Virus record (IMG/VR): IMGVR_UViG_2681813318_000003 | DNA length: 64,000 nt | From: a virus | Taxonomy: Duplodnaviria; Heunggongvirae; Uroviricota; Caudoviricetes | Reading direction: 5' to 3' (one strand) | Shown: one piece after another, positions 1 to 64,000 of the stretch | How positions within the stretch are numbered: the stretch's first letter is position 1 | How the letters are laid out: each line of letters opens with the position of its first letter | Notes under the pieces: model-generated | What the model saw: only the letters and a program-made list of their open reading frames with translations | The model's database searches: none | Told to the model about the DNA's origin: nothing | Translations under genes and position numbers: made by a program

Positions 1-322
1 ACCCCATGCGAATAAGAGTGTTTATTGCGGCTTTGGTAGACTCTGATTCGACGCTGACTTTTCGAAACTCTTGAACCTCTTTCGCCAACTTGTATGTAAT
101 TGTGCAGGGGACGATTGCAGCCCAGCCTTTCTCATGACTGTTAATGACCATCTGGATGTGACCATCCAGAATAGGTTGATTAGGCATGTTATTGAAAACG
201 TCTGCCTGTTTTTGAATGTGAAGAAAAAGCCTTGCCAGCGCCATTTGCTCACTACGAGACAAGGGATTATCAAGAGGACTTTTTGCAAAAGCTGCTATAC
301 GCTGTGCATCAATGCCAAACAT
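1..322 (-). CDS. hypothetical protein, partial (C-terminus beyond window start)
   Basis: Minus-strand frame opens at ATG 320-322 (TGATG overlap with the stop of the upstream gene) and runs to position 1 with no stop; track ORFs 22..288 and 71..382 are in other frames. Confidence 0.45.
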   Translation of the reverse strand, partial: MFGIDAQRIAAFAKSPLDNPLSRSEQMALARLFLHIQKQADVFNNMPNQPILDGHIQMVINSHEKGWAAIVPCTITYKLAKEVQEFRKVSVESESTKAAINTLIRMG

Positions 323-1026
323 CAGCGCACCTCACCATCTTTATGGCTGGAGTTAACTTCCGCCATTAAATGTCTGACGTAATCGACAAGAGAGCCATCT
401 GGTGGAATCTGGCATTCCTCAACTAACTGGAAGTAGATATCCGCTGCATTACGTGTATTACTACCCGCGCATATTCTTTCTTCCCGAAGTGCATGAAGCT
501 CGTTGATCAAACGGTCACACTCTCCGTTACGCTGATCCACAACGGCCTCAAGCTCTGCGACGCGTTCACCTGGCGTCTTACCTTCTTTGCGTTGGATGGT
601 AACGACGAAATCGCCAATTGCAGGGACGTTGTAATCCAGCTCAAGGTAGTTTTTGGCACCGCTGCGGACGAACTCACCCGCGAACATGGTGGCGAACATC
701 GCAGAGGCCACTTCGCCGTTGAAAAGTGACTCCAGATCTAACGGAGTCCCGGCAGCAAGAGCCTCTTTTGCTGTATCCATTGCATCCATGAACCGATCAA
801 ACTCACTAGCGCGCTTTTCCAGGTCTTTCCATTGCTCGCTCCAACGTTTGGCAACGAAGTCTATGAATGTTTTCGCGGATTCATCAAAATCCCCCTCAAA
901 CTTAACGATGCCTTTATCAATAATGATCTGGCCTACCGCATCCTCTGCATAACCTTTCAATGTAAACTTGAAAGGAAAATCAGAATGGCCTGTGACGTTA
1001 AAATGCTCTAACTGGAGGTTGTTCAT
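322..1026 (-). CDS. hypothetical protein
   Basis: 234-aa ORF; start preceded by the conserved AAGGAAAACAC-like leader seen at many genes in this window. Confidence 0.6.
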   Translation of the reverse strand: MNNLQLEHFNVTGHSDFPFKFTLKGYAEDAVGQIIIDKGIVKFEGDFDESAKTFIDFVAKRWSEQWKDLEKRASEFDRFMDAMDTAKEALAAGTPLDLESLFNGEVASAMFATMFAGEFVRSGAKNYLELDYNVPAIGDFVVTIQRKEGKTPGERVAELEAVVDQRNGECDRLINELHALREERICAGSNTRNAADIYFQLVEECQIPPDGSLVDYVRHLMAEVNSSHKDGEVR

Positions 1027-1087
1027 GTGTTTTTCTCTTATCGTTTAGTTATTACATTCTTACACAAATTAAGTAAGTATTTACCTA

Positions 1088-2773
1088 TCATTTAACGCAT
1101 TTGAAAACGTATACGCTGACTGTGATCCCTGTGTCTTCAAACTCGTTGGTAAACGACTTCCCTCTGGCATAAACGTAATTATCCATCGTCATCCAGTCCA
1201 GTATTGGCGCAGTGCCCGGCAATACTGCTACAAGACGCCCGCCGACTTTCAGATGCCCCAGCGCAGCCAGCGTGTGCTCTCTATGACGACCAAGCGAGTA
1301 CGGCGGGTTCATAACGATTTTGTCGAACTGATAACCTGCGTTGTCCTCAGACCACTTTATGAAGTCGCAGCAAATCGTGTTCGTATACCCTTTTCCACGC
1401 AGGATATCAGCGAAGAGAGGTGCGATTTCTATGCAGGTAACATCTTCCAGATCGGCGTTAATATAGGCCAGAAGATCCCCACGTCCGGCTTGAGGCTCCA
1501 ACAGCTTCTCACCAGGCTTCAATTCAGTGGCTCTGGCAACGTACTCAGCAATCAAGCGTGGGGTAGGGTAGAACTGGTGTGATTTTGTATCCGGTATTAA
1601 ACCGGTAGCCACAATCGTATTTAGCGTATGGCCGATCTCATACGGGAACTGCCAGTGCTTTTTCTCCTGCACGCCGCCAATGAAGCTCAGTGTGCGCTCA
1701 AGCTCTTCCACCTGCGACTTCTGGAGAGCTGAATCAGAGAAGTACCATACGCCTTTGTCTTTGCTCAATCGCCCGTCACGAAGCGCAGTGCGAACCGGCA
1801 TGGAGATCGTCTTCTGGATTAACCCGAACTGCTTTGGTGCCCGTGTTTTTGGCGCAGTTCGGCATGGCGCGGGAATTGCAGCAGGCATACTGTAAGCCAG
1901 CACCTCATTCAACTTCCAGGCCACGTCAGGATGTATTTCAAAGTGAACGTTGCCGTTCTTGAACATCTTCACGCGCATCAGATTTCCATCGACGTTCATC
2001 CAGTCACCGGTCTGGCAGTCGTTTGCCCGATACGCAGCTGATAGCACCTCAGCAGTGCGGTTGATGGTAATAAATTCTTTGTGCGCGAAGAAATGAAGCA
2101 AGACACGCAGATCGTCGATGTAGTCCTCTTTGCGATAGTTCACGCTAACGCTGTCCCGCCAGAAATCAGAAATGCAGTCAGCGATTATCAGACGCTCGCT
2201 GAAACCGTTTGTCTTATTTGTCTTGTGCGCAGGACTCAGCGCCTTAAACAAGCCATACACGCGCTCAGAGAGATATTTGTGCCTGTCATTCAGCAAATTA
2301 AGCATCGTGGGTATGACCGTTTCTGCTTTGAACTCCGGTACACCAACGAACTCTTTAACCTTCATCTGGTAGCCGGTTCTGTCAGTTTTGATGACTTCCT
2401 GTTTGCCCTCTATAAACTGCTCGCGCCACTCATCTCGACGGGAAGCTGGCATGATCAGCAAAACGTTAGTCATATCCGTGACCTTCCTCCAGTACTCGGC
2501 CCAAATATTCTGTTTCACCCATTCCAGATCGACTTTATCCAACCAACCTCGATTTAAACGCGAGCGATCTTCATCTGGTCGATGGTTTAGTCGCAGCAGG
2601 CGATTAATCATGTTGTGGCGTTCGTCGCCATAAACGAAGTCGTGTACCTGATACATGAAGGCGATCTCTTTCTCGCACTCGGCCACGATTTCGTGGATGA
2701 CATTCATTTCCTGACGATAGTCGATAGCCGTGTTTGAGCTGGCATCGTCGATGATGGAAAGGGCTGTATTCAT
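1088..2773 (-). CDS. putative N6-adenine methyltransferase domain protein with ~350-aa N-terminal extension
   Basis: C-terminal third carries FYPTP, LEPQAGRGDLL (SAM-binding motif I-like) and NPPY (motif IV); N-terminal part has no motif I recognise. Confidence 0.55.
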   Translation of the reverse strand: MNTALSIIDDASSNTAIDYRQEMNVIHEIVAECEKEIAFMYQVHDFVYGDERHNMINRLLRLNHRPDEDRSRLNRGWLDKVDLEWVKQNIWAEYWRKVTDMTNVLLIMPASRRDEWREQFIEGKQEVIKTDRTGYQMKVKEFVGVPEFKAETVIPTMLNLLNDRHKYLSERVYGLFKALSPAHKTNKTNGFSERLIIADCISDFWRDSVSVNYRKEDYIDDLRVLLHFFAHKEFITINRTAEVLSAAYRANDCQTGDWMNVDGNLMRVKMFKNGNVHFEIHPDVAWKLNEVLAYSMPAAIPAPCRTAPKTRAPKQFGLIQKTISMPVRTALRDGRLSKDKGVWYFSDSALQKSQVEELERTLSFIGGVQEKKHWQFPYEIGHTLNTIVATGLIPDTKSHQFYPTPRLIAEYVARATELKPGEKLLEPQAGRGDLLAYINADLEDVTCIEIAPLFADILRGKGYTNTICCDFIKWSEDNAGYQFDKIVMNPPYSLGRHREHTLAALGHLKVGGRLVAVLPGTAPILDWMTMDNYVYARGKSFTNEFEDTGITVSVYVFKCVK

Positions 2774-2881
2774 AATTACACCATTAAATAATTTGTTTTC
2801 TTATTGGTGTAATTATCGCAAACTTGAAAAGGCATAAAAGCTGCATTCATAGGCGTTACAGCAGATTTAAGGCGTAAAAAT

Positions 2882-2897
2882 GGGGGCTTTCGCCCCC
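2882..2897 (-). terminator. hairpin GGGGGC-TTTC-GCCCCC followed by a U-run on the minus strand
   Basis: Perfect 6-bp GC stem; minus-strand read continues ATTTTTAC; sits between the stop of 2921..3484 and the start of 1088..2773. Confidence 0.5.
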
Positions 2898-2920
2898 TGT
2901 CGACTTGTGCGGTATTAGAA

Positions 2921-3484
2921 TTATGCGTATTGCGTTTTGTGCGGTTGCTTATTCAAGTCGTGGCGATGCGTAAGCTCCCGCATCATGTCTTCAAGCCGAC
3001 TTTTCGTATCATCAAGCTGGTCGGCCATTGCTCCCAAAAGCTGGCGAACGGCCATTGGATCGTCACTGTTTAGTGATGGCATTTTATATCCCGCTTTAGA
3101 AGACATAAGATTGATTGCAGACATCAACATCGTTAGAGAAGACTTAAGTCCGGCAATTTCACGATCTTTGCTGGCAATAATCGTCTCACTATTGTTACCG
3201 TCATGGGTTCCTTGAGTCTCGCTCACCATATCCAAAGTCGCCTGCAACTTATTAGCGCGCTCTTTTTCAGCAAGATAATGAACACCGAAATGGTGTGCCA
3301 AAGCTACAACCTGAGTTGGCTCTTCAAAGGTGGAATTAAAATTAAGTACTGTAAACAGTCTCTCAAATATAGAAACGTCTTCTGTTCCCCGAACAATGCC
3401 TAACATTTTGACAAGTTCATTAGCATCCATTTCTTCGAATAGGGCGTTTTGTTCATCAGCTATTGCTTTGCATTTCTCGCACAT
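2921..3484 (-). CDS. hypothetical protein
   Basis: 187-aa ORF; conserved leader and AAACAAGTTGTTT palindrome upstream. Confidence 0.55.
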   Translation of the reverse strand: MCEKCKAIADEQNALFEEMDANELVKMLGIVRGTEDVSIFERLFTVLNFNSTFEEPTQVVALAHHFGVHYLAEKERANKLQATLDMVSETQGTHDGNNSETIIASKDREIAGLKSSLTMLMSAINLMSSKAGYKMPSLNSDDPMAVRQLLGAMADQLDDTKSRLEDMMRELTHRHDLNKQPHKTQYA

Positions 3485-3781
3485 GTGTTTTCCTTAATGC
3501 TTAAACAAGTTGTTTTCTAATTGGATTTATTGTGATGTGGCATAAAAGGGGAGCAAGCTAAACGTAAAGGTGCAAACTCTCTATTTCGGTCAACGAAACA
3601 CAAGGGCCATTTGGCCCTTGTCATTAACACGTTGCTTTACGGACTAGCGGATAAGCGAAGTAGATCGCCAGGCCAATGAGGACGCCATCAGAAATGACAG
3701 ACATCATCTTTCCCGTAAAATCCACCAACACCGCCATCACCAGAAGAGCAATGACGGTCACAAGCCGGAATCTCTCAAGCA

Positions 3782-4207
3782 TTAGAGATAAGCATCCAGT
3801 GACAACTGAAGCGCCTGGGCTATCTTTTTCAGCGCCTGCTCTTCTTGTTCTCCAATACCGTCTTGGTCGGCAATATCAAGGCACAGACACAGAACATCGA
3901 CCGCCTCTGGAGTACCCGCAATATCAGACAGCTCACGAATAGCCTGTGCATTAGCAGAACGAGGGGACGCTTCGTAACGAGCACGGATATTGGCGCTCAT
4001 TTGGGCAATTTCACCAGCAAACGGAGAAAACGCAGGCAGAGCTGCAATTGTCTTCTCAAGAATGGCAATTTCTTTTGCGTCACATGTGCCGTCGGCATAG
4101 GAGATCATGTACGCGCCCCACACGGTGGCCTCAACCGCATCACGGTTCTCCATTTTTTTGACTTCAATAACAGCTTTACGAGTTTTCTTTTTGAAGAAAC
4201 CTAACAT
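3782..4207 (-). CDS. TerB-like domain protein
   Basis: 141 aa; residue pattern around a conserved DG resembles the tellurite-resistance TerB fold, recalled from memory. Confidence 0.45.
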   Translation of the reverse strand: MLGFFKKKTRKAVIEVKKMENRDAVEATVWGAYMISYADGTCDAKEIAILEKTIAALPAFSPFAGEIAQMSANIRARYEASPRSANAQAIRELSDIAGTPEAVDVLCLCLDIADQDGIGEQEEQALKKIAQALQLSLDAYL

Positions 4208-4300
4208 GTGTTTTCCTTTTATTATTTGTCAGAACAAGTTGTTTTCTAGTTTCATAAATTGCTTGCGCAAAGATGGTCAATGCATATGCACTAACAACCG

Positions 4301-4489
4301 TCAGAAATAACCAAGTACCGAACCAACTGGAAAAACAAAAATCCCAACTACACGAGCCAAGGTCATGCCAGCCTGAAACTGGAGATCACCAGAGCAAACA
4401 AGTTTTATAATGTTCGATACCCAACCGGCGGCCATGAGGGCCAGAATTGCCAGCCAAATTTTTCCAAAGTGATTTGAAAACCAGTTCAT
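4301..4489 (-). CDS. small membrane protein
   Basis: 62 aa with two hydrophobic segments. Confidence 0.4.
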   Translation of the reverse strand: MNWFSNHFGKIWLAILALMAAGWVSNIIKLVCSGDLQFQAGMTLARVVGIFVFPVGSVLGYF

Positions 4490-4498
4490 ACAACCGCC

Positions 4499-4993
4499 TT
4501 AGTCACAACATGATCCTGAGTAACTGGATGAACTTGAGGTATCGCATCCACCGTCATCCCATCCAGAGTGACAGGACGCTCTACTGGAGTGGTGGTAATT
4601 GTCGTCGACGGAGGTGTGGTGATGGATGAATCCGGCATCAAAAGGCTCTGGCCGGCTGGAACAGCTACCGTCGCCAGTGAAACTATAATGAGAACGTAGG
4701 CCATTGGTTTCAGCCTCTTTCTTTGAAAATTTTCCATTCGAACTGTCCTTGTTGTTTTTCTCCTTCACTAAAGGCCGTGCATTTTTCGCTTGGTGTGAAG
4801 AACCAGAGGTAACAATCGCCCCCACGTTCGCAACAACTGACGCTTGCTTATCTAAACGTTCATTCAGCAACCGAACGGTAGTCTCCAGTTCATCAAGACG
4901 TGACAGAACACGACCGCTAAATAATTCGGCCAAAATTTGACGTAGTGAACGAGGACGTTTAGTTGCAGAAGTGAAATAGGTTTGACGTGCCAT
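4499..4993 (-). CDS. hypothetical protein; 3' half overlaps an alternative frame (4486..4737) that encodes a signal or TM segment
   Basis: N-terminal ~80 aa look protein-like; C-terminal part is low complexity while the other frame encodes MAYVLIIVSLATVAV followed by a Thr/Pro-rich tail. Confidence 0.35.
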   Translation of the reverse strand: MARQTYFTSATKRPRSLRQILAELFSGRVLSRLDELETTVRLLNERLDKQASVVANVGAIVTSGSSHQAKNARPLVKEKNNKDSSNGKFSKKEAETNGLRSHYSFTGDGSCSSRPEPFDAGFIHHHTSVDDNYHHSSRASCHSGWDDGGCDTSSSSSYSGSCCD

Positions 4994-5138
4994 GTGGACT
5001 CCATCCAGTGTCAGAAAGAGTTGCGGCTGGCGATTGCCAGCCGCCTTTCTCGTTCCATCCTGGAACTGTGTCTTACCGACACATTGTCATCCTGACGCCG
5101 ATAAGATACATGATTTAATATGATAGGTAAACACTTAC

Positions 5139-5732
5139 TTACCACTTGTTGTAAATAAAACCAATGTCTTTCTTGTGAGGCGTATCGGCTGCGGAAAAAG
5201 CTGCGATCTTCGCGAGTCGATCACATATTTCATTTTCACGATGCCCGGCGTGACCTTTAACCCACTTCCAGCGAACATTATGTCGACTTGCGGCCTCATC
5301 CAGACGTTTCCACAGATCAACATTCTTTACCGGTTTTTTATCAGAAGTCATCCATCCATTACGTTTCCACCATTTCATCCACTGTGTCATGCCGTTTTTC
5401 AGATACTGGCTATCAGAGTACAAAATAACGTTGCATGGATATTTCAAACGCTCCAGCCCGATAAGTGCGCCCATCATCTCCATGCGGTTATTGGTGGTGC
5501 TATGAAAACCATCTGAGAACTCGCGTTCCTCACCACGATACTGGAGAACGATACCGTAACCGCCCGGGCCACCCGGATTTTTAAGGCAAGAGCCATCACT
5601 AAAGATTTTCACGGTTTTGAGCTGGGGATTGAACTCTACGACAGGCGTTGTGGGATTGGTGCGGGGAGAATTTTTGTTTTTGTCTTTTTTGCGAGTTTTT
5701 GCTTGCGATCGGGCTGGTGTCTTCGTCGTCAT
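5139..5732 (-). CDS. rnhA: ribonuclease H
   Basis: RNase HI-like C-terminal region (FSDGSC...GYG..., ...VKGHAGH.ENE.CD.LA); start moved to ATG 5730-5732, preceded by AGGAG. Confidence 0.85.
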
Positions 5733-6316
5733 ATAAACTCCTGAATCAATCGCCGCGCCGATTTTTTTTCCTCGCGCGTGCGCACACGCGTGCGTGTTAA
5801 TAATTATTAAAATAAACAAATTACTTCCCAGAACAGGTTTTTATAAACCTGAACTGAACGAACGAAGTGAGTGAAGTTCACCTCGAACGAAGTGAGAGGT
5901 TGTCTTTTCAGGTAATACTCTCCCAGGGAGGTGAGTATAAAATTCCTCACCAACCTGGTCGTTTCATAACCTGAAAAGCTATGGTCTAAGTCTACTGCCA
6001 GCTTAGACTTGGGAAGTTATGGATGACAGCACCCCAGAACCGAGATCTTCCCACACTTTATGAAGGGGAGTACTGGATTCAACCTCTCGAAACACCCCAG
6101 ACTCGACAATCATAAAGTGACCCTTGTCTCTGCTCACTTTGGTTCCCCCTTCCCCGACACCTATACGGCACCGGTTCTACGCTGGTAGTGAGCTTTTTTA
6201 AACCTGACGCCAGTGACGCTTACCCCCACCCATCAGGTCGAGCCTCCAGTCTACGACTGGAAACTATCATATCTTAGCACTTACAATTCACTTTATGAAT
6301 AGTTTGTACTTATCTA

Positions 6317-6547
6317 TCATTGTGATTGATTATTTTCTCGACCATGTAGTTGAACATTCAAGGCAAACACCTCATTGATCAACTCACCTAAAAGCTGTTC
6401 AACAAGTTCGCGATGCTCGCCAAGATGCAAGCACTTAATTGCCCACTCGTACAAGTTGAAAGCCTGCTCACGATCTTTCATCATTTCACGAGCCTGGGCC
6501 AGAAAATCGCTCTCTACGAGCGCAACGACATTAGTCGGGTATGACAT
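6317..6547 (-). CDS. hypothetical protein
   Basis: Start moved to ATG 6545-6547, preceded by AAGGAAAC. Confidence 0.45.
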   Translation of the reverse strand: MSYPTNVVALVESDFLAQAREMMKDREQAFNLYEWAIKCLHLGEHRELVEQLLGELINEVFALNVQLHGRENNQSQ

Positions 6548-6652
6548 GTTGGTTTCCTTAAAGTGGTTCATAAAATCGATTTTAAAGCGTCTGGGAAGGG
6601 GTTCTAGTGGATTCTGTAGTGATGTTCAGGTCTGGAGTCTCTGATACAAAAC

Positions 6653-6711
6653 AGCCTGCTTCCGTATATTAATAATTAATATGTAGTTATTTATATATAC
6701 AGAAGCAGGCT
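6653..6711. repeat. inverted-repeat element (17-bp arms AGCCTGCTTCCGTATAT, AT-rich spacer), copy 1 of 2
   Basis: Near-identical element at 54331..54384; flanking GTTCTAGTGG-like sequence is also shared. Confidence 0.6.
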
Positions 6712-6732
6712 AATTACAGACGCCAGAACAAA

Positions 6733-7326
6733 CTAAGCAGCCTTCTTTGATGGTCTTTTTTTCCTGATCACATTCGCAGGATCATACCCTCCCAGACTTT
6801 TCATGACGTCCAAAGGGATCTTGCTTATAGAGTGCCCAGCGTCCTGACAGAATCCTCGAAAAACAACGAGCATACTGCCACCGGGGTTGATGTTTACTTC
6901 TACCTGACCCAAATTGACGTCAGGCTCGACAAACGCTACGCGGCCACCAGACAGAATAATCGTCTCATTCGCACACTCTGTTGCACGCTCATACCACTTT
7001 GTATCGAGGGATTGAGGAATTAGCATCACTGTTGTAACTCCGCGAGCCTGCTCACGTATAGCCGCATCAATCCAGGGGGAGATTTTGGAGTAGGGTGGAT
7101 TGAGGAAGGCAATTGTACCTGGCTGTCCCCATTCAGATTTCAAAGCATCACGCTCAACGCCTATGAAAATAGGCAGCTTTGCGTTGTCCTTGTTGCAGGC
7201 AACGTCAACATCAAATGTCACTCCAAGATAACGTTGAATGGCAGAAAACAGCCAATCAGGTGTTCTCCAGAGGTCACGAAGAGAGTTGTCGCGCTTTCGC
7301 TGTTTGATTTTTTCGGCTGCAATCAT
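6733..7326 (-). CDS. phage-type DNA N6-adenine methyltransferase (Dam-like)
   Basis: 197 aa with N-terminal WRTP and central NPPY motifs typical of the small phage Dam family. Confidence 0.75.
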   Translation of the reverse strand: MIAAEKIKQRKRDNSLRDLWRTPDWLFSAIQRYLGVTFDVDVACNKDNAKLPIFIGVERDALKSEWGQPGTIAFLNPPYSKISPWIDAAIREQARGVTTVMLIPQSLDTKWYERATECANETIILSGGRVAFVEPDVNLGQVEVNINPGGSMLVVFRGFCQDAGHSISKIPLDVMKSLGGYDPANVIRKKRPSKKAA

Positions 7327-7336
7327 CTTCTTTCTC

Positions 7337-7357
7337 GATAGGTAAGTGATTACCTAT
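7337..7357. promoter_or_regulatory. palindromic motif GATAGGTAAGTGATTACCTAT, 10 nt upstream of the Dam-like gene start
   Basis: Member of the recurrent GGTAAG..CTTACC palindrome family. Confidence 0.5.
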
Positions 7358-7509
7358 TTTTGCATTTGATTTTATGTCTGGCAATCAAATAAAACGCGCC
7401 AGAAATGCAAACGAGAAGCTCTCTGGCGCGTTTTTGTGGTGCTGGGTATGTGATTGGCTTACCCAGCACTATAAAGCTCTCTATGGGCTTTATTTTCAGT
7501 AGGGGGACG

Positions 7510-8319
7510 TCATCCAATAGTGTACTCCGCTACAAACTTCTTAACGATCGGTGATTCTTCGTTCAATGTTAGATTTCCACCGTCTCTAACGGCAATTCCT
7601 GTCGCTGGAAATACAGCCATCATTTGCCCAGCCTGAGTTGACGCAGTGTTAAGCGGATACGGTTTTTCTGGATTGCTCATTAAAGCAATCTTAATACTAT
7701 TACTTGTAGCCTTCTTTTCTGTGAGAAGGTGTCTCATGGAAATTACCGTGTAAACACTAATATCTGGACCTCCGCTAAACCAATTAAGAAGGTTTAATAT
7801 CTTATCCTTTGCTTTGACAGGCGCGTTTTCGTAAGTGTCTAAGAAAATATCTTTTTCTAAGCCTGCTTTATTGAAAAACAAATCATCTTTATCACTTAAA
7901 GTAAAACGAGGACCTCTTGCAGTACGAGCTTTTTTATTTGTATTGCTATCATTTGACTGTTGAACTTTTAATTCATCATTAACCTCAACACACTCTTCAA
8001 CCTCAATAAACCCCAATTGTTCTGGCTCGTTTTCGGCAGATTCAACACTTTCAGCCTTAATTACGTTTATAGGCTCATGAGCTAACTCCAACTCATTTAA
8101 AGCGGAGCTGAAATCACCTGCTTTTTCTTCATTGAACAGTTCTTCGGCAACATCATCAGAACTCATGGCTACGCCAGCATCGAGGCCGAGAAGCAGATCG
8201 TCAATATCATCAGTATTTTCAACCTGTGCAGCTTTTTTTACTGGTTCATCAAGTGATTGCAACATGGCTGTCAGCTCATCCAGATCATCATTTGTCATTA
8301 CATTTTCAACCGAACTCAT
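7510..8319 (-). CDS. hypothetical protein with strongly acidic N-terminal region
   Basis: 269 aa; first ~110 aa are dominated by Asp/Glu; AGGAG upstream of the start. Confidence 0.55.
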   Translation of the reverse strand: MSSVENVMTNDDLDELTAMLQSLDEPVKKAAQVENTDDIDDLLLGLDAGVAMSSDDVAEELFNEEKAGDFSSALNELELAHEPINVIKAESVESAENEPEQLGFIEVEECVEVNDELKVQQSNDSNTNKKARTARGPRFTLSDKDDLFFNKAGLEKDIFLDTYENAPVKAKDKILNLLNWFSGGPDISVYTVISMRHLLTEKKATSNSIKIALMSNPEKPYPLNTASTQAGQMMAVFPATGIAVRDGGNLTLNEESPIVKKFVAEYTIG

Positions 8320-8479
8320 GTAAGTCTCCTTCTGTTTAGTTGCATTTGCGTTTCGATGGCTACATTTTGACTAAACCTATCAGGCGGAAAAGTATTAAAT
8401 ACAGGCAGGAAATGATTGAAAGGCGACTGTTCTTTAAAAGAAAGCCTGCTTCAAACTCTCTTTAAAGCAGGCTTTTGTT

Positions 8480-9037
8480 TTACACAATTTCAGAGGGTAA
8501 TTTAAAAAATCCGTATTTATTACGTGCCTTAAAGAAGCATTGCATCATTAAGTTTGTGTCATATAAGGCACTATGTGCTTTGGCATGATCGTATATAAAG
8601 CCAAGAGAGAAGGCCAATTCTTCAAGGCGAGGACGTTTACCGTCTTCTGTGGCCCACAATCCCGATAACATAGTATCTATAACAGGAACTTCTGGCAGTC
8701 TTACTCCATACCCTGAAAACTCGTGTCGAATAAATGGTATATCAAACGCTTCGCCGTTATGAGCAATCCACGCACTACATGCCCCCATATAAGCGCCAAT
8801 TTCGCTGGCATGATTTGACAACAAAGGTTCAGCTGCGAGCTGTTCTAATGAAATGCCATGAACGGCTTGAGCTTTCGGATCTATGTTTCTGCGAGGGTTA
8901 AAACGCATCTCCAGACTATCAATATGTCTCTGTGTCTCCAGTTCATAGCGGGTAATTGCGATTTCAATAATTTTATGACCAGCAAGGAAATCCAGTCCCG
9001 TAGACTCGATATCGATGCCTGCAACAATCGTTGTCAT
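8480..9037 (-). CDS. DnaQ-like 3'-5' exonuclease (DEDDh family)
   Basis: Motifs DIESTGL, HNGEAFDIPF and HSALYD. Confidence 0.8.
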   Translation of the reverse strand: MTTIVAGIDIESTGLDFLAGHKIIEIAITRYELETQRHIDSLEMRFNPRRNIDPKAQAVHGISLEQLAAEPLLSNHASEIGAYMGACSAWIAHNGEAFDIPFIRHEFSGYGVRLPEVPVIDTMLSGLWATEDGKRPRLEELAFSLGFIYDHAKAHSALYDTNLMMQCFFKARNKYGFFKLPSEIV

Positions 9038-9046
9038 CAGAACTCC

Positions 9047-9466
9047 TTACAACTTCTTAGCGCCCTTAAGTAGGGCGCTACGTACAAATTGAGCCGCTTT
9101 TTTCAAAGTTTCTTCACTGGTTTCACAGACAATCGGATCTTTCCACTTACCTGACGCAGTGTTGAGAATATTGATTTGGTTGCTATCCAGACAAATAGAG
9201 ATATAAAGCACCGTGCCACCAGCCAGCATCAAATGCATAGGAAACAGAGGCTTTTTACTGTCTTCACTGAACTGAGACATGGCGATGTTAATGGCTTCAC
9301 CTACTTGTGCGCCAACAAGCCCCTGCGCAGTTTCGAATATGGCACGAATAGCCAGACGAGCCTCTCGATCGCTCATAAGCGACCGGGAATGTTCGTCCGC
9401 TACACGAATCAAAGCCTCTGTTGTTTTCCGATCCAGTTCATCTTCAAGCAACATTTCACTAAACAT
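9047..9466 (-). CDS. hypothetical protein
   Basis: 139-aa ORF in operon context. Confidence 0.5.
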   Translation of the reverse strand: MFSEMLLEDELDRKTTEALIRVADEHSRSLMSDREARLAIRAIFETAQGLVGAQVGEAINIAMSQFSEDSKKPLFPMHLMLAGGTVLYISICLDSNQINILNTASGKWKDPIVCETSEETLKKAAQFVRSALLKGAKKL

Positions 9467-9527
9467 TTTTTATCCTTAACCCATTTTGAGAGTTTTATTG
9501 TCGCAATGTCGAAGAGGCGAACAATTT

Positions 9528-10172
9528 CTAATGAACGGTTACTCGGCCACAGAACCGGTTTTCTATCTTTTCTACAGCGTTATCTAGCATTCTCATCACT
9601 GATCTGGCTCTTGCTTCAACCGTGCGATATCGGTTGGAAACGACGAAGGTTTGCAGATCTCCCCTTTGCGGATGCAGGTGAATTTTTGTCAGTTCCCCGC
9701 ACATCAACGCATCAATACGAGCGACATACAGACGGTCTAATGATGCTCGTTGTGATCGCAAGTAATCTCGCTCTGAGAGAGCGACTCCCGGGCGTAAGCC
9801 AGCAATGGCGTTAAAGTTTGAAATAGCAGTTTTGTGGCAAAACTTTTCGATATCGAGGGCTAACTCAATACATCGATCTTCATTGGTATGGCCGACCAAA
9901 TCCAACGTGTAGGCCATAACATCAGCAGGTGTGCGATCGATAACAAAGCCTTCAACACCACGCGTAAGTAGCTCTATATGCTTTGCTATTTCCATTTGAA
10001 TCTGAAGCCGCTCATATAGAGGCATAGACTCACCTACTCGAACACCGAGGCGGCTCATCAAACTTCCGACACCAGCATCCACGTAAGGGATTCCGTAATG
10101 TTTGTCGATATATTTAGCCAGGGTTGTTTTCCCACTGCCCTGAGCACCAGTGATCCCAATCCGGTAATCCAT
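9528..10172 (-). CDS. P-loop nucleotide kinase, possibly dNMP kinase
   Basis: Walker A GAQGSGKTT at the N-terminus; sits within the nucleotide-metabolism cluster. Confidence 0.55.
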   Translation of the reverse strand: MDYRIGITGAQGSGKTTLAKYIDKHYGIPYVDAGVGSLMSRLGVRVGESMPLYERLQIQMEIAKHIELLTRGVEGFVIDRTPADVMAYTLDLVGHTNEDRCIELALDIEKFCHKTAISNFNAIAGLRPGVALSERDYLRSQRASLDRLYVARIDALMCGELTKIHLHPQRGDLQTFVVSNRYRTVEARARSVMRMLDNAVEKIENRFCGRVTVH

Positions 10173-10648
10173 TACGACCTTCTGTATACGATCTGCGAAA
10201 AGCCAGGCTCTTCCTCGCTGGCTCGTTGGGTATAAGCTGTTTCAACAGGCACAAAGCCTAAGTTACGCATCATGCTTGCCGGGAAGAATGCATCGGCGTT
10301 TGGTACATCAACGCCGATGTGGGAGAGCCAAATCTCTTCAACATGCGGCATGAATAGCGAGTAAATTTGTTCCCCGCCAATCACCCACACAGGCTCTGGT
10401 AATCGCAACACATCATCCACACCAGCAGGGTAGAATCCATTTGGTACAAAGCCATGAGAGCGCGTCAAAACGAGGTTATGACGCTCTGGAAGAGGGCGTT
10501 TGAGACTTTCCATCGTTTTACGCCCCATAACAACAGTGGCGTTTTTGGTGAGTCTCTTAAATAGCTTCAGATCGGTAGAACAACGCCAGGGCAGTTCGTT
10601 CGCTATGCCGATCTCATAGTTACGGCCAACAGCAGCTATCATCTTCAT
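10172..10648 (-). CDS. folA: dihydrofolate reductase
   Basis: MIAAVGRNYEIG...LPW N-terminal signature and GG..Y C-terminal signature of DHFR. Confidence 0.85.
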   Translation of the reverse strand: MKMIAAVGRNYEIGIANELPWRCSTDLKLFKRLTKNATVVMGRKTMESLKRPLPERHNLVLTRSHGFVPNGFYPAGVDDVLRLPEPVWVIGGEQIYSLFMPHVEEIWLSHIGVDVPNADAFFPASMMRNLGFVPVETAYTQRASEEEPGFSQIVYRRS

Positions 10649-11058
10649 TTGCTCACCTCATAGATGACCGGTCTATGATGAGAGTCAGCTAAAGCGGCAC
10701 GGAGTCGAGGATCGTGCACCAGCGCAGCGATAAGCAGATCGCCTTTATGCTCCGCTAATGTGCGCTTAATATGCTTCTCATAACTGGTGCCATTCGGTAC
10801 GAGATGAAGCCAGTCGTAATCAACGCCAAAATCTTTCAGCCATCGTTTAGTGGGCGCTTCAAGAGTTTCAGAGCGGCTACTGATAAGCACCACTTCAGCC
10901 CCTGAGCGAGCAAAACCACGCAACATACGGCTGGTGGGGAAAATGAGTTCATCACCGGCAATGAGCTGGCCTGCATCCGCGTCAGATACAGATTTACGAT
11001 GACTGGTATTTGCCAGCACACCTTCAATTTCGCATAAGACATACATACCTCTTGCCAT
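10645..11058 (-). CDS. hypothetical protein, possibly HAD-like with a non-canonical motif I
   Basis: YVLCEIEGVLANT resembles the DMDGVLADF motif of 5'-nucleotidases but with Cys-Glu in place of Asp-Asp; start moved to ATG 11056-11058, just after the thymidylate synthase stop. Confidence 0.4.
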   Translation of the reverse strand: MARGMYVLCEIEGVLANTSHRKSVSDADAGQLIAGDELIFPTSRMLRGFARSGAEVVLISSRSETLEAPTKRWLKDFGVDYDWLHLVPNGTSYEKHIKRTLAEHKGDLLIAALVHDPRLRAALADSHHRPVIYEVSK

Positions 11059-11059
11059 A

Positions 11060-12190
11060 TCACACCGCCACTGGAACCTTGATCCACGGTAGAGGGTCAT
11101 AGCCAAGAATTAAAACCTCGTCCCATTTGAAATCATCCAACTCTGACCATTCATGAGGGAAAATAACGACCGGATCTGAATGCTCTGGAGCCTGTCGTTT
11201 CATTAGCTCACACACACCTTCCATTTGGTTGTTGTACAAATGCACGTCAAAGCCAAAATGTACAAATGCACCGGCCATGTGACCCGTAATCTTCGCGAGA
11301 AAATGAGTGAGAATGCCATAGCCAGCAATATTGAATGGCATACCAACAAAAGTGTCTACGCTACGCTGTACGAGGCAGGAGTTGAGGATGCGTTTGGGGA
11401 TTCCAAGTTCATCCAGTTCAGCTTCAGTAACACTGCCGTCCATCTCCAGATCGTATAGCATCTTGGTGTAGATAGACTCATAACCGAGGCGACTGTGTTG
11501 AAGACCAATGTCAGTTGCCATCGTTAAACGGGTTTCAAAATCAAGCTCACGACTCCACAAAGAGAAGACAAAGTGGCAAGGTGGCAGTTTCATATCCTCA
11601 AGCTCGCCTACGTTCCATGCGTTAAGCATGATACGACGATCGGTGGGGTTCGTGCGCAGTGTATCGACAATACGCTGTAGCTGATCGATTTCACGGGACA
11701 GCACTACGCGATCTTCACTGATACCCAGGTATCCCTCGACTTTGTACCCGCGTTCACGGAAAGTATCGATCTTGCTCAGATATTCACTATGGCTCACGAT
11801 GCGGGTATCTTCCCATCGACGCCACTGCTTACCGTAAACCGGCCCCAAATCGCCATTCTCATCGGCCCATGCATCCCAAATCTTAACGCCGTTATCCTTG
11901 AGAAATTGGATGTTGCCCGTGCCTTTCAGATACCACTCAAGTTCGACAAGCAGTGGCTTAAGATTTACCGCCTTTCCAGAAATAAGCGGCACAGTCCCAC
12001 CAGTAAGCATGTAGTAAGAGGGAACGTAGCAGGTGCTTAAAGTACCAGTGCCTGTGCGATCATCAGCCTGCACGCCGCTTTTAAGCACCGTCTCAATAAC
12101 TTTTGCATACGATGCGTTTGTTACCTGACCGTTCGTATGCTCACGATTCAAAAGGAGTGACACAAAAACCTCACAAAGATAAGTAACCAC
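11060..12190 (-). CDS. thyA: thymidylate synthase
   Basis: DRTGTGT, WADENGDLGPVYGKQWR and active-site LPPCH motifs; longer than bacterial ThyA, with insertions. Confidence 0.85.
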   Translation of the reverse strand: MVTYLCEVFVSLLLNREHTNGQVTNASYAKVIETVLKSGVQADDRTGTGTLSTCYVPSYYMLTGGTVPLISGKAVNLKPLLVELEWYLKGTGNIQFLKDNGVKIWDAWADENGDLGPVYGKQWRRWEDTRIVSHSEYLSKIDTFRERGYKVEGYLGISEDRVVLSREIDQLQRIVDTLRTNPTDRRIMLNAWNVGELEDMKLPPCHFVFSLWSRELDFETRLTMATDIGLQHSRLGYESIYTKMLYDLEMDGSVTEAELDELGIPKRILNSCLVQRSVDTFVGMPFNIAGYGILTHFLAKITGHMAGAFVHFGFDVHLYNNQMEGVCELMKRQAPEHSDPVVIFPHEWSELDDFKWDEVLILGYDPLPWIKVPVAV

Positions 12191-12247
12191 TTATTCCTTA
12201 AGTGAGTTTACATTTATTGAGGGAACAAGGCCAGATAGATAAAAAAA

Positions 12248-12266
12248 TGGTGGCCATAGGCCACCA
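12248..12266 (-). terminator. hairpin TGGTGGCC-ATA-GGCCACCA with a flanking U-run
   Basis: Minus-strand read has the hairpin followed by TTTTTTT; downstream of the 12335 stop. Confidence 0.55.
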
Positions 12267-12334
12267 AAAACGAATAGTTGTTTCAGAAATTTAACGCGCC
12301 AACGCAATATACACAGATAGATAACTACCTACAA

Positions 12335-13204
12335 TTATTTTTTGATCATTCCGTACATTGCTGAGGCTTTAGCTTGCTCAACAAAGGAGGATAAATCGAC
12401 ATCACTATAGGTTGGAGACTTCAGAATCTTTCCATCGGAAATTCGAAAACCGATCATCTTATCGGTGCCATCAGCATGGCGAAATCCCAGGTCAGAAGAG
12501 TCGTATTTGCAGTTGGCCACAGCATGGCGACGCTCTTCGGCATCTGCAGGCCATAATTTTGTCATGTTGGACCGATGAATTTCGCCAACCAGCTCGACGA
12601 CATTGATACCGAGGAAATCAGCCAGTCGATAGGTCATCATGCACGCCACATAGATTTTGTTCATTACACGGCGCAGTTCCTGAATCAGCTCAGAATCCTT
12701 AACAGTCTTGTTCTCAAGTTTATCTGCCAGCTCTTCGAGCATACATGACGCCTCACGAGCTTCCTGAAATGGCATTGCCATATCATCGAAAACAGTGTTA
12801 CCAGGCACAAAAATTGTCTGCATAAAGCGATCAATGCTCTGTTCCTGCGTGTAATAGGTCATGCCGGTAGAAATACCACCTTTGATGGCGACCATCGTAC
12901 CAACACCAACGTATAAAAAGTCGGCCATTGCATCCAGCAGTTGCTCAATATCCCCATTCATTGCGGCTGGAATACCTTCCACTACAGCTTCTTCATGAAT
13001 CAGGCTTGCACGGAGACGAAGCAGCTCTGGTGTCGGCATAACGCGTCTCGGATGCTGGAAGAGTTCATGAAACTGATCGACCATCTTGTAAATACTTTCA
13101 GTAGCTACACCATGACCTTCATGCAACTCATATGGTTCTGGCTTAAATCCAATGAGTCGATCGGTGGCAAGTTTCAGGTGGTCAGTCAGTTTGGTAAAGT
13201 TCAT
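12335..13204 (-). CDS. hypothetical protein, possibly an all-alpha NTP pyrophosphohydrolase (MazG/HisE-like)
   Basis: Two regions with EE..E and E...D acidic patterns on predicted helices; weak. Confidence 0.4.
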   Translation of the reverse strand: MNFTKLTDHLKLATDRLIGFKPEPYELHEGHGVATESIYKMVDQFHELFQHPRRVMPTPELLRLRASLIHEEAVVEGIPAAMNGDIEQLLDAMADFLYVGVGTMVAIKGGISTGMTYYTQEQSIDRFMQTIFVPGNTVFDDMAMPFQEAREASCMLEELADKLENKTVKDSELIQELRRVMNKIYVACMMTYRLADFLGINVVELVGEIHRSNMTKLWPADAEERRHAVANCKYDSSDLGFRHADGTDKMIGFRISDGKILKSPTYSDVDLSSFVEQAKASAMYGMIKK

Positions 13205-13281
13205 GCTAGTTTTGTTCCTTCTTAATTCTTGTGATCCATTGTGGCCCAGCGTTGCCAGGCCACATAATGCTTTGTATCGGT

Positions 13282-14424
13282 TTACAGGTCTGCAAACTGG
13301 CTTAGAGAAGCCTTATCCACGGTAGAATCGATCTGACCTACCAGATATGTGCTTTGCTCTGCCTCTTGTGGTGCAATTTGCAGTGTGTCGGTTAACAACC
13401 ACTTGTTCATCCAGACCAGCGGATCTGTGGTAACTTCTGGAAATAAAGCCTTCAGGCCAAGACGATTCATAGCCAGATTGGTGCGGTATTTTACATAGGT
13501 CTTCAGAATATCCGCGTTTAAACCAATCATCGAACCGTCTTTGAAGAGATAGTCTGCCCAGTTCATTTCTTGTTCGGCGACTGATTTCATGGTGTCGTAA
13601 ATGACGTTTTCTTCATCAGCAGCAATCTCTTTCCACAATAAACCTTCGCGACCGGTACGCATGAAGCGGATCATGCGTTCAGTTCCTTCGCAATGCAGAG
13701 CTTCATCACGGGCAATAAAGCGCATAATTTTGGTGTTGCCCTCAAGCAACTTCCGTTCGCCAAAGGCAAACGTACATGCAAAACTTACATAGAAACGGAT
13801 CGCCTCAAGCGCATTAATGGACACCAACGTGCGGAAAAGCTGACGGTGCAAAGGGTATGGCTCCCAGCCATATTCATTTACGTACAGACGTTCAAACTCT
13901 TTCTCACCTAACGACTGGCGCTCGCAGGTCATCCCATAAAGCCTGTCATATTCAGCAGAGATACTGATCGCTCGGTTGATGATTTCTTCATCCGTAACAA
14001 TACCGTTAAAAACAATGCTCGGATCGTCCACCATGCCACGAATAATGTGGGTGTAGCTGCGGCTATGGATAGTCTCAGAGAAAGACCATGTTTCAACCCA
14101 CGTTTCCAGTTCAGGAATAGAGATAAGCGGCAGCAGCGTTGCATTTGGGCTACGTCCCTGAACTGAATCGAGTAACGTTTGATAACGGAGATTGCTCAGA
14201 AAAATGTGACGTTCGTGGTCCCGCAGCTTCGTGTTGAAGTCGATACGATCGCTCGAAATATCAACTTCTTCCGGCCGCCAGAAGAAAGACAATTGACGTT
14301 CAATCAACTTTTCAAAATCACGGTATTTTTGCTGATCGTAACGTGCCACGTTGACAGATTGTCCGAGGAACATAGGCTCTTTGGTTGCATCATTAGCACC
14401 CAAACGGAACGTTGAATATGACAT
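13282..14424 (-). CDS. nrdB: ribonucleotide reductase class Ia beta subunit
   Basis: Long stretches match enterobacterial NrdB as I recall it (for example [37 protein letters not shown]). Confidence 0.95.
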
Positions 14425-14528
14425 GTGTTTTCCTTTTGCTTATTGATGTGTTTAAACAAGTTGTTATCTTATTTGTTTAAACAAGGTTTACAAATCAAAG
14501 AGAAGGTGGGGATATCCCCCACCATATG

Positions 14529-16844
14529 TCAGATTTTGCAGGCTCCGTCGCACTCATCTTCTGGCTCGACGGCTACAGCTTGCGTCAGTGGATTCTGCGG
14601 TTCGTCGTCATCACGCTTTCCTGCCCCATCTCTGGTGTTGTGGTAGTAAAGCGTTTTAACTCCCATCTTGTAGGCGAGAAGCAAATCTGACAGTAGCGTC
14701 ATCATTGGGACTTTATCGCCTTCAAAGCGAGAAGGGTCATAGTTGGTATTGGCTGAAATAGCCTGGTCAAAGAACTTCTGGATGATCGCCACCTTTGTCA
14801 GATAGCCGCGGTTGTCCGGCATATCCCACAGGTATTCATACTGTTCCTTCAGTTTTTCAAACTCAGGCACGACCATCTTAACGATGCCGTCCTTAGAAGA
14901 TTTCACCGACACCGGGCCACGAGGCGGTTCGATGCCGTTGGTGGAATTAGTGATCTGGCTGGAAGTCTCGCATGGCATTTGTGCCGTCAGTGTGGAGTTG
15001 CGAAGGCCGTATTTTGCAATACGTTCACGCAGTTCTTCCCACGGCATCTTTAACTCAAAGTTGGTTTCGCCACTTTCGTCTAATGAAGAACGGTAATGGT
15101 CGATCGGCAACTGACCAATTGCGTACTTGGTCTGCTCAAACCAGTCACACTCACCTTTTGCTTCAGCAAGTCGGCAGCTGGCATCAAGAAGGTAATACTG
15201 GATAGCTTCGAACGTTTCATGCACCAGTTTATTGCCAGCGGTATCAGAATAACGAACGCCATTCTTTGCCAGGTAATAAGCAAAGTTGGTTACACCAATT
15301 CCCAAGCTACGACGAGCTTTGGCAGGCACTGCGGCTGCCTCCATCGGATAGTCTTGATAATCCAGTAACGAATCCAGTGCAGCAACGGCATAGAACGCCA
15401 CCTCTTTAAGAGACTCCAGTGAACGGATGGCTCCGAGGTTAAAAGCGGATAAAGTGCATAGCGCGATCTCACCGTTCGGGTCGTCGGTAAATGCCAGTGG
15501 ACGAGTGGGTAGAGTGATCTCCATGCACAGGTTTGACTGGCGGACAGGTGCAAGAGCAGGAATGAAAGCGCCATGCTCATTAATATGATCGACGTTCGCA
15601 ATATAAATTCGGCCCGTGGACGCTCGTTCCTGCATCAGAGATGAGAACAGCTCAATGGCAGACACTGACTTCTTGCGAATTGAATCATCGGCTTCGTATT
15701 TATGGTACAGCTTTTCAAACAGATCCTGGTCTGTGAAGAAGGCTTCGTACATATCAGGCACATCATGCGGGCTGAACAGAGTGATGTTCTCGCTTCTGAC
15801 GAGTCGACGGTACATTAGACGGTTACTCATGACGCCGTAATCAAGATGGCGAACGCGGTTTTCATCAATACCACGGTTATTTTTCACCACCAGCAGACTT
15901 TCAACTTCAAGATGCCAGATCGGGTAAAACGCTGTTGCTGCGCCACCACGAACACCACCTTGCGAACAAGATTTAACAGCCGTCTGGAAATGCTTCAGGA
16001 ATGGAATAACTCCGGTATGGGTGGCTTCACCATTGCGGATCTCGCTGCCCAGCGCACGGATACGGCCAAAACCAATACCAATTCCAGCACGACGTGAAAC
16101 GTAGTCGATAATTGCGGCTGAAGCTGCACTAATCCCTTTCAGACTATCGCCAGACTCAATCAGCACACAACTGGAGAACTGACGGGTTGGAGTACGGACG
16201 CCGGCCATGATTGGTGTGGGCAGAGACAGTTTGAACGTACTTGTAACGTCATAGAAACCTTTGACCATCTCCATACGTGTTTTACCAGCGCAGTCGTCTT
16301 CCCAATTCTGGAACAGACACATGCCTACCAGCATATAGATATGTTGCGGCCCCTCATGAATCTCACCAGTAACACGGTTTTGAACGAGGTATTTGCTTTG
16401 CAACTGCACCGTAGCTGCATAGCCAAAAAGATCGTCACGTTTCGGCTTAATGTAATTGCCGAGTTCTTCGATCTCTTCAAACGAATAATGTGTCAGCAAA
16501 TCCTTGTCATAAACGCCCTTGTTAACGTTCTTGACAATGTGTTGGTAGAAGTTCGGATAGTCGTAACGACCGAAGGCATCTTTGCGGATTTTAAAAATGT
16601 TCAGGCGGGCAGCCACCTGTGAGTAATTTGGTGCTTCTGGTGAGATCAAATCAGCGGCAGATTTAACCAAAGCCTCATGCAACTGGCTGGTGGTAATCCC
16701 ATCAAAAATGCTGGCCGCAGCTCCCATTGCTACAGCGGATGCGCTTACACCACGAATGCCTTCTACGCCATACATTACGACGCGGTTGTATTTTTCTTCG
16801 GATAACGGCTCTGTTTGGCCGTTACGTTTTACGATGCTTATCAT
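14529..16844 (-). CDS. nrdA: ribonucleotide reductase class Ia alpha subunit
   Basis: 771 aa, class Ia NrdA-like throughout; directly upstream of nrdB. Confidence 0.95.
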   Translation of the reverse strand: MISIVKRNGQTEPLSEEKYNRVVMYGVEGIRGVSASAVAMGAAASIFDGITTSQLHEALVKSAADLISPEAPNYSQVAARLNIFKIRKDAFGRYDYPNFYQHIVKNVNKGVYDKDLLTHYSFEEIEELGNYIKPKRDDLFGYAATVQLQSKYLVQNRVTGEIHEGPQHIYMLVGMCLFQNWEDDCAGKTRMEMVKGFYDVTSTFKLSLPTPIMAGVRTPTRQFSSCVLIESGDSLKGISAASAAIIDYVSRRAGIGIGFGRIRALGSEIRNGEATHTGVIPFLKHFQTAVKSCSQGGVRGGAATAFYPIWHLEVESLLVVKNNRGIDENRVRHLDYGVMSNRLMYRRLVRSENITLFSPHDVPDMYEAFFTDQDLFEKLYHKYEADDSIRKKSVSAIELFSSLMQERASTGRIYIANVDHINEHGAFIPALAPVRQSNLCMEITLPTRPLAFTDDPNGEIALCTLSAFNLGAIRSLESLKEVAFYAVAALDSLLDYQDYPMEAAAVPAKARRSLGIGVTNFAYYLAKNGVRYSDTAGNKLVHETFEAIQYYLLDASCRLAEAKGECDWFEQTKYAIGQLPIDHYRSSLDESGETNFELKMPWEELRERIAKYGLRNSTLTAQMPCETSSQITNSTNGIEPPRGPVSVKSSKDGIVKMVVPEFEKLKEQYEYLWDMPDNRGYLTKVAIIQKFFDQAISANTNYDPSRFEGDKVPMMTLLSDLLLAYKMGVKTLYYHNTRDGAGKRDDDEPQNPLTQAVAVEPEDECDGACKI

Positions 16845-16861
16845 GTATCACCAAATAAAGA

Positions 16862-16883
16862 GGGCCACTAAATATAGTGGCCC
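16862..16883 (-). terminator. hairpin GGGCCACTA-AATA-TAGTGGCCC between the RuvC-like gene and nrdA
   Basis: 9-bp stem; minus-strand downstream sequence is TCTTTATTTGG. Confidence 0.45.
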
Positions 16884-16917
16884 ATGTTAATAGATAAGCA
16901 CTTACCTATCAACGAGA

Positions 16918-17487
16918 TCAAATGAGAGACTTGAGAACATCGCGCACCTGGCGAAACTGATCTGTTTGCATACCGGTATGGATGGCAGCCACCGCATCAG
17001 CCAAATGTTCGTTTTTGTTCACGAGAACATCCTGTCCAGATTGCTTACGACGCAGCCACGGTGCTTTAGGGTGTTTTTTCGTAGCCCACTGGATAATCTC
17101 TTCTTTCGATGTAGTAAGTTTATTGCCGACAAAATGCTTGATTTCGTTTGGAGTAACCTGGATCAATGGCTTATCCACACACGCAAGTACACCGATACAA
17201 ATACCGTAAGACGTCTGCGAACGAGAGTTTTGGCTCCCAACCGGTAGCTCACAAAAAACCATATTTGCCTTATCAATGATTGGCTTCGCAACACGCCATA
17301 TTTCACTGGCTCGGCGCAGATCGTCACTGTTCACACGAACGGTCTTTTTGTTACTCCCCGCTTTAGTCTCAACAAGAGTAAGGCCGTGAATCTCAAGTTC
17401 GTCCGTCTCAAGGTCTAAAGTGCCCACAGCAAGCCCAAAGTTGCTCATTGAGGGATCAACACCAACTACGCTGATTTTTTTACTCAT
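16918..17487 (-). CDS. RuvC-like Holliday junction resolvase
   Basis: VVGVDPS N-terminal motif and EHLADAVAAIHTG C-terminal motif. Confidence 0.6.
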   Translation of the reverse strand: MSKKISVVGVDPSMSNFGLAVGTLDLETDELEIHGLTLVETKAGSNKKTVRVNSDDLRRASEIWRVAKPIIDKANMVFCELPVGSQNSRSQTSYGICIGVLACVDKPLIQVTPNEIKHFVGNKLTTSKEEIIQWATKKHPKAPWLRRKQSGQDVLVNKNEHLADAVAAIHTGMQTDQFRQVRDVLKSLI

Positions 17488-17496
17488 ATAGTCTCC

Positions 17497-18240
17497 TTAC
17501 CATGTTCCCCATATAGGGTTTTCCAATAATCTCGCCTCCAACGAATTGGCTACTATTGCCGTTTGCAACGTTGGTTGGGGATAGTTTGCAAAGTCTGAAT
17601 ACTCATTTTCCTGCGTGACACGTTTATCTGCGGCATGTTTAACACCACTTGCTATGAAATGACGCATGATGCCCAACAGCCTCCGACTGTCTGCACTATC
17701 GTTTGCTAAAACATGAGGGAGCTGAAGTTCGATTTCTACCATTTCTCCATACTTACCAACAAACTGTAGTTTGTCCGCACTGTACTTTTTATCCCTCCTT
17801 TGGATAAGGAAACCAGTAAAAGCATCACCTGGCGATGCCAAACTATCCGCCCGCTTATTGGCAAGTCGAATAAGGTTCGTGAAAGCCATACAGAGATGCG
17901 CATCCATTGCCCCAAAGAACCCTTCGCTATTAATGTTAAGATCTTCAGTTTCATGGGTTGCGATAAACCCAGGTCCGACGTTGGGAAGATATCCCCCCTC
18001 AACAAAAGGATTAATCAAGATCGGCGCAATACATCCAGACGGCAGTGATTCCAAACTTTGCATCAATGGTGTCTCGGATATTAGACCAAGCAACGGGGCG
18101 AATTGTGCTTTGTCAATATTATTGCTGCCCCACAGAATACGTGGAGCCGCACTATTGGAAGTATGCCCATTGATCAGTTTTATCGACTGCATCACTGCAA
18201 ACACCTGCAAAAACTGCGAGCGGCTTAATTTAAACGACAT
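17497..18240 (-). CDS. hypothetical protein
   Basis: 247-aa ORF; its start overlaps the upstream stop by 11 nt. Confidence 0.5.
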   Translation of the reverse strand: MSFKLSRSQFLQVFAVMQSIKLINGHTSNSAAPRILWGSNNIDKAQFAPLLGLISETPLMQSLESLPSGCIAPILINPFVEGGYLPNVGPGFIATHETEDLNINSEGFFGAMDAHLCMAFTNLIRLANKRADSLASPGDAFTGFLIQRRDKKYSADKLQFVGKYGEMVEIELQLPHVLANDSADSRRLLGIMRHFIASGVKHAADKRVTQENEYSDFANYPQPTLQTAIVANSLEARLLENPIWGTW

Positions 18241-20146
18241 AGCTGCGCCCCTCTTTAACTTCCAGCGTAATAGTTTCGCGGAACCATGACTTCATCTCTT
18301 TATGGGAGATAATCAGCACAGTGCCCCGTTCGCGAGCTTTGGACTCCAGAATACCCATGAGGCGTTCAAGACCGGCTGTATCGAGTGCATCGTCAATTTC
18401 GTCGCCGATAAACAAATCGATGTTTTTACTCGCCCGGTTACTAACCAGATCCTGCAATGCCAAAGAACACGCAATGCGAACCTTCCGCTTCTCACCACCA
18501 GAGAGGGTCTGGAACGACTTACTTGAACCTTTCTTCTGCACACTAATGTTGAATTTGTCGCGATACTCACCTTTTTTAGTGACATCCATCGTCGACCACT
18601 CAGCAGTAATATTCCCGTCAGACAACGTATTGAGATACTCGGCTGTGCGTGTATTCAGGAAAGGCGTAACAGACGTCAAAATATGAGAACGCACCCCGGC
18701 AGGAGAGTAGACCTGACGAGCTTTTTCCAATAGCAACGTTTGTTCCTGAATAGCCTTCAACTCATCTTTTAAGGACTTGAAGGTAGACTTACTGGATACC
18801 AGGTTATCTTCGTGTCTGGCGATAAGAGCAATAAACGGATTAATCTCTTTTGATATACGATCGACCTCAGTACGAGCACGAGTAACAAGAGACTCAATAG
18901 CAACAACCTCCTTCTCACGATGACGCAAAGATGAGAGTTGTTTAGTAAGTTCTTCAATCCGGGCAATGATAGCCGTTACATCAGGTGTCGTTTTAACAAG
19001 GGCAGACTCAATGCTTAACGCCTTCTCAAGATTCGTTTTGTGTTTAGCCATTGCCTCTGCAAGTGTCTTCGCCTGACCAATTTCCTGACGTGCTTGTTCA
19101 ATGAAATTCTCCTTCACCGTTGATAGATCTTTTTCGCAGTAGGCTTTGCCACAAGTAGGGCATGGTGATCCTACTTTAGTACCAACCTCTTCTGCTTTGG
19201 TCTTAAAATTGCGCGCGCGGCTCATTGCATCAGCCTGACTATTTTCTGTAGCTTTGATGCTTGCCCGAATATCAGTTATCGCTCCACGCACTTTGAGCAA
19301 CTTGGCGTCATGTTCTTCTTTTGAGGCTAACTTTTTGCGCTCACTTTCGATTGCCTTCTCGGTATCACAGATCTGTTCGGGAAGAGTGCGGATCTCAAGT
19401 TCAACTTCTGTTAACTCAACTTCGGCACTTGCCAGCCCAGCCAGGGCATCGTCATAACGTTTAGAACGCTCTTGTTCCCATGATTCAGAGGAGGCTTTCG
19501 CGGACTCAATTTCTGACTGTGTTGCCTCAATGGTCGAGATTGTCGACTCCAATTTGGTTTTAACCACGTCCATACGTGCGGCAGCTGCGTTAGCTCGTTC
19601 ACGAGCAATAGCGTAGGCGCGTGTCAGTCTGTCAACGCCAGCGGCTTCTTCTACGATGGTTTTGAGGTTTTTGTCGGACATTCCAGGTAGATCTGGCATA
19701 GCTTCTTGGCTTGCATAGATGGAAGCCATGAAAACCTCTTTAGATGCACCGATCAGACGTTCGACGAACTCTTGCGTCAGCGCATCTTTGCCTTTCGTCA
19801 TATCGCCGTCTTCACCACGAACGATAAGCCGATTTTTGAACTCTTTGTGTTTACGGTGACGAATGATCGCATATCTCTTGCCTTCATCCTCGATGGTTAC
19901 TGCAACACGACAGTTCTTTTCATGGTCGGTAGACAACACATCGTCCCCCTTCACACCATGAGCTGTTTCACCATAAAGACACCACATCAGGCTATTCATT
20001 AGAGTTGACTTTCCAGAGCCATTACTTGATGCGGAACTATCATCACTATTAACGCCCTGAATTAACACTAAACCACGCTGATCTAACTCGACCTCCGCGC
20101 TGGCGATAGCCATAAAATTCTCAACCTGGAGTTTTAAAAACTTCAT
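18230..20146 (-). CDS. sbcC: SbcC/Rad50-like recombination ATPase
   Basis: Walker A GSGKST, long coiled-coil middle with a CPTCGK zinc hook, signature LSGGEKRKV and D-loop GDEIDDALD. Confidence 0.85.
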   Translation of the reverse strand: MKFLKLQVENFMAIASAEVELDQRGLVLIQGVNSDDSSASSNGSGKSTLMNSLMWCLYGETAHGVKGDDVLSTDHEKNCRVAVTIEDEGKRYAIIRHRKHKEFKNRLIVRGEDGDMTKGKDALTQEFVERLIGASKEVFMASIYASQEAMPDLPGMSDKNLKTIVEEAAGVDRLTRAYAIARERANAAAARMDVVKTKLESTISTIEATQSEIESAKASSESWEQERSKRYDDALAGLASAEVELTEVELEIRTLPEQICDTEKAIESERKKLASKEEHDAKLLKVRGAITDIRASIKATENSQADAMSRARNFKTKAEEVGTKVGSPCPTCGKAYCEKDLSTVKENFIEQARQEIGQAKTLAEAMAKHKTNLEKALSIESALVKTTPDVTAIIARIEELTKQLSSLRHREKEVVAIESLVTRARTEVDRISKEINPFIALIARHEDNLVSSKSTFKSLKDELKAIQEQTLLLEKARQVYSPAGVRSHILTSVTPFLNTRTAEYLNTLSDGNITAEWSTMDVTKKGEYRDKFNISVQKKGSSKSFQTLSGGEKRKVRIACSLALQDLVSNRASKNIDLFIGDEIDDALDTAGLERLMGILESKARERGTVLIISHKEMKSWFRETITLEVKEGRSYVV

Positions 20147-20375
20147 ATAACACCTTTGATACCGTGTGTTAGCTTTTGACCTTCTTTCAATCTGAACTCC
20201 GTATGCGCCGGGAAGGATCTGCGCCTCAATACGCCTTTTCTGGTTAACCTTCCAAGATAAAACGCTACGGGATTTCCTTGTGGCGGGTAGGGCTTGTGAA
20301 ACATCACCGTCTGGCCTCGTTCAAGTCTTTTCATCGTGATGGCAAAGTCTCGAAAGCTCCCATAACGACTTTGCC

Positions 20376-21461
20376 TCACACAGCCTCCGAACTCTCCGCT
20401 TCGGTGAGGATTTCCTGACACAAAATATCCAACTTGCTCAGATCAAATCCGCCGTCAGTATCGTGGACAATCTTGCAATAAGCAGATACCGACTCTCCCA
20501 GGCTATCGATTTTGCTGGTTTCCGTTGTGCTTGCTGTCCCTTCCATCATTGATGACTTACGGATGAAGTTGCACACAACACCTTTTGCACCCATTGTTTT
20601 GAGGATGTTCTGGTACTTAATGCCTTCTTCGTCGTTCTCGATTACGGCGCGGAAACGCACGTAGTTGCCGCGAATTTGGTCATCAGCAACATAATCTTCC
20701 AGGTTAATGAATTTAGGCGCACTGGTTTCGTAGTGACTGAAACTGCCGTCCGGGTTTACGATCATGTAACCAGCCAGAGATCCAACATCTCCCCAATTTT
20801 GATGGGTCAGTGCACCGACACTGATAACTCCAGGAATGACCTCTTTGTGGTTGTGGTAATGCCCACTAAGCACGAGACGAAAGCCGATATCCTTTAACTC
20901 CTGCGCATCGATACCGACGTCAGGCATTGTTGGAATGGCTTTGTTAATGGATGTATGGATAACAACATCATGATTATCACCTTCTACGCTCTTACGTAAT
21001 GCTTTCAGATCGCTGATAAGCTCTGCATGATTGTTACGCCAGCTAATCAGGTGGACAGTCACATCACCAATTTTTATTGAGTGTGGGCGCTTGCCACATA
21101 CGATTACCACGCCGATAGAACTCAGCGATGCTGCTGCGTTGGCGCTATATACTGAATCGTTGGTTTCAAGATCGTGATTACCGGCCAGCATTACTACTGT
21201 CAGATCAAGCTCGTTGATAATCCACTTGTACGTTTCAGTTACGTAATGCAAAACAGAAGGGGACACAGTTCCTCGGACGTGAAATGTATCACCGGCAACC
21301 AACATGTACTTACAACCGGCCTTCTTCATGGCGATGGCTGCTTCTTTCGTTGCTTCCAACTGTATTTCAAGTCTGGAGTTAAGCCCCTCAGCGTTCGTCG
21401 TGGAGAACGCATCCCATTTGTGGTAGTGGCAGTCAGAAATGACGCCGTATGGCAAAGTCAT
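20376..21461 (-). CDS. sbcD: SbcD/Mre11-like nuclease (calcineurin-like phosphoesterase)
   Basis: DCHYH, GDTFH, GNHD and GHYH motifs; start moved to ATG 21459-21461 with the conserved leader. Confidence 0.85.
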   Translation of the reverse strand: MTLPYGVISDCHYHKWDAFSTTNAEGLNSRLEIQLEATKEAAIAMKKAGCKYMLVAGDTFHVRGTVSPSVLHYVTETYKWIINELDLTVVMLAGNHDLETNDSVYSANAAASLSSIGVVIVCGKRPHSIKIGDVTVHLISWRNNHAELISDLKALRKSVEGDNHDVVIHTSINKAIPTMPDVGIDAQELKDIGFRLVLSGHYHNHKEVIPGVISVGALTHQNWGDVGSLAGYMIVNPDGSFSHYETSAPKFINLEDYVADDQIRGNYVRFRAVIENDEEGIKYQNILKTMGAKGVVCNFIRKSSMMEGTASTTETSKIDSLGESVSAYCKIVHDTDGGFDLSKLDILCQEILTEAESSEAV

Positions 21462-21782
21462 GTGTTTTTCCTTTGTGGTTATTTGATACAAATCTTAAGC
21501 TTGCTCGAGAGGTGAGCAACCAAGACAGCACGGCACAGAAGAACATCAACAGGCATAGTATTACAAAATAAATAGGTAAGTGAATACCTACCAAAATTGT
21601 TGAATGGATTGCTTACAAGGCGGCTAGAGTTTCATTGAAGTGCTTAGATGTATATGGTAGGCAAAAGTCTCATCGTTACATATGAATGAACTATCTCATG
21701 GGTCATGTATCATTTGATATTTTTATTATCAACAATTACTGTATAAGAGGAATTTTCCAAATTGAAAAAGGATTGATTATCA

Positions 21783-22040
21783 ATGGCTATTGATGAAAGA
21801 AATATTGTTGTTGGTGGATTGTACAAGACCCATACGAATCAAGAACGGGTCGTTCTAGAAATAAAAGATGATGAAGTGAAATACGCTCCTCGAGGTGGAA
21901 ATGTAGAAAATAAATTTGACCATATGCAAAAAGCCAAATTGATCACATTTGCAGGAGCATGTTCAGAAAAAATTAAAGATTTACCCTCCGATGAATTTAA
22001 TAAAATTCGACAACTATTTGTGGATAGAAAACTTATTTAA
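21783..22040 (+). CDS. hypothetical protein
   Basis: 85-aa ORF in an AT-rich island; AAAGGA upstream; terminator downstream. Confidence 0.4.
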   Translation: MAIDERNIVVGGLYKTHTNQERVVLEIKDDEVKYAPRGGNVENKFDHMQKAKLITFAGACSEKIKDLPSDEFNKIRQLFVDRKLI

Positions 22041-22131
22041 ATAGTTGTATTAGTTTTGAGGGTTTGTCTCTTAAAGGATTACCATTACTTGGATGAGTAA
22101 ATTTTAAACAGGAAAAGTTCTAAAAGCCAAT

Positions 22132-22161
22132 GAGCGCCTATGTAACGAGCGCTCTTTTTTT
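22132..22161 (+). terminator. rho-independent terminator
   Basis: GAGCGC...GCGCTC stem followed by TTTTTTT. Confidence 0.7.
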
Positions 22162-22187
22162 GTTTGTGGATGGGCCTACTAAACCAT

Positions 22188-22841
22188 TTAAATCGTGTCG
22201 GAGGGCTTTTTACGCGCGTTACGCGCTGCGTTTATGCTTATGACGCCAGCTTTTGGACGTGGGTCAACAAGGTTAAGCTCTTCTTCACTGTGGTATTCGA
22301 GGTCGAACTCACGTTTTACATGTCTGATGTAGATTGCGGTGAGCAGGCTATCTTTGGTTAGGAAGTGTCCGTAGGATTTGCGGATCACTTCTTCTACCTT
22401 CTCGATTTTCTCACCCCCCATACAGAGATGATTAAACCGGCTGTGTTTTCGCAACATTTCGTCTACTGGACCTGAGTAAACCTTGTCTACTTTCCCAAAA
22501 CGGATGATTTTCCCTGTGTCTGCGGATACAAGGCAAATCAGCTTGTCTGGTGATAAACGATCTCGCCACGTCACACCTGAACGGAGTGTGTTGAAGTAGG
22601 GGGCATCCAATCCGATGATCGGTTTACGAAATGCGAGCAATGGAACGTACCTGATGCAACTGTTTAAATGAAAATTCACACCAGCCTTATCAAGTTTAAT
22701 TCTGGTTTCGTAGATCGGGCACTTCGCCGCTATACCGCAGATGTCACAAAGCAACTTCTGCTTATTCAGGTTGGAATTTGATTCGATAGTGTAGGAGCCG
22801 TCTTCAAGACGACGAACCCAGCGCGTGCGTTTTAGATCCAT
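22188..22841 (-). CDS. hypothetical protein
   Basis: 217-aa ORF, no motif recognised. Confidence 0.45.
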   Translation of the reverse strand: MDLKRTRWVRRLEDGSYTIESNSNLNKQKLLCDICGIAAKCPIYETRIKLDKAGVNFHLNSCIRYVPLLAFRKPIIGLDAPYFNTLRSGVTWRDRLSPDKLICLVSADTGKIIRFGKVDKVYSGPVDEMLRKHSRFNHLCMGGEKIEKVEEVIRKSYGHFLTKDSLLTAIYIRHVKREFDLEYHSEEELNLVDPRPKAGVISINAARNARKKPSDTI

Positions 22842-22919
22842 ATGTCATTTTTCTGTGATTGTTAGCCGAGGCAACGATAACCCACCAGGTGCGCCGAAGG
22901 TAGTAAATGCCTGTTTTAA

Positions 22920-23000
22920 TTATTCACATATCCACAGGATAGATCCTAATAAAGAGATCCATAGATAGATCCTTGTATAGATCAAATAAGATCCCCGATC
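22920..23000. promoter_or_regulatory. origin-like region: two DnaA-box-like 9-mers and six clustered GATC sites
   Basis: TTATTCACA (22920-22928) and ATATCCACA (22928-22936); GATC at 22942, 22956, 22968, 22980, 22990 and 22997. Confidence 0.7.
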
Positions 23001-23041
23001 GCTGTAAGCCGCGCCACGACTGGTCTGAAGCCATGTTCATG

Positions 23042-23142
23042 TATGCTACCAGCGGTAATTGATAGTCTGTCAACGGTTCGCCGTATGCTGCCAACTGTTT
23101 TTGGTATGCTGCCAGCGGCAAATCAAGTATGCTGTCAGCGGT
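23042..23142. repeat. five iterons (TATGCTRYCAGCGGT-like) upstream of repA
   Basis: Copies start at 23042, 23064, 23084, 23105 and 23128, spaced 20-23 bp. Confidence 0.8.
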
Positions 23143-23162
23143 TGAATGACAAAGGTGTCCAC

Positions 23163-24257
23163 ATGTCCACAAAAAATAAAAAAGGTAAAAATAACAAAGA
23201 AGTAGAAGATAATCTCGACAACTTTGAAGAAGGTTCCCTTGAATTGTACACAGGGGAACTTGTCCCTAATAGCAACAATACAGTCCAACCAATTGCGTTG
23301 ATGCGGCTGGGGTTGTTCGTGCCCACGCTCAAGGGGACAAAATACAGCAAGCGTAACAAGCCAAATGAGATCGATGCTTCAAAGGAGCTTGTTCAGCTCG
23401 AAGTAGCCCGTTCTGAAGGTTATTCCGATATCAAGATAACCGGTCCTCGTCTCGACATGGATCATGATTTCAAAACGTGGGTGGGCGTTGTGCGTTCGCT
23501 GGCAGAATACGGCGAACCTAACGGTCGTGTCGAGTTAAGCATCACGAAATTTGCGAAGTTTTGTGGCTATCCATCGTCACAGATCCGCAAAACACTCCGC
23601 GACCGGCTTACAAACAGTCTTTTGAAGATCATGCGTACAACTCTGTCTTTTCAGAGAACGTATGAAGAAAAGAACGTCGACGGCTCTAACAAGATCTCGC
23701 TTCTGATGGTGCACCTCATCAATAGCGTGGACTACAACGAGCAGAAAGATACGGTGGTGTTCTATGCAGAACCGAAGCTGGCCGAACTATATCGCTTTGA
23801 CCATAAGGTTCTTTTGCAGTTAAAGGTTATCAATAAGCTACCACGCAAAGAAACAGCACAGGCTCTGTACACCTTCATCGAAAGTCTTCCAACCAAGCCT
23901 GCGCCGGTATCGCTTGCTCGATTACGTGCGCGACTCAATTTGAGTAGCAGGAATGTCAGCTCGCAGAATCAGACTATACGTAACGGCTTAAAAGCTCTCC
24001 AAGATTTGGGCTATCTCGAATACAGCGAGATTAAGCGAGGGCGGTCGATCTATATCCAGATTCACAGCCGCAATCCAAAACTCAAAGTCGCACCGCCAAA
24101 ACCTGAAGACATCGAACCCAAAAAACCAGATGAGAAAGCTGGGGAAATTGATGCCAAACAGAACATTATCAACAAGATAACCGAACTTTCGCAGAATTTG
24201 ACGCCTGAAAATATCAAGATGATTGAGATCCTTTCCAATAGTCTCAAACTGCTTTGA
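23163..24257 (+). CDS. repA: iteron-type plasmid replication initiator
   Basis: Flanked on both sides by iterons; start moved to ATG 23163 (AAAGGTG upstream) because the first 40 codons of the track ORF are iteron DNA. Confidence 0.75.
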   Translation: MSTKNKKGKNNKEVEDNLDNFEEGSLELYTGELVPNSNNTVQPIALMRLGLFVPTLKGTKYSKRNKPNEIDASKELVQLEVARSEGYSDIKITGPRLDMDHDFKTWVGVVRSLAEYGEPNGRVELSITKFAKFCGYPSSQIRKTLRDRLTNSLLKIMRTTLSFQRTYEEKNVDGSNKISLLMVHLINSVDYNEQKDTVVFYAEPKLAELYRFDHKVLLQLKVINKLPRKETAQALYTFIESLPTKPAPVSLARLRARLNLSSRNVSSQNQTIRNGLKALQDLGYLEYSEIKRGRSIYIQIHSRNPKLKVAPPKPEDIEPKKPDEKAGEIDAKQNIINKITELSQNLTPENIKMIEILSNSLKLL

Positions 24258-24374
24258 TATGCTGTCAGCGGTGAAATGTATGCTATCAGCGGCTATTTTT
24301 CTGAAAAGTATGCTGTGAACGGTTAAAGATATGCTACCAGCGGTATAGTGAGATAAACGTATGCTGTGAGCGGT
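24258..24374. repeat. five iterons immediately downstream of the repA stop
   Basis: TATGCT[GA][TC][CG]A[GA]CGG[TC] at 24258, 24279, 24309, 24330 and 24360. Confidence 0.85.
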
Positions 24375-24535
24375 AAATCATCTATCACCACTCAATGCTC
24401 TGGCATACCTCCCCAGTGGTTACTAACCTCGAAGAGTGCATTCCATATAGGTTTGCGCTCACTAACATTCTATTGCCGTTGCGCTGATTGCTTGTAGTGA
24501 AAGGCATTTATTGCCTGCTGCTCCCTGATAGAACG

Positions 24536-24789
24536 TATGCTGTCAGCGGTGTTTTATTGAGGAATTTTTGTTTGGATATGCTATCAGCGGTAATTAATGG
24601 TATATGTCAGACCTTCGTATGCTGCCAGCGGTAATTTTGTTCTGGTTATAACCATACCGGTACACATTATTCATGCAATGTCTTAAGTATGCTGTCAGCG
24701 GTAAAAAATCGAGTAAAGTATGCTGTGAGCGGTGAGATAAACTCTCGATATGCTATCAGCGGTAATTGATTGTGTATGCTGTCAGCGGT
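24536..24789. repeat. seven more iterons (second downstream cluster)
   Basis: Copies at 24536, 24577, 24618, 24688, 24719, 24749 and 24775. Confidence 0.85.
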
Positions 24790-24806
24790 GACGACTATGA
24801 AATATG

Positions 24807-24828
24807 ACTGCGGCACGTGCCGCAGTCA
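24807..24828. other. perfect 22-bp palindrome GACTGCGGCACGTGCCGCAGTC
   Basis: Lies between the iteron array and the convergent gene ending at 24837; possible bidirectional terminator or binding site. Confidence 0.5.
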
Positions 24829-24836
24829 GTTTGCAT

Positions 24837-25049
24837 TTAGTGTATTTTCTTTAACAGACCCCAAAGTGTTCCGGCTTTTGTAGTCAGTTTTCCTGTTTCT
24901 GGATCGTACATACGCCATTCACGCCGCTGGTGGACGATATACCCATCTTCACGTTCCAGACGCTCAAGAATGCCAGGCTGCTTGAAACCCTTAGCACGCC
25001 AGTAGCCGCTTGTTTTCTCGATTTCCAGACCTGCCAGTGTTAATGCCAT
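24837..25049 (-). CDS. hypothetical protein
   Basis: 70-aa ORF. Confidence 0.4.
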   Translation of the reverse strand: MALTLAGLEIEKTSGYWRAKGFKQPGILERLEREDGYIVHQRREWRMYDPETGKLTTKAGTLWGLLKKIH

Positions 25050-25384
25050 TATCCAACCTCCTTGCAGTCATCGAAAAGGTAGCTTTGCTGAGAAGCGTGA
25101 ACGCCATAGAAGCCCTTGTATTTGTTGTATACGAAGTGGTCTTCTCCGACGCCGGTTAATTTGCCATTACGGTTTGTGAGATATGGGGATGACAATACTC
25201 GATCGTCACGCACTACATAGAACTGGTCGCCGCTGTCTACGACCATCGCGCCATATGGTGCTTTTATGACGTCGGTAAAAGCGCCATTCTTAATGTCGGC
25301 TACAGACATTTCACACTGATAAACAGTGGTGTCGGCCACAACGATCGAAGAAAGGAACAACAAAGCGAATGGGATGGCCTTCAT
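25049..25384 (-). CDS. secreted hypothetical protein
   Basis: N-terminal signal-peptide-like MKAIPFALLFLSSIVVA. Confidence 0.5.
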   Translation of the reverse strand: MKAIPFALLFLSSIVVADTTVYQCEMSVADIKNGAFTDVIKAPYGAMVVDSGDQFYVVRDDRVLSSPYLTNRNGKLTGVGEDHFVYNKYKGFYGVHASQQSYLFDDCKEVG

Positions 25385-25599
25385 GCTGCCACCTCTTTGA
25401 TTACATCAAATGCTGAATTAAATACGAGCACGATAGCCAAAGCGTTTATGACTACTTCGTTCACCGGGGAAAATACTTTACGAATGACACCAGTGAAAAT
25501 GCAGTCGATGACAAAAGCTATTGACACGATGAGTAACAAGTATTCAATAAAAATCTTCATGATAGGTAGATACTAACTTATATAAATTTTACTGTAAAC

Positions 25600-25875
25600 T
25601 CACTCAAAAGTGCTGATGCTTAAAATACGCTCAAGATGTGCGGCATCTTCATCACTGATTTGTTGAGTCTCTTCTACGTACCAACAGTTGCCGTTATGCC
25701 AACAAACACCATCATCATCAACCATCACTGAATCAGCGTCATGACCTGTATATTCAACGAGAATGTGCTGGATCAGCGCGTCAGTTTCTTCGTCGTTAAG
25801 GCCATCGGCTTTGACCATAAAAAGCGGAAACACGTCATAGACAGTGCTGGTAACGATTCGAACTAAAACTCTCAT
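25600..25875 (-). CDS. hypothetical protein
   Basis: 91-aa ORF with the conserved leader. Confidence 0.5.
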   Translation of the reverse strand: MRVLVRIVTSTVYDVFPLFMVKADGLNDEETDALIQHILVEYTGHDADSVMVDDDGVCWHNGNCWYVEETQQISDEDAAHLERILSISTFE

Positions 25876-25930
25876 GTGTTTTTCCTTTTGTGGTTAGTGT
25901 TTACTTATTTTGTTAGTTATGAATAGGCGA

Positions 25931-26356
25931 TCAATCTTCTTGTTTAGGGAAAAACTGTTCAATAACTCTGTCAACGGCTGTGTCTATATGGAGTAGATGC
26001 CACACAACCATATCTTTGCTTCCCATGCCTTGTGTGAATATCACGTCATACTTACGCCATGCGCAGTGGAACCAATATGCTGAGTCATCAATTGGTAAAT
26101 CCTCTCCCGCCTCTTTGAAGTATTTCAGCAGCATTGCCTGCTCTGCCGTTGGCGTTGGACCTATTTCCTGAGCGTACATACGGATGAATCGCTGCCAGTC
26201 TGTCTCGTCGGGGGTTGGATCTGGTGGGGTCATTTCTGCGATAGCGTTTCGTAGCTGATGCGCCCAATCAGGTTCAGGAAAGCCTTTTGCTACTTCATCA
26301 TCAATAACATCCAGAGCCACGTTTGCGGCATCGTAGAGTTTCTTAATAGCTGTCAT
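25931..26356 (-). CDS. hypothetical protein
   Basis: 141-aa ORF; AAACAAATTGTTT palindrome 17-29 nt upstream. Confidence 0.5.
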   Translation of the reverse strand: MTAIKKLYDAANVALDVIDDEVAKGFPEPDWAHQLRNAIAEMTPPDPTPDETDWQRFIRMYAQEIGPTPTAEQAMLLKYFKEAGEDLPIDDSAYWFHCAWRKYDVIFTQGMGSKDMVVWHLLHIDTAVDRVIEQFFPKQED

Positions 26357-26412
26357 GTTTTCTTATCCTTTTAAACAAATTGTTTTCTTAATAAGATAAT
26401 TGCGATAAAAAA

Positions 26413-26430
26413 GGCGTCCAACTGGACGCC
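26413..26430 (-). terminator. rho-independent terminator GGCGTCC-AACT-GGACGCC
   Basis: Minus-strand read has the hairpin followed by TTTTTTAT. Confidence 0.7.
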
Positions 26431-26447
26431 TGAACTTTTTAGGGGAG

Positions 26448-27278
26448 TTATTTCACTGTAATGAAAGGAGTGTTAGCCCCTTGAGTCATGTACTGCGGTA
26501 ACTGGCCATTCCATTTATTGATGGCTTCCAGTTCCATAACGTTCGGGTTTTGACGCAGAGCTTCACCGCGCAGACGAATGGCGTCTGCTTCTGCTTGCGC
26601 ACGAGCACGGATAGCATCAGCTTCACCATTAGCCTGTTCACGTAGCATATTCGCCTCAGCTTTACGTTGTTCAACTTCCTGCTGACGTTGCAGAGTACGC
26701 TGGTTAGCCGTTACTTTGGCGTTAATAGATTCAATGACAGTTTTTGGGTAATCAGGCTTTCCAACCCATGACAGGCTCAGTACCTCAATACCAACCGGAG
26801 ACATCTCTTTCTGAATATCTTTCAGTGCGTTGTCCAGCAATTGTGCCTTACCACCGTCGATAAATGAGTCAGTGGTCATACGGCTGGCCAAACGGTTTAG
26901 AGAGTCGGCAATTTTCTGACGCAGATCTGATTCGGTGATATCGTCTACGCCTTTGCGATAGGTCTGGAACACCGTCGTTACCTTGTCACGATTAACCAGA
27001 TACGCAACGCCAATTTTGTGACCAATAGCAGTACCGTCACTCATCTGGAATGTGAACGGCTCGTCGTAGGTCTTCATTTGTTTGAAGGTCGGGAATACGT
27101 AAAGTTCGGTGTTAAGACCTGTCCATTGGCGACCAACGCCAACCACTTCACCAATCCCTTTGTCTTCACCTAATTTGTTTACTTTGATGCCAACGTATCC
27201 AGGCTCCACGCGATCGCAGCCAGTAAGACCCATTGTGCAAATAGCCGCCAGAGCAACTGCAAGTAAACCTTTCTTCAT
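26448..27278 (-). CDS. SPFH (band 7, stomatin/prohibitin-like) domain lipoprotein
   Basis: Lipobox LTGC; SPFH-like core followed by an Ala/Glu/Arg-rich coiled-coil. Confidence 0.7.
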   Translation of the reverse strand: MKKGLLAVALAAICTMGLTGCDRVEPGYVGIKVNKLGEDKGIGEVVGVGRQWTGLNTELYVFPTFKQMKTYDEPFTFQMSDGTAIGHKIGVAYLVNRDKVTTVFQTYRKGVDDITESDLRQKIADSLNRLASRMTTDSFIDGGKAQLLDNALKDIQKEMSPVGIEVLSLSWVGKPDYPKTVIESINAKVTANQRTLQRQQEVEQRKAEANMLREQANGEADAIRARAQAEADAIRLRGEALRQNPNVMELEAINKWNGQLPQYMTQGANTPFITVK

Positions 27279-27281
27279 TAC

Positions 27282-27482
27282 TTATTTCCCCTTTGCTTTG
27301 ATTAATGAGTTGATAAACTTACGACCAGCAATAAGACCGATTACAGGAGCACCAAAACCAACGATAACTCCAAACATGACGGCTAAATCACTCTTGGTAG
27401 AAATCAGCGACGGAACCAGTAAACCGTAGATGAGAGCCACTGAAAGGCCTGTGGCTACTGCCAATAGATAGATTTTGATCAT
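27282..27482 (-). CDS. small membrane protein
   Basis: 66 aa with two TM segments; its stop overlaps the start of the SPFH gene. Confidence 0.55.
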   Translation of the reverse strand: MIKIYLLAVATGLSVALIYGLLVPSLISTKSDLAVMFGVIVGFGAPVIGLIAGRKFINSLIKAKGK

Positions 27483-27511
27483 GTGTTTTCCTATGTGGTT
27501 GTTATGCGAAA

Positions 27512-27540
27512 ATAATAAGTAAGTACTTATATATTTTCAA
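27512..27540 (-). promoter_or_regulatory. sigma70-like promoter TTGAAA-17-TATTAT
   Basis: -35 at 27535-27540 and -10 at 27512-27517 on the minus strand; directly after the terminator, ~25 nt before the 27482 start. Confidence 0.5.
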
Positions 27541-27551
27541 GAGATAAAAAA

Positions 27552-27568
27552 GGCGTCCTGTGGACGCC
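27552..27568 (-). terminator. rho-independent terminator GGCGTCC-TGT-GGACGCC
   Basis: Minus-strand read has the hairpin followed by TTTTTTAT; downstream of the RecA-like stop. Confidence 0.7.
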
Positions 27569-27574
27569 TTGTGT

Positions 27575-28648
27575 TTACTCTTCTACTGACTCGGTGGGGT
27601 TGTCTTTTGCTCTTCGGTCGTCGATTGCCTGCAAAGCCGCAATGATTTCAGCCAGTGGCTTCTCCCGATACATCTCGACGATCTGCGATTTGGTGTATTT
27701 CTTGTCACCAATTTCAACTCGCCCGCTGGCGTTCTTTGGCAGGTATCCTTCTTCCAGCATGTACTCGACGAGCGATTCGATAACGTCGAGGCCACGAGTA
27801 GGATCGAAGTAGAATTTCCAGGTGCATTTGCCATACGGTGGTGCAACTTTGTTTTTGATGCATTCTGCGCCTACGTCCTGGCCGATCTTCTCTTTACCAT
27901 CCTTCATTACCGATGCACCAAGACGGATACGTACAGAAGCGTAGAACTTCGGTGAATCTCCACCTGGCGACGTAGTAGGGTCGCCAAACATTACACCGAT
28001 TTTTGTGCGAACCTGATTCAAGAAGATGATGCAGGCGTTGTATTTGCGTGCCCACAAAGCCAGAGTAGGGAAGTTCGCACTTGTCGCACGAGCCAGTGCC
28101 GTATTGTCGTTCATGTTTAGCTGATCTTTGTCTTTGGCAGTGCCTTCAGCCATCTTTTCGAACTTCTCGGCTTTGGTGTTCGGAACCATAGACGCAAGTG
28201 AGTCAGCCACGATACAGATAGGTGCTGATTCAGGGATAAGCTCTTCATCACGTACCAATTTAAGTATTGTGCCGATCAACTCTACAGAGTCTTCGAAGGT
28301 GTCAGGCTGCTTGTATACCCACTGACCGTCATCCTCATCTGCGTTCAGGCCATTGGCTACAGCCAGGCCAACGTCAAAACTGTTTTCATGATCGAGGAAT
28401 ACCGCCAGACCATCTTGTTTTTGAGCGGAGATCATCGCTGCTGTCGCAAGGAACGTTTTCCCTGCACTTGGAGGACCGAATACTTCGACGATACGACCAC
28501 ATGGGAAGCCGCCATCGTAACGACCGGAAATAGCTTTGTTTAACGGTGGAAAGCCTGTATCAATCCAATGAGTTACTTTCTGAATTTCGTCGTTGCTACC
28601 GATTTTCTTTTTCAGAGCAAGTGCCAGTGCGGATTTTCCTTTTGCCAT
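27575..28648 (-). CDS. RecA-like recombinase
   Basis: GRIVEVFGPPSAGKT (Walker A) and FLNQVRTKIGVMFGDPTTSPGGDSPKFYASVRIRLG closely resemble RecA as I recall it. Confidence 0.85.
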   Translation of the reverse strand: MAKGKSALALALKKKIGSNDEIQKVTHWIDTGFPPLNKAISGRYDGGFPCGRIVEVFGPPSAGKTFLATAAMISAQKQDGLAVFLDHENSFDVGLAVANGLNADEDDGQWVYKQPDTFEDSVELIGTILKLVRDEELIPESAPICIVADSLASMVPNTKAEKFEKMAEGTAKDKDQLNMNDNTALARATSANFPTLALWARKYNACIIFLNQVRTKIGVMFGDPTTSPGGDSPKFYASVRIRLGASVMKDGKEKIGQDVGAECIKNKVAPPYGKCTWKFYFDPTRGLDVIESLVEYMLEEGYLPKNASGRVEIGDKKYTKSQIVEMYREKPLAEIIAALQAIDDRRAKDNPTESVEE

Positions 28649-28650
28649 GA

Positions 28651-28923
28651 TCAGGCTCCTTTTGTTTCGTTGATTCGTTTTAAAGCGGCGGATTCGTCGA
28701 ATACAATCGCATCGTGATTAAGGAGTCTGGATACACGAGCGAGGATTTTTACGACCTGCTCGCTGACTAATCCAAACTCGCGATCTGTCGCTTTCATTCC
28801 GGCAGCGCCCAGAATTGACGGCAGTGCGATGACAGCGTACTCACCGTGATAAAAGACAATCTCTTTTGCCAGTTGGGTGGGGGTGGTTGTAGCGCCATTA
28901 ATAATCGATTTAAGCATTAGCAA
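28651..28923 (-). CDS. hypothetical protein
   Basis: 90-aa ORF between the flap endonuclease and the RecA-like gene. Confidence 0.45.
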   Translation of the reverse strand: MLMLKSIINGATTTPTQLAKEIVFYHGEYAVIALPSILGAAGMKATDREFGLVSEQVVKILARVSRLLNHDAIVFDESAALKRINETKGA

Positions 28924-29861
28924 TACCTTTCGAATGGAAGAACAAACACTTCAAGGTCTTCAAGGAACGAACGGAAATTCAGCTCGTAGCACAGTTGCTC
29001 GAATGCTTTCACGTCACGATTGCCTTTGATTGTTTCGATTTCGGTAGGCGGAAACTTCGTCTCAATCAGGTTCATTAGCGTGATGTTTCTCTTGAACGCT
29101 TCGAGCATTCGACAGCCTGTTTTCTCGTTGAAGGCATTCTTCGCTAGTTTGTTGAAGGCGGTCTTATGGCGTCCTTTGTCAACCACGATTGAGCCGTCGT
29201 TGATGCCGCGTACCATCGTTGCGACACTTCCCCATTCATGCAGCAGCTCTTTCGCACCGCCAGCACCAATGCCACCAACACCGCTAATGTTGTCCGATTT
29301 ATCGCCTTGTAATGCTTTTGCTTCCAAAAATGCGCGAGGAGTAGCGAATCCTGTCAGCTCCGCAAATTGCTCAAAATTAACCTGCTTGTTTTTGGCGTCT
29401 TCGCGCAGGCTTACCCAGCTTACGTTTTCGCGAACTAACTGAAGCCAGTCGCTATCGCCTGTTAACAGATAGATGTGTTCAACGGTTGGCTGCGCTGCCA
29501 TGCGGGATACCAGCAGCCCGGCCAGATCATCCGCTTCTGCATCTTTTGCAATGAGTTGGGTAACTCCAAGCGCGGTCATCATTTTGAGGATGTATGGCTT
29601 CTGGATAGCAAAGCCTTCCTTCATCTTTTTCATATCAGGATCGTCGTCGCGATTTGCTTTGTAGTCCGGGTAAAAGTCGCGACGCTTGTCACTAAATCCA
29701 TCCCAAAGAATCATAGGTCGGGCATGGAGGATGGAGGCATAACGACGGACGTTCTTAACAAAGCCGAAAGCAGCCTGTACTTCCATTTCGCCGTTGTGCA
29801 ATTTGTCAGATTGTTGGTGGTAATAACCCAGGCTATTGCCATCTACGAAGAGATAATTCAC
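28917..29861 (-). CDS. 5'-3' exonuclease / flap endonuclease
   Basis: LFVDGNSLGYY N-terminal motif and GDKSDNISGVGGIGAGGA helix-3-turn-helix; start moved to GTG 29859-29861 (RBS GGAAGG) because a terminator hairpin occupies the track N-terminus. Confidence 0.8.
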   Translation of the reverse strand: MNYLFVDGNSLGYYHQQSDKLHNGEMEVQAAFGFVKNVRRYASILHARPMILWDGFSDKRRDFYPDYKANRDDDPDMKKMKEGFAIQKPYILKMMTALGVTQLIAKDAEADDLAGLLVSRMAAQPTVEHIYLLTGDSDWLQLVRENVSWVSLREDAKNKQVNFEQFAELTGFATPRAFLEAKALQGDKSDNISGVGGIGAGGAKELLHEWGSVATMVRGINDGSIVVDKGRHKTAFNKLAKNAFNEKTGCRMLEAFKRNITLMNLIETKFPPTEIETIKGNRDVKAFEQLCYELNFRSFLEDLEVFVLPFERYC

Positions 29862-29882
29862 CGGTACATTCCTTCCAAAAAG

Positions 29883-29904
29883 TAAGGCGTCCGTAGACGC
29901 CTTA
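29883..29904 (-). terminator. hairpin TAAGGCGTC-CGTA-GACGCCTTA followed by CTTTTTGG
   Basis: Third member of the GGCGTC...GACGCC hairpin family; between the SSB-like gene and the flap endonuclease. Confidence 0.55.
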
Positions 29905-29921
29905 CTGGTCACGTAATGGGA

Positions 29922-30950
29922 TTACAGAGAGTCCAGCTCTCTCAGTAGGTCATCCAGACCTTCATCTTCCGTCGCAGATGCGGTTGCTACAGATGTCGCT
30001 GCGACTGCTTCAGACTCTTTGACTGATACGGCAACGGCAGCGGAACTTGCCTCTGGTTTAAATTCAGTTTCAACGGCACGGAGGATTTCTTCATCAACCA
30101 GACTGGTTGGTTCAGAAGCCGGTGTGTGCGCGGTTGCTACAGCCGTCGCTCCTTCTGTATGACCAGTGACAGAGCCAAATCCAGGTAGTGCCGCAGCCGA
30201 TGTTTTCGCGGTTGAGGAAATTGCTGGTGCAGATGCTGCGGCAGTTGGTGCAGCGATGCCAATCAGACGACCCATAGTGCGAACTGTCGACAGAAGACGA
30301 GTTTCATCAGCCTGATTTGCGTATGCGATCAGATCATGCTGAGTGTTCCAGAATTTATCTTCGATATCGCCTTTGTAGACTTTACGCTTAGGCGAGACGT
30401 CATATTTGGTATCGCGACCAGAGCCAGTACGTTTAATCAGGAATGCGTAGCCTTCCTCTTTGCTCAGTGGATTGCCGATATCATCAGCGATGTCTTCGGT
30501 GATTGCTTTGCAGATATCATCGAATACAGTAGACGGCAGCTCGATTAACTGGCATTTCTCAGCATCTGCGAAATCCTCACGAGCAGAAAGAATGCCGTTG
30601 ACCAGGTAGCGAGGAGTGGCACGCATTTGACCGATGCGTTCTTCCATTGCTTTGTTACCCTTGTGACGAGCGCGACCTTCCATCACCATTTCGCATAGCT
30701 GACAAGCGCGACCGTGAGTATGTTGCTCACAAATATAAGCGTTGGTTGCTTCTTTACCTTCCTCGTTCTGATACTTAACGTAGTGCATACCGAAAGTCTG
30801 GAAGAACTTACCGTTTGGGTCGTCTTTATTCGGGAAGATGCGGATATAGTTGACGCCGTCTTTTAAGCGAGTCAGATCAACGTTGTTACCACGTTTGGCG
30901 GCAATGTCTTCACGAGTTTTGTTAAGCAAATCAAGTAATGTCTTAGACAT
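29922..30950 (-). CDS. putative single-stranded DNA-binding protein
   Basis: Cys/His cluster (CEQHTHGRACQLC), Ala/Ser/Thr-rich linker and acidic tail DEGLDDLLRELDSL; position in the replication module. Confidence 0.5.
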   Translation of the reverse strand: MSKTLLDLLNKTREDIAAKRGNNVDLTRLKDGVNYIRIFPNKDDPNGKFFQTFGMHYVKYQNEEGKEATNAYICEQHTHGRACQLCEMVMEGRARHKGNKAMEERIGQMRATPRYLVNGILSAREDFADAEKCQLIELPSTVFDDICKAITEDIADDIGNPLSKEEGYAFLIKRTGSGRDTKYDVSPKRKVYKGDIEDKFWNTQHDLIAYANQADETRLLSTVRTMGRLIGIAAPTAAASAPAISSTAKTSAAALPGFGSVTGHTEGATAVATAHTPASEPTSLVDEEILRAVETEFKPEASSAAVAVSVKESEAVAATSVATASATEDEGLDDLLRELDSL

Positions 30951-31067
30951 GTGTTTCTCCTTGTTGTGATTTGGCCGATGGCGCTATGCGCGTTGGGCTT
31001 TCGTTCATTCGTGGCTCTTTCGAGCTGTTAAATGATAGATCAGTACTTACTTATTATCTATCAAAAA

Positions 31068-31523
31068 TCAACGGGGAGTAATAAAGCGTTCAGAGCCTAA
31101 TCGCTCTAATTCAACGATGGCCATCTTTGACGCCTGAACGATCATGTCTCGGCGATGCGAAAAGGCGGCGACAGCATGTTTGTATATGTCTGCGATGTGC
31201 CGTGCTTCATCCAACTTCTGCCGTTTAGACAGATACTGTGGGTTTGTTTTAACCTTAGCGTCCAGTACAGATTCGTTGAACTTAATGCCGTTCATACTCA
31301 AGTTCTTACGCTCTGTGTCGTATAGCTTTGCTTCAACAGCTTCAAGGTTAAGTTTTGCTTCTGCGACACTTCTTTCTGCATGGGCGAGTTTTGAGCCATA
31401 TTCCATCAACAGGCGGGGTTGTCTACGCCAGACTTCTTCCAGATTGTCTCGGTCAAACTCGAGATCAGACATTATTTTCTCGTAAATATCGGCGATCATG
31501 CACATTTCCTTATCACTTATCAT
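31068..31523 (-). CDS. hypothetical protein
   Basis: 151-aa helical protein between the polymerase and the SSB-like gene. Confidence 0.5.
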   Translation of the reverse strand: MISDKEMCMIADIYEKIMSDLEFDRDNLEEVWRRQPRLLMEYGSKLAHAERSVAEAKLNLEAVEAKLYDTERKNLSMNGIKFNESVLDAKVKTNPQYLSKRQKLDEARHIADIYKHAVAAFSHRRDMIVQASKMAIVELERLGSERFITPR

Positions 31524-31626
31524 TTTGTATTGATTATATCATTGTAATGATGAGGCAATGAGCTTGAAGATAGGGGGGGGTGAGGGGATAAGGGAAAACA
31601 TGGCCTTTATGGCCATGTTTATTGGA

Positions 31627-34600
31627 TCACGTCTTAATAGTTTCTGCTACGTCGGCTAATATCGCTTCTAGTCGTTCTCCCTCTTCAGGTCTGAAGTAAA
31701 GAATGTTGGGGTTAAACCCGTAAAAGACAGTAACGTCAAGGTCTGGAAGATACTCCTTCCTGCCGACCAAATCGGATGGCTTGTTTTTGTTGTTAAACAA
31801 TGCCGTTGCCCGGCTGCCACACGTCAGCACATAGGTCGGACGCACCAGATTGATCTCTTCACGTATAAAGTCGGTGAACTGGCCGATCTCGTCTTTGGTG
31901 TAGTCTTTTTCTTTGTCTTTAACCTTCTTGCAAACGCCTGTGACATAGAGATCGCCCATTCGTAAATCTCCAGCCGTCAATAGCTTGGCCTTAAAGTCGT
32001 CGTATCCGTTCTCCATAAAGTAACCGGTTCGAGCATCATTGCCGTTCGCATTGTCCAGAATGATCATGATTTTCGGCTTAATACCAATGCTGGGGCGGAT
32101 TAGTTCATCACCTAAGCCCATTTCAGCCGCCATCCGCGTCATGAGTACGTTAATTTCAGCCGAACGTTTGGGGTTCATCTCAAACGGACGTGAGGCTTTA
32201 ACTGCGTCTATGACAAGATTTCCCATCAATTCAGCCTGGTCGCGTAGGCGCTCTGGAGCAGTTGCTGGCAGACTACCTGGCTCGATGGATGCAAACGCCC
32301 CTACTTTTTGCAGCGATTCGCGCACTCGACTATTACAGGCACGTTTCTCGACAGCTTCTTCGAATTGCGCCAGTGACTCGAATTTGCCGCCAACTTTTTC
32401 TCGCGCTCTCATGATGGCTTGGCAGCCATTCTCAGAACACCCCTTCACAGCAGAGAATGGCGCATACAGCACCTGGCTGCCATCTTCAAGCGTGCGGATC
32501 TCGATTCGGTTAGATGACACGTTAACGTCTGGTGGCAATACGCGAATGCCATAGGTCAGCGCATCTTTAACCAGCCCCTGGTGTTTATCTTCGCCAAGAA
32601 TAGTGAGAGCAGCAGCGAAAAACTCTGCGGGATAATGAGTTTTCAACCACATAGATTGATAACTGATTAAGGAGTAAGCAACAGAGTGTGATTTGTTGAA
32701 CTGGTAGGCACCATTTTTTTCGAATGCGGTCCAGATCTCCTTCGCTTTCATCTCTGATAGCCCTGGATGTGACGCTGTAACGCGTACTGCGTTTATAGGT
32801 AGTTTTGCGCCGTGCTCAAGTGCCTCTTCGACAGTTTTCAGAGTTCCGTCTTCGCATTTAAAATGTTCCGCACGGTGAATGCGCTGTGTAGTGCCATCTT
32901 CCAGCTCAACGTCTATCCAGCCAGCTTGAGCCTGAACGATGAACTTCTCGCCCATGCTCTTCATTTTTTCCATGTTCTTCTTACCGATTGCGGAACGCAC
33001 AGCGTCAGCTTCAGCCATTGTGAAGCCGGCAAGCAATCGAGTCGCGTTCATCGTCTGTTCCTGATAGAGAATCACGCCATTTGTTTCCGCGGTAAGTTCA
33101 TCAAGAACGGGGTGTAATGATTCCGGCGTCATAAAGCCTTTGGCGACAGAAACATAGTCATCCAACATGCCTGATTGAATTGGCCCTGGCCGGAAGAGCG
33201 CAGTCGTAGCGACGACCGTTTTAAAGCTCATTGGCTCAATTCCACCACCTAAATCTTTAAGCAGCTTGCGCATTGGGCCTGATTCAAGCTGGAAAACACC
33301 TTGAGTATACCCAGCAGCAAAACCATCCAGCACCTTGCGATCTTCAAGAGAAATGGCATCAAGATTGATATCTTCACCTGTGTTCTCTTTTATGTAGCGT
33401 TTTGCACTATCGAGCAAATCGAGAGTTGCCAGGCCAAGCACGTCCAGCTTAATTAGGCCCATAGCCTCGCAGTAACGCTTGTCAAATGCGATACAACGCG
33501 CGTCACCACGGCGCTCAACCGGTGTACGTTCTGTCAGAGGAACACCTGCTACGATCATCCCTGCCGCATGTCTACCAAAGCCACGCATAAGGCTTTGTAA
33601 CTTGCAGGCTGCATTGAATGCATCAGGATATTTTGTTGCGTATTTGTCGAGACTTGCCAGTTGTTCGCGCAGCTCTTCCAATGGAAGGCTATCATCCTCG
33701 ACGTTCTTCAGTTCTTTTGATACCGCCATATCTGCGGACTCCACACCATAAATACGAGCGGTATCACGTAGTGCAGAGGCTGCGCCCAGGTAGGTGAAGT
33801 TCGGAATGCCTGCAACGTAATCTTCGCCGTAGCGTTCATTCAGATACTCGATCACTTCATGGCGACGTGCCTGGCTGAAGTCCAAATCCGCATCCGGCAA
33901 GTCGAGACGCTCAGGGTTGATGAAACGTTCAAACAGAAGACCGTGACGGATTGGGTCGACGTTGGTTATGCCTATGCACCATGCCACCAGAGATCCAGCG
34001 GAGGAACCACGACCAGGCCCGACAGGAATGCCAGTTTCACGGCTGTGATTCATCAGATCGCGTACCATCAGGAAGTAACCACAAAATCCCAGGCGAGTCA
34101 GCGTGTCCATTTCGTACTTTAGCCGCTCAACATAAACCCTGTTCTCAGAAGCAGGTGGTGTGTAGCCAAACTCTTTTGTGGTAAGACGTTTACGCAGCCC
34201 TGCAACAGCCAGTTTCATAAGCGTTGCAGGCTCGTCGTCTGCCATCTTTGGCAGTGCTGGCGGCAATTCATGCCAGCGCCATGTGCAGGCATCGATAATG
34301 GTATCCTGCGTTGTTGAGGCCATTGCAGCTGTTACCGGCACATCCATGCGAACGGAGAAGGCTTTAAGCGCCTCAAGGAGATGGCGGCGACCATTGACGG
34401 CGTTATCTCGCTGGTGGGGGATACGCAGACGATGCGGCTGGTCGATTTTGATGTTGTTCGTAACCATGTGCGCAATGTCTTTAATGTCTGCATCGTCGAT
34501 CGATTCGTAATAAGCGGGATAGAACGCCACTGGCTCTATTTTCAATGCGCTGGCGACTTTCATCGCCCGGACGTTAATCTGGTCGTAGAATGGGGTAGGG

Positions 34601-35145
34601 TGCGGATAAACCACACTATAGAAGTTGTCTTTTCCACCCGCTGTAATCAGTGTGCTTATGATTTTTGCAAAATCGTTGCGTTGGAACACGCTACCGATGT
34701 CGGAAGTAAGCAGGATGATGTTGCCTTTGGCATATGTAGAAACCAACTGTTCGAGCGAGAGACGCGGTACAAAGTAGAACTGTTCTCGTGTGTTGGCCGC
34801 CGTCATTAGTTCGCAGATGTCGCGATATCCTTTCTCATTTTTAATTAGAGCGGTAAACGAGTAGTTACGTCCTCGCTCTAATGATTCCATACATCCCTTA
34901 GATTCTTTAGCAAGTTTAGCCCGGTGCTCGTATGTGGGATCATCAACGATATTTAGTTTCACACCACAAATAACCGCCATGTCGTCACCAGCGGCACGTT
35001 GTAGTGGAATAACACTCGCAATATTCATGCTATCTGCTGAAATTACAGCGGTGTAGCCAGCTTCTCTGGCAATCTTCACCGCGTTTTCTGCTTTTAAAGC
35101 CGACTCCCCAAGTGAGAAGTCAGTTCGAACCATCAGTGCCTTCAT
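31627..35145 (-). CDS. dnaE: DNA polymerase III alpha subunit-like (DnaE family)
   Basis: 1172 aa with the DnaE signature GFCGYFLMV...GPGRGSSAGSLVAWCIGIT...LLFERFINPER. Confidence 0.9.
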   Translation of the reverse strand: MKALMVRTDFSLGESALKAENAVKIAREAGYTAVISADSMNIASVIPLQRAAGDDMAVICGVKLNIVDDPTYEHRAKLAKESKGCMESLERGRNYSFTALIKNEKGYRDICELMTAANTREQFYFVPRLSLEQLVSTYAKGNIILLTSDIGSVFQRNDFAKIISTLITAGGKDNFYSVVYPHPTPFYDQINVRAMKVASALKIEPVAFYPAYYESIDDADIKDIAHMVTNNIKIDQPHRLRIPHQRDNAVNGRRHLLEALKAFSVRMDVPVTAAMASTTQDTIIDACTWRWHELPPALPKMADDEPATLMKLAVAGLRKRLTTKEFGYTPPASENRVYVERLKYEMDTLTRLGFCGYFLMVRDLMNHSRETGIPVGPGRGSSAGSLVAWCIGITNVDPIRHGLLFERFINPERLDLPDADLDFSQARRHEVIEYLNERYGEDYVAGIPNFTYLGAASALRDTARIYGVESADMAVSKELKNVEDDSLPLEELREQLASLDKYATKYPDAFNAACKLQSLMRGFGRHAAGMIVAGVPLTERTPVERRGDARCIAFDKRYCEAMGLIKLDVLGLATLDLLDSAKRYIKENTGEDINLDAISLEDRKVLDGFAAGYTQGVFQLESGPMRKLLKDLGGGIEPMSFKTVVATTALFRPGPIQSGMLDDYVSVAKGFMTPESLHPVLDELTAETNGVILYQEQTMNATRLLAGFTMAEADAVRSAIGKKNMEKMKSMGEKFIVQAQAGWIDVELEDGTTQRIHRAEHFKCEDGTLKTVEEALEHGAKLPINAVRVTASHPGLSEMKAKEIWTAFEKNGAYQFNKSHSVAYSLISYQSMWLKTHYPAEFFAAALTILGEDKHQGLVKDALTYGIRVLPPDVNVSSNRIEIRTLEDGSQVLYAPFSAVKGCSENGCQAIMRAREKVGGKFESLAQFEEAVEKRACNSRVRESLQKVGAFASIEPGSLPATAPERLRDQAELMGNLVIDAVKASRPFEMNPKRSAEINVLMTRMAAEMGLGDELIRPSIGIKPKIMIILDNANGNDARTGYFMENGYDDFKAKLLTAGDLRMGDLYVTGVCKKVKDKEKDYTKDEIGQFTDFIREEINLVRPTYVLTCGSRATALFNNKNKPSDLVGRKEYLPDLDVTVFYGFNPNILYFRPEEGERLEAILADVAETIKT

Positions 35146-35330
35146 GTGTTTTTACCTTTCTGGTTTTTTTTGATTTTGTCATTTGGGAAGCCTACGAACT
35201 TCCCATGCATCGAAATCGCAACTTCTTTTGCTGATTGGTGACAATCAGGCTTGTCTGGACACACCAGACAAGCCTTACCAGTTTCAGAAGCAGCGATAAG
35301 AGAGCCGAAACATCCTTTACGCACGATCAA
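35142..35330 (-). CDS. small Cys-rich protein
   Basis: 62 aa with C..C and CP..PDC; translationally coupled between the CobS-like gene and dnaE. Confidence 0.35.
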   Translation of the reverse strand: MIVRKGCFGSLIAASETGKACLVCPDKPDCHQSAKEVAISMHGKFVGFPNDKIKKNQKGKNT

Positions 35331-36562
35331 CCAAATATTTTTTGAACAACTTCACGAGCCGCTTGTGCAGAAGCTGAAGGGAGTTTGTTAATGAAAGAAC
35401 GCTCAATACCTGTCACAAAGTCGCCTCGCATCATTCCAATCTTGGCCGACAACAAAAGTTCACGAGGGCCAATTGGCTGACTGATAAGGTGTTCTTCGTA
35501 TCCATCGCGAACGATACCGGCAAACTTAACCATCTTTTCTGCGTATTCATCCACGATACCGGCATTTATCAACATGTTGATCTCTGCCTCTTTGCTCATG
35601 TATTTCACATTCGAAACGATGCCAAAACGCGAAAAGTTCGCGGCGTTCTGGATGTTTGTACCCTGGTACAAGCCGGTTTCATCACCAGATCCGTTCGTGT
35701 TGCCAGTGCCAATGAAAGCAAACCGTTCATGCGGAGTAATGCGACGCCATTCTGGAGTTGCCTCTTTGATGACCAACGCTTCACCTTCCAGCACTGGCTG
35801 ATACACGCCAAGAATTTGTGGAAACGCAAAGTCGTATTCATCCGCGAGGTAAACCCAGCCATGCTTCATTGCGAGCGCAAGCAAGCCAGGTTCGAAATAC
35901 GTAGAGCCATCACGCGCCAGAATTTGCCCCGTAACATGTGCCTCTTCCATTGATGCTGTATGTTGGGCACGGATCAACGGACGATTGAGCAAAGCACATA
36001 GCTGTGTAGGCAATGACGATTTGCCTGTTCCTGCATGACCCCACAAATAGCCAGGTATGCCAAGTTCAAGCATCATGAAAATATCTTTGATCAGTTCGAA
36101 GTCGCCATATACGTAGCCTTTCTTCACTTCGGGAACGAACTCTGGATACGGCGTATTGACGTTGACGCTAACCATGAGCGGCGTCCCACGTTTTGTTCCG
36201 AGTTCTTCCACCGTTACGTTTAGCAGTTCGTGAGCTGCGACCAGATCTGTCTTGTACTCAACTGTGCCTGTGTAGCCAGGGCTACTGGTCAAGCCAGAAG
36301 ATTTGGCCATTTCGCTTTTTTGCTCGGCACGTTTAGCTTGAATTGCATCAAGTGCCTTTTTCGATAGCGTTGGTTCATCTGGAAACTGCGTTGTGTACAT
36401 TTTCAGTACGGTGTCAGGATCGGCATCTTTTACTGACTCAGGAATGCCCTCGCAATTACCATTGGCTACATGGGACTTAAAATAGTGAAATGATTTGCCG
36501 CACCACTTGCAAACAAGGTAATCAGAAGGATTTTTTTCATTTTGCAGTGCAGTAGTCGTCAT
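35327..36562 (-). CDS. CobS/MoxR-like AAA+ ATPase with N-terminal zinc ribbon
   Basis: CKWCGK...C N-terminus, Walker A GHAGTGKSS, Walker B VYLADEYD. Confidence 0.75.
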   Translation of the reverse strand: MTTTALQNEKNPSDYLVCKWCGKSFHYFKSHVANGNCEGIPESVKDADPDTVLKMYTTQFPDEPTLSKKALDAIQAKRAEQKSEMAKSSGLTSSPGYTGTVEYKTDLVAAHELLNVTVEELGTKRGTPLMVSVNVNTPYPEFVPEVKKGYVYGDFELIKDIFMMLELGIPGYLWGHAGTGKSSLPTQLCALLNRPLIRAQHTASMEEAHVTGQILARDGSTYFEPGLLALAMKHGWVYLADEYDFAFPQILGVYQPVLEGEALVIKEATPEWRRITPHERFAFIGTGNTNGSGDETGLYQGTNIQNAANFSRFGIVSNVKYMSKEAEINMLINAGIVDEYAEKMVKFAGIVRDGYEEHLISQPIGPRELLLSAKIGMMRGDFVTGIERSFINKLPSASAQAAREVVQKIFG

Positions 36563-36657
36563 GCGTTTTTCCTTTGTTCTCTAATGAGCGTTCAACTTCT
36601 TATATAAATATATCATCATCTATCGTAAGTGGTTACTTATCGTTAAGGCTGTTTTGT

Positions 36658-38766
36658 TCACTTTAAAATGATACGAGATAGTTCAGTAACTACAGATGAA
36701 CCAAGACTATCAACGCTCGTTACCAGGGCATGATTTGAGTAAAATCTCTCCGGTGCGTCAGTCATGATGCCAATTGCCATCAAATCAATATCAGTCTGCG
36801 TTTCAATTTGCTTCGCAACTGAACGCAAATGAGCGTCAAAACCTCTCCCAACAGCCCACGGCGCGCCATCACTCAGAACAAGCATGATCTTCCTGTCCTC
36901 CAAGCGACCGGAAAATAACGATGCAAGGCTGGCTATGCTTTCACCATCCACGTTATTAAGAAGTGGGAATGTGTAGCCTACGCACCCCATACGTGAGCGA
37001 ACTTCGCGAGAATTTACCTTTTCATTCCAATTTTTGATGATAGGTAGCATTAAAGATTCAAAGCGAGAGAACTCATACTTGACAGCCTTAAGTTCTCCTG
37101 CCGCCATATGACTACCAAATGTAGTGAAGCCGGTGATAATGTTGGGAACATTTATTCGATCAAGGGCATCTGCGATGGTATATGCACTTGCAAGAGCCAA
37201 TTGTATCGTTATACCACTCATTGAACCTGATAAATCAATCACTTGTTGAACACAGGCGTTAACGGCTTTAGATTCTTCTTTTTTACGAAACACGCGATCA
37301 TCATTCATTGCTAATCTGTAGATACTAGAACCATGAATGCGCCCCCGACGCTGGCCCGGTATAAACTGAACTCTGTTTCTGCTTGCTATTGCTCGCTCCA
37401 GGTCTTTTGCCAGCGTCGACGAAACACCTGACGAAAGATGCTTTTCAATATATTTGTCGAAGAGCTGGTTGCCTTCAGGAACGATGCGATAGCGGCTGAT
37501 TGGATATCCTCCTAAATCAATATCGGAGAATGTTTTAATAAGCCGTTTGATATGGGCTTCTGCCTGATCAATCGAGCCGATGAAGTCGTATGAGCGATTG
37601 TATGGCCTGTATTCGCTTTTCGAGCTTTCTGTTAACTCGCTTTTAATCGTTTCGGATAGAGCATCTTCTGTCATGCCTCCGACTTCATCTTCTATGCTAT
37701 CCAGCTCCTCTAAAGCCTCTTCCAGACTCATTTTTGACGGAGTTGGAATATCTGAAGAGCCGTCTTCTGTCGTTTTTCTTTTTTCGTGGTCAGCGATAAA
37801 TGATTCTGACACCGCGTTATCAGAAGCATCAGAATCTGATACCTCTTTATCATTTTCTGTATCATCGAATATTGTTTCTGATGATTCAGAATTATCTGAA
37901 TCATCACTGTCGTTATTATCATGTTTGTGCTTACTGTGTGATTCTGATTTGATAGATTTGTGATTATCTAACGCTGAGGGTGTCTCATGATCTTCGTTGT
38001 CTTCATTGTTTTCTCCAGAGGCATCCGTCTGGTCAGCGTCTGAAGGATCGGAAGTTTTTCCCGGAGCTGACTCCTTACCTTTGCTTTCACTTTCAGTGTC
38101 TTTGAGGATCTTAGCTATGGTCGCAGCCACCTTTACACAATCCTCGGTGCAAGACATGTTACGCACGGCCACATCGATACCATGTTCTTTTAATAATGAA
38201 ATTGGTTTCTCAATGACAGGCCAATATTCATCCATGAAATCTACGAACGGTGCTTGGCCATCCCAGGCTCTTACAACCGGACAGAGAAAGAAGTTTAGAA
38301 AAAGCGCGCGCTGATCTTTGCCACAATAAGCAATAGCCTCTGAAGCCTTTGGTTTAAAGACTTTTTCGATTATAAGGCGCTGAGTTGCCATCAGATTACG
38401 TCTTGTTCCGTTAAAGACCTGACCCATTTTTCGCTCGATGAACACGTCTTCTAAGGCATTCCATAGCGACCAGGAAGGAACGCGTCCTTTTTCTCTCATT
38501 TTGTTGGACACACGAATATCGGTAAACAAAATGTGAGCAACCTCATGATCGAGAAATCCGCGCACAGCATTCATCAATGCCGGTGTTGCGTTATCCGGGA
38601 TTGATGGGATGTTTACGAGAATTGGCTCTCCATCATCGTTATAGCGTACATAAGCGTCGTCCCCTCGTTCTGCAACAGGGATGTTTTTACCTGAAAGGAG
38701 AGCGACTACTCGTTTTACACTGTCACGGAAGTCCTGAACCTCTTTGATAGAACGTTTTTTAGACAT
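36658..38766 (-). CDS. von Willebrand factor A domain protein (CobT-like)
   Basis: C-terminal VWA with MIDAS DLSGSMSG; long Asp/Ser/Glu-rich central linker; immediately upstream of the CobS-like gene. Confidence 0.75.
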   Translation of the reverse strand: MSKKRSIKEVQDFRDSVKRVVALLSGKNIPVAERGDDAYVRYNDDGEPILVNIPSIPDNATPALMNAVRGFLDHEVAHILFTDIRVSNKMREKGRVPSWSLWNALEDVFIERKMGQVFNGTRRNLMATQRLIIEKVFKPKASEAIAYCGKDQRALFLNFFLCPVVRAWDGQAPFVDFMDEYWPVIEKPISLLKEHGIDVAVRNMSCTEDCVKVAATIAKILKDTESESKGKESAPGKTSDPSDADQTDASGENNEDNEDHETPSALDNHKSIKSESHSKHKHDNNDSDDSDNSESSETIFDDTENDKEVSDSDASDNAVSESFIADHEKRKTTEDGSSDIPTPSKMSLEEALEELDSIEDEVGGMTEDALSETIKSELTESSKSEYRPYNRSYDFIGSIDQAEAHIKRLIKTFSDIDLGGYPISRYRIVPEGNQLFDKYIEKHLSSGVSSTLAKDLERAIASRNRVQFIPGQRRGRIHGSSIYRLAMNDDRVFRKKEESKAVNACVQQVIDLSGSMSGITIQLALASAYTIADALDRINVPNIITGFTTFGSHMAAGELKAVKYEFSRFESLMLPIIKNWNEKVNSREVRSRMGCVGYTFPLLNNVDGESIASLASLFSGRLEDRKIMLVLSDGAPWAVGRGFDAHLRSVAKQIETQTDIDLMAIGIMTDAPERFYSNHALVTSVDSLGSSVVTELSRIILK

Positions 38767-38864
38767 GGCTAATCCTTTGTTATGAAAACAAATTATTTAC
38801 TAGTGTGTTTAATGTAGCACTGCGCGAACAGGGAACTAAGCCATTCGCGCAGGGAGAAGAGGGG

Positions 38865-39077
38865 TTAACAGATTCTGACGGCTAAAGACCCGGAGCCGGT
38901 ATTGAGAAGCGTGAAGCGTTTGTTGTTAAGTTCGAATATAAAGCCAGTTGTGTCATTCACACCAACCTGAATCTGCTCATTCGGTAGATCGGTGAGGATG
39001 TCAGCTACACACTCATCAGCTAATTTCTGTACGTGTCCGATCTCAAGAGCGATTAGGCTGGAAATAGTGGTGTTCAT
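38865..39077 (-). CDS. hypothetical protein
   Basis: 70-aa ORF, divergent from the HTH gene. Confidence 0.4.
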   Translation of the reverse strand: MNTTISSLIALEIGHVQKLADECVADILTDLPNEQIQVGVNDTTGFIFELNNKRFTLLNTGSGSLAVRIC

Positions 39078-39283
39078 TCAATCAATCCATTCTAACTTAT
39101 ACTATGGTAAGGAATACTACTAAAATTTGTATCAATACTGAATACATTCATATCATATGCAAGTTAATTTTCTTACCTATTTTGGGCTAGTTTTTCTCCG
39201 TGCAATGGCCTTTAACCGGTCTTTTAAGTGCCTATCGAAAAAAATGATAATAGCTTTACAACCCTAACCTTTGATGTAATATC

Positions 39284-39297
39284 GGTAAGCACTTACC
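39284..39297. promoter_or_regulatory. perfect palindrome GGTAAGCACTTACC (candidate operator)
   Basis: 32 nt upstream of the HTH regulator ATG; same family recurs at more than 12 gene junctions. Confidence 0.5.
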
Positions 39298-47601: not shown

Positions 47602-48080
47602 TGTTGTTTTGCCTCCATATGTTGATCGATTTGCTCATGTGTTTCTTTTGTTGTTTCTTCAAGCAACGCCGCATACACGTCAGTGATCGCTGTTTGTGAT
47701 GTGGCGCTCTTCTTAACCATGCTATTAATCGTTACACTGTCACGTTTTCGTTTTATAGTTCTGGCTTGTTTATTCCGTTCTTCAACCTCCTTAATGAGTG
47801 CGGTCATATCTTCGAAATACAGAGATTCTCCTTTACGAATCTCTTCAACCATCATTTTTAACGCCTTGCATTTGCCTGCTTTGATAGCGGTTGCGCACGA
47901 CTGGAATGAAGTTCGAGGAAGACGGTTTTCTTTGAAGGCAAGAATGGTGTGCTGGCAAACGGAGTAGCTGCAATATGCCGACTCACCGTTTATCTTTACT
48001 TCCTCACAACGAAGTGAATAACCATTATTTCCTGAAATAGAGGGGATTTTTGACAAATCAGCTTTCACAACCACCGCCAC
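47598..48080 (-). CDS. hypothetical protein
   Basis: 160-aa ORF with a GTG start per the track. Confidence 0.45.
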   Translation of the reverse strand: MAVVVKADLSKIPSISGNNGYSLRCEEVKINGESAYCSYSVCQHTILAFKENRLPRTSFQSCATAIKAGKCKALKMMVEEIRKGESLYFEDMTALIKEVEERNKQARTIKRKRDSVTINSMVKKSATSQTAITDVYAALLEETTKETHEQIDQHMEAKQQ

Positions 48081-48135
48081 AAATAATCTTGTACCTACCT
48101 ATCATTCTTTGCGTAAAAAACGACACACTGAGAGA

Positions 48136-48918
48136 TTACCAACTTCCCCAGCTAATCATCTTGCGCTGATTGCTTTCTAAGCGATAGGGGGCAAGAAGCT
48201 CTGTGACATGATTGGTGGCGTATGATTTGGCCTCTTGCTCTATCATCGGTAATTCGTTAGCAATCCTGACCATCTTCCCAGCAAATTCCGCCATTACGCC
48301 ATCACACGCCTTACCCGCATCAACAATGATATGCACAAGATCCAACTGGCTTTTGCACATGTCCCAAAGAGTCGAATATTCGCTCTCCCTGATTAGGTTT
48401 ACAGCATCATTAGCCCCTTTATTAATCAAAACCTCCAACAGATTTGTCGGGGTGACGAAATCGGCTTTCAGAGACAATGTTGGTTCAGCTTTTACCGACA
48501 GCAAGTAATCTTCAAAGTTTTGCTTGTCTTCCAGCAAAGCTAAACTACGCATAGCTCGAATTGATTCTCGAATAACGGCTTCAATATGTTCGTCACCTGG
48601 AGGACAGATAATGGTATCTGTATAGATGACTCTGCCATCAAACCACGCCCCAACCTGCACTTTTAGAGTTCGTAAGTTTTCTTTGCGTACAAAAACAACT
48701 AATGCAGAACGTCGTGCATGTGCAGGTTCGCCCCATACGCACAACTTAACCTTCAGATAAGGTAGCCCCGGTAGAGGGATCTCGACCAAACGAGTGGCGA
48801 TATGATCCATTGCCGTATTGACGGCTTTTTCAATGATGTCTAGCCGATTGCTCTCGCTGATTTCTAAACCAGTTTTATCAATGATGTTGCAGGCTAATCT
48901 CTTAATTTCTTCTTTCAT
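48136..48918 (-). CDS. hypothetical protein
   Basis: 260-aa ORF; AGGAG RBS. Confidence 0.55.
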   Translation of the reverse strand: MKEEIKRLACNIIDKTGLEISESNRLDIIEKAVNTAMDHIATRLVEIPLPGLPYLKVKLCVWGEPAHARRSALVVFVRKENLRTLKVQVGAWFDGRVIYTDTIICPPGDEHIEAVIRESIRAMRSLALLEDKQNFEDYLLSVKAEPTLSLKADFVTPTNLLEVLINKGANDAVNLIRESEYSTLWDMCKSQLDLVHIIVDAGKACDGVMAEFAGKMVRIANELPMIEQEAKSYATNHVTELLAPYRLESNQRKMISWGSW

Positions 48919-49043
48919 ACCAACTCCTAGCTAACGGATGAAAGTATTCTTACAAAAACTTAAGTATGTATCTACTTATAATTTTAGGTGCAATAGTTCC
49001 CTATACGAGGATGCCGGGCTTATAGTCTGCCCGGCATTCACCA

Positions 49044-49457
49044 TTAATGAGCTACAGCCTCACTGTTGCACATCTTTCTGTAGACCTGCTTATAACGCTG
49101 TAAGTCATGAGGATCATTAGGTGCCAACGACTTCGATAGGATTTTGTATACCACCCCTTTCGAAAACATGCCCTTTGGCTTCATTTCGAGTTCAACAACA
49201 TATGAGTGATAGCCCACGTATGCACCAAAGCCATTTTTGGCGTTCAATTCTCCGCACACAAAGCCTGTCACACTTCCATCGTCATGATCAGTCCTGACAA
49301 ACTTATCTTTCCTAAACATCACCGACGTGGGATCTTTCATATCATCCGCAATTGCTTGTTGGCCCAGAGCAATAGCCTTCTCGTCTGTAGGCTTACACCC
49401 CACTAAAGCAAACAAAGACAATAAAGCTCCTGTTAAAATCAGCTTATTTTTGCTCAT
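49044..49457 (-). CDS. lipoprotein of unknown function
   Basis: Signal peptide with lipobox LVGC; 137 aa. Confidence 0.6.
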   Translation of the reverse strand: MSKNKLILTGALLSLFALVGCKPTDEKAIALGQQAIADDMKDPTSVMFRKDKFVRTDHDDGSVTGFVCGELNAKNGFGAYVGYHSYVVELEMKPKGMFSKGVVYKILSKSLAPNDPHDLQRYKQVYRKMCNSEAVAH

Positions 49458-49689
49458 GTTGGCTTCCCTTTATTTATATTTATTGCAGGTATTAGTTAAT
49501 CAAAACACGAGCAGTGCCACAATAATTAAATGGCGTACTATTTCTTATGGTTATTAGTTTCCCGGTAACTTTACCGACCATAAACTAAATCAACAAAGCT
49601 GACATATTAACTAAATTTAAGTACCCTTTTCGCACACTTGACGCTTGCCGCGTCTAAACTGTTCATCCTATATCAACAGAACAAAAAAT

Positions 49690-50835
49690 ATGAAATACAT
49701 AAAATCTTCATCGTTGCTGGCATTAACTTTGCTTTTTAGCTCTGGATTCGTTAACGCAGACAATAAACAAACGCTGATAGAAGCCGCTAACGCAGGGAAT
49801 ACCGCAGCACAAAGTGAGTTAGGGACAAATTATTTTGATGGTATCAATGGTTTTGATAAGGATGTAGTTGAGGCCAAGAAGTGGATTGATCTAGCTGCAG
49901 AAAAGGGAGATAAAGTAGCATATTATGCACTTGGAGTTATGTACACATTTGGCGAGGGTGTAGATAAAGACCTAAATAAAGCTGTTGAGTACTACAAACT
50001 TGCGGGGGACGCTCGTGAAGGTAGAGCCTACAACAATCTTGGTGCTATTTATCAAAAGGGGATGCTTGGTAAAGTAGATCATGCACTCGCCATTAAATAC
50101 TTCAAACTAGCCTCTGATGCCGGGTATGTTAAAGCAACTTCAGTTCTTGGGGCGTATTACCAATATGGTGAAGGCGTTCAAAAGAATTATAAAAAGGCTT
50201 TTGCTTATTACAAAAAAGCGGCGGATCAAGGTAGTTCAGATGGTATGTTCGCATTAGGCACCTTATACGATGATGGTTTAGGTGTTAAACGAAACGATGC
50301 CGAAGCAATTAAGTGGTATAAAAAAGCTGCTGAACTCGGAAACGTCGATGCCATGACAAATCTTGGCATTATGTATGAGAATGGCGAGGGTGTTAAAAAG
50401 GATTATAAAAAAGCAGCCGATTTTTATCAGGCCGCTTGCGATAAAGGAGATAAAAGCGGCTGTAAATACATTGCAGAACTGAAAGAAAGCGGCAAATATC
50501 GAGCGCCGGCTTCCAAAGCCAAAACAAAATCCGCCACCCAGCGACTTATTGCTAAATCCATTGATAAGGGCGTTAACGCTACATTTACCTGGCAGGGTGA
50601 TGATGCTACCTTCACCGCTAATGATGGCAAAGTTGACTGCACCTTCCTGAAGGATTTTTCAGAGAAAGGAGGCAATCTGGCTACCTCGTTTGTTTGCACC
50701 GATAACGTTCAAATCATCCTGAAGCAATTCAGAGATACCAAAAATGCCTACCTCGCGGTAATGACTGACAACTTCAATACTGAAGTTAAATCATTTTCGG
50801 TCAATGTGTATGTGACTAATACTGGTTCAAACTAA
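49690..50835 (+). CDS. secreted Sel1-like repeat protein
   Basis: Signal peptide MKYIKSSSLLALTLLFSSGFVNA followed by ~7 Sel1-type repeats (A..W..KAA..G........LG.MY..G.GV..D); start moved to ATG 49690. Confidence 0.7.
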   Translation: MKYIKSSSLLALTLLFSSGFVNADNKQTLIEAANAGNTAAQSELGTNYFDGINGFDKDVVEAKKWIDLAAEKGDKVAYYALGVMYTFGEGVDKDLNKAVEYYKLAGDAREGRAYNNLGAIYQKGMLGKVDHALAIKYFKLASDAGYVKATSVLGAYYQYGEGVQKNYKKAFAYYKKAADQGSSDGMFALGTLYDDGLGVKRNDAEAIKWYKKAAELGNVDAMTNLGIMYENGEGVKKDYKKAADFYQAACDKGDKSGCKYIAELKESGKYRAPASKAKTKSATQRLIAKSIDKGVNATFTWQGDDATFTANDGKVDCTFLKDFSEKGGNLATSFVCTDNVQIILKQFRDTKNAYLAVMTDNFNTEVKSFSVNVYVTNTGSN

Positions 50836-52008
50836 TGCAGCTATGCCTTTTACCTTGCTTAAAAGTTCAAGCTGTCGTGAGTAAGGTTTTGCGCAATAGT
50901 AGGCTTTGATAATCTGCCCCGGGGTCGCATCGCCGGGGTCTAGTCCTTCCTCGCCCAAACATGCAATTTTCACATTAAGACCGATACTGGTCAGTCGCCT
51001 GGCTGCGGCCATAGTGTTTCGTATAGCTTGCTTTTCACTATCCCACATCATGATCACATTACGTAATCCACGCGTCTTGAGCGTCAGGAACGCGCCTAAC
51101 TGATCTTCTGCATCCTGAGTGGTGTTGCCAGATAGATGCATCCCGAACGTTCCTATTGGTTCCACATAATCACGTAATGTTTCTTCGTCAAAAATAGCTC
51201 GTTTGACCCCCATAACATCGAACGCCCCCTCACAGACAACTACAGTCTGTTTGCCGACTGCATTATGGCCGTTGTAGAGAAACTTACCTGAAGCTGGAAG
51301 CTGCATAGGAAAGAGGTAGCGGCGTTCTGCTGTACCGGTAATGTCTCGTCCCTGAAATGTCTTCATTACCCCATCCAGATCGTAAACCGGTATCAGTATT
51401 CGCATATCGAATATCTGTCCTTTAACCTGATCTGTATACGGATCTACATAGGCGTGCTTGCCTTCGACGCAGTATCGTAGGTCAAAATACTTTGCCATTT
51501 CAGGCGATATGTTTCGTTCAACCAGATAGTCTGGAAGACGGCCATCTATAGGAAGTTCGTAATGACGAGGGAGTGCAAGTGGTCCCTCTAACTCGACTGT
51601 GCTTGCAAGCACTATCTCTTCTTTCTTTGGTGCCCACCCCTGGGAAAGAAGAGCGTTCTGCACATATTCCTCGAACTGTCGTCGTGATTTACCGCTGTAG
51701 TGCTTGAGGAAGACCAGCTTATTGAACTGAATCTCTTCGGGATGATCACCAGCGAAGCATTTGCCGACGCCACTGGTCAGATTGAAATATACCTTCCAGT
51801 TGGAGCTGCCGCATACCGGACATTCCTTGATATTCACTTCACGACCGCGAGCACTCACGCCTCCACGTCGATAAACGATACCTTCAGTGTCCAACCATTG
51901 TTCAAAATCTAATTCGGTAATTAGCTCTTTCAGCTCGCTCACGATAATTCCACTTTTAACAGGCAATATTGTGACCAACCTAAATGTTGATATAACATAA
52001 AGGCTCAT
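50827..52008 (-). CDS. DnaG-like DNA primase
   Basis: Zinc finger CPVCGSS...C..DH and TOPRIM (VVVCEGAFDVMG, MWDSE); start moved to ATG 52006-52008 with the conserved leader. Confidence 0.75.
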   Translation of the reverse strand: MSLYVISTFRLVTILPVKSGIIVSELKELITELDFEQWLDTEGIVYRRGGVSARGREVNIKECPVCGSSNWKVYFNLTSGVGKCFAGDHPEEIQFNKLVFLKHYSGKSRRQFEEYVQNALLSQGWAPKKEEIVLASTVELEGPLALPRHYELPIDGRLPDYLVERNISPEMAKYFDLRYCVEGKHAYVDPYTDQVKGQIFDMRILIPVYDLDGVMKTFQGRDITGTAERRYLFPMQLPASGKFLYNGHNAVGKQTVVVCEGAFDVMGVKRAIFDEETLRDYVEPIGTFGMHLSGNTTQDAEDQLGAFLTLKTRGLRNVIMMWDSEKQAIRNTMAAARRLTSIGLNVKIACLGEEGLDPGDATPGQIIKAYYCAKPYSRQLELLSKVKGIAALV

Positions 52009-52089
52009 GTGTTTTTCTTTTGTGGTTTGGCAAAAGAAAAGTTGTTTCACCAATGAATCAAGCGTGGAGGTGTTCTCCACGCTTATTTT

Positions 52090-53430
52090 TTAGGTAACGT
52101 CTAAGATCCGCTCAATGAAGCGCATTTGTTCGAGGTTTTGTTTAACACGAATGCTGATCCCTCCCTGCTGGTTACGTGAACCAGCAAAGTAGAGACGAGC
52201 CTCTCCTTTCGCTTCTTCTTCTTCGGTTTTGTTGATCGTTATTACCAGGTCAGCAATACGTACTTTTTCGATGTTGTCGGCGGCGTGCATCATTGTGGCA
52301 ACTTCTGACGCGCCACCTTCACGGTTTGTCTGCGATGCCGTGATTCCAGCAACGTTATGTTTGTCATAAAGAGCACGTAAATCGGTGTAGATACTACGAA
52401 TGTTGGCGCGATCATCACGAAGGTCATAACTGGCACGCATCAAATCTGCGTAGTCGACAACAAGCATGTCAGGCACCATGCCATTGGCTTTCATACTGTT
52501 AAGCATACGGTCCAGATCTGCCGGTGACATACTTCCTGACGGACGCTCAACCACCCACAAACTACCAATCCCCTTCGTGGCTCCCAACTCTGCCAACTTA
52601 CGATGAACCTCATCGCGCCGTTCCACCAGCTTGGACATTTCTGTCTCCGACAATCTTGCATCAAAACGGTCGGATAAAATGGTGGTGTGAACCTCCAGCG
52701 AAAGATACAGAACATTGTAGCCAGCAAGCGTTGCATTTATGGAAAATTCACCCATTGCGGTCGATTTACCGGATTTAGCGAACCCCATGAAGAGCACCAT
52801 TTCACGCTTCGCCCAGCCTTTTTGGTACAGCAACCTATCGAGCAGAGGGAGTCCAGTTGTAATGCTGTTTGGCACATACTCCTCTGAAGCCTCATATTCA
52901 CGCGCTTTCAATCGCTCACTTGCGGAGGTGTAGTAGTCATAGATTCCGGTCGCTTCGTTCGATCCAATCTGCTGAACCTTGGCCATGATTGCCATCGCCC
53001 CCTGAAAGTCGCCTTTCTCTTTCAGTTCAGCAGCCTTAATCAGAGCATCATCAAACGCTACACTTTTTGCGAAGGTTGATACCTGGTCAACCATGTACGA
53101 GGTATCGGACAATTTTTCTGCAAGAATGCGCTTAAACGCAGCAACAACATCGGCGAATAGTTCCTCACGGATAGTCTTATCGCGTTTCGCACGCTTAAGC
53201 ATATCCAGAATTGCAGATGAAGAGGGCGCGCTCTTGTACATACGGTAATAGCCCGAAACCATATTAACCAATATGGCATTGGCCGCATTGGCAAATTGGC
53301 TAGGCACAACCAGATCTCCCGCACGAGTAAGAAACTCGTGATCACGACAAAAATATGCCGTCAGTCTGTTCTGGAAATCTTCATCAAACTCTTCGGACAG
53401 CCCGCGTCCTGTATGGCAAAGTTCTGTCAT
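52090..53430 (-). CDS. DnaB-like replicative helicase
   Basis: RecA-fold C-terminal domain with Walker A GFAKSGKST and Walker B LVVDYADL. Confidence 0.75.
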   Translation of the reverse strand: MTELCHTGRGLSEEFDEDFQNRLTAYFCRDHEFLTRAGDLVVPSQFANAANAILVNMVSGYYRMYKSAPSSSAILDMLKRAKRDKTIREELFADVVAAFKRILAEKLSDTSYMVDQVSTFAKSVAFDDALIKAAELKEKGDFQGAMAIMAKVQQIGSNEATGIYDYYTSASERLKAREYEASEEYVPNSITTGLPLLDRLLYQKGWAKREMVLFMGFAKSGKSTAMGEFSINATLAGYNVLYLSLEVHTTILSDRFDARLSETEMSKLVERRDEVHRKLAELGATKGIGSLWVVERPSGSMSPADLDRMLNSMKANGMVPDMLVVDYADLMRASYDLRDDRANIRSIYTDLRALYDKHNVAGITASQTNREGGASEVATMMHAADNIEKVRIADLVITINKTEEEEAKGEARLYFAGSRNQQGGISIRVKQNLEQMRFIERILDVT

Positions 53431-53473
53431 GTGCTTTCCTTTGTTTTTTAAACAAATTGTTTTCTAGTATTAG

Positions 53474-54223
53474 TTAATTAGATAGGGGATCAATAAACCG
53501 CCGTGCTTCTTCCAGTTCTTCTGGAAAGTGGGCGGAAATAAGGCGCTCTGGAACGATTTCCATTAGCCAGATAGCGGAGAAAATTGCGCGTATGCGCTTG
53601 CTGCGAGGGATGGTGCGCAAACGCTCCAGAATCCACTCAAAATAGCTTTCCTGAATCGGGTTGAACTGCATGTCTCCCATATGCTTAAAGCTAACAAGAG
53701 AGTCATCCAGACGGGTTGTTGCGCGTCTGGCTAATTTCTCTTCGAATATCTCAACCAGCTCTGGCTGCCACAAATGCTGTGGGCGCGGCAGCTTGTCCCA
53801 CAGCCGTCGTGCAGCTGCGGAAAGAACGGTGGAGATAAAGTAGTCGTATGAGCAGCAATAGCGGTCAGCAAACTGGCGTGCTTTCCATAGAGACGTTTTA
53901 TTGGCAGTCGACAACTCCTGATAAGGCAGGCGTTTTAACCCGGTGGTGAACGGAGCTGTTTCAAAGTGTTCGCGACCGTGCGTCAGCATGATATTTGAGT
54001 ACTGACGTTTGTATGCCTCCGTAAACAGACAGGTGGCCATAAGAGGATGCATGTCTCGGTAATCAAACCACTTCGTCTCGAAGAGTTCAGCCTCGTCTTT
54101 ACAGCGCGACAAACCAATGTTTTCAGCGACCCACTTGTCCATAACAGCGGTATTCCACTCTGTCATGAAGTCGTACTGGTCGTTGTCGATGGTATCGAAA
54201 AAGATTTGGCTCATGTGGCTCAC
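53474..54223 (-). CDS. hypothetical protein (first gene of the helicase-primase operon)
   Basis: 249-aa ORF. Confidence 0.5.
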   Translation of the reverse strand: MSHMSQIFFDTIDNDQYDFMTEWNTAVMDKWVAENIGLSRCKDEAELFETKWFDYRDMHPLMATCLFTEAYKRQYSNIMLTHGREHFETAPFTTGLKRLPYQELSTANKTSLWKARQFADRYCCSYDYFISTVLSAAARRLWDKLPRPQHLWQPELVEIFEEKLARRATTRLDDSLVSFKHMGDMQFNPIQESYFEWILERLRTIPRSKRIRAIFSAIWLMEIVPERLISAHFPEELEEARRFIDPLSN

Positions 54224-54330
54224 CTGGTAGGTAGTTACTTACTTATCACAATGGACGGATGATAGCGACTGGTGTCAGTTTTTGGAAGTGAAAACGGAAG
54301 GGAGTTGTTCTGGTGGTGTCTTTTAAAAGA

Positions 54331-54384
54331 CCTGCTTCCGTATATATTTAATAAGTTACTTATTATTTATATACAGAAACAGGC
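54331..54384. repeat. inverted-repeat element, copy 2 of 2 (paralogue of 6653..6711)
   Basis: CCTGCTTCCGTATAT...ATATACAGAAACAGG with a similar AT-rich spacer and similar upstream flank. Confidence 0.6.
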
Positions 54385-54488
54385 TCCTAATGGATACCAA
54401 GAACAACATAATTTGACTCCAACTCCAGATGCTATGTCATTGACAGATTTATCAAGGGAGATCATGTTAGAATTAGTGTTTTAGCCTC

Positions 54489-55562
54489 GTGGATATTGTC
54501 ACCATGCGCATGAATAGACTTCCAGGATATGGCCTTCCCGAACTGGCTTTTTGGCCTCAGCCTAAATATGAACGGAATAAATGGTCGATGTTCTGTCTGA
54601 AACTCCGTAATGATGGAACCCTTGCTTGGTATCGGCGATATGTTGATCGTGGTATGCCAAACCACGCTGTTGATGACGACTACGATAACTATCCTGAAGC
54701 AAGAAAAGCGGCATTAGAGCTGAATAAAAACGTGAGCTTTGACATTGAAAAACTTCCTCTATCTATGTTTCAAAAGAAGTCATTGCGTTTGAAAGTTGAC
54801 AAAGCACTCAAAGCCAAATCACGTCTCATGGATGAAGAGTATATAATGCTCAACGAAGCAATTAAGGCACACGCCAACGATCCGCGAGTGACATTAAATG
54901 AGTTAATAATTAACCCAGATTACGAAACTTTGCGTCAACCCCTTTTTGACGTGCTAAGCGAGATGCCTTACTTACATTTTGTTTTTCTTCCCAAATTCCA
55001 AGTTTCACTTCAACTCGTTGCTCCTAACACTTGGGAATGTTCATATAACAACAAAGCTAAGACAGCGAAGATCTGCTACCAAGAACGCATAGCCAGAGGT
55101 TTTGGTTTATCAGGTGCTGCACATTGGGGAAAAACAAAAGCGACTATTCGCTCAATGCTGCTGCCGCGTGCTAACCGGTTACTGCAACTCGCCAGCGTAA
55201 AAAGAATGCTGGATGAAGCTCTCAGGAATGGGCAAAAGGTACTGGTTGTTGGCAACTTTGTTTTCTGGTTTGAGGACAAAAATCAGGTAGGTTGGAGTGT
55301 TAAAGTTGCTAGCGAAAGCGAAACCACCTCAAGAGGCAATACGCTCTGGAAAGAAGGAACTATCATTTCAAAAAATCACGGTCGAATTGTCGTGCTGCCG
55401 TATACAAAAGAAAACGGTAAACATGTAAAAGGTTATACCAAGAATGCCCCTAACGACGGCAATGCAATTCCGAGACATAAGGATGAGTATGTTGAGTTGC
55501 CCTTTGAAATTTTGGATGGTGACTTGATGTTCAGTCTGTTCGGTGAGCTTAACTACGAATAG
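54489..55562 (+). CDS. hypothetical protein
   Basis: 357-aa plus-strand ORF between the replication operon and the par genes. Confidence 0.5.
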   Translation: MDIVTMRMNRLPGYGLPELAFWPQPKYERNKWSMFCLKLRNDGTLAWYRRYVDRGMPNHAVDDDYDNYPEARKAALELNKNVSFDIEKLPLSMFQKKSLRLKVDKALKAKSRLMDEEYIMLNEAIKAHANDPRVTLNELIINPDYETLRQPLFDVLSEMPYLHFVFLPKFQVSLQLVAPNTWECSYNNKAKTAKICYQERIARGFGLSGAAHWGKTKATIRSMLLPRANRLLQLASVKRMLDEALRNGQKVLVVGNFVFWFEDKNQVGWSVKVASESETTSRGNTLWKEGTIISKNHGRIVVLPYTKENGKHVKGYTKNAPNDGNAIPRHKDEYVELPFEILDGDLMFSLFGELNYE

Positions 55563-55622
55563 CTTTCATAGAACGAAATATTTCTAAGGCTGTCCAATGC
55601 AGACCAGCCTTAGAGATTTATA

Positions 55623-55982
55623 TCAACCTTTCTTCATTAACTCGCGTTTAATTTCATCGGTACGCATCGTGACATCGGCAGCAGTGATCGCCTCGTTAAG
55701 CTTCACGATGTCCTCGATTTCCTGCGGTGACTTCTCTGCCAGATGGAAAATGGCTGCTCGAATCACGTCAGAACGAGTGAACTTCTCGAAGCGAGGGATG
55801 AACTTCATCATCTCCAGCAGTTCGAAGTATTCGTCTTCCAGTGACATTGTGCGGCTTTTAATTTTCTCTTTGCCACGAGTCGGGCGTCCCTGTGGTCTGA
55901 CTGGTTGGCGCAAAGGAGTTGTGTTCTTAGCCGGTGCATCAGGCTCTTTGCGCTTTGCTAGGTCACCCATTTTCATGGACAT
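55623..55982 (-). CDS. putative partition protein (small ParB/ParG-like partner of ParA)
   Basis: 119-aa basic/acidic protein immediately downstream of parA; assignment by position only. Confidence 0.45.
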   Translation of the reverse strand: MSMKMGDLAKRKEPDAPAKNTTPLRQPVRPQGRPTRGKEKIKSRTMSLEDEYFELLEMMKFIPRFEKFTRSDVIRAAIFHLAEKSPQEIEDIVKLNEAITAADVTMRTDEIKRELMKKG

Positions 55983-56650
55983 TATTCTTCTTCCTCCAGA
56001 CTCAACAGATAATCTACAAATTCTTCAAACTCGGCTTCCGCCTTTTTGTCGCGCTCGCTACCGGTCATTTCAAAGATAGAACGACCAGACTCTTCCGCAT
56101 CATCATAGACGTTGCGGTTATATAGATTGACTGGCGCAGACTCGATGCCAAACGTCTCAACAATCTCTTTAGCCGCCAGAATGCGAGACACTTGTGATGG
56201 CAAAGCCGGGCACTGGTTCATGACCGCGCGGACCTTCACTTTATCGTTTACATTACGAACATTGTCGATAATAGGATCAATGTCACGCAGAGATTTCAAA
56301 TCACGACGCTTAGGACGAAGCGGGATAATGATAACGTCGGCCATCAGCATCGCTTGTCGCTGAATTTCGGAGTCAAAGCCACCAGCATCTACCACTACAA
56401 ACTCAGCTCTACCCTGAAGCGATTTTAGGTGCTTAATGATGTCATCCTGAACGTATGCAAAAGGAATCAGCTCAAGGTCTTCGTTCTGTCGACGGTCTTC
56501 ACACCAGCTTGTTGTCGTGCGCTGAATATCTATATCAGTGATATAAACCTTCTTCTTCTTTTTGACTTTCAGGCAAACGGCAATTTGCTGGGCAACGGTG
56601 GATTTGCCAGGCCCGCCCTTTGTGCCGCCAACCACAAAGATCTTGGTCAT
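55982..56650 (-). CDS. parA: ParA-family partition ATPase
   Basis: Deviant Walker A GGTKGGPGKST; 222 aa. Confidence 0.85.
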   Translation of the reverse strand: MTKIFVVGGTKGGPGKSTVAQQIAVCLKVKKKKKVYITDIDIQRTTTSWCEDRRQNEDLELIPFAYVQDDIIKHLKSLQGRAEFVVVDAGGFDSEIQRQAMLMADVIIIPLRPKRRDLKSLRDIDPIIDNVRNVNDKVKVRAVMNQCPALPSQVSRILAAKEIVETFGIESAPVNLYNRNVYDDAEESGRSIFEMTGSERDKKAEAEFEEFVDYLLSLEEEE

Positions 56651-56775
56651 TGGAGAGTTCCCTTTGCGTATATAATTATCGTCTGAAACAACTTGTTTTC
56701 TTATATGTGATATAGCCTAAATGCCTACGGCTGCGGTGTAAAGGTTTAATGATAGGTACATAGGTGGGCTTAATA

Positions 56776-56797
56776 ACAAAAAACCCGCCGTAGCGGG
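56776..56797 (-). terminator. rho-independent terminator CCCGC-CGTA-GCGGG
   Basis: Minus-strand read has the hairpin followed by TTTTTTGTT, directly after the 56799 stop. Confidence 0.7.
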
Positions 56798-56798
56798 T

Positions 56799-57572
56799 TT
56801 ATTGATTCATAGATCGTTTACTCAGAATGTTCACTATATGAGTACAAGCACCTGGGGTGAGATTGATTTTATTAGTCCCCCACTCTTCACGTCTTCGCAT
56901 CTGGCCTCCGTCAGACTTACCGATATCCCACGGAATAAAACCACTTACGCCACAGGCATCCTCACCCAATTCCTCTATAAAATTTTCGTTCTTCGTATCG
57001 TAAATTTCGACCAGTCCATGTTTGCGCATACTCACAGCCCAAAGAGTTGCGCCTTTTATCGTCTGTAACGTATCGCAAACCAAGTATTGATACTTATCTA
57101 CGAGATAAAGGTAAGCAAAACTTGCGATGCCTAATCCCATATAATCAGCATGAGTAAAAACCCCTCTAATCTGCTTGGCGCTGACTTTTACTCCAGATTT
57201 ATCCTTGATTGGAAACTCGCAGTAGGCCACGCGGAAGACTGTTTGGACTGGCTGCCCCACATGCAACTTGTAGGATTCAATTTCTGCTCCTATCTCAAGA
57301 GGTGTGTAACCAGCACGTTTGAGTCGCTTAACTTCCTGCTCTTGGTAATCAGGATCACATGACTCAAGACACTCGCCAACAATACAGCGTTCATAGGCCG
57401 AATCAACAAGCTCGTATTCGGTAAATCGAATTAGATCGAAACCTCGGGAGATAAAATAGAACTCACCGAGAGCGATAATTCTCGTCGCTCTCGGCATTTC
57501 AGACAAGACCTTGCTGTAGTCTTCTATTTCAGGGATTAATCTGTTCGCCTGACCAATTAGAGATGGTGCCAT
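56799..57572 (-). CDS. hypothetical protein, possibly acetyltransferase-like
   Basis: 257 aa; HADYMGLGIASFAY resembles a GNAT motif A; weak. Confidence 0.45.
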   Translation of the reverse strand: MAPSLIGQANRLIPEIEDYSKVLSEMPRATRIIALGEFYFISRGFDLIRFTEYELVDSAYERCIVGECLESCDPDYQEQEVKRLKRAGYTPLEIGAEIESYKLHVGQPVQTVFRVAYCEFPIKDKSGVKVSAKQIRGVFTHADYMGLGIASFAYLYLVDKYQYLVCDTLQTIKGATLWAVSMRKHGLVEIYDTKNENFIEELGEDACGVSGFIPWDIGKSDGGQMRRREEWGTNKINLTPGACTHIVNILSKRSMNQ

Positions 57573-57976
57573 GAAGTATTCTGTGCCGTTGATGGTTCCA
57601 TATCATCGATTTTACAGAATTTCTTCATAAAAGACTCTACAACTTGTTTGATTCGTGAAGAAATATCACGATCTAAACACTTCAAGTCAGGATATTGTTC
57701 AGCAACATCTAAAACAAAAGAGGTTCGTTTACCGTTAGCGACAACCTCGGCCAACGGTTTAACCAGTGACGTAGAATTAGAGACCTTTTCGGCACGCGCC
57801 ACATCGCTCTTAAAAGTGACGATGAAGTGCTGGCGGTTAGCTGATTCACGGCACAACATACGTCGCACTTCTACTGCGTCTTCACTGTTGTGAATACGCA
57901 TAGGAAAGCTGTCGATAACCGCAGTATTGGTGCGGATCGTCTGCATAGAACGCGTATTGTCATGATAATTTAGCAT
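57557..57976 (-). CDS. hypothetical protein
   Basis: 139 aa; overlaps the downstream gene by 16 nt. Confidence 0.45.
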   Translation of the reverse strand: MLNYHDNTRSMQTIRTNTAVIDSFPMRIHNSEDAVEVRRMLCRESANRQHFIVTFKSDVARAEKVSNSTSLVKPLAEVVANGKRTSFVLDVAEQYPDLKCLDRDISSRIKQVVESFMKKFCKIDDMEPSTAQNTSWHHL

Positions 57977-58185
57977 ATATCCACCTTAGCCGTTAACACA
58001 AGTGTCATTGCGGCACCCCTCTCGGGGTTGAAGGCTACGAGAATGCGTAGCCTGTATGTGCCCACTTACGTGGATGCCTAATAAATCTACATCAAATTAC
58101 TAAATGATTCAACATGAGCTTGAGTGAACAGGCGTGTATATGAGTGAAGATGCCATCTTTAGGATAAAAGGTAAACTGAGATCAA

Positions 58186-58431
58186 TCATCGACTCAGTTC
58201 AGGTGCCCCCCACTCACACAGCCTTTCACCTATCGTATTGTGGATAAGCAACTGTCGCTCCGTTTCCTCAGTCATAAAATCCTCTCTACTCACATAGATA
58301 GGATTTGCAGCATCGCAGAATAGCACGCCTGGAGCCTGCGTCTTAATCACGCACCCATTTATCAAACAGCTCGCGATGAACACCAGAGGCATCTTTTTGC
58401 CGCACTTCATTAACCGTTTCATTTTTGACAT
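58186..58431 (-). CDS. putative outer-membrane spanin-like lipoprotein (Rz1-like), start uncertain
   Basis: Alternate-frame ORF starting inside the Rz-like gene and extending past it; lipobox-like FIASC. Confidence 0.35.
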   Translation of the reverse strand: MSKMKRLMKCGKKMPLVFIASCLINGCVIKTQAPGVLFCDAANPIYVSREDFMTEETERQLLIHNTIGERLCEWGAPELSR

Positions 58432-58594
58432 CCACTGTGCTTTGAAGTCGTTTTCTGTCTTCCTGTTTTGCCTTCTCTTCCATTGCTCGTCGCGCCGCAT
58501 TCCCGCCCATCGTGTAAGCGCCGACCAGAACGAAAAGAACGGCAGCCAGCGTAATCAAAGCAACTTTTAGCTTTGTCATCAGGCTGCCTAGCAT
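58343..58594 (-). CDS. putative inner-membrane spanin-like protein (Rz-like)
   Basis: N-terminal TM followed by a charged helical domain; overlapped by the lipoprotein ORF. Confidence 0.4.
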   Translation of the reverse strand: MLGSLMTKLKVALITLAAVLFVLVGAYTMGGNAARRAMEEKAKQEDRKRLQSTVDVKNETVNEVRQKDASGVHRELFDKWVRD

Positions 58595-58595
58595 A

Positions 58596-59315
58596 TTAGA
58601 CCATCCCTTTCTGGTGTTTTCTTACCTGCGACCAGGCAATGAATCCTGCCACAACAATAGTGGCAATACCGAAGATGATGCGTACTGTATCCCCGCTAGA
58701 GATATGACCTTGTGCTTTATCCATAGCAGCGGAAACCTGTGGCATAACATCGGCCAGCTGTGCCAGACCAATACCTGCTGTAACAGTTGCGCCTGCGGTT
58801 TCTTTAGTTACAGGAACAGCCTTCACGGTTTTCACCGGCTTAACGACGCCAGCTCGACGCAGACCTTCCTCAATAACTTCTGCCGCATACCAGGTGTTCA
58901 GCGTTTTTAGCGGACCTCGCCCATTCTCATGGCGAATGATTGCCTCAACCAAAGGTCGAAGGATGTCGTAATCATGCAGATCGATGATCATGTCTGCGGT
59001 TACACCAACGGCTTTAGACACCTCATTAATGTAGGCGTCAGTGTTGTTTTCATTCGGCGGTGCCCAACGTTCAATAACTTCACGAATGGTATCGATACTT
59101 GAGCCGTCTTTTGCGCGACGTTTGTCGTGGTAGGTAATTAGAGTCACCGCCAGCGCACGAATCCCCCAAACAGGGTCTTTAAACGTGCAAAAGCGCGGTT
59201 CGTCTGGATTCGCAACCAGACCTTGCCACGGTGATCCTTTATCAAGATTACCGGGGTTATTATTACGAATGCCTCTCGGAGTCTTCATCCTTGATCTCCT
59301 GTTATTGCAGTCCAT
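58596..59315 (-). CDS. hypothetical lysis-associated protein (candidate cell-wall hydrolase with C-terminal TM anchor)
   Basis: 239 aa; N-terminal soluble domain (GIRNNNPGNL...), Lys/Val/Thr linker and C-terminal TM; sits between a holin-like and spanin-like genes. Confidence 0.3.
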   Translation of the reverse strand: MDCNNRRSRMKTPRGIRNNNPGNLDKGSPWQGLVANPDEPRFCTFKDPVWGIRALAVTLITYHDKRRAKDGSSIDTIREVIERWAPPNENNTDAYINEVSKAVGVTADMIIDLHDYDILRPLVEAIIRHENGRGPLKTLNTWYAAEVIEEGLRRAGVVKPVKTVKAVPVTKETAGATVTAGIGLAQLADVMPQVSAAMDKAQGHISSGDTVRIIFGIATIVVAGFIAWSQVRKHQKGMV

Positions 59316-59637
59316 TTTTTACGCCATACGCGGCTAACCCCAAAAGCAGTGCAGTAATAATGAACGACGTTATTTTAGAAACAATGCCGCCAAAGAACCC
59401 ACTGGAGATGGAATCTAACCGGTTAAGGAGTTTGTCCAGATTGGAGTGTTGAATACTATGTTGCGCCGGGGTCATATCACCAAAGTAGGTTTTCAGCTGA
59501 TCATTGACCTCCTGGCCAATTTCTTCACGTAGCTCTTTGCCTAATTTGCCAACAACCTCCCGAGCAACGATCGCGGCAATACGCTCAACTTGCTCTGTTG
59601 TAACGCCCGCCATCTCGTTCGACATATTTTCCTCCAT
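59302..59637 (-). CDS. small membrane protein (holin-like candidate)
   Basis: 111 aa with a C-terminal TM (ITSFIITALLLGLAAYGV). Confidence 0.35.
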   Translation of the reverse strand: MEENMSNEMAGVTTEQVERIAAIVAREVVGKLGKELREEIGQEVNDQLKTYFGDMTPAQHSIQHSNLDKLLNRLDSISSGFFGGIVSKITSFIITALLLGLAAYGVKNGLQ

Positions 59638-59706
59638 GAAAAGTCAAATCGGGATGGCGGATTTATATCACATTTCACCCTTTTGTTGTAGGTGTGTGCT
59701 TACCTA

Positions 59707-59937
59707 TCATTCAGCATTGCAACGGACTGATGAGAAAGCACCTACTCCAACCCATCGCCAGTTATAGATGCTACCCGCTTTGTATAAGGTATAGTCGTTC
59801 ACTTTTTTAACAGCATATATGGGTATGACTGTCTCCTGTCCACCAATGCTAGCCTCACCATAACATATAGGTGTCGGCAATTTCTGGCAGCCAGTAAGAG
59901 AGAGAACAACAGCTATTGTTAGAAATAATCTTTTCAT
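59707..59937 (-). CDS. small lipoprotein
   Basis: Lipobox LSLTGC; 76-aa precursor; directly downstream of the tail-fibre genes. Confidence 0.6.
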   Translation of the reverse strand: MKRLFLTIAVVLSLTGCQKLPTPICYGEASIGGQETVIPIYAVKKVNDYTLYKAGSIYNWRWVGVGAFSSVRCNAE

Positions 59938-59947
59938 CGTTTACTCA

Positions 59948-60556
59948 TCAGTTATACAGATTTCTATTTATTACCGGTACTCTGCCATTTACACTAAAAC
60001 TATGGCCGCCATTAAGTTGGTTTACGAATATAGAGCTAACAGTATTTCCATATGCCGCATATCCATAAACCATTGTCATGGCCCCGCCCGGTACTGGAAC
60101 CGCGAACACATTTGCATATGTTGGGATTATCGCTGGCGGGTAATCAAAAACATGCCCTCCAGAACTGTTCCACTCCGTATTATTAAGAAAGGTAAATGAA
60201 AGTGGGATATTTGCCGTATTATAGATTTCCTCCCCTTGTGCATTGAAAAAACTCATGCCCCAAGTTTCTTTTTTGGCTATACCTTTCGAAAATACGTATA
60301 TCGTGGCACTAGAGTCGCTACCCTGACCTCCGAAACTGTAAATCACCTGGTTGTTACGCACTATTCTGTTGGCTATTAATGAAACAGCTTTCGAATAGGC
60401 AACAAAAATCATCGGTGAACGATCTGGAGATATTTGGGTGTTAAACTCTGTCCCGCCAGACAAAGAAACAACCTGCTTTCTCTGAAAAACGATAGGAGAC
60501 AAAGAAGGAGACATCCAGACCTTCCCGTCAGATCGATATATCTTGCTTCCGTACAT
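59948..60556 (-). CDS. hypothetical protein (tail-fibre-associated)
   Basis: 202-aa ORF, Gly/Ser/Asn-rich. Confidence 0.5.
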   Translation of the reverse strand: MYGSKIYRSDGKVWMSPSLSPIVFQRKQVVSLSGGTEFNTQISPDRSPMIFVAYSKAVSLIANRIVRNNQVIYSFGGQGSDSSATIYVFSKGIAKKETWGMSFFNAQGEEIYNTANIPLSFTFLNNTEWNSSGGHVFDYPPAIIPTYANVFAVPVPGGAMTMVYGYAAYGNTVSSIFVNQLNGGHSFSVNGRVPVINRNLYN

Positions 60557-60810
60557 TATTTTTGAAAAACCAATATGTTTAAATTGCCACTAGCTCCAGA
60601 CCATGAAATGGTATTTCCAGAAACCGTAAGACTTGTGTATTTCCCATTGGTTACGTCCATTATGTAATAGTCGATTCCCAATCCCGCCTCAACCTCATAT
60701 GTTCTACTTCCAGAACCAGAGGGAGTAAAATAATCGAGGTAATAAACAGGGGCCAACGCATCGACCATCTCCTGTCTTGATGGCGACCATACCTGTGCAC
60801 CATAGCTCAT
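60556..60810 (-). CDS. hypothetical protein (tail-fibre-associated)
   Basis: 84-aa ORF translationally coupled to the next gene. Confidence 0.45.
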   Translation of the reverse strand: MSYGAQVWSPSRQEMVDALAPVYYLDYFTPSGSGSRTYEVEAGLGIDYYIMDVTNGKYTSLTVSGNTISWSGASGNLNILVFQK

Positions 60811-60870
60811 AAATATATCCTTATACTTTTAAGCAGGGGCTGGTTTAGTTCCAGCCCCGATTGAAGTTGT

Positions 60871-63800
60871 TTATTCTTTAGGTGAATTTAACTTCGTTTC
60901 AAGCTCCTCAACCCTTTTGGTCAATTGCTGAATATGATGAATGAGTGGTACAACCAAACGCTCATACATCACCCCTTCAGCGACCATACCATTTGAGGAA
61001 ATATCTTCTGGAGAATCATTATTTGTTGGTTCACGCCAATGGACATATTGCGGGGCAATCTCACCTACCTCTTCAGCAATAAGGCCGTAATACCCCCAAT
61101 CCTTTCGGTCACCTCGACAAATTGAACGATACCAAACAGGTCTTAATGACAAAAGTTCATCAGCATATCGATCTTGTAATGTTTCAATATCCTTTTTATA
61201 GCGCCTTGAAGATGTTGAACGCCAAACTGTATTGATACCTGGGTTTGGATCAATGTACATATTGGCACCGCTAGTAGTTGTGCCAATATCCCATATAGCA
61301 AACCCTCCACTACCGCCTGATTTGACAACCAGTGTTTCAGCAATAATATCCAGGTTGCCACTATAGCCTGTCAGTGATGATCTGCTTGCATAGGAACTTA
61401 GAAGGTTTGTTACCTCTGTTTTCGTGTAAGCATTAAGGTTAGCCGCAGTCAAAGTAATATCGGCAGAGCCATCAAACGCCACACCAGCAATTTTCCTTGC
61501 TGTCTGCAATTTTGTGGCTGTTGCGGCATTACCAGTAGTATTCTGATTACCGGTTGTATTCACACCAGGGATTGAATCCTTAGCAGTATATACCTGCGCC
61601 CACGCTGACCATGCCGCATCTGTGGTATCTCTTCGTGAGCGAATGAAAACTGGCGCATGTGCACCGCTCGTACCACTCCAGCCAATAAGCAACTCGCCCT
61701 CACCAGCAGCACTCGCACCTTTCATGTGCAATACGTTGCCATACGTGGTCGGATAGCTATTGTTGTACGCCTCGTACATTTGAATGCCAGCAGTGCCTTG
61801 AGTAGAGCCGCTTAATGCCGTAACTCGGCCACGAGATACCAGTGTATTAATGTTGATATCGCCTGAGCCATCAAACTTAACACCATTGATGTTTCTCGCT
61901 GTTTGCAACTTCGTAGCTGTTGAAGCATTACCGTTCAAACTACCATTTACGCCACCAGTCACATTTAGTCCATTACCAATTGATACCGCACCGCTGGTAT
62001 TATTAATTGTAATAGGTCGCAAACCGTTCCATGAACCTAATGTGTCTCCTGATGCTGTTAGCATGAAATATGTGTTCGATCCATCATTACGGATAAAGAA
62101 CCCAAAGCTACCGTAAGCAATGCGGAAACCATTTGCATATTTTGAAATGATCTCACCAGAAGACGTTAATCCGCCAGTTAACGCTCCTCCAGATAGTGGT
62201 AAAGCTCCGACATCAGCCGCAGTAGGCTTGTTTTTAGTGTTATACGCTCTGCGCCATCCTGGTGAATAGCTCGTCCCGTTAAATACATAGATAAACTCCG
62301 CATTAGTGAGAGCACCAGAGACACTCGTCGTTGTGGCCGTTGTTATACGGATCGTATAATTGTTTGAGCTACTACCGTTATTAAATACCTCTATAACAGC
62401 TCCTGCTAATGGAATAACGCCACAACCAGTTTCACTATTTGGTATGGTTGCACTATTGGCATAGGCCCACGCACATCGAGCAATCCATGACTTTGTGTTA
62501 AATGCTCCATTATTTTGCAATAACGTCACTAACTGTGCTGTTGTTATTGCTCCGCCATTACTTCCTGTAGTTAACCAACCAGTAGGAGATGCCGGGCAAC
62601 CTATATTTGCTGGCGACAAGGAAATATTTGCCGAGCCGTCAAACGACACCCCATTGATAGTACGCGCAGTCTGCAACTTCGTAGCAGTAGCCGCGTTGCC
62701 CGTTGTATTCTGATTACCAGTCGTATTAACACCTGGCAAATTAATATTCGCAGTACCATCAAAGCTCACGCCGCCGATAGTTCTTGCCGTCTGAAGTTTT
62801 GTAGCAGTTGCAGCATTACCAGTGGTGTTCTGATTACCCGTAGTATTTACACCTGGAAGGTTGATATTTGCAGAACCGTCGAAACCAACTCCACCGATAG
62901 ATCTTGCCGTCTGCAATTTCGTTGCTGTACTTGCATTACCATTTAATGTTCCGGTGATCCCACCAGTAACAGACAACGGACCTGAAACTGTTCCTCCGGT
63001 TGTTGGCAGTGCTCCAATATCTAACGGCGTCGGTTTCTGATGTGTGCTATACATCGTATAAACAACACCATCGGTAACGCTGGAAGGCTTACTAGCTGAA
63101 TATGTTGGCGATGTATAAATAGAAACTGTCGCATTTGCAGTACAATCCCAATGGATATTTACACGAGTCGCATAATTGCCAATCTCAACGTAAATATCAT
63201 ATGTATCGCCGGATGTGTTGATCCAGGCGAAATTCGTTAATCCGACAGCTGTACGCTTCCACAAAGCACCTGTAATCCCTTTGGGGTTTCCATTGCCTGC
63301 TCGTAGAACCAGTTCTGAAATGCCTGCCTGATGTGGGGAGCCGACGTTGTAACCAGCGCCACCAATCAATGCGATGTAAACGATGGAACTCGCTTGTGGC
63401 ATTGTAACAGTAGCCAGTTTGAACCACCCGGCCCCGCCAGAGAAAGACATCGTTATTGAATTTAAAGTACCAATATCTTTCGGCGTTAATGTGATATCCG
63501 CAGTCAGTGCTTTCCCGTTAATTTTTCGGTTAGATGGCACCCTGCTGTTCGCATTGTCATTGACTACTTTAACTGCTTTTGGCGTTGCGGCCAGCGATTC
63601 ACTGGTGCTGTCGACAGCACTGCTAAGTTTCACAACACCTTTAGTTGTAAGGCTTGCGTCTTCCATCGCAACTGCACCGGCAATCTCTTCAGCACGATCA
63701 GCAGCAGCTTCCGCACGGGTCGCAGCGGATTCAGCAGCAGTTTTGCTCTGAGATGCTGCCGTCGCACTGCCTGCCGCCTCTGTTGCTTTCGTGGATGCCG

Positions 63801-64000
63801 TCGTGGCGCTGCCCTTCGCTGCTGACGCCTGTCTGGTCGCCTCATCTTTTGAAGCAGACGCAGATGATGCCGATGACGCTGCCGAACTGGCGGATGATGC
63901 GGCTGCCGTTTTTGAGGATTCTGCACGGGTTTCCGACGCTTTCGCGTTCGTTTCGGATGTCTTCGCTGCGGAAGCAGACCTCGCTGCTGCGCTGGCCTGT
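60871..64000 (-). CDS. tail fibre protein with C-terminal intramolecular chaperone (peptidase S74-like) domain; partial, N-terminus beyond window end
   Basis: Frame stays open upstream of the track ATG at 63666 through an Ala/Ser-rich region to position 64000; internal ~40-aa repeats (GNAATATKLQTAR...FDGSANI); C-terminal ...SSRRYKKDIETL... chaperone-like domain. Confidence 0.8.
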   Translation of the reverse strand, partial: QASAAARSASAAKTSETNAKASETRAESSKTAAASSASSAASSASSASASKDEATRQASAAKGSATTASTKATEAAGSATAASQSKTAAESAATRAEAAADRAEEIAGAVAMEDASLTTKGVVKLSSAVDSTSESLAATPKAVKVVNDNANSRVPSNRKINGKALTADITLTPKDIGTLNSITMSFSGGAGWFKLATVTMPQASSIVYIALIGGAGYNVGSPHQAGISELVLRAGNGNPKGITGALWKRTAVGLTNFAWINTSGDTYDIYVEIGNYATRVNIHWDCTANATVSIYTSPTYSASKPSSVTDGVVYTMYSTHQKPTPLDIGALPTTGGTVSGPLSVTGGITGTLNGNASTATKLQTARSIGGVGFDGSANINLPGVNTTGNQNTTGNAATATKLQTARTIGGVSFDGTANINLPGVNTTGNQNTTGNAATATKLQTARTINGVSFDGSANISLSPANIGCPASPTGWLTTGSNGGAITTAQLVTLLQNNGAFNTKSWIARCAWAYANSATIPNSETGCGVIPLAGAVIEVFNNGSSSNNYTIRITTATTTSVSGALTNAEFIYVFNGTSYSPGWRRAYNTKNKPTAADVGALPLSGGALTGGLTSSGEIISKYANGFRIAYGSFGFFIRNDGSNTYFMLTASGDTLGSWNGLRPITINNTSGAVSIGNGLNVTGGVNGSLNGNASTATKLQTARNINGVKFDGSGDININTLVSRGRVTALSGSTQGTAGIQMYEAYNNSYPTTYGNVLHMKGASAAGEGELLIGWSGTSGAHAPVFIRSRRDTTDAAWSAWAQVYTAKDSIPGVNTTGNQNTTGNAATATKLQTARKIAGVAFDGSADITLTAANLNAYTKTEVTNLLSSYASRSSLTGYSGNLDIIAETLVVKSGGSGGFAIWDIGTTTSGANMYIDPNPGINTVWRSTSSRRYKKDIETLQDRYADELLSLRPVWYRSICRGDRKDWGYYGLIAEEVGEIAPQYVHWREPTNNDSPEDISSNGMVAEGVMYERLVVPLIHHIQQLTKRVEELETKLNSPKE

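Follow-up and report, generated by a model that had tools for sequence, protein, structure and literature searches.

Organization of the locus

The DNA analyzed here is a single viral stretch of 64,000 nucleotides, called the window below, in which a gene for a plasmid-type replication initiator, repA, is flanked on both sides by short direct repeats (iterons). The features of this region, and the distant genes that enter the argument, are as follows.

22920..22936, plus strand: two overlapping DnaA boxes (TTATTCACA and ATATCCACA) at the outer edge of the origin, aligned to the annotated DnaA site of P1
22938..23003, plus strand: AT-rich segment (36% GC) containing six GATC, five of them in AGATC(C/A) heptamers and one in CGATCG, matched column for column to the annotated Dam sites of P1
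23008..23023, plus strand: GC-rich spacer GCCGCGCCACGACTGG, separating the heptamers from the iterons
23042..23142, plus strand: five direct origin iterons, 21/21/21/23 bp from start to start, counterpart of P1 incC
23163..24257, plus strand: repA, encoding a 364-aa Rep_3-family initiator with predicted iteron binding (Pfam Rep3_N, BLASTP)
24258..24374, plus strand: cluster 1, five direct iterons, spacing 21/30/21/30 bp
24375..24535, no strand: non-iteron spacer of 161 bp that splits the array
24536..24789, plus strand: cluster 2, seven direct iterons, spacing 41/41/70/31/30/26 bp
24805..24828, no strand: perfect palindrome of 24 bp, terminator-like, separating the iteron array from a converging minus-strand operon
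6733..7326, minus strand: putative phage-type N6-adenine DNA methyltransferase of the Dam family (Pfam PF05869 Dam, E 1.7e-37)
55623-55982, minus strand: small ORF of 119 aa downstream of the ParA-like gene, within a partition locus at 55623..56650
55982-56650, minus strand: ParA-like ATPase of 222 aa (Pfam MipZ, AAA_31, CbiA, ParA)

A preliminary description, made from the letters alone, had listed DnaA boxes, six GATC sites, 5 + 12 iterons (the latter as 5 + 7), repA and a palindrome, all of which were recovered at these positions, far above chance expectation. When iterons are counted as matches to the core TATGCTGTCAGCGGT with up to three mismatches and the background is taken from 100 shuffles, the window contains 18 against 1.57 expected, a number reached by none of the 100 shuffles; 17 of the 18 lie within 23042-24789, all on the plus strand.

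The origin upstream of repA

The first DnaA box, at 22920, is one of just five exact matches to the consensus on both strands of the whole window, and the second, starting at 22928, differs from the consensus at one position and shares one base with the first. Their counterpart in P1 by alignment is the annotated DnaA binding site (K02380 729-746); both boxes are exact in Cronobacter pH322_1 and carry one mismatch apiece in Klebsiella. In the adjoining AT-rich segment, GATC occurs at 22942, 22956, 22968, 22980, 22990 and 22997, a span of 59 bp. This is the densest group in the window (the next densest has three, and the background is 4.2 per kb), and six GATC are also present in this segment in all four relatives checked. 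By analogy with P1, it is presumed to be the region of Dam-dependent unwinding and SeqA sequestration. The GC-rich spacer that follows is near-invariant in an alignment of the window, P1 and Klebsiella pJN2-26, and is present in Cronobacter too.

The origin iterons start at 23042, 23063, 23084, 23105 and 23128, the second and third being degenerate with three mismatches each. As for the repA promoter, a consensus scan detected no sigma-70-like site on the plus strand, and the hexamers aligned to the -35 and -10 positions of P1 are not conserved in the window; autoregulation by RepA is therefore putative. Do the two degenerate iterons and the missing consensus promoter mark a decaying remnant, in an element maintained by another, unrecognised replicon? 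We give this almost no credence. The degenerate positions recur in relatives, which points to conservation and not to decay; over 100 circular plasmids carry an intact repA at 99-100% conservation; and rep_cluster_488 is the only replicon type that MOB-suite assigns to the plasmids carrying this replicon. The origin as a whole, with its two DnaA boxes, six GATC and five iterons at 21/21/21/23 bp, is invariant in E. coli, Klebsiella and Cronobacter.

The initiator RepA

The open frame of repA is preceded by a Shine-Dalgarno-like AAAGG motif and ends with a TGA at 24255-24257. Its start, corrected in the present annotation, is placed at 23163 on the basis of a conserved AAAGGTNTC(C/A)ACATG motif and of the Cronobacter frame, which cannot reach an upstream ATG. 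That the product is an initiator, as had been proposed, was borne out by database searches. RepA matches Pfam Rep3_N (E 3.9e-9, 37.5 bits against a cutoff of 22.4), a match that covers only its WH1 half, and BLASTP aligns it with P1 RepA at 46% identity across the whole P1 protein (E 4e-86) and with the RepFIB RepA of an IncF plasmid at 52% (E 1e-112). Homologues occur in at least 5,000 plasmid records. Neither a PDB sequence search nor NCBIfam returned a match, so that RepA was classified on Pfam, BLASTP and tblastn.

An AlphaFold2 model has a mean pLDDT of 70, with roughly 75-92 in the core (residues about 70-300) and a dip to 50-68 around residues 210-240. Its predicted fold, putatively one of two winged helices (WH1-WH2), tentatively matches those of the iteron initiators RctB, RepE and Pi: the best PDB matches were RctB, RepE, a WH1 domain, Pi and TrfA, with probabilities up to 1.0 and TM-scores of only 0.4-0.5.

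The iteron array downstream of repA

Cluster 1 begins with the base right after the repA stop codon (starts at 24258, 24279, 24309, 24330 and 24360), and cluster 2 has starts at 24536, 24577, 24618, 24688, 24719, 24749 and 24775. The array of P1, incA, begins at the same place (K02380 1866). The preliminary description had likened the downstream repeats to the P1 control locus, and this stands as far as the 12 iterons right after the stop codon are concerned; their arrangement differs, all 12 being direct and in two clusters, whereas the nine of P1 comprise three direct and six inverted copies. The conserved 161-bp spacer that splits the array is likewise a difference from P1.

Among relatives the array ranges from 8 to 13 copies while the origin is invariant. 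Even near-identical E. coli elements have 9 to 13: phage PhiR41_1 is without the last three copies of cluster 2, and p4_0.2 has one extra. In one natural plasmid, NZ_CP062914.1, an IS91-family element is inserted in the array spacer, which suggests that the second cluster may be dispensable or position-independent. Such drift between close relatives, the tolerated insertion and the uniform orientation, unlike that of P1 incA, would also suit repeats that are not a negative control locus but have arisen as neutral duplications, serve as an auxiliary origin or as an enhancer, or store RepA without effect on copy number. We consider this quite unlikely. With 0-2 mismatches, the downstream cores are better preserved than those of some origin iterons; four genera, despite diverged spacers, have kept arrays of 8-12 copies that begin at the repA stop codon; the spacings are mostly whole helical turns (21, 30-31 and 41 bp); and the homologous P1 incA is a control locus, experimentally defined and also annotated as such. 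An invariant origin with a variable array fits, by comparison with P1 incA, an essential origin plus an adjustable copy-control locus.

Within the spacer, a core at 24411-24467 forms a 57-bp imperfect inverted repeat (CCCCAGTGGTTACTAACC, 22 nt, GGTTTGCGCTCACTAAC) that is kept in the replicons of Escherichia, Salmonella, Cronobacter and Klebsiella, the surrounding spacer DNA having diverged. The motif is not repeated elsewhere in the window, no promoter-like site was detected in the spacer, and an Rfam scan of 22500-25200 at E<=1 returned nothing. Folded as RNA with RNAalifold, the conserved spacer gave a weak hairpin on either strand, essentially without covariation. The segment 24407-24428 was considered as a relic iteron of the SSU5 type and rejected, the match being a 16-mer with four mismatches, of which the window contains eight such chance matches. 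Speculatively, and against the odds, the 57-bp repeat may act as a cis-regulatory site in its own right, bound by a phage or host protein that modulates handcuffing by RepA; plasmid-mode copy control would thereby be linked to the lysogeny-lysis state, and expansion or contraction of the array by recombination could tune copy number. If so, tuning by array length would have consequences such as gene-dosage heteroresistance.

Relation to known iteron replicons

The proposed P1/RepFIB-type layout held up. In P1 the parts stand in the same order: tandem DnaA boxes, GATC heptamers, GC-rich spacer, five direct iterons about 21 bp apart (incC, spaced like the origin iterons here), repA, and iterons from the stop codon. 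Moreover, the outer half of the origin (DnaA boxes, GATC heptamers and GC-rich spacer) aligns base for base with the annotated P1 oriR, so that the resemblance is one of homology and not only of analogy; in this comparison the iteron sequence alone differs, TATGCTGTCAGCGGT in the window against ATGTGTGCTGGAGGGAAA in P1. There are further differences. RepA is 364 aa long against 286 aa in P1, the surplus including about 30 residues at the N terminus and a C-terminal tail of 55. The three extra DnaA boxes inside the P1 origin are absent from the window, which has only a two-mismatch site at the start of repA. Both elements are phage-plasmids, the phage backbone of the window being SSU5-like and unrelated to that of P1.

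Outside phage-plasmids, the closest relative of RepA is that of RepFIB (IncF, IncFIB(K)), which shares the architecture of the C-terminal tail. In an IncF RepFIB plasmid, a GATC cluster and iterons likewise lie upstream of repA, and iterons are found on both sides of the gene. RepFIB iterons are of the ACATAAnCTGTnG type, unlike those of the window, and RepFIB replicons usually reside in conjugative multi-replicon plasmids, not in a phage genome.

SSU5, pHCM2 and pLF82 (Cyrano) have a replicon built to the same plan (DnaA boxes, GATC sites, iterons, repA, iterons) at the corresponding genomic position, with both flanking genes in common; the proteins encoded beside the replicon in SSU5 are 85% and 94% identical to those flanking it in the window. 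RepA itself is only 49% identical to that of SSU5, in agreement with the 48% reported between pECOH89 and pLF82 (PMC3999498). The iterons of SSU5 are of the TAWCCACTGTAGWGAG type, occur in both orientations downstream and are accompanied by a duplicated origin-like module upstream. The difference between the window and SSU5 is a swap of replicon specificity on a conserved backbone.

A more distant parallel is provided by chromosome II of Vibrio cholerae and its initiator RctB, domains 2-3 of which rank first among the structural matches to the RepA model; RctB is much larger and has no detectable sequence homology to RepA. Its origin, ori2, is an iteron origin with a DnaA box, dependence on Dam sites and control by handcuffing (PMC6090056), differing in that it is controlled by 39-mers and crtS and has its GATC sites inside the iterons.

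The terminal hairpin and distant genes

Past the array lie converging minus-strand genes for hypothetical proteins. The palindrome between them and the last iteron had been counted as part of the replicon. It is indeed perfect over 22 bp (GACTGCGGCACGTGCCGCAGTC, 24806-24827) and extends to 24 bp at 24805-24828, but the better reading is that of a terminator-like hairpin serving the converging operon, and not of a replicon part. It scanned as terminator-like on both strands, with RNA fold z-scores of -4.7 and -4.1; it has one mismatch in the closest relatives; and Cronobacter has a different hairpin, with a 13-bp stem, at the same place.

The parA gene invoked in support of low-copy maintenance also exists, but at a distance. 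The ParA-like gene at 55982-56650 on the minus strand is the only one in the window and lies 31 kb from the replicon, whereas parA-parB-parS of P1 is immediately downstream of incA; no parAB adjoins the replicon of the window. Its product matches NCBIfam ParA_partition with E 1.9e-33, under the curated cutoff. The neighboring 119-aa ORF gave no family match, and a search around parA for centromere-like repeats gave nothing convincing.

The methyltransferase at 6733..7326 scores above the cutoff for NCBIfam phage_N6A_met. Judged from sequence, this enzyme of the element itself is possibly relevant to the GATC-rich origin; P1 likewise carries its own adenine methyltransferase.

A model for replication and its control

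An outline of how the replicon may work, in which protein-DNA interactions, dependence on Dam and DnaA, handcuffing and copy number are all borrowed from P1, is as follows. RepA monomers would bind the five phased origin iterons, and host DnaA the pair of outermost boxes. Strand opening would take place at the Dam-methylated GATC heptamers of the AT-rich segment, allowing host DnaB to be loaded; the element encodes its own helicase, primase and Pol III alpha, so that dependence on the host replisome is an assumption. After initiation, sequestration of hemimethylated GATC would block immediate re-firing. Transcription of repA, from a promoter within or close to the iterons, is probably repressed by RepA itself. 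The twelve downstream iterons, like P1 incA, would titrate RepA and handcuff the origin via RepA bridges, resulting in a low copy number, and segregation of the copies would fall to the distant ParA locus. Transcription of the long converging operon is most likely kept out of the array by the hairpin at 24805-24828.

The carrier element and distribution of the replicon

Is the region a plasmid origin at all, or is it, or does it double as, the origin of the lytic cycle? It lies inside a block of DNA-metabolism genes (SbcCD-like genes, RecA, dnaE, nrdAB, a DnaB-like helicase and a primase), and no second origin was identified in the window, both of which would suit a lytic origin. Such a role is nevertheless very unlikely. 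The design is a copy-limiting one (Rep_3 initiator, control iterons, sequestration GATC) and homologous to P1 oriR, which is a plasmid origin, a separate lytic replicon being used by P1; and thousands of non-phage IncFIB plasmids replicate by means of a RepA from this family. Replication of the element as a plasmid, as initially suggested, agrees with its distribution: among 5,426 complete E. coli genomes, 120 contain the replicon, at 185 places on plasmids and none on a chromosome. About 120 plasmids carry it at 95-99% identity, and a phage record, that of PhiR41_1, has it at 98.4% identity.

The gene set of the window matches that of pEC881_2 and includes a tail-fibre gene. An SSU5-type backbone, replication and partition genes and extrachromosomal carriage, which together characterize an SSU5-like phage-plasmid, were all found. 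From these comparisons, we consider it probable (roughly 0.88) that 22920-24789 serves an SSU5-like E. coli phage-plasmid as its plasmid-prophage replicon and belongs to the P1 oriR/RepFIB family of iteron replicons.

This replicon is of an already known kind that is routinely typed, its RepA type being in use for plasmid typing, and it reveals no new mechanism, the architecture being that of P1 oriR and RepFIB. In the literature, IncFIB is the type given for phage-plasmids of the SSU5 group (PMC7969092), and RepA, parA, parB and dam have been named in pECOH89 (PMC7969092; PMC3999498; bioRxiv 10.1101/2025.09.12.675607). Both repA and copy number are brought up in the abstract of a 2026 preprint about heteroresistance in phage-plasmids, and a full-text search of it gave no occurrence of "iterons." Searches for SSU5 or phage-plasmid together with iterons yielded no paper on the anatomy of this origin, and no experiment on this replicon was found in the literature searched.

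The replicon sets how phage-plasmids widespread in E. coli, Shigella and Salmonella, some of which bear CTX-M-15 and other resistance genes, persist as low-copy plasmids, and it also decides which of them can coexist. Exact coordinates of the DnaA boxes, Dam heptamers, origin iterons and control array serve curation, replicon typing and the design of mini-replicons. In other records, the iterons are mislabelled as att sites.

Anatomy of the replicon

The preliminary description had proposed a plasmid-type iteron replicon on this element, with two DnaA-box-like 9-mers, six GATC sites within 60 bp and five iterons about 21 bp apart upstream of repA, and with twelve more iterons, in clusters of five and seven, running from the repA stop codon towards a perfect 22-bp palindrome. 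All of these features were found.

Features of the replicon region (window coordinates)
22920: DnaA box 1, TTATTCACA, exact
22928: DnaA box 2, ATATCCACA, one mismatch, abutting box 1
22942-23000: six GATC sites, the highest GATC density in the window
23042, 23063, 23084, 23105, 23128 (starts), +: five origin iterons, spacing 21/21/21/23 bp
23163-24257, +: repA
24258, 24279, 24309, 24330, 24360 (starts), +: control iterons, first five
24411-24467: imperfect inverted repeat, non-iteron, CCCCAGTGGTTACTAACC, 22 nt, GGTTTGCGCTCACTAAC, inside the control array
24536, 24577, 24618, 24688, 24719, 24749, 24775 (starts), +: control iterons, other seven
24806-24827: perfect 22-bp palindrome, extendable to 24 bp

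Iterons were scanned with the core TATGCTGTCAGCGGT, allowing up to three mismatches, and the region 22600-25200 was also read directly. The 64-kb window contains 18 matches, far above the 1.57 expected from dinucleotide-preserving shuffles (18 matches in 0 of 100 shuffles), and 17 of the 18 lie within 23042-24789, all on the + strand. Origin iterons 2 and 3 have three mismatches each to the core, and control iteron 1 starts at the very next base after the TGA stop codon of repA. The runner-up GATC cluster in the window has three sites, over a background of 4.2 per kb, and the box at 22920 is among only five exact DnaA-box matches on both strands.

RepA and its translation start

RepA (364 aa) matches Pfam Rep3_N above the gathering score (E 3.9e-9), and comparison with other RepA proteins gave the following.

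Similarity of RepA to other initiators
P1 RepA: 46% identity, E 4e-86, over the entire P1 protein
RepFIB RepA of an IncFIA/FIB conjugative plasmid: 52% identity, E 1e-112
SSU5 RepA: 49% identity, E 2e-106
Klebsiella and Cronobacter phage-plasmid RepA: 85-88% identity, E 0

Homologues at about 50% identity occur in at least 5,000 plasmid records, and a large protein database agrees, with a tight RepA clade (at least 78% identity) on contigs of about 105-115 kb. In the family alignment a variable N-terminal leader precedes a conserved core (about residues 31-307), which is followed by a variable linker and a short C-terminal helix; this C-terminal tail is common to the window RepA and RepFIB proteins, whereas P1 RepA (286 aa) lacks it. 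The core is confident in an AlphaFold2 model; when this model was compared with the PDB, the iteron initiators RctB, RepE, a WH1 domain, Pi and TrfA ranked best, with modest TM-scores.

Where does repA start? The RefSeq RepB/RepA is 404 aa long (6194-7408 in its own record), its extra stretch corresponding to window 23043-23162, so that its ATG lies inside the first origin iteron. The start at 23163, giving 364 aa, is better supported by sequence comparison, because the Shine-Dalgarno-like motif AAAGGTNTC(C/A)ACATG is kept there in Klebsiella and Cronobacter, and because the Cronobacter frame is closed upstream, making extension to any earlier ATG impossible. No repA promoter was located by a consensus scan or by alignment to the P1 origin.

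Relationship to P1 oriR and RepFIB

The experimentally based annotation of P1 (GenBank K02380) served as reference.

P1 reference features (K02380 coordinates)
729-746: DnaA site
751-801: Dam sites
846-949: incC iterons
1006-1866: repA
1866-2150: incA

When window 22905-23165 was aligned with P1 and Klebsiella pJN2-26, the columns conserved in all three comprised both DnaA boxes, the AGATCC heptamers and the GC-rich spacer GCCGCGCCACGnCTGG, and similarity fell off at the start of the iterons. Thus the host-interacting half is conserved, and the initiator-specific part has diverged together with RepA. On this alignment the window origin is directly homologous to P1 oriR. The IncF RepFIB replicon has the same order of GATC cluster, iterons, repA and further iterons; the P1/RepFIB-type layout proposed earlier is supported. 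SSU5 also has this plan, but with its own iteron type. Most spacings in the array (21, 30-31 and 41 bp) correspond to whole helical turns, which is also the case for P1 incA. The control iterons differ from those of P1 in being all direct (three direct and six inverted in P1) and in forming two clusters, of twelve copies in total, 161 bp apart; the additional DnaA boxes that P1 has towards repA find no good counterparts in the window.

In the 105-kb E. coli plasmid NZ_CP124469.1 (104512-104642) the match is confined to the query's first 130 bp, at 77% identity, covering the DnaA boxes and GATC heptamers, which fits a common host-interaction half joined to another RepA and iteron type. In SSU5 (own coordinates 2260-2500 and 2640-2900) repA is preceded by two tandem origin-like modules. 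Both contain five iterons as well as GATC-type heptamers and a DnaA-box-like site, and most GATC sites of the second module have degenerated to GAACC or GACCC.

The presumed control array and its spacer

The origin keeps its two DnaA boxes, six GATC sites and five iterons (spacing 21/21/21/23) unchanged in phage PhiR41_1, two Klebsiella elements and Cronobacter pH322_1, and the number of downstream iterons varies.

Downstream iterons in related replicons
Window and four sampled E. coli / E. albertii plasmids: 12
p4_0.2 (E. coli): 13
Phage PhiR41_1: 9
Salmonella pSAN1-1735: 10
Cronobacter pH322_1: 11
Klebsiella elements: 8-9

The nine copies of PhiR41_1 result from an 87-bp deletion between two identical iterons (4061-4092 in its record), and p4_0.2 has one additional 26-bp unit (1976-2002). 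In NZ_CP062914.1 an IS91-family transposase gene (1332-2712) lies just past a break in the inter-cluster spacer. A fixed origin beside a variable but well-preserved array is as expected if an essential origin is accompanied by a dosage-type control locus like incA. In the GenBank record of pJN2-26, two 20-bp sequences (2753-2772 and 4023-4042) are labelled attR and attL; they are one origin iteron and one control iteron, and the labels were probably assigned in error by a prophage-finding tool.

Within the 161-bp spacer the surroundings have diverged, and the core at 24411-24467 is conserved in four genera, being kept in E. coli, Salmonella, Cronobacter and Klebsiella replicons. It gave no Rfam match, promoter-like site or meaningful covariation.

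The palindrome was called terminator-like on both strands and folds far better than shuffled sequence. It has one mismatch near the loop in the closest relatives, and in Cronobacter its position is taken by another hairpin, whose stem is 13 bp long. Since the hairpin rather than the sequence is conserved, directly beyond the stop codon of a converging minus-strand gene (24837-25049), we favour a transcription terminator shielding the array over a replicon-specific binding site.

The carrier element and its distribution

The replicon lies between two genes whose products share 85% and 94% identity with SSU5_070 and SSU5_068, and in the annotated counterpart pEC881_2 the replicon is surrounded by nrdAB, thyA, dfr, an SbcCD-like pair, RecA, dnaE, ligase, CobT and integrase, a module characteristic of the SSU5 type. 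The window, in which genes for a tail fibre, a primase and a DnaB-like helicase are also present, is on this gene content an SSU5-like phage-plasmid. About 120 plasmids, mostly of 100-128 kb and non-mobilizable, carry the 2-kb replicon region at 95-99% identity; their hosts are E. coli, E. albertii, Shigella and Salmonella. Identity to the Escherichia phage PhiR41_1 and 'phage CMS-2020a' records is 98.4%. MOB-suite assigns rep_cluster_488 as the sole replicon of these plasmids. The replicon occurs in 120 of 5,426 complete E. coli genomes, and all 185 places are on plasmids, none on a chromosome. The earlier suggestion that the element replicates as a plasmid is supported by this exclusively plasmid location. 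A ParA-like gene is present, but this partition ATPase gene lies 31 kb from the replicon, whereas in P1 it is adjacent. Several E. albertii plasmids of only about 62-64 kb (NZ_CP034165.1, CP043239.1 and relatives) carry the replicon at 99.2% identity and are probably deletion derivatives that have lost some of the phage genome, in which case they would be natural evidence that it maintains a plasmid without the full phage.

The replicon finding is correct, yet already known: hundreds of identical or near-identical deposits are annotated as plasmid replication initiator, this type of RepA had been set apart from that of pLF82/SSU5 in 2014, at 48% identity (PMC3999498), the extrachromosomal SSU5-like group is routinely typed IncFIB (PMC7969092; bioRxiv 10.1101/2025.09.12.675607), and the origin is homologous to P1 oriR. 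Our own computation gave 48-49% identity to Cyrano (pLF82) and SSU5 RepA. No description of the cis-anatomy of this particular origin was found in the literature.

Proposed mechanism and accessory genes

Only the anatomy, homology, conservation pattern and plasmid location are established; by homology with P1, and from established knowledge of it, the following steps are proposed. RepA monomers would bind the phased origin iterons and DnaA the outer-edge boxes, whereupon the methylated AT-rich heptamer region would melt for helicase loading. Hemimethylated GATC sites would then delay re-initiation, RepA would limit its own synthesis, and the downstream iterons would hold the copy number low by titrating RepA and handcuffing the origin, with copies segregated by the ParA system.

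A predicted Dam-family phage-type N6-adenine methyltransferase gene of the element (6733-7326, -) may be relevant to this GATC-rich origin and could make it independent of host Dam. The DnaB-like helicase and Toprim primase (50827-53430, -) and Pol III alpha, a homologue of dnaE at 33555-37073 of a related record (L006), presumably serve lytic replication. Adjoining the primase-helicase genes, with its neighbours on the opposite strand, is a gene for a 396-aa Sel1/TPR-repeat protein (49645-50835, +; Pfam Sel1, E 5.5e-54), an unusual cargo in a phage replication module.

Follow-up and report, generated by a model that had tools for sequence, protein, structure and literature searches.

A phage cassette encoding a small membrane hairpin protein and a predicted SPFH lipoprotein

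Organization of the cassette

The cassette is composed of two genes on the minus strand of the window (the whole 64-kb stretch of DNA analysed): a 'hairpin' gene at 27282..27482, encoding a 66-residue membrane protein, and a gene at 26448..27278 encoding a 276-residue SPFH prolipoprotein. An ORF check of the window confirmed these coordinates, and all of the features described below lie on the same strand. The source element is a phage-plasmid of the SSU5/pHCM2 type, and the Escherichia phages CMS-2020a, PhiR41_1 and Cyrano (~108 kb each) share 95–99% nucleotide identity with the window. One SPFH protein and one 66-residue partner are thus encoded in a cassette of ~1 kb, the neighbours of which are a recA-like gene (recombination genes) and DUF7238.

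The two ORFs are 3 nt apart and share one frame, with start positions separated by (27482 − 27278)/3 = 68 codons. The coupling junction (27279..27293) contains the Shine-Dalgarno-like run AAGGGGAAA, positioned inside the end of the hairpin ORF, followed by the TAA stop codon of the hairpin gene (27282–27284), the triplet GTA and the SPFH start codon, ATG, at 27278. A second Shine-Dalgarno-like sequence, AGGAAAA, is located 5′ of the hairpin gene (27485..27491), and AAGGAAACACATG is kept in relatives at this site.

Intrinsic terminators are found on both sides of the gene pair. The upstream terminator (27550..27570) marks the end of the recA-like unit and the boundary of the cassette. It consists of a 9-bp G+C stem and a 3-nt loop followed by UUUUUUAU, and has a minimum free energy of −18.1 kcal/mol (z −6.2 relative to shuffled sequences). 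The closing terminator (26412..26431) contains an 8-bp stem and UUUUUUAU, with a minimum free energy of −15.1 kcal/mol (z −4.4). The stem sequences of the two terminators are identical, a U-tract lies 3′ of each, and both structures are conserved in relatives.

A sigma-70-like promoter, TTGAAA-17-TATTAT, occupies positions 27512..27540 and agrees with the consensus at 10 of 12 positions, in a scan where such sites were overall no more numerous than in shuffled sequence. A 26-nt block containing this promoter is invariant in eight relatives that have only ~80% coding identity. The spacer includes a perfect palindrome, TAAGTACTTA (27520..27529), which is a probable operator and belongs to a 19-nt motif family represented at 11 intergenic sites in the window, compared with 0.08 expected. 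Because the motif is common to at least 10 other intergenic sites of the phage, this cassette and other phage units are probably switched in concert. This constellation, along with the constant position of the cassette after recA, weakens the idea that it is a free constitutive 'moron'.

An earlier note on this DNA had described a phage-borne gene pair that is translationally coupled, transcribed from its own promoter and flanked by strong terminators. The SSU5/pHCM2-type setting, the shared frame with its short gap and internal Shine-Dalgarno-like run, the invariance of the promoter among diverged relatives and the z-scores of both terminators all agree with that description. The membership of the promoter in a phage-wide motif family had been missed.

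The predicted lipoprotein and its hairpin partner

The SPFH protein begins with MKKGLLAVALAAICTMGLTG followed by Cys21. This N-terminus has a hydrophobic core between a positively charged n-region and the lipobox L-T-G-C. This lipoprotein signal peptide spans 27216..27278, with Cys21 at 27216..27218 and Asp22 in the +2 position, and it follows the general lipoprotein pattern of n-region, core and a lipobox of the form [LVI][ASTVI][GAS]C within the first ~25 residues. The sequence C-D-R is present in 95 of 101 close homologues with a lipobox, and the lipobox Cys is invariant in the distant alignments. In several lineages Y, W or F stands in its place, so that the signal sequence would stay uncleaved and serve as an anchor.

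In Enterobacterales, Asp at +2 is an inner-membrane retention (Lol-avoidance) signal. The Cys-Asp pair at +1/+2 and the Cys-less variants suggest that the protein is anchored in the inner membrane and exposes its SPFH domain to the periplasm, the same side of the membrane that HflK/C faces. How firmly Asp at +2 retains a lipoprotein varies with the residue at +3, here Arg, and the rule is not transferable to non-enteric hosts, in which +2 is S, T, G or E.

Residues 23–209 (26652..27212) form the SPFH, or Band 7, domain. Pfam PF01145 matches this region with 106.2 bits (E 2.6e-30) relative to a gathering cut-off of 23.6 bits, and the match covers the whole 176-position profile. In PHROGs, the protein matches phrog_200 (E 3e-108). 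An AlphaFold2 model contains one long coiled-coil helix of ~65 residues (residues 179–243; 26550..26744) with pLDDT values of 77–90, and the coiled-coil region aligns by sequence with prohibitin-2 and HflK. The model is weak at residues 15–60 (pLDDT <50) and describes a monomer, which is silent on cage formation. Foldseek aligns the full-length protein, including anchor, SPFH domain and long helix, with erlin, prohibitin and HflK/C at a probability of 1.00 (E ~1e-12); stomatin, flotillin and vault also match at a probability of 1.00, and these alignments, those to the cage proteins included, span 250–310 columns.

The protein ends in a tail (…EAINKWNGQLPQYM…TPFITVK; 26451..26549) whose conservation makes it a candidate cap-forming segment. 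Trp256 is invariant and Gly258 and Pro261 are at least 90% conserved in an alignment of 40 sequences with 33–60% identity. A cap role is suggested by analogy only, and the conserved W-N-G-x-L-P tail would suit a cage without being proof of one.

The hairpin protein contains two hydrophobic stretches in its hydropathy profile, at approximately residues 4–23 (TM1; 27414..27473) and 33–52 (TM2; 27327..27386). They are connected by a short polar turn, PSLISTKSD (27387..27413), that is predicted to be periplasmic, and are followed by a basic tail, GRKFINSLIKAKGK (27285..27326), that is predicted to be cytoplasmic. This arrangement fits an N-in/C-in topology. The protein matches phrog_1130, 'membrane protein' (E 2.1e-25), and the sole Pfam match at E ≤ 1 is DUF1427 (E 0.73), with neither Band_7 nor NfeD (PF01957) found at that threshold. 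The turn P-S-L-I-S-x-K-S-D is the only strongly conserved element of the hairpin, and the motif P-x-[LM]-[IVF]-S is kept in distant phyla.

Purifying selection acts on both genes. It is very strong on the SPFH gene, for which dN/dS is 0.02–0.03, compared with 0.13–0.22 for the hairpin gene; of the four comparisons with a finite value, three have a dS near or above 1.5. The hairpin protein diverges much faster than its partner (59–74% identity, versus 94–99.6% for the SPFH protein). One locus (L026), in which the SPFH proteins are 99.6% and the hairpin proteins 74% identical, hinted at positive selection on the hairpin, which the dN/dS values do not support. At this locus a recombination-like block of lower DNA identity extends across the hairpin gene and the signal peptide.

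These results sustain the protein assignments of the earlier note. The SPFH domain, whose fate it had tied to a profile search, scores far above the gathering cut-off; the lipoprotein reading is supported at the sequence level by the signal peptide and lipobox; the long coiled-coil tail corresponds to the predicted helix; and the small two-TM protein is recovered by the ORF and its hydropathy profile.

Linkage, distribution and relation to known systems

The gene pair is a conserved unit. The hairpin ORF lies directly upstream of the SPFH gene in all 80 close viral loci and in about 20 of 31 species-level genomes, including those of Sutterella, Muribaculaceae, Binataceae and Chitinophagales, in a search that used a 9-sequence alignment. 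The pair is found in N4-like, jumbo, lambdoid, P2-like and Burkholderia phages. Examples include the N4-like phage S6 (gp044/gp045), jumbo phage PHA46, phi1026b (gp49/gp48), phiP27, where the hairpin is an unannotated ORF, and the P2-like phage P88, as well as two lytic phages of ~142–149 kb, Hena1 (Vequintavirinae) and Salmonella phage R7 (Demerecviridae in its record). The hairpin is absent beside two E. coli/Shigella chromosomal copies (L087 and L088), beside the copies of a Cytophagales group and beside the SPFH homologues of Bruynoghevirus, phiCbK-like and crAss-like phages. It follows that this protein is able to function in the absence of the hairpin or with other partners.

In some lineages the two proteins are joined. 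A hairpin HMM matches the N-terminus of 15 of 150 SPFH representatives clustered at 50% identity (~10%), with E-values from 3e-11 to 9e-4. Ten of the fused hairpin–SPFH proteins align as one clade. Because all ten retain the lipobox Cys, the fused forms may be made as one precursor that is cut by signal peptidase II. A model of a fused homologue (pLDDT 84) contains three N-terminal TM helices and the same long helix at pLDDT >90, and the Foldseek matches to cage proteins hold for both this homologue and the window protein. One fused gene (P0369) was verified on a 39-kb P22-like contig; another (P0157) was not found in viral contigs. Some of the apparent fusions could reflect recoded stop codons or sequencing errors, and a C-terminal fusion (P0162) is topologically odd. 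The small protein had been missed in the earlier note as an obligate, sometimes fused, partner.

Sequenced phages that carry the module number at least 377 and are of diverse types. Among complete E. coli genomes it occurs in 195 of 5,426, and pMT1-type plasmids of Yersinia pestis have it as well. DNA-level matches place it at a constant position after recA in phage-plasmids of E. coli, Salmonella, Enterobacter, Citrobacter and Yersinia, and homologues of 73–78% identity occur on ~100–112 kb contigs from Klebsiella and Raoultella. Phages of Bacteroidota have it too, as do lytic phages whose hosts are environmental or plant bacteria. In each phage group it is an accessory element, and an early-operon location recurs in many unrelated lytic and temperate phages. 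The earlier note had drawn a link to lysogeny-like maintenance, but this link is weak because the module is equally common in strictly lytic phages (N4-like, jumbo and Vequintavirinae-like), a point that the note had missed.

Among known SPFH proteins, HflK and HflC share with the phage protein a Band_7 domain followed by a long coiled coil, as well as an inner-membrane anchor and a periplasmic SPFH domain, both of which are predicted for the phage protein. They are among its best matches by profile (TIGR01932, E 2e-7), by PDB sequence (7vhq/7vhp, E 2e-3 to 5e-3) and by fold (Foldseek E ~5e-12). Membership in either family is nevertheless rejected by the NCBIfam equivalog cut-offs, with scores of 18.7 versus 159.4 bits for TIGR01933 and 30.2 versus 134.4 bits for TIGR01932. 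Sequence identity is ~17%, and HflK/C is a heterodimeric pair anchored by TM helices, whereas the phage module has a single SPFH gene, a predicted lipid (or signal) anchor and its own 2-TM partner. The prohibitin and erlin cages of mitochondria and the ER, which lie on the non-cytoplasmic side of the membrane, are the top full-length Foldseek matches (E 7e-13 to 2e-12). They differ from the phage protein in being eukaryotic and hetero-oligomeric, with TM or hydrophobic N-terminal anchors, and share 14–21% identity with it.

A parallel in gene organization is provided by the SPFH–NfeD operons (QmcA–YbbJ, YqiK–YqiJ and archaeal stomatin–PH1510), in which an SPFH gene is co-transcribed with that of a small multi-TM partner, sometimes fused to the SPFH protein. 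The phage pair has the corresponding features: an adjacent small membrane partner, 3-nt spacing, one promoter and one terminator, and occasional fusion. In contrast to these operons, the partner gene comes first and encodes a 66-residue hairpin without the NfeD OB-fold. An NfeD identity for the hairpin protein is rejected on the grounds that PF01957 is not matched even at E ≤ 1 and that 66 residues are too few. QmcA faces the cytoplasm, whereas the phage protein has a lipoprotein signal peptide. QmcA–YbbJ (PDB 8z5g) is among the Foldseek matches of the phage SPFH protein, and there is precedent both for SPFH cages with an operon-encoded membrane partner, as in this complex, and for cages with an enclosed client (PMC12624060).

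Existing annotation is sparse. phrog_200 is labelled 'lipoprotein', and RefSeq labels the pair 'SPFH domain-containing protein' and 'hypothetical protein'; the PHROGs and RefSeq entries neither link the two families nor assign a function. Some phage records carry the labels 'serine protease' or 'RIIB lysis inhibitor', and we found no protease or rII family that would justify them. The searchable literature on phage SPFH proteins yielded annotations and speculation and no functional study, and a survey of Pseudomonas SPFH proteins does not mention phages.

Possible functions of the module

The anatomical reading of the locus holds under profile, fold and comparative tests, and the cassette is a real, widespread phage variant of the SPFH-plus-partner theme. 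As a whole explanation, that the locus encodes a self-contained two-subunit phage membrane module, we regard the case as evenly poised. Both proteins would be made from one short, translationally coupled mRNA between the terminators. The prolipoprotein would be cleaved and lipidated at Cys21 and kept in the inner membrane by Asp at +2, so that the SPFH domain, the ~65-residue coiled coil and the W-N-G-x-L-P tail would lie in the periplasm. By analogy with HflK/C, prohibitin and erlin, the SPFH protein might assemble into a dome-shaped oligomer that sets apart a patch of inner membrane. The periplasmic turn of the hairpin could dock at the membrane-proximal rim of the SPFH ring, and the hairpin could provide a transmembrane 'fence' beyond the reach of a lipid anchor alone; in about one-tenth of lineages it appears to be covalently fused ahead of the SPFH signal/anchor helix. 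Such a module would remodel or shield the periplasmic face of the inner membrane in an infected or plasmid-carrying cell.

Within this cage framework, the most likely use is to obstruct processes that require access to the periplasmic face, and in particular DNA entry by superinfecting phages, a role that is put forward tentatively; the main competing use is the capture of a host client, for instance FtsH. The full proposal, in which phages of Gram-negative bacteria assemble from the lipoprotein and hairpin a periplasmic SPFH cage of their own on the host inner membrane, closing it to incoming phage DNA or imprisoning a host membrane machine such as FtsH, is a rather doubtful one. A functional analogy, and no more than that, can be drawn with the superinfection-exclusion pair of T4, in which Imm is a 2-TM inner-membrane protein and Sp is a periplasmic protein. 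Both cases combine a small early or accessory phage membrane protein with a periplasmic partner, and the comparison spans lytic and temperate phages, but the present pair has no sequence or profile similarity to Imm and Sp in Pfam or PHROGs. In phage PhiSH19, an SPFH gene adjoins a predicted exclusion gene (PMC3220722). A known defence or exclusion system was rejected as an identity for the cassette: neither protein matches PADLOC at E ≤ 1, and no exclusion family was found in Pfam or PHROGs.

The earlier note had suggested that the module modulates host membrane proteostasis, with HflKC–FtsH as the example, or acts in exclusion, and the present results neither favour nor disfavour these functions. 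The corresponding idea of an HflK/C mimic or FtsH trap supposes that the cage captures FtsH hexamers or competes with HflK/C for them, altering how membrane proteins and phage regulators of the CII type are degraded. The periplasmic domains of FtsH contact SPFH2 inside the HflK/C cage (PMC12624060), and the phage protein is predicted to occupy the same side of the inner membrane and has HflK and HflC among its best sequence and fold matches. It nevertheless misses both equivalog models by a wide margin at ~17% identity, comes as a single SPFH gene with no K/C pair and is without the type of N-terminal TM helix through which FtsH is contacted. The module of lambdoid phiP27 is located between the repressor gene and xis/int, a region that corresponds to the PL arm of lambda, the carrier of the FtsH inhibitor cIII. 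This placement has to be weighed against the occurrence of the module in Bacteroidota phages and against its equal frequency in N4-like, jumbo and Vequintavirinae-like phages, which are strictly lytic and so make no lysis–lysogeny decision. The very strong purifying selection on the SPFH gene would fit contact with a conserved host protein. We consider an FtsH trap unlikely.

A general stabiliser of the envelope, buffering inner-membrane stress and keeping the proton motive force until programmed lysis in the manner of phage-shock proteins or flotillins, would be in keeping with the early-operon place of the module in many unrelated lytic and temperate phages and with the general role of SPFH proteins in organizing membrane microdomains (PMC12624060). 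No specific tie connects this SPFH family to stress buffering, however, and a module that is accessory in each phage group and would sit on the periplasmic side only makes this role quite improbable.

Alternatively, the hairpin could be a pore-forming or holin-like effector kept in check by the SPFH cage; a trigger would then free it, timing lysis or killing the cell on superinfection. The size of the hairpin, its two TM segments and its basic tail are typical of class II holins, its tight coupling and fusion to a regulator-like partner resemble toxin–antitoxin logic, and it is the much faster evolving of the two proteins. An assignment as a class II holin or pinholin fails all the same: although the two TM segments and charged C-terminus fit, no holin family is matched in Pfam or PHROGs, no toxin or defence family is matched in these databases or PADLOC, and the neighbours are recombination genes and DUF7238, with no endolysin or spanin. 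Conservation in the periplasmic turn, not in the helices, is unusual for a pore, and 1:1 covalent fusion is more easily reconciled with a structural subunit than with a caged effector. Restraint of a toxin in an abortive-infection pair is accordingly very unlikely.

A lysogenic-conversion lipoprotein that is exported in vesicles and acts on an animal host, for example as a TLR2 agonist, is the least credible reading and is hardly to be entertained: it is likened by description to PM0222 of Pasteurella multocida, a prophage HflK/C-like protein found in OMVs whose deletion attenuates virulence and for which TLR2 agonism is reported (PMC9872710), and the module is carried on Y. pestis pMT1-type plasmids, but Asp at +2 speaks against sorting to the outer membrane or to vesicles, lipoproteins in general activate TLR2, and many carriers of the module are lytic phages that infect environmental and plant bacteria.

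The conservation and fusion of the pair, the selection on its genes, the predicted topology and the regulatory motif family are new here. SPFH cages (HflK/C, prohibitin, erlin, stomatin and flotillin) have been a structural focus since 2022, and their effect on the enclosed membrane patch is debated. The module represents a minimal, mobile SPFH system and would make an easy model for the recruitment of a transmembrane partner by an SPFH ring. Since phages retain it in early operons, it should have a scorable phenotype, in exclusion, burst size or proteolysis. Should the module be without measurable effect, it remains a correctly annotated accessory gene pair. If the phage cage reading is true, it would be the first viral SPFH compartment and would define a new kind of device for exclusion or takeover, one with a very wide distribution.

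Composition and predicted topology of the gene pair

The cassette is composed of two minus-strand ORFs, a small one encoding 66 residues (27282..27482) and a larger one encoding 276 residues (26448..27278). The small protein (MIKIYLLAVATGLSVALIYGLLVPSLISTKSDLAVMFGVIVGFGAPVIGLIAGRKFINSLIKAKGK) matches phrog_1130 in PHROGs (E 2.1e-25) and contains two hydrophobic stretches separated by a short polar turn and followed by a tail rich in lysine and arginine. By the positive-inside rule, this charge pattern predicts an N-in/C-in hairpin with its turn toward the periplasm. The larger protein begins with a textbook lipoprotein signal peptide (MKKGLLAVALAAICTMGLTG-C-D-R, lipobox L-T-G-C), matches phrog_200 ‘lipoprotein’ (E 3e-108) and covers the entire Pfam Band_7 profile at 106.2 bits (E 2.6e-30), well over the cut-off of 23.6. 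The profile search thus supports the SPFH (band 7) lipoprotein of the earlier note, as the hydrophobic stretches do its two-TM protein. At the junction, the TAA stop codon of the small ORF is followed by GTA and then by the ATG of the SPFH gene, placing both ORFs in one frame two codons apart; together with AAGGGGAAA inside the final codons of the small ORF, this arrangement agrees with the translational coupling previously proposed.

The lipobox cysteine (Cys21) is followed by Asp22, and Cys-Asp-Arg is present in 95 of the 101 lipobox-bearing sequences among the 120 closest homologues. Aspartate at position +2 is an established Lol-avoidance signal in Enterobacterales that keeps the lipoprotein in the inner membrane, and the strength of the rule varies with the +3 residue. 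Homologues P0002–P0012, P0075, P0076, P0081 and P0082 have Tyr, Trp or Phe in place of Cys21; each substitution needs only a single-base change, and they arose independently in several lineages. Some of these variants are common (50–175 contigs), and an unlipidated form seems to be tolerated or preferred. In such proteins the signal peptide should escape cleavage and serve to anchor the protein in the inner membrane, so both forms predict an inner-membrane protein with a periplasmic SPFH domain. This would be the side occupied by the SPFH domains of HflK/C and opposite to that of QmcA/YqiK.

An AlphaFold2 model of the SPFH protein, computed on a shallow alignment (mean pLDDT 71.6; <50 for residues 15–60), consists of a signal helix, an α/β SPFH core, a single helix spanning residues 179–243 and a short C-terminal helix. 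The single helix corresponds to the long coiled-coil tail described earlier. The leading Foldseek matches in the PDB are erlin1/2, prohibitin and HflK/C (E 7e-13 to 6e-12, probability 1.00, 250–310 columns), all of which form cages on the non-cytoplasmic face of a membrane; stomatin, flotillin and vault come next. Profile searches of the PDB by sequence match only HflK and the coiled-coil region of prohibitin-2, both near E 1e-3. The NCBIfam scores for HflC (30.2 bits, cut-off 134.4) and HflK (18.7 bits, cut-off 159.4) fall far under their cut-offs. The protein therefore has a cage-type architecture, yet is not an orthologue of HflK or HflC.

Conservation and fusion of the hairpin

A two-TM ORF lies immediately upstream of the close SPFH homologue in all 80 viral contigs compared, 3 nt away or overlapping, including a clade with 78% SPFH identity in which the small protein is just ~25% identical to that of the window. 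What the hairpins have in common is their hydrophobic character and, where helix 1 reaches its periplasmic end, the turn motif P-x-[LM]-[IVF]-S-x-x-[SD]. Across species-level genomes the hairpin is found at ~20 of 31 loci, among them those of Xenorhabdus, Sutterella, Muribaculaceae, Binataceae, Bacteroidales, Chitinophagales and Polynucleobacter. SPFH homologues occur in 377 phage-collection records with hosts that include Pseudomonas, Klebsiella, Erwinia, Escherichia, Burkholderia, Caulobacter, Salmonella and Prevotella. The pair is present in the early operon of P2-like P88, in lambdoid phiP27 (L05 plus an unannotated 62-aa ORF), in the strictly lytic, N4-like Erwinia phage S6 (gp044/gp045), in the Salmonella jumbo phage PHA46 as adjacent genes and in temperate Burkholderia phage phi1026b (gp49/gp48). 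The lytic Salmonella phage R7 and Erwinia phage Hena1 (~142–149 kb; Hena1 belongs to Vequintavirinae) also carry the pair, with a soluble 54–57-aa ORF in between (L121:1329-1493 and L122:1284-1457) that may be a third component.

The hairpin was not detectable beside the homologues of Bruynoghevirus U47, where a one-TM protein is found instead, of phiCbK-like phages, where a multi-TM protein is present, or of a crAss-like phage and a Cytophagales group. Two chromosomal loci from E. coli and Shigella (L087 and L088; SPFH identity 79%) contain no hairpin ORF within ~350 nt upstream; these loci could be what is left of prophages, or represent a form able to function with no partner.

The two proteins are also found as single polypeptides. 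Among 1.84 billion cluster representatives, 2,816 are relatives of the SPFH protein (195 at E<=1e-30), and an HMM made from 20 diverse hairpin sequences matches the N-terminus of 15 of the best 150 (E 3e-11 to 9e-4), a few of which could reflect recoded stops or sequencing errors. The fused proteins (322–392 aa) run from the hairpin through a basic linker to a third hydrophobic helix with a lipobox and then the SPFH domain. Ten of them form one aligned clade (P0168, P0303, P0306, P0186, P0341, P0353, P0369, P0377, P0384 and P0420), and the lipobox cysteine after the third helix is kept in all ten, raising the possibility that signal peptidase II processes the fusions, as precursors, to a three-TM piece and a mature lipoprotein. 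For P0369 (337 aa), the fusion was verified in the DNA of a 39-kb contig that also bears a P22-type portal gene. The model of P0168 (mean pLDDT 84) places three N-terminal TM helices before the same kind of SPFH and coiled-coil body, and its PDB matches are those of the window protein, including the QmcA–YbbJ SPFH–NfeD complex (8z5g). One further protein, P0162, is a C-terminal fusion and topologically awkward. A 1:1 fusion in which the turn and the SPFH domain are both predicted to be periplasmic is a classic sign that two proteins belong together as subunits of a single complex. Judged by these sequence comparisons, the hairpin is a genuine conserved partner of the SPFH protein, which is our chief addition to the first reading.

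Substitution patterns indicate that both ORFs are real genes under purifying selection. In relatives with ~80% DNA identity, the mature SPFH protein is 94–96% identical, with dN/dS of 0.02–0.03 at dS of ~1.5–1.7, a constraint unusually strong for an accessory phage gene. In the same relatives the hairpin is 59–64% identical (dN/dS 0.13–0.22), and its constraint falls mostly on the turn and on hydrophobicity. At one locus (L026), SPFH identity is 99.6% versus 74% for the hairpin; this contrast maps to a stretch of reduced DNA identity that starts at the end of recA and reaches as far as the signal peptide, and it fits recombination better than positive selection on the hairpin.

Regulatory boundaries and genomic setting

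The cassette is bracketed by terminators at 27550..27570 (upstream) and 26412..26431 (downstream), both on the coding (minus) strand, with a GGCGTCC…GGACGCC stem followed by UUUUUUAUC. Their folding energies are -18.1 and -15.1 kcal/mol (z-scores -6.2 and -4.4), and their sequences are near-identical (GGCGTCC-loop-GGACGCC-TTTTTTATC); the two might represent a boundary that was duplicated, or offer a substrate through which the cassette is deleted or inserted. The interval from the upstream terminator to the start codon of the small ORF holds a sigma-70-like promoter (TTGAAA-17-TATTAT) and an AGGAAAA ribosome-binding site. The strong flanking terminators and separate promoter of the earlier note are thus both present, and its description of the sequence is confirmed at every point. 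A 26-nt block, TTGAAAAT[A/G]TATAAGTACTTACTTAT, is unchanged in eight relatives despite diverged flanks and coding regions, the -10 hexamer varies at one position only (TATTAT, TATCAT or TATAAT), and the downstream terminator is likewise conserved.

The promoter spacer contains a perfect palindrome, TAAGTACTTA, which is the core of a 19-nt motif, GTAAGTRCTTAYCTATYAT. Searching the whole window with up to 3 mismatches gave 14 matches at 11 distinct sites (1073, 5120, 6302, 7342, 16887, 25559, 27512, 31032, 36625, 39278 and 59692) versus 0.08 expected. All 11 are intergenic, and several lie 30–130 nt upstream of minus-strand genes, one of which (29922..30950) has a counterpart in phage Cyrano annotated as a gp32-like SSB. 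The sites resemble a regulon, with operators or promoters of one family dispersed over the phage-plasmid. Because its promoter falls inside this family, the cassette is probably turned on and off in step with other units of the phage, and is not a conversion gene that is free and constitutive.

The replicon is a phage-plasmid of the SSU5/pHCM2 type. The region is 95–99% identical to Escherichia phages CMS-2020a, PhiR41_1 and Cyrano (~108 kb each), and the Cyrano neighbours are annotated as RepA, P1 Cra-like, RecA, exonuclease, gp32-like SSB, UvsY and SbcCD. The complete cassette is present in 195 of 5,426 complete E. coli genomes, on plasmids of 106–120 kb; E. coli chromosomal prophages carry diverged copies. 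In phage-plasmids of Salmonella, Enterobacter and Citrobacter and in pMT1-type plasmids of Yersinia pestis, the cassette is again located after recA, at ~80% nucleotide identity. The Y. pestis plasmid matches (H91–H93, 53–137 kb) contain the recA–hairpin–SPFH block at this identity, and the SPFH protein on a 108-kb contig of strain NCTC5923 is 94% identical.

The RecA-like gene (27575..28648, minus strand; Pfam RecA, E 2e-42) is without an intein in the window; recA of Cyrano and many related plasmids is ~1.27 kb longer and annotated as intein-, LAGLIDADG- or Hint-containing. The gene that immediately follows the cassette encodes a DUF7238 protein (25931..26356, minus strand; E 5e-38). A 303-aa database protein, P0018, contains both Band_7 and DUF7238 and is probably a deletion or frameshift variant. 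A second small membrane or secreted pair (25049..25560, minus strand) is preceded by the motif site at 25559; it comprises a 59-aa hydrophobic ORF (25381..25560) overlapping the start of a 111-aa ORF (25049..25384) with a signal-like N-terminus, and neither matches a Pfam family.

Proposed assembly and role

RefSeq already labels the two genes ‘SPFH domain-containing protein’ and ‘hypothetical protein’. A full-text literature search found no functional study of the phage SPFH and hairpin family. Authors noticing a phage SPFH gene have written that its role ‘remains unclear’ or have speculated: adsorption or DNA entry for N4-like phage GIB1 (PMC13239085), and lysogeny control for Burkholderia phage CSP3 (PMC10269572) and a Pseudomonas satellite (PMC4936722). 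In PhiSH19 the SPFH gene adjoins a predicted exclusion gene (PMC3220722). The hairpin partner is unmentioned in these four papers. New here are a seemingly obligate, sometimes fused, non-NfeD hairpin partner and an HflK/C-like topology that would be reached via a lipid anchor. It is also new that the SPFH protein is very strongly constrained, that the module ranges broadly across phage types and that its promoter belongs to a motif family found throughout the phage. We class the cassette as a variant of the SPFH-plus-partner theme.

In our model, to which we give an even chance, the SPFH lipoprotein would form a periplasm-facing ring or cage on the inner membrane, with the hairpin docking via its periplasmic turn as a stoichiometric transmembrane subunit. 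QmcA–YbbJ provides a precedent for an SPFH cage working with an operon-encoded membrane partner, and in HflK/C the periplasmic domains of FtsH contact SPFH2 within the cage, with the client enclosed (PMC12624060). The module is accessory, sits in early operons, is equally frequent in strictly lytic and temperate phages and, among the phage-collection matches, is restricted to phages of diderm bacteria. These features favour a role played on the periplasmic side of the inner membrane while infection is under way.

For that role, the leading though tentative candidate is exclusion of superinfecting phage DNA. PADLOC has no model matching either protein. FtsH or HflK/C mimicry, the earlier suggestion, is unlikely: the SPFH protein shares the inferred topology of HflK/C, but it falls short of the HflK and HflC models, only a single SPFH gene is present and the module is abundant in phages without a lysogeny decision. 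General envelope buffering seems improbable, a caged pore acting as a holin-like or abortive-infection pair slightly more so, and we give very little weight to a vesicle-borne virulence lipoprotein of the Pasteurella PM0222 type (PMC9872710). Should the module turn out to build a membrane cage of viral origin, one that bars DNA entry or holds a host machine captive, the finding would gain in importance.

Follow-up and report, generated by a model that had tools for sequence, protein, structure and literature searches.

In the cluster A mycobacteriophages, of which L5 with its repressor gp71 is an example, more than 20 copies of the repressor site are spread over the genome, at promoters and in short intergenic spaces, late operons included (PMC9283540). 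The L5 sites are asymmetric 13-mers bound by a monomer that has two DNA-binding domains (a helix-turn-helix and a Stoperator domain), with an orientation that follows transcription (PMC9283540). The site consensus varies by immunity group. Phage P1 has 11 late promoters that depend on Lpa (PMC10695390). Few phage-plasmids are as common in clinical Enterobacteriaceae as the SSU5-type elements, whose control of lysis and lysogeny is essentially uncharacterised; one possibly relevant 2026 preprint aside, we found no published description of their regulation or of the motif considered below.

The window, by which we mean the whole 64,000-nt stretch analysed (IMG/VR record IMGVR_UViG_2681813318_000003), comes from an SSU5/pHCM2-type phage-plasmid. 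Megablast gives approximately 98% identity both with Escherichia phage Cyrano, which E. coli LF82 carries as a plasmid prophage, and with numerous E. coli plasmids about 110 kb in size; more distant relatives are found in Klebsiella, Enterobacter, Salmonella, Yersinia and Citrobacter. Its gene map, which we built from the Cyrano annotation and tblastn mapping, consists of these blocks, which with few exceptions are on the minus strand: genes for replication, recombination and nucleotide metabolism; a module of an XRE-type regulator and an integrase; a tRNA cluster; ligase, primase and helicase; ParA; and the lysis genes with part of the tail fibre.

Some local differences from Cyrano are evident. 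The replication initiator of the window (23043-24257) is just 49% identical to Cyrano RepA, while the flanking genes are 96-100% identical, which indicates a replicon swap. Between the integrase and the tRNA cluster lie a YafO-family toxin gene with an upstream partner ORF (41136-42091) and a 445-aa ORF that has no Pfam match (42682-44019), and both are absent from Cyrano. Outside the window, Cyrano 780-1301, annotated as a "transcriptional regulator", matches the FljA family over its full length (E 1e-80), FljA being the repressor of phase-1 flagellin. The Cyrano protein has a weak Hfq-like match in its C-terminal part, and is present in enterobacterial elements only.

A sequence-only reading of the window had described a palindrome recurring at gene junctions, including a perfect copy 32 nt upstream of the gene for a helix-turn-helix regulator. 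This copy exists, as the core-only sequence GGTAAGCACTTACC at 39284-39297, and is 31 nt before the ATG at 39329. Alignment of the copies in that reading yields an extended consensus, RATARGTAAGT·ACTTACYTATY, which is a 22-bp palindrome. Ten of the eleven other copies that it placed are sound (starting at 1068, 5122, 7337, 16889, 21571, 27514, 31034, 42627, 45600 and 54226); the one at 36620 is weak, with mismatches at 8 of 22 positions, and copies at 6297, 25561 and 59687 had been overlooked. The sites in the window, none of them assigned to a strand, are:

1068..1089, no strand: copy at the DUF4942/Ead junction; same junction in Cyrano, SSU5 and pJN2-26
5122..5143, no strand: copy at the RNase H/hyp83 junction; 22-mer scan and conservation alignment
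6297..6318, no strand: copy at the hyp80/hyp81 junction; 6 mismatches
7337..7358, no strand: copy 10 nt ahead of the Dam-like adenine methyltransferase gene; coincides in part with the -10 of a conserved promoter, TTGCCA-17-AAAAAT
16889..16910, no strand: copy at the RuvC/NrdA junction; within the spacer of TTGATA-17-TAACAT
21571..21592, no strand: copy upstream of the SbcD-like gene; 22-mer scan and conservation alignment
25561..25582, no strand: copy at the hyp59/hyp60 junction; 22-mer scan and conservation alignment
27514..27535, no strand: copy at the RecA/membrane-protein junction; inside TTGAAA-17-TATTAT, directly after a terminator
31034..31055, no strand: copy at the UvsY/SSB junction; 22-mer scan and conservation alignment
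36620..36641, no strand: degenerate copy at the CobT/CobS junction, doubtful; 8 mismatches
39284..39297, no strand: core-only copy; 1 nt 3' of the XRE -10, in a position predicted to span the transcription start
42627..42648, no strand: copy in the divergent Grx/orf445 region; 22-mer scan
45600..45621, no strand: copy after hyp39, upstream of the tRNA cluster; 22-mer scan and conservation alignment
54226..54247, no strand: copy in the divergent hyp31/orf357 region; 22-mer scan
59687..59708, no strand: copy ahead of the holin gene, with a conserved extended -10 (TGaTATAAA) starting 30 nt downstream from the dyad

The palindrome is strongly enriched against randomised sequence. The 14-mer, with at most 2 mismatches, has 8 matches in the window versus 1.55 expected, and none of 100 shuffles reaches 8. 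For the 22-mer GATAGGTAAGTACTTACCTATC, there are 11 window sites with at most 5 mismatches versus none in 100 second-order Markov simulations, and allowing 6 mismatches gives 13 window junctions versus a simulated mean of 0.11. The suggested concentration in intergenic DNA is equally clear, with the centres of all 14 copies falling within the 13.4% of the window that is intergenic (binomial P 5.9e-13). By the window gene map, three of these copies are at divergent junctions and the remainder at co-directional ones, and none of the 14 is at a convergent junction of the window. An element that is always intergenic and never convergent is tied to gene starts rather than gene ends. Several copies also coincide with sigma-70-like hexamer pairs, so the overlap with promoter-like hexamers remarked on earlier is real.

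A motif-like copy occurs inside the CobT coding sequence (window 37951-37972), with 7 mismatches both here and in Cyrano, where it lies at 43931. The equivalent copies in SSU5 (43660) and pJN2-26 (91931) have fewer mismatches, and this is the sole recurrent intragenic copy seen in the window and the three enterobacterial genomes. The neighbouring CobS/CobT junction, for which the window has only the weak copy, carries a good one in other lineages.

The same palindrome recurs in the genomes of related phages. Cyrano has about 20 copies, all or nearly all of them intergenic, which continue into the late operons (terminase/portal, capsid/Ig, tail genes, J/fibre and fibre/holin); Klebsiella phage pJN2-26 has 20, and in Salmonella phage SSU5 the first 100 kb contain 23. 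Matching junctions in these three genomes keep the palindrome even where the flanks have fully diverged (e.g., upstream of holin). A scan of IMG/VR for GGTAAGTACTTACC returned, outside SSU5-type contigs, just single chance-level matches in low-GC phages. Four motif types are distinguishable in four lineages, at similar kinds of junction:

Enterobacteria (the window, OV696614, MZ779062, JQ965645): GGTAAGT·ACTTACC; 14 copies in the window; allowing up to 6 mismatches, 18-23 in each genome
Acinetobacter baumannii plasmid 1, or Acinetobacter-1 (NZ_CP035046): AGTCAGTACTGACT; 27 copies; large terminase 59% identical
Acinetobacter baumannii plasmid 2, or Acinetobacter-2 (NZ_CP016299): TAGTAAGCGCTTACTA; 29 copies
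Aeromonas plasmid, 55% G+C (NZ_CP077222): CAGTAA-N4-TTACTG; 29 copies

All four variants have the frame GT.AG..CT.AC in common, and in the Aeromonas plasmid 17 of the copies are found with at most 1 mismatch, versus about 0.25 expected.

These variants bear directly on whether the sites are bound by a transcription factor of the host, which we consider extremely improbable. Elements of E. coli, Klebsiella, Salmonella, Yersinia and Photorhabdus do share one motif, as a host factor would lead one to expect. However, the two Acinetobacter baumannii plasmids have different motifs at equivalent junctions, and two motifs within one host species rule out a host factor and make the binder element-encoded. 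Judging from the site sequences, this element-encoded binder is one that has changed its specificity.

It is very unlikely that the palindromes are instead hairpins of RNA or DNA, functioning as terminators, processing sites or stabilisers at gene ends. Copies often start a few nucleotides past the upstream stop codon, and some fold to -7 to -11 kcal/mol, but several others fold no better than shuffled sequence, a consistent U tract is absent, and canonical terminators adjoin several copies as separate structures. Rfam gives tRNAs only, with no family matching the palindromes, and gene-end elements would not be expected to avoid convergent junctions while occupying three divergent 5'-5' regions. 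In none of seven site sets are the two arms more complementary, by Watson-Crick pairs, than column-shuffled controls (P 0.36-0.99), and the combinations at the variable mirror positions (5/18 and 1/22) are random. At positions 5/18, the Cyrano sites comprise five G-C, four A-T, four G-T and four A-C combinations, and in the Klebsiella relative the two positions are anti-correlated if anything. The arms therefore depart from the consensus independently, which is the behaviour of a two-fold-symmetric protein site on duplex DNA and not that of a sequence selected for base-pairing; on this pattern of substitutions, we take the palindromes to be double-stranded, two-fold-symmetric protein sites. 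With no arm co-variation, weak folding and no convergent copies, the hairpin or terminator reading was rejected.

Separate hairpins do accompany some of the sites. One of these, in the window, is:

16862-16883, minus strand: terminator-like hairpin after the RuvC/NrdA copy

Here, and at the Cyrano capsid/Ig, M/L and J/fibre junctions, a terminator-like G+C-rich hairpin is positioned approximately 5 nt downstream of the palindrome. A transcript starting just past the palindrome would miss the 5' arm of this hairpin, and read-through from upstream would include the whole of it. At other junctions, the terminator precedes the palindrome.

The candidate binder is the product of the regulator gene mentioned above, which, with its promoter and its divergent neighbour, is arranged as follows:

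39329..39715, plus strand: XRE-type helix-turn-helix protein of 128 aa, candidate binder; identical to CYRAN_45 ("putative repressor")
39255..39282, plus strand: sigma-70-like promoter of the XRE gene, TTTACA-16 nt-TAATAT, conserved across lineages, with the -10 at 39277-39282
38865..39077, minus strand: hyp46, a 70-aa ORF that heads the leftward block of CobT, CobS and DNA polymerase III alpha and is divergent from XRE

The match of the XRE protein to Pfam HTH_19 (E 7.8e-4) falls short of the curated cut-off, and its match to PHROG 8 ("transcriptional regulator") has an E value of 1.3e-11; it has no S24 peptidase domain. A structure model, of moderate confidence only, places a helix-turn-helix at residues 28-47 (helices 28-34 and 40-47). 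The best Foldseek matches of this model (C.BclI, C.AhdI, 434 Cro, HigA-DNA and lambda repressor) are weak, all with E > 0.001, and the sequence profile gives an E value of 0.07 against the PDB. As modelled, then, the candidate would be structurally an ordinary helix-turn-helix protein of the Cro/CI type.

One indication for XRE is that its predicted recognition helix changes with the motif. This helix (residues 40-47, ANNLSLIK) is invariant in enterobacterial XRE proteins that are otherwise 55-100% identical, and Photorhabdus has retained both the helix (ANNLSMIKSGK) and the enterobacterial motif. The helix is different in each of the lineages with another motif (PNVLSMIKSGE, QNMVSFIVRGK and QTSMLSMIKKGT), and in every lineage a copy or near-copy of its own motif lies just upstream of the XRE gene. 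The gene adjoins the integrase, and points away from the early block in enterobacterial and Acinetobacter elements; both Acinetobacter relatives have a small ORF at the position equivalent to hyp46. The proposal that the palindromes form an operator set for XRE thus survives in a qualified form. That the dispersed sites belong to one element-encoded regulator is well supported, by the enrichment, the exclusively intergenic placement, the retention at matching junctions, the independent arms and the lineage-specific variants; XRE is the best-fitting candidate for this regulator, by helix-motif co-variation, by the copies upstream of its gene and by its expression in lysogens.

The distribution of XRE agrees with that of the elements themselves. 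Among enterobacterial plasmids of the SSU5 type it is as widespread as the large terminase (XRE/terminase plasmid counts of 348/345 for Klebsiella, 230/208 for Escherichia, 92/93 for Enterobacter and 63/62 for Yersinia), and the gene is found in more than 800 PLSDB plasmids; a scan of representative genomes with the XRE alignment gave 6 loci only. In LF82 lysogens, transcription of XRE is ten-fold above the prophage background; the same study lists it as a putative repressor and gives a 39-fold induction of Cyrano by ciprofloxacin (PMC9928086).

In the two Acinetobacter plasmids, XRE is only 30% identical, versus 98% for the adjoining integrase and a median of 52% for the backbone, as expected if XRE must stay matched to sites distributed over the whole backbone. 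The integrase genes in question are at 12326-13100 in one plasmid and 36258-36978 in the other, pCMCVTAb1-Ab59, and the 3' end of the XRE gene appears to mark the limit of a recent exchange. Elsewhere in pCMCVTAb1-Ab59 (30780-31445), between a MoxR/CobS-like ATPase gene and dnaE, is a gene annotated as sigma-70 family. Its match to Pfam Sigma70_r2 (E 0.0026) is sub-threshold; the second Acinetobacter plasmid has a counterpart with 27% identity, and none was observed among the enterobacterial elements.

SSU5 is a special case, for it is without XRE and integrase, yet retains all of its 23 sites. At SSU5 42596-42761, the whole segment from the tRNA gene to CobT is missing, with the glutaredoxin, integrase, XRE and 70-aa genes. 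Left of the deletion, the DNA has 99.3% identity with Enterobacter plasmids bearing XRE, so the loss of XRE is recent and is uninformative on how the sites are maintained; for this reason SSU5 was rejected as evidence against XRE. On these sequences, SSU5 looks like a virulent, recent deletion derivative of a phage-plasmid.

The position of the palindrome with respect to conserved sigma-70-like elements differs from gene to gene. It covers the -10 and start at the Dam-like gene and at XRE, fills the promoter spacer at the NrdA and RecA/membrane-protein junctions, and lies near -42 at the holin gene. Such variation suits a repressor better than an activator of fixed geometry. In the divergent region between hyp46 and XRE, the best-conserved block across six enterobacterial lineages is TTTACA-16-TAATAT followed immediately by the core palindrome.

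A hexamer resembling a -10 (TATCAT or TATTAT) often abuts the palindrome, and its interpretation varies with the lineage. In the enterobacterial and Acinetobacter-2 sets it is equally frequent on the mirror side; it was therefore unusable there as a marker of promoter direction, and in the enterobacterial sites may be part of a longer symmetric site. In Acinetobacter-1, the hexamer is found at a fixed offset and on the downstream side only (7 vs 0). It is confined to the downstream side in Aeromonas also, by inspection of the listed sites, and a perfect TATAAT stands at a constant distance behind several of the copies there. Many sites have no convincing -35, and the upstream arm is conserved only slightly better than the downstream arm.

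These features raise the alternative that some other element-encoded dimer activates the lytic promoters, with the palindrome standing in for the -35, its centre approximately 18-20 bp ahead of the start; at the XRE promoter the bound dimer would also turn off the repressor gene. We consider this unlikely, but it has several points in its favor. The arrangement resembles that of the P1 late promoters, in which AAGT(G/T)ACTT is followed after 4 nt by the -10, where here AAGTACTT is followed after 3 nt by TATCAT. Hexamers like a -10 occur at a fixed 6-7 nt from the dyad in all lineages, several of them as perfect TATAAT, and the one-sided hexamers of Acinetobacter-1 and Aeromonas, the lack of a -35 at most sites, and the lytic growth of SSU5, with its sites intact and XRE gone, would all fit an activator. 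Against it, the equally frequent mirror-side hexamers of the other two sets may simply reflect a longer palindrome, the Dam-like, XRE and holin genes each have the site placed differently with respect to their conserved promoters, and a single activator of both early and late genes would be unusual. Furthermore, we found no Lpa homologue, and identified no candidate activator that is conserved in all lineages.

The regulator-like proteins of Cyrano that have Acinetobacter counterparts by tblastn are XRE, the small terminase and two proteins with a ParB N-terminal domain, and the Aeromonas plasmid, by inspection, has an XRE-type gene and two ParB-type genes. One of the ParB-like proteins might therefore be the binder, in the manner of KorB of plasmid RK2, which belongs to the partition family and also represses transcription globally from palindromes dispersed over the replicon. 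We think this improbable. The two ParB_N proteins are conserved in every lineage examined and also diverge between lineages, and a motif copy is present just upstream of their operon in Acinetobacter-1, Acinetobacter-2 and Aeromonas (weakly so in pJN2-26). It is because the ParB-like proteins share these properties, namely divergence by lineage and an upstream copy, that the support for XRE is indirect. However, only the N-terminal domain of ParB is recognised in them, with no DNA-binding domain identified, their genes head the packaging/late operon, which suggests a role in DNA packaging, and the best-conserved copy of the palindrome is at the XRE promoter.

We therefore return to XRE, and judge it somewhat probable that the palindromes are operators for an element-encoded dimeric regulator, most likely the 128-aa XRE protein, which would silence the lytic blocks; both the identity of the binder and the sign of regulation are what we infer from comparing sequences. 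In the plasmid (lysogenic) state, XRE would occupy about 25 sites per genome. Bound sites on or beside the promoters heading the replication, nucleotide-metabolism, recombination, structural and lysis blocks would keep these silent, copies inside long operons without an obvious promoter might act as roadblocks to read-through, and the core copy overlapping the transcription start of XRE would allow the protein to restrict its own synthesis. The view of XRE as a repressor is supported by the replication gene, which has no copy of this motif upstream, by ParA, which carries only the second motif described below, and by the free-living phage SSU5, from which XRE and the integrase are absent. Points that count against XRE include the copy at its own promoter, which comprises just the 14-bp core, the sub-threshold Pfam match and moderate confidence of the structure model, and CYRAN_81, which is immediately downstream of a site and is nevertheless expressed in lysogens (PMC9928086).

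A second dispersed palindrome, AAGA-AAACAAnTTGTTT, in which the 5' AAGA is orientation-specific, occurs 8 times in the window versus 0.49 expected:

2786-2798, 3503-3515, 4232-4244, 14454-14466, 26373-26385, 38786-38798, 53450-53462 and 56686-56698: copies of the second motif

It is found only in intergenic gaps without a copy of the first, at a distance of 15-40 nt from the start codon that follows, and the genes that it precedes include CobT, ParA and NrdB. Copies number 17-20 in each of Cyrano, SSU5 and pJN2-26, some of them upstream of the small terminase; the two Acinetobacter plasmids have 3 each, which is about chance level. The genome appears to be partitioned between the two site classes, and the second may represent another operator or promoter class. 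A more inclusive scheme, which we offer tentatively and with rather less assurance than the operator reading itself, is that SSU5-type elements are silenced by a single XRE protein at about 25-30 palindromic sites distributed over almost all of the lytic blocks, that repressor helix and sites have diversified jointly into at least four immunity types, and that the AAGAAAACAAnTTGTTT junctions, a complementary set, are under a second regulator.

If XRE is indeed the repressor, its operator sequence would allow the regulon and the immunity groups to be defined directly from sequence, and would offer a handle for inducing or curing SSU5-type elements. This would cover common plasmids of Klebsiella, E. 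coli and Enterobacter, as well as the backbone of Yersinia pestis pMT1. A repressor and about 25 dispersed sites that shift their specificity jointly would also bear on how heteroimmune lineages originate.

With respect to known systems, the predicted fold and the palindrome at its own promoter liken XRE to the Cro/CI-type proteins (434, lambda, C-proteins, HigA), as does the location of its gene, which adjoins the integrase and points away from the early genes. Switches of that type have few, clustered operators, whereas here there are about 25, and they are dispersed.

The comparison with P1-type plasmid prophages that had been suggested holds as an analogy of lifestyle and of dispersed operators, but does not extend to the proteins or to the form of the sites. 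As with P1 C1, the element is a plasmid prophage whose lytic functions are divided into many units, each with a copy of the same operator (AF234172 annotation). Homology to C1 or Lpa was rejected: tblastn against Cyrano and the window found no C1 homologue (best E 2.7), and the best tblastn match for Lpa has an E value of 0.46 over 52 residues. The C1 operators are annotated as single 17-bp "monovalent" sites on one strand, while the present sites have two-fold symmetry over 22 bp; and the late operons of P1 are separately under Lpa, whereas the same motif here is present in the structural and lysis operons too. The Lpa promoters are similar in part, in having a palindrome with an AAGT..ACTT core a few bases upstream of a -10 and no -35. 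However, the Lpa box is 9 bp with a central base (AAGTnACTT), its centre 9 nt from the -10, whereas here only 6.5-7.5 nt separate dyad and hexamer, conservation spans at least 22 bp, and the hexamer is one-sided in two of the four lineages.

In having sites inside the late structural and lysis operons, the element is nearer to L5 than to P1, and the operator/stoperator network of the cluster A mycobacteriophages, which likewise has more than 20 dispersed copies, is the closest functional parallel. There is no sequence relationship between the two, and the stopping of elongating RNA polymerase by bound repressor, a feature of that network, would be a putative role for the present sites. The sites also differ, being 22-bp palindromes, as does the candidate binder, a small protein with a single helix-turn-helix. 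Should XRE prove to bind them, the set would constitute a symmetric-site counterpart of the mycobacteriophage stoperator network in the phage-plasmids of Gram-negative bacteria.

Follow-up and report, generated by a model that had tools for sequence, protein, structure and literature searches.

The window analysed here, 64,000 nucleotides in all, is an Escherichia coli phage-plasmid of the SSU5/pHCM2-like type, with 98% identity to pECOH89 in the region described below. Its replication block, which includes genes for an ATP-dependent ligase, a Toprim primase and a DnaB-like helicase (Pfam), contains a cassette of two divergent genes between a gene coding for 260 amino acids and the primase gene. 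One is a putative lipoprotein gene that shares its strand with the replication genes, and the other codes for an exported Sel1-like-repeat (SLR) protein (Table 1). An initial annotation had described an insert within the replication block, with a lipoprotein gene (minus strand) and a Sel1 gene (plus strand) diverging from an AT-rich promoter region, the Sel1 gene converging on the primase 3′ end, and both products exported. Comparison with phage PhiR41_1 bears out the insert: homology stops at window position 48979 and restarts at 50852, and 1,872 bp of the window stand where PhiR41_1 has 39 bp (blastn), flanked on both sides by genes of the replication block. Both open reading frames were found where they had been placed and in the divergent arrangement, and the convergence on primase is real, with the Sel1 TAA stop codon at 50833-50835 and the primase TGA (minus strand) at 50827-50829 giving an overlap of 9 nt. 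Export signals are likewise predicted in both products (a lipobox in one, a signal peptide in the other) and are conserved across the two families.

Table 1. Features of the variable segment and its flanks (window coordinates).
Feature	Coordinates	Strand	Basis
260-aa gene, left flank of the slot	48136..48918	-	phrog_4248 at 1e-131, role unassigned
Conserved element of ~40 bp with dyad AAGTA..TACTT, left edge of the variable segment	48945..48983		
Variable accessory segment (cargo slot)	48980..50851		blastn junctions against PhiR41_1
Hairpin (11-bp stem) immediately following the stop codon of the lipoprotein gene	49009..49039	-	RNA fold, about -22 kcal/mol
Putative lipoprotein gene, 137 aa	49044..49457	-	
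Predicted lipoprotein signal peptide and lipobox LVGC, residues 1-21, Lys at +2	49395..49457	-	read from sequence
Divergent intergenic spacer, 232 bp, AT-rich	49458..49689		G+C profile
Exported SLR protein gene, 381 aa	49690..50835	+	Pfam Sel1; phrog_8741 over full length
Predicted SLR signal peptide, residues 1-23, cleavage after VNA	49690..49758	+	read from sequence
Seven Sel1-like repeats as a solenoid of 14 helices, residues 23-266	49756..50487	+	
Allelically hypervariable central and late repeats, including a 108-nt (one-repeat) indel site	50036..50523	+	
SLR C-terminal domain, residues 285-381, predicted beta-rich	50542..50832	+	
Convergent overlap of the Sel1 and primase genes, 9 nt	50827..50835		
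Toprim DNA primase gene, right flank of the slot	50827..52008 (ORF to 52080)	-	Pfam DNAG_N and Toprim_2

The left edge of the variable segment coincides with a short dyad element that is 85-92% shared with PhiR41_1, with an E. coli contig carrying the Sel1 gene only (L038), and with Citrobacter (L011) and Salmonella (L012) relatives; left-side homology ends at 48979-48983 in each comparison made. This element may mark a recombination boundary, or else serve the leftward genes as operator or promoter. At the right edge the exchanged segment takes in the last ~8 codons of the primase gene, and of the primase C-terminal tails compared, those of four Sel1-bearing elements read KGIAAL[VL] and those of three others LGIK[AS]L[VS]. 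The 9-nt overlap is also present in the annotated coordinates of pECOH89, pTLYA-2 and the Citrobacter and Enterobacter elements, i.e. in all five Sel1-bearing elements checked, the window included. The 260-aa gene to the left has no Pfam, NCBIfam or PADLOC match and is itself highly allelic, with 99, 79, 59, 43 or 40% identity across backbones whose identity in ligase, primase and helicase is mostly 98-100%. No direct or inverted repeats were found flanking the cassette – the only repeats seen are those internal to the Sel1 gene – and a transposon origin was rejected, since such flanking repeats and a transposase within the cassette are both lacking. The 64,000-nt window holds no second copy of either cargo family and no toxin, type VI secretion system (T6SS) or receptor-binding gene adjoining the cassette.

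Both cassette ORFs are real genes rather than chance reading frames, because they have conserved homologues and dN/dS values of 0.04-0.21, as expected under purifying selection. G+C contents are 43.2% for the lipoprotein gene and 41.3% for the Sel1 gene, with primase at 46.8% and the window at 45.5%, a modest difference that nevertheless places the cargo below its neighbours. The spacer between the two genes falls to 33.7% (measured over 49440-49700), so the proposed AT-rich promoter region is certainly AT-rich, but the promoter itself was not recovered: no consensus site occurs between 49458 and 49689, and a relaxed scan gave at best 8-of-12 matches. The spacer is presumed to serve as a promoter region. 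The hairpin downstream of the lipoprotein gene is not a canonical intrinsic terminator because it has no U-tract, and it is missing from the terminator-like sites of our terminator scan. The same scan found none between the Sel1 and primase genes, and there is no room for one 3′ of the Sel1 gene.

The lipoprotein begins with MSKNKLILTGALLSLFALVGC followed by K, which comprises a basic n-region, a hydrophobic core and a lipobox conforming to [LVI][ASTVI][GAS]C. Cys21 is invariant in the family alignment (A1), and among 146 full-length members a lipobox is present in 98 and a hydrophobic N-terminus in another 42 (140/146 together). We infer a Sec/Lgt/LspA-type signal, such that the protein would be exported. 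Lipoproteins without Asp at position +2 undergo Lol-dependent sorting to the outer membrane, and with Lys at this position the protein is predicted to reach the inner leaflet of that membrane by the Lol pathway. The family is large, with 1,346 cluster representatives, and has no Pfam or NCBIfam model; searches of Pfam (also at E=10), NCBIfam and PADLOC returned nothing, either for this protein or for any of the 25 members of alignment A1, and PDB sequences gave no match. A scan of PHROGs gave unknown-function families alone (phrog_2320 and others), none annotated as superinfection exclusion, and the names of ten family clusters are without exception ‘hypothetical protein’ or ‘SPOR domain’; some members are fused to a SPOR or SH3 domain, which binds the cell wall. 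In the model of the mature protein an N-terminal helix packs on a four-stranded antiparallel sheet, a cystatin/NTF2-like arrangement, and fold searches returned generic matches of the cystatin/NTF2-like kind from the PDB and, from BFVD, uncharacterised phage proteins, and no others. Alignment A1 also contains a conserved cysteine pair, and the mature protein probably carries a Cys68-Cys130 disulfide.

The mechanically called Sel1 ORF (49645-50835, plus strand) begins with TTG, and the true start is almost certainly the ATG at 49690, since PGAP calls the same start in pECOH89 and homologues align from MK(Y/L/F)I. The resulting N-terminus, MKYIKSSSLLALTLLFSSGFVNA followed by DNKQ, is a signal peptide of the classical type whose cleavage site is V-x-A, kept in all full-length homologues apart from one in a P2-like prophage that has a lipobox (LSVGC) instead, and the protein is thus predicted to be periplasmic or secreted. 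Pfam Sel1 (PF08238) matches six repeats at 4e-54 (179.5 bits against a cut-off of 30.7), and the repeats form an alpha/alpha solenoid, the last of them holding a conserved Cys250/Cys258 pair. Against E. coli plasmid pTLYA-2, nucleotide identity in the central and late repeats (50036..50523) is only 45-69% where windows are free of large gaps, compared with 90-100% in the flanks, and alleles of 345, 381 and 417 aa occur on near-identical backbones; the presence of such diverged alleles was counted as support for regarding the gene as cargo. The C-terminal domain has 35 invariant columns (alignment A3), including Cys317 and Cys336, with which it would contain a disulfide, and dN/dS values of 0.06-0.08. 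It has no Pfam match even at E=10 and belongs to no known family, and the AF2 model gives it eight strands at a pLDDT of only 45-63 (low confidence). PADLOC-DB yielded no significant defence-system match for the lipoprotein or the SLR protein; the sole match of the latter, at 23.6 bits, pairs residues 202-252 within the Sel1 repeats with the first ~50 positions of PtuA.

The slot occupied by the cassette is precise and recombination-bounded, and exists in at least five states. It is empty in PhiR41_1 and most Escherichia relatives, carries both genes in the window and pECOH89, the Sel1 gene alone in Citrobacter, Enterobacter and three E. coli contigs (L037, L038 and L044), the lipoprotein gene alone, co-oriented with primase, in Salmonella and Cronobacter plasmids, and an unrelated 321-350-aa ORF in SSU5 and pHCM2. 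That ORF was considered as a diverged Sel1 gene and rejected, as it has no BLASTP similarity and no Pfam or PADLOC match, and falls in phrog_22938. These states identify the two genes as independent cargo, neither a pair nor core replication genes, and with each gene found alone at the slot in other backbones, their treatment as one insert unit in the initial annotation does not hold. Its concern that they might be syntenic core genes is also removed, because both are missing from SSU5, pHCM2, PhiR41_1, Cyrano and most Escherichia relatives, and so are not syntenic in all SSU5-like members. Nor is a Sel1 gene in this replication module the oddity it was taken for: it adjoins primase in 91 PLSDB plasmids from three genera, with an identical junction every time.

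The whole cassette is present in 55 of 92 matching PLSDB plasmids, and a 4-kb query around it matches 397 plasmids, only 53 of which have the whole region. Among the plasmids searched, 91 encode the Sel1 C-terminal domain and ~66 the lipoprotein at no less than ~59% identity. In complete E. coli genomes the cassette matched in 62 of 5,426 (55 with most of it), and all 63 of the 63 places are on plasmids; a chromosomal origin in E. coli was rejected, as the three chromosomal places are due to the flanks and the cassette alone matches none. Carriers are of human, poultry, pig, dog, cattle, soil and water origin and show no link to a pathotype. Deletion remnants in pLR-46_1, together with IS insertions and persisting IS-disrupted copies, indicate that the cargo is dispensable.

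Members of both families are add-on genes in other phages, and homologues of each in other phages and in chromosomes lack the partner gene. A lipoprotein-family member lies between ogr and int in P2-like phage SEN5, others separate tail gene K from I in phages Fraca and AUS531phi, and a Klebsiella phage has one between its tail chaperone genes and tape-measure gene, the site of the HK97 gp15 exclusion gene. Homologues with the Sel1 C-terminal domain follow J and the tail-fibre genes in lambdoid prophages, and in a P2-like contig such a gene separates the tail tube gene from gpE. SLR homologues also occur in Pantoea, Leclercia and Pseudenterobacter, the last in a neighbourhood that contains toxin fragments (Fil_haemagg and PT-VENN). 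By Pfam labels and reading of ORFs, no effector stands beside the SLR homologues; at one locus the gene lies amid contact-dependent inhibition (CDI) toxin fragments, without directly following any of them.

We conclude, at a probability of about 0.7, that 48980-50851 is a moron-type slot holding two unrelated and separately acquired genes that are not part of the replication machinery and whose products would be lysogenic-conversion factors of the envelope. The resident plasmid-prophage would express both as conversion factors, each acting on its own in the envelope through binding to other proteins, and their likeliest role would be protection of the carrier cell, by exclusion of superinfecting phages or by neutralising periplasm-acting toxins. 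The variable Sel1 surface might set specificity, with the C-terminal domain as the constant functional or anchoring part. A protective function for the two proteins is itself a tentative proposal, to which we give clearly less than even odds. Bolder, and in our judgement doubtful, is the idea that the slot is a diversifying hot spot, the lipoprotein and Sel1 C-terminal-domain families being new exclusion or toxin-immunity classes and the alleles their target specificities.

Other explanations draw on the same observations. The SLR protein might act on an animal host in the manner of EsiB, the Hcp proteins or LpnE, and the lipoprotein in that of lambda Bor; EsiB binds secretory IgA, and Bor confers serum resistance. 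We regard such a virulence role as unlikely, given that similarity to the Sel1 solenoid is generic, that EsiB, the Hcp proteins and LpnE all lack the conserved C-terminal domain, that carriers come from such varied hosts, soil and water with no link to pathotype, and that homologues occur in Pantoea, Leclercia and Pseudenterobacter. Somewhat less likely still is that one or both proteins are orphan immunity factors neutralising periplasm-acting effectors (e.g. T6SS phospholipases, VgrG toxins, peptidoglycan hydrolases or colicins). Immunity specificity would be in keeping with a predicted location in the periplasm and with alleles that vary over a conserved scaffold, the toxin fragments around the Pseudenterobacter homologue point the same way, SPOR and SH3 fusions put the lipoprotein family at the cell wall, PA5086 and PA5087 are among the PDB matches of the SLR protein, and Klebsiella pneumoniae Sel1E, which protects against VgrG4, also has a C-terminal extension (PMC7108748). 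No effector gene is adjacent, however, and the SLR protein has no specific relation to T6SS immunity proteins beyond generic Sel1 similarity.

The adjacency of the two genes across one common AT-rich spacer, seen in the window and some 55 plasmids of E. coli, and the envelope location predicted for both, could also be taken to mean an obligate two-gene envelope module, for example an outer-membrane anchor with a periplasmic adaptor. This is largely refuted by distribution, and we consider it improbable: each gene is found at the slot without the other, homologues of each stand without the partner elsewhere, and the lipoprotein gene is co-oriented with the replication genes, not organised with the Sel1 gene. 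Least credible of all is a replication or regulatory role, in which primase expression or plasmid copy number would be modulated by the Sel1 gene itself or by transcription of that gene running convergently into the 3′ end of primase. The place of the Sel1 gene inside the replication block, the 9-nt overlap kept in the five Sel1-bearing elements checked, and the terminator scan finding nothing between the two genes would suit such a role, but the Sel1 gene is missing from most relatives, among them SSU5, PhiR41_1 and Cyrano, which are infectious phages, homologues reside in the tail modules of other phages, and IS-disrupted copies persist. With its export signal and disulfide cysteines, moreover, the SLR protein is precluded from acting on DNA replication in the cytoplasm.

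Phage-plasmids of the SSU5-like type occur commonly in E. coli and other Enterobacteriaceae and carry resistance genes such as blaCTX-M-15, and sites of cargo uptake and effects on the envelope bear on the spread and persistence of these elements. Both cargo families recur as add-ons in unrelated temperate phages and yet have no family description; if they are true exclusion or immunity factors, two widespread families would be added to the known prophage-encoded protection genes, and the lipoprotein family in particular is a cheap and well-defined target for functional screening. In the literature searched there is no paper linking SSU5-like elements with Sel1 or describing a phage-encoded Sel1 protein, and no sign of prior study of pECOH89-type cargo genes. 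The cassette occupies the equivalent position, at 96-98% identity, in pECOH89 and further E. coli phage-plasmids related to it and SSU5-like (AnCo1/2 among them), and in pECOH89 the two genes are labelled ‘hypothetical protein’ and ‘tetratricopeptide repeat protein’.

Among known proteins, the modelled mature lipoprotein shares its fold, a helix on a four-stranded antiparallel sheet, with cystatins, latexin and VirB8/TraE/DotI. The SLR protein compares with the secreted Sel1 proteins E. coli EsiB (c5321, PDB 4bwr), Helicobacter pylori HcpC and HcpB (1ouv, 1klx) and Legionella LpnE (6deh), but these are chromosomally encoded, whereas the SLR gene is phage cargo, and they are without the ~95-residue beta-rich C-terminal domain that is the most constrained part of the SLR protein. 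Pseudomonas aeruginosa PA5086-PA5088 (Tli5) are periplasmic Sel1-repeat T6SS immunity proteins against PldB, and PA5086 and PA5087 match the SLR protein far more weakly than other Sel1 proteins of the PDB do. K. pneumoniae Sel1E is a Sel1-repeat protein protecting against VgrG4, with an uncharacterised C-terminal extension, and the SLR protein, likened to it by description only, similarly has Sel1 repeats and a C-terminal part (PMC7108748). Sel1-repeat immunity proteins, e.g. Sel1E against VgrG4, were counted in support of a protective role (PMC7108748).

The closest parallels are the morons as defined by Hendrix and colleagues (PMC3594210), whose definition we used as a set of criteria, with HK97 gp15, lambda bor and lom, cor of phi80, N15 and HK022, and llp of T5 as the reference set for the cargo. 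The scan of PHROGs gave no match to any function-annotated family. HK97 gp15, a product of 62 aa annotated ‘Gp15, moron product’, resembles the lipoprotein family by insertion site alone, and the likeness of Cor and Llp to this family is positional only (tail modules and one HK97 gp15 site). Unlike morons, which lie in tail or lysis regions, the slot sits in a phage-plasmid replication block. Like them, the cargo is extra DNA relative to close relatives, the segment being missing from PhiR41_1, Cyrano, SSU5 and pHCM2; it is lower in G+C; and it specifies small products, predicted to be envelope-targeted, that include a lipoprotein. The cargo families also recur at the same insertion sites as morons in unrelated temperate phages, and the Sel1 C-terminal-domain homologues come after tail-fibre genes as do cor and lom. 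The cargo appears to be an ordinary case of lysogenic-conversion genes.

Judging from its database matches, the window region belongs to an SSU5/pHCM2-group phage-plasmid of E. coli. In megablast, 48000-52500 aligns at 94-96% with the Escherichia phages PhiR41_1, Cyrano, and CMS-2020a and at 80% with Salmonella phage SSU5; the E. coli plasmid pECOH89 is 98% identical over the cassette region. Features of the slot and its surroundings are listed in the table; the remaining neighbouring ORFs have no family match.

The initial annotation had proposed a divergent insert of exported-protein genes inside the replication block. Both ORFs were found at the coordinates it assigned, and the Sel1 gene does converge into and overlap the primase gene, by 9 nt (stops at 50833-50835 for Sel1 and 50827-50829 for primase). 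The ATG start of the Sel1 gene agrees with its homologues and with the pECOH89 annotation. Read from the sequence, the lipoprotein N-terminus is a textbook lipoprotein signal with the lipobox LVGC, and that of the Sel1 protein is a classical signal peptide. The spacer, described as an AT-rich promoter region, is AT-rich (about 34% G+C measured over 49440-49700, versus 45.5% for the window), but a consensus scan of it found no promoter, and a relaxed scan gave 8-of-12 matches at best.

Features of the cassette and its neighbourhood (window positions)
Feature	Position	Strand	Description
Four clustered tRNA genes	44199-44852	-	Ser-TGA, Thr-TGT, Tyr-GTA, Asn-GTT
ATP-dependent DNA ligase	46279-47601		slot neighbourhood
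260-aa gene	48136-48918	-	adjoins slot; phrog_4248; no known domain
Conserved ~40-bp element	48945-48983		TTCTTACAAAAACTTAAGTATGTATCTACTTATAAT; dyad AAGTA..TACTT; upstream of 260-aa gene
Hairpin	49009-49039		directly 3' of lipoprotein stop; 11-bp stem, about -22 kcal/mol, without U-tract
Lipoprotein ORF	49044-49457	-	137 aa; N-terminus MSKNKLILTGALLSLFALVGC, then K
Spacer	49458-49689		
Sel1 ORF	49690-50835	+	381 aa from ATG 49690 (TTG 49645 as listed); N-terminus MKYIKSSSLLALTLLFSSGFVNA, then DNKQ
Toprim primase	50827-52008/52080	-	
DnaB-like helicase	52090-53430		slot neighbourhood

The borders of the insertion are precise. Homology to PhiR41_1, in which the slot is empty, covers 48000-48979 and restarts at 50852, so that 1,872 bp stand in place of 39 bp. 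The left border coincides with the conserved element, which is common to every slot variant examined and just past which homology between variants ends; this element may serve as an operator or promoter, or mark a boundary of recombination. The right border falls among the final ~8 primase codons, and among seven elements compared the primase C-terminus reads KGIAAL[VL] in all four that bear Sel1 and LGIK[AS]L[VS] in SSU5, pHCM2, and PhiR41_1. The cassette segment lacks flanking direct or inverted repeats, and it likely spreads by homologous recombination in its flanks rather than by transposition. The variable region extends beyond the cassette, since alleles of the adjoining 260-aa gene are 99, 79, 59, 43, or 40% identical even where the backbone's ligase, primase, and helicase mostly keep 98-100% identity.

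At least five states of the slot are known. It is empty in PhiR41_1 and in most Escherichia plasmids listed from the 222 matching the region; it holds only a lipoprotein gene (~60% identity), co-oriented with primase, in Salmonella pZ1322HSL0038-2 and Cronobacter pCS1; and it holds only a Sel1 gene in Citrobacter freundii (417 aa), in Enterobacter hormaechei, where an IS3-family element breaks the gene, and, as an allele of 345 aa, on E. coli-type backbones. Both genes are present in the window, pECOH89, and 55 of the 92 matching PLSDB records, and in SSU5 (comparison locus L008, 3494-4459) and pHCM2 (L006, 3407-4459) the slot is occupied by an unrelated, cytoplasmic-looking ORF of 321-350 aa (phrog_22938) that lacks a signal peptide and matches nothing in Pfam or PADLOC. 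Cassette DNA occurs in 62 of 5,426 complete E. coli genomes, always plasmid-borne. Plasmid pLR-46_1 keeps remnants of both cassette ends and other elements carry IS insertions, which indicates secondary loss. The two genes are, on this distribution, separately distributed and dispensable, and are not core replication genes. The original observation is confirmed and its interpretation partly supported: the insert is accessory, in a variable and often empty slot, and not syntenic core, both products carry export signals, and the spacer is a presumed promoter region.

The lipoprotein has no match in Pfam, NCBIfam, PADLOC, or PDB sequences, but belongs to a large family without a name: phrog_2320, of unknown function, matches at 1.9e-39, and an exhaustive HMMER search (E up to 1e-3) gave 1,346 cluster representatives, mostly of 105-145 aa, that share the motif LKDPxSAxF...VCGEVNAKNxFGAYxG. 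Two of the cysteines, Cys21 and Cys68, never vary and Cys130 almost never does, which suggests one lipid-modified cysteine plus one disulfide. Among the best 149 members, 98 have a lipobox, 42 a hydrophobic N-terminus, and six neither, with three fragments; dN/dS is 0.04-0.18. Fusions to cell-wall-binding domains, either SPOR or bacterial SH3, occur in some members. No second copy is present in the window, and a distant member (30% identity) lies at a different locus, at about position 73 kb, in Enterobacter hormaechei SSU5-like plasmids (H219-H221 among the database matches), at least three of which also carry a primase-adjacent Sel1 gene. Annotated phages carry family members at classic add-on sites: P2-like SEN5 has one between ogr and int, Fraca and Pseudomonas phage AUS531phi have theirs between tail genes K and I, Klebsiella phage vB_VIPKPNMC05 (L019, 3207-3728) has one between the tail chaperone and tape-measure genes, and a Paracoccus phage has one adjoining the tape-measure gene.

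The Sel1 protein joins variable repeats to a conserved C-terminal domain. Pfam recognizes six repeats (4e-54), and AF2 predicts a confident 14-helix, seven-repeat solenoid (residues 23-266) and a low-confidence beta-rich domain (residues 285-376). The latter matched no known family in family searches and is the most conserved part: 35 columns, Cys317 and Cys336 among them, are invariant, and dN/dS is 0.06-0.08. The central repeats (50036-50523) are hypervariable between alleles; compared with E. coli plasmid pTLYA-2 (L022), their ungapped windows show 55-69% identity and there is a 108-nt, one-repeat indel, between flanks of 90-100%. Alleles of 345, 381, and 417 aa are known, and IMG/VR contigs with ligase, primase, and helicase 98-100% identical to those of the window carry alleles 98, 92, 68, and 60% identical. 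In the repeats dS is ~1.6 and dN/dS 0.15, which points to old alleles swapped by recombination, not recent positive selection.

Full-length, primase-adjacent Sel1 homologues occur in 91 plasmids (60 Escherichia, 22 Enterobacter, eight Citrobacter, and one uncultured), and Pseudenterobacter, Pantoea, and Leclercia carry others on chromosomes or megaplasmids. Around the Pseudenterobacter timonensis copy (L009/L018, 6211-13894) lie a NERD-domain gene and fragments of filamentous-haemagglutinin and PT-VENN (CdiA-type) toxins, which makes the locus a toxin-orphan or mobile island. On the Escherichia whittamii chromosome (L014, 8001-9776), in the trpA-ompW-tonB-cls region by ORF reading, IS3-family fragments precede the homologue and a 72-aa SSU5-type primase 3' fragment follows it; this is therefore a phage-plasmid piece captured by the chromosome. 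A lipobox-bearing homologue lies between tail tube and gpE genes on a P2-like contig, and others directly follow J and tail-fibre genes in lambdoid prophages, these neighbours being named by ORF reading rather than family searches. No consistent partner gene adjoins Sel1 homologues in any context examined.

Sequence comparison thus describes two independently mobile, selectively maintained genes, with predicted export signals and cysteine pairs family-wide, in a recombination-bounded accessory slot that reaches a hypervariable neighbour; both families repeatedly act as add-on genes. In kind, the cassette is typical lysogenic-conversion cargo. The public pECOH89 record already holds it, as a 'hypothetical protein' and a 'tetratricopeptide repeat protein', and the literature searched gave no sign of prior study of these genes and no paper linking SSU5-like elements to Sel1 proteins. 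From established knowledge, both products would be exported by Sec and form disulfides in the periplasm, and the lipoprotein, with Lys at +2, would be processed by Lgt/LspA and sorted by Lol to the outer membrane. By analogy, both would be expressed during plasmid carriage and bind proteins in the envelope.

Each gene occurs without the other, which contradicts an obligate two-gene module, and a replication role is very unlikely. A role in host interaction may apply instead, the nearest Sel1 relatives being EsiB, Hcp, and LpnE. We tentatively favour protection (a probability of about 0.35), by exclusion of superinfecting phages or neutralization of periplasm-acting toxins, because some lipoprotein-family members bear cell-wall-binding fusions, ancient Sel1 alleles persist on identical backbones, and add-on sites elsewhere adjoin tail, tape-measure, or fibre genes. 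A Sel1-repeat immunity protein, Sel1E, provides a precedent (PMC7108748), and genes of the cor, llp, and gp15 types likewise sit beside tail, tape-measure, or fibre genes (PMC3594210). The HK97 superinfection-exclusion gene gp15 (L048, 1704-1892) occupies the same site as the lipoprotein-family member of the Klebsiella phage.

Follow-up and report, generated by a model that had tools for sequence, protein, structure and literature searches.

Layout and identity of the cassette

Four ORFs were present between positions 58186 and 59637 of the window (the whole 64,000-nt stretch of viral DNA that was analysed), all on the minus strand, and each product had significant homologues in its own frame (Table 1). 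The original prediction had listed these four ORFs, including a lipoprotein gene in an alternate frame, and all of them were confirmed, although two of the starts needed correcting. The topologies described for a membrane protein encoded by gene 1, a soluble N-terminal domain with a C-terminal anchor in the second product and an Rz-like membrane protein were likewise upheld by hydropathy.

Table 1. Open reading frames and predicted features of the cassette; positions are those of the window
Feature	Position	Strand	Remarks
ORF 1	59302-59637	-	111 aa
ORF 2	58596-59315	-	239 aa
ORF 3	58343-58594	-	83 aa
ORF 4	58186-58500	-	104 aa, +1 frame relative to the 83-aa gene
Gene 1, 107-aa cassette leader, putative holin or holin partner	59302-59625	-	phrog_5093; ORF open to 59637
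Gene 2, putative Enc34/M4Lys-type endolysin, 230 aa	58596-59288	-	PDB 7Q47, phrog_873; ORF open to 59315
Catalytic domain of gene 2 (residues ~1-150), PHA02564-type, all-helical lysozyme-like fold	58839-59288	-	7Q47 alignment
Glu121 codon of gene 2	58926-58928	-
C-terminal membrane module of gene 2	58623-58799	-	hydropathy, conservation in alignments
Gene 3, predicted i-spanin (Rz-like), 83 aa	58343-58594	-	phrog_1026 Rz-like spanin, E = 5.7e-25
Stop codon of gene 3	58343-58345	-
Gene 4, predicted o-spanin (Rz1-like) lipoprotein precursor, +1 frame	58186-58422	-	phrog_1275, E = 1.4e-25; alternative start 58410, ORF open from 58500
Lipobox Cys codon of gene 4	58351-58353	-	6 nt ahead of the i-spanin stop

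Gene 1 most likely starts at 59625 and not at 59637; GGAGG was located 5 nt upstream of ATG 59625, and position 59637 lacked an SD. For the lysin the most likely start is 59288 and not 59315, with AGGAG 7 nt upstream. Both starts gave CDS lengths equal to those in the annotations of SSU5, Cyrano and pECOH89, and with these starts the apparent overlap between gene 1 and the lysin gene vanished; the stop of gene 1 (59302) was followed by a 13-nt spacer holding the lysin SD. For the lipoprotein gene, 58422 or 58410 is the most likely start, not 58500. No promoter or terminator was found around the cassette by consensus scan.

The DNA of the region was 99.9% identical to that of plasmid pECOH89 and 83-95% identical to that of phages Cyrano and SSU5. 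The same four genes were found in the same order in SSU5 (gp26-gp30) and Cyrano (CYRAN_22-25), where they are annotated as holin, endolysin, Rz and Rz1, and the flanks were also shared (a Cor-like lipoprotein gene and tail-fibre genes). Compared with SSU5, the products of gene 1, the lysin gene (gp27), the i-spanin gene (gp28) and the o-spanin gene were respectively 96, 94, 82 and 73% identical. In pECOH89 the cassette corresponded to the unnamed genes HXG89_RS00210-220. Differences from these three replicons were allelic only (e.g., lipobox I-N-G/C here versus V-S-G/C), and Cyrano differed downstream, where it carries a KacT toxin module. The four genes all kept their synteny in 74 of the 80 related viral contigs, and the cassette was detected in 238 of 5,426 complete E. 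coli genomes, plasmid-borne every time. Because the homologues lie in their own frames and the synteny is held across these contigs, the four-gene arrangement was far beyond chance.

When the products were compared with profiles of lysis families, three of the four matched (phrog_873, phrog_1026 and phrog_1275), and gene 1 fell into phrog_5093, labelled "unknown function"; no significant match to Pfam or NCBIfam was obtained for any of the four proteins. Very probably, the region serves an SSU5/pECOH89-type phage-plasmid of E. coli as its host-lysis cassette, expressed late. The lysis interpretation of the original prediction was thus supported by sequence comparison, and the cassette is one already known. 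In the proposed order of holin, endolysin and spanins, the latter two agreed with the profiles, PDB 7Q47 and the SSU5/Cyrano annotation; the name "holin" for gene 1, however, derives from its position. In RefSeq the genes are only "hypothetical proteins" on non-mobilizable plasmids, as would suit a cassette in decay on a plasmid that has lost the ability to form phage. However, all four ORFs were intact with good SDs, their products reached 94-100% identity with those of the plaque-forming phages SSU5, Cyrano and PhiR41_1, and the lipobox and catalytic residues were conserved, making decay extremely improbable.

The endolysin and the overlapped spanin genes

The product of gene 2 is a putative endolysin of the Enc34/M4Lys type, a type already described. 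In a phmmer search it matched the crystal structure of the Enc34 endolysin catalytic domain (7Q47_A) at E = 1.5e-54, with residues 10-160 of the query (239-aa numbering) aligned to residues 4-168 of the chain, and in a profile search it matched the phrog_873 endolysin at E = 6.4e-89. It was 100% identical to the lysin of phage PhiR41_1 and 56% identical over 234 aa to the endolysin of Chivirus SPN19. Trp75 (ERWAPP), Tyr86 (DAYIN) and Glu121 (RHENG) aligned with Trp79, Tyr95 and Glu131 of Enc34, and all three residues were invariant in the alignment of the present lysin with those of SSU5, L005 and SPN19. A single-sequence AlphaFold2 model of the 230-aa protein was unusable (pLDDT 36), and the sequence match to PDB 7Q47 was used instead.

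Downstream of the catalytic domain, a weakly hydrophobic Gly/Ala-rich helix was found at residues 164-189 (Kyte-Doolittle peak 1.1) and a strong TMD at residues 204-222 (peak 2.07), followed by the basic tail RKHQKGMV. No N-terminal hydrophobic segment, either signal or SAR, was detected by Kyte-Doolittle analysis. Tat export through the "NRRSR" of the 239-aa ORF was rejected, as no hydrophobic h-region follows it and the SD puts the start downstream of NRRSR. The original prediction had regarded this topology as unusual for an endolysin; the anchor is real, but it is the defining trait of the Enc34/M4Lys type and not an anomaly (PMC8943055, PMC7143992). Both Enc34 ORF39 and M4Lys (phage BSPM4) have a catalytic domain 50-56% identical to the present one, with the Trp, Tyr and Glu shared, and the same succession of linker, weak helix, strong TMD and basic tail.

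The activity of this lysin is putative and is seen in relatives at 50-56% identity only, for which muralytic activity, a structure and TMD-dependent, holin-independent lysis have been reported. Enc34 ORF39deltaC lysed outer membrane-permeabilised E. coli, Pseudomonas and Hafnia (PMC8943055). M4Lys showed N-acetylglucosaminidase activity and alone lysed E. coli without holin or Sec; lysis was azide-insensitive and needed the TMD, and the TMD alone was bacteriostatic (PMC7143992). The Enc34 authors cautioned that the lysis seen with M4Lys in the absence of a holin may be an artefact of over-expression, and the route by which the signal-less N-terminal domain of 150 aa reaches the periplasm is unexplained, here as across the Enc34-type family (PMC8943055).

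Other phages also carried the same catalytic domain, within internal virion, ejectosome and tape-measure proteins (phrog_7182, phrog_2276 and phrog_992), among them a Kayfunavirus "internal virion protein with endolysin domain" and Gp29 of PDB 9vvp; phrog_873 itself is filed by PHROG under "head and packaging", and the CDD name for the domain is "virion protein". The 230-aa protein could accordingly be read as a virion-associated murein hydrolase acting at entry. This is very improbable, given that gene 2 is flanked by the spanin genes and a gene for a small membrane protein and encodes a stand-alone protein bearing a membrane module, that full-length relatives poison or lyse E. coli from within, and that no second annotated endolysin was present in the SSU5 region viewed.

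Genes 3 and 4, which follow the endolysin gene, are predicted to encode an overlapped two-component spanin. The i-spanin had an N-terminal TMD at residues 11-29 (Kyte-Doolittle 2.38) preceded by two Lys, and a periplasmic domain of ~54 aa; the protein had no cysteine. The original prediction had called it short, and so it is, but this is a family trait: the length was 83 aa in all 74 related loci and 84-85 aa in the Chi-like SPN19 and L005. The periplasmic domains of the pair (about 54 + 54 aa) are short and lie inside the published range of 62-300.

Reading in the +1 frame, the o-spanin gene has its start within the i-spanin gene, overlaps it by ~80 nt and runs past its end to 58186. Its predicted lipobox, MKRLMKCGKKMPLVFIASCLING/CV, reads L-I-N-G/C with Val (no Asp) at +2; the pattern [IV][SN]G/C was kept in 71 of 74 loci and also in SPN19 and L005. 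An upstream Cys (IAS/C) was considered as the lipobox, but it was not conserved and was replaced by Phe in many alleles, and ING/C was preferred. The mature protein would have 55 aa with two more conserved Cys. With the o-spanin of SPN19 it shared 43% identity (E = 2e-16). The SSU5 spanin pair is already listed in a published census, with its o-spanin placed in the Chi o-spanin family (Kongari et al., PMC6139136). Public annotations of the o-spanin were inconsistent or absent.

Gene 1, the cassette leader

Gene 1 matched phrog_5093 at E = 8e-69; its counterparts carry the labels "Holin" in Cyrano and "putative holin" in SSU5. Its N-terminal ~78 aa were charged and helical, with a conserved motif YFGDMTPAQHSIQH, and by hydropathy the 107-aa protein had one TMD, C-terminal, at residues 81-99. 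The AF2 model (pLDDT 86) consisted of two long helices and had no match in BFVD when searched with Foldseek. No known holin family was matched in Pfam or NCBIfam, either by gene 1 or by 28 remote members. Like a holin, gene 1 is small, has a TMD and is encoded next to the endolysin gene. However, its TMD was followed not by the highly charged hydrophilic domain with which holins typically end but by ~7 residues (GVKNGLQ) with one Lys, and the large hydrophilic domain was N-terminal. Lambda S105 has three TMDs, compared with the one C-terminal TMD of gene 1. No test of hole formation was found in the literature for any member of the family.

Remote homologues of gene 1 numbered 60 at E <= 1e-3. 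When isolated phages were searched by tblastn with the remote relatives, only SSU5-like phages were found, and the related-loci search with a narrower gene 1 alignment returned almost only SSU5-like contigs. A peptidoglycan hydrolase was encoded no more than two genes downstream of the homologue in 12 of the 13 distinct contexts sampled, and the lysin types included Peptidase_M15_3, Amidase_2, GH108, the phrog_669 transglycosylase and the Enc34 type. Since relatives of gene 1 head cassettes whose lysins belong to five or more unrelated types, we infer that it is a lysis gene, acting either as holin or as timing partner. Most remote cassettes also encoded a separate holin-like protein with 2-3 TMDs, so that the holes are not necessarily made by gene 1.

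It is possible, though tentative, that gene 1 of this lysis cassette is not a holin at all, the lesion being made by the C-terminal module of the endolysin and gene 1 having a timing role like that of an antiholin or an accessory role like that of XhlA. Homologues of gene 1 stood beside a phrog_8226 "holin" in L014 and L039 and beside a conserved 2-TMD protein in L008, L010, L012 and L015, and conservation in the family was held by a soluble juxtamembrane motif (invariant G49, H56 and H60) and not by the TMD. The lysin homologue in L100 had lost the catalytic residues and retained the membrane module, which hints at a membrane-breaching role of that module. An origin of the module by fusion with a copy of the 2-TMD protein that follows soluble endolysins in remote cassettes was rejected, however, as the two were not homologous (hhalign probability 0.2%).

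Related systems bear on the same question. The lysis of E. coli by M4Lys alone and the bacteriostatic effect of its TMD argue for lesion formation by the endolysin, subject to the over-expression caveat above, and the gene upstream of the endolysin in Chi-type phages was non-lytic and delayed lysis slightly (PMC7143992). However, this "lysis protein B" has an N-terminal TMD and belongs to phrog_7686, whereas gene 1 is tail-anchored and belongs to phrog_5093; homology between them was rejected for lack of blastp similarity, and the M4Lys result therefore transfers by analogy only. A further precedent is PBSX of Bacillus subtilis, in which XhlA, like gene 1, is a small membrane protein that leads the cassette. 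XhlA has a C-terminal TMD. The order XhlA-XhlB-XlyA matches that of gene 1, holin and endolysin in L014 and L039, and XhlA is needed together with holin and endolysin (PMC5589764). However, the host of PBSX is Gram-positive, and no PF10779 match or other XhlA similarity was obtained in a Pfam scan of 28 gene 1 family members.

Taking these observations together, we tentatively propose that phrog_5093 may be a widespread, uncharacterised family of 100-140-aa tail-anchored proteins with the invariant juxtamembrane signature G...H-x3-H that always stand at the head of lysis cassettes, irrespective of endolysin type, forming either a new holin class or a class of XhlA-like or antiholin-like timers, with gene 1 as its sole member from cultured phages; in SSU5- and Chi-type cassettes the breach might then be made by the endolysin module.

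Predicted lysis pathway and its significance

Gene 2 would act as a peptidoglycan glycosidase, with Glu121 as the general acid, and its catalytic domain would be tethered to the cytoplasmic membrane through the weak helix and the strong TMD. By analogy with M4Lys, the lysin would accumulate membrane-bound and would depend on its own membrane module for access to the murein, and holin or Sec would not be strictly needed. The tail-anchored gene 1 product would set or tune the triggering time, as a holin or as a partner or regulator. The two spanins would reside in opposite membranes, the i-spanin in the inner and the lipoprotein o-spanin in the outer; after cleavage of the murein they would bridge the periplasm and fuse both membranes, releasing the virions. 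Homology, conserved catalytic residues, topology signals, synteny and conservation were observed here; the role of gene 1, the membrane crossing of the catalytic domain and the spanin mechanism are inferred.

The order of small membrane protein, murein hydrolase and i-spanin/o-spanin is that of lambda (S-R-Rz/Rz1) and P2 (Y-K-lysA-lysB-lysC), and the "overlapped" architecture, with the o-spanin in the +1 frame and extending past the i-spanin, is P2-like (PMC6139136). The present endolysin, however, is predicted to be membrane-tethered, whereas those of lambda and P2 are soluble. Chivirus-type cassettes with Enc34/M4Lys-type endolysins also carry a homologous overlapped spanin pair after the endolysin gene, the similarity being marginal for the i-spanin (24%, E = 8e-4). 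The replicon here is a phage-plasmid, and the text of the Enc34 paper makes no mention of phage-plasmids (PMC8943055). SAR endolysins such as P1 Lyz and R21 of phage 21, together with pinholins, offer another parallel, as the enzyme is held in the inner membrane before release and a large-hole holin is dispensable; the Enc34 authors speculated that the mode of their enzyme is functionally similar (PMC8943055). However, the SAR domain is N-terminal and Sec-exported, whereas the hydrophobic module here is C-terminal with no N-terminal signal, and lysis by the relative M4Lys was azide-insensitive.

As a discovery the cassette adds little, being annotated in SSU5 and Cyrano, with structure and activity data for the lysin type and the spanins in a census. 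RefSeq could be corrected, as the genes are "hypothetical" and the o-spanin is omitted in a cassette carried by ~4% of complete E. coli genomes. With SSU5-type phage-plasmids, which are native to E. coli and genetically tractable, it could be studied how a signal-less, C-terminally anchored endolysin reaches the murein. Because its family heads cassettes with many lysin types, gene 1 is a concrete candidate for a novel class of holins or of lysis timers.

Layout and distribution of the cassette

Identity of the 1.6-kb cassette region was 99.9% with pECOH89 (NC_023916.1), an E. coli plasmid, 95% with phage Cyrano and 83% with SSU5, a Salmonella phage. The region was found in 396 PLSDB plasmids; among complete E. 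coli genomes, 238 of 5,426 carried it, plasmid-borne every time. The four-ORF arrangement of the original prediction was confirmed, although the true starts of gene 1 and the lysin likely differ from those of the longest ORFs. In gene 1, GGAGG lay 5 nt 5' of ATG 59625 (107 aa) and no SD-like sequence preceded 59637; in the lysin, AGGAG lay 7 nt 5' of ATG 59288 (230 aa). Both lengths are those annotated in SSU5, Cyrano and pECOH89. Because the SD-backed starts lie downstream of the longest-ORF starts, the two genes do not overlap and are separated by a 13-nt SD-containing spacer. A single base lies between the lysin stop and the ATG of the i-spanin, and the most plausible o-spanin start is 58422 (MKRLMKCGKK...) or 58410.

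Coordinates of the cassette genes and associated features
Feature	Position	Strand	Length or remark
Gene 1, longest ORF	59637-59302	minus	111 aa
Lysin, longest ORF	59315-58596	minus	239 aa
i-spanin ORF	58594-58343	minus	83 aa
o-spanin, longest ORF	58500-58186	minus	104 aa; +1 frame relative to the i-spanin
o-spanin in window, Cyrano (L001) and SSU5 (L002)	58186-58422; L001:3993-4112; L002:3945-4175		annotation inconsistent
Cor-like superinfection-exclusion lipoprotein	59707-59937	minus	76 aa
Two conserved genes of unknown function	56799-57976	minus	257 aa, phrog_3307; 139 aa, phrog_2594
SPFH/Band7 protein	26448-27278
DUF7238 protein	25931-26356
SPN19 gp37	L003:2150-2488
Lysin homologue, Logan SRR30563942 contig	L100:2868-3563
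Two-TMD proteins	L008:3905-4123, L010:3791-4066, L012:3339-3593, L015:3300-3557		72-91 aa

Cyrano and SSU5 records name the four genes Holin, Endolysin, Rz and Rz1; in RefSeq plasmid records three are listed as 'hypothetical protein' and the o-spanin is absent. The Cyrano 'Rz1 spanin' CDS (39 aa) starts 3' of the lipobox, and the SSU5 record holds two alternative o-spanin CDSs. Upstream of the cassette were the Cor-like lipoprotein gene and tail-fibre genes; downstream were the two unknown genes and ParA. The PLSDB gene table does not include the Cor-like protein, encoded directly upstream (phrog_1119, E=4.5e-30; LPAM_1 signal), among the genes of pECOH89. Where the window has the phrog_3307 and phrog_2594 genes, Cyrano carries a toxin-antitoxin pair of KacT type, so the cassette-parA slot appears variable. 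Compared with pECOH89, the window at ~23000-29000 was without the ISEcp1-blaCTX-M-15 insertion adjoining repB and carried the SPFH/Band7 and DUF7238 genes.

Lysin and spanins

The lysin had no Pfam or NCBIfam match. It matched phrog_873 'endolysin' in PHROGs (E=6.4e-89) and, in a PDB sequence search, 7Q47 'Endolysin' (E=1.5e-54). This structure is the ORF39 catalytic domain from the Hafnia phage Enc34; the domain has lytic activity on E. coli, P. aeruginosa and H. alvei cells with a permeabilised OM. The proposed catalytic Glu131 of Enc34 has its counterpart in Glu121 (RHENG) here, and Enc34 Trp79 and Tyr95 have theirs in Trp75 (ERWAPP) and Tyr86; these matches and retained residues upheld the assignment of the middle protein as an endolysin. 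Hydropathy gave a soluble domain, a Lys/Val/Pro linker, two hydrophobic segments (a weakly hydrophobic Gly/Ala-rich helix at 164-189, KD about 1.1, and a strong TMD at 204-222, KD 2.07) and a basic tail. Since this reproduces the Enc34/M4Lys architecture, the predicted C-terminal TM topology stood, but it is a family hallmark rather than the atypical feature first supposed. Sole expression of the homologue M4Lys (phage BSPM4) lyses E. coli; lysis is azide-insensitive and lost on TMD truncation, and the protein has N-acetylglucosaminidase activity (PMC7143992). Enzymatic activity and holin-independence, shown only for such relatives, may by analogy extend to the window lysin.

In the Logan contig, an Enc34-type lysin homologue (40% identity) had all three catalytic-site residues replaced (ERWAPP to EYRNLG, Tyr lost, RHENG to VMYNG), yet its neighbours were still a homologue of gene 1 and an overlapped spanin pair. 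Its membrane module was better conserved (48%) than its catalytic domain (35%), suggesting that this module may have a function of its own.

The i-spanin (TMD at 11-29) matched phrog_1026 'Rz-like spanin' (5.7e-25) and the o-spanin ORF phrog_1275 (1.4e-25); with the conserved lipobox, these bore out the overlapped spanin-like pair. The o-spanin was 43% identical to that of Chivirus SPN19 (E=2e-16), and similarity was only marginal for the i-spanin (24%, E=8e-4), in agreement with Kongari et al., who assigned the o-spanin of SSU5, like that of Enc34, to the Chi family and listed the SSU5 i-spanin as a singleton (PMC6139136). Across 74 related viral contigs the lipobox Cys was the second Cys ([IV][SN]G|C in 71 of 74 loci), the upstream Cys was replaceable by Phe, and the mature o-spanin (55 aa) retained two further Cys. 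Because the +2 residue, which determines lipoprotein sorting (Lol rule), is Val, the o-spanin is predicted to reach the outer membrane. The spanin-like protein is short, as predicted (83 aa in 74/74 loci), and the summed periplasmic length (about 109 residues) falls inside the published 62-300 range. The overlap (about 80 nt) involves only the o-spanin signal peptide; P2 has the same 'overlapped' architecture, and Enc34 spanins are likewise so described.

RefSeq and PHROGs (phrog_7686) give the name 'Rz-like spanin' to SPN19 gp37, the Chi-type protein encoded upstream of the endolysin; it has an N-terminal TMD and a long helical domain and is equivalent to BSPM4 'lysis protein B'. SPN19 has a separate i-spanin/o-spanin pair after the endolysin, the i-spanin ORF being without annotation on the correct strand.

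Gene 1 family and its contexts

Of the four products, only that of gene 1 fell outside the functionally assigned families: it had no Pfam or NCBIfam match and belonged to phrog_5093 'unknown function'; among isolated phages it occurred in only 12 SSU5-like records. The Chi-type upstream gene was not related to it. When 1.8 billion representatives were searched with a profile, 60 relatives (100-140 aa) emerged, sharing a charged helix at the N-terminus, a C-terminal TMD and the motif [YH]FG[DE]M..xxH...H.R...L (Gly49, His56 and His60 invariant). AlphaFold2, given the family alignment, modelled two long helices (10-48 and 53-104; pLDDT 86).

A peptidoglycan hydrolase lay within two genes downstream in 12 of 13 distinct contexts, which through guilt by association speaks strongly for a role in lysis: Peptidase_M15_3 (L008, L010, L012, L098, L099), Amidase_2 (L015), GH108 with PG_binding_3 (L013), phrog_669 transglycosylase (L014, L039) or an Enc34-type lysin (window/SSU5, L005, L100). 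The thirteenth, L017, had no adjoining hydrolase and two small membrane proteins downstream. Most hydrolase-bearing remote cassettes also encoded a separate multi-TMD protein: phrog_8226 'holin' between gene 1 and lysin in L014 and L039, and a conserved two-TMD protein directly after the lysin in L008, L010, L012 and L015. Since such proteins coexist with gene-1 homologues, and gene 1 is without the charged tail that holins have at the C-terminus, the roles of 'holin' and of 'holin partner or timer' are comparably likely. For the second role, PBSX XhlA offers a functional precedent (PMC5589764); a Pfam scan of 28 family members showed no similarity in sequence to XhlA.

The two-TMD proteins (RPY.T..V..FN...G...DYI.A.GP.N..I.GFWFGE) adjoin endolysins of the M15_3 or Amidase_2 type in metagenome-derived cassettes headed by a gene-1 homologue, match only phrog_6637, weakly, and are probably an undescribed holin family.

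Proposed lysis pathway

Homology, residues, topology signals and synteny were observed directly; the order of events, the lysin export route and the gene 1 role are inferred. A consensus scan around the cassette found no promoter or terminator, and late transcription would enter by read-through from the tail-fibre/cor genes. C-terminal hydrophobic segments would place both the gene 1 product and the lysin in the inner membrane, the lysin staying harmless until triggered by gene 1 or by its own membrane module at a critical concentration. The glycosidase domain would then cut murein, and the spanin complex would fuse the inner and outer membranes.

The lysis-cassette interpretation was supported, profile searches having returned lysis families (phrog_873, phrog_1026, phrog_1275). 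Existing annotation, a crystal structure, a spanin census and assays of activity in close members of the family already describe the system; its remaining interest lies in the export of this lysin type and in the gene-1 family.
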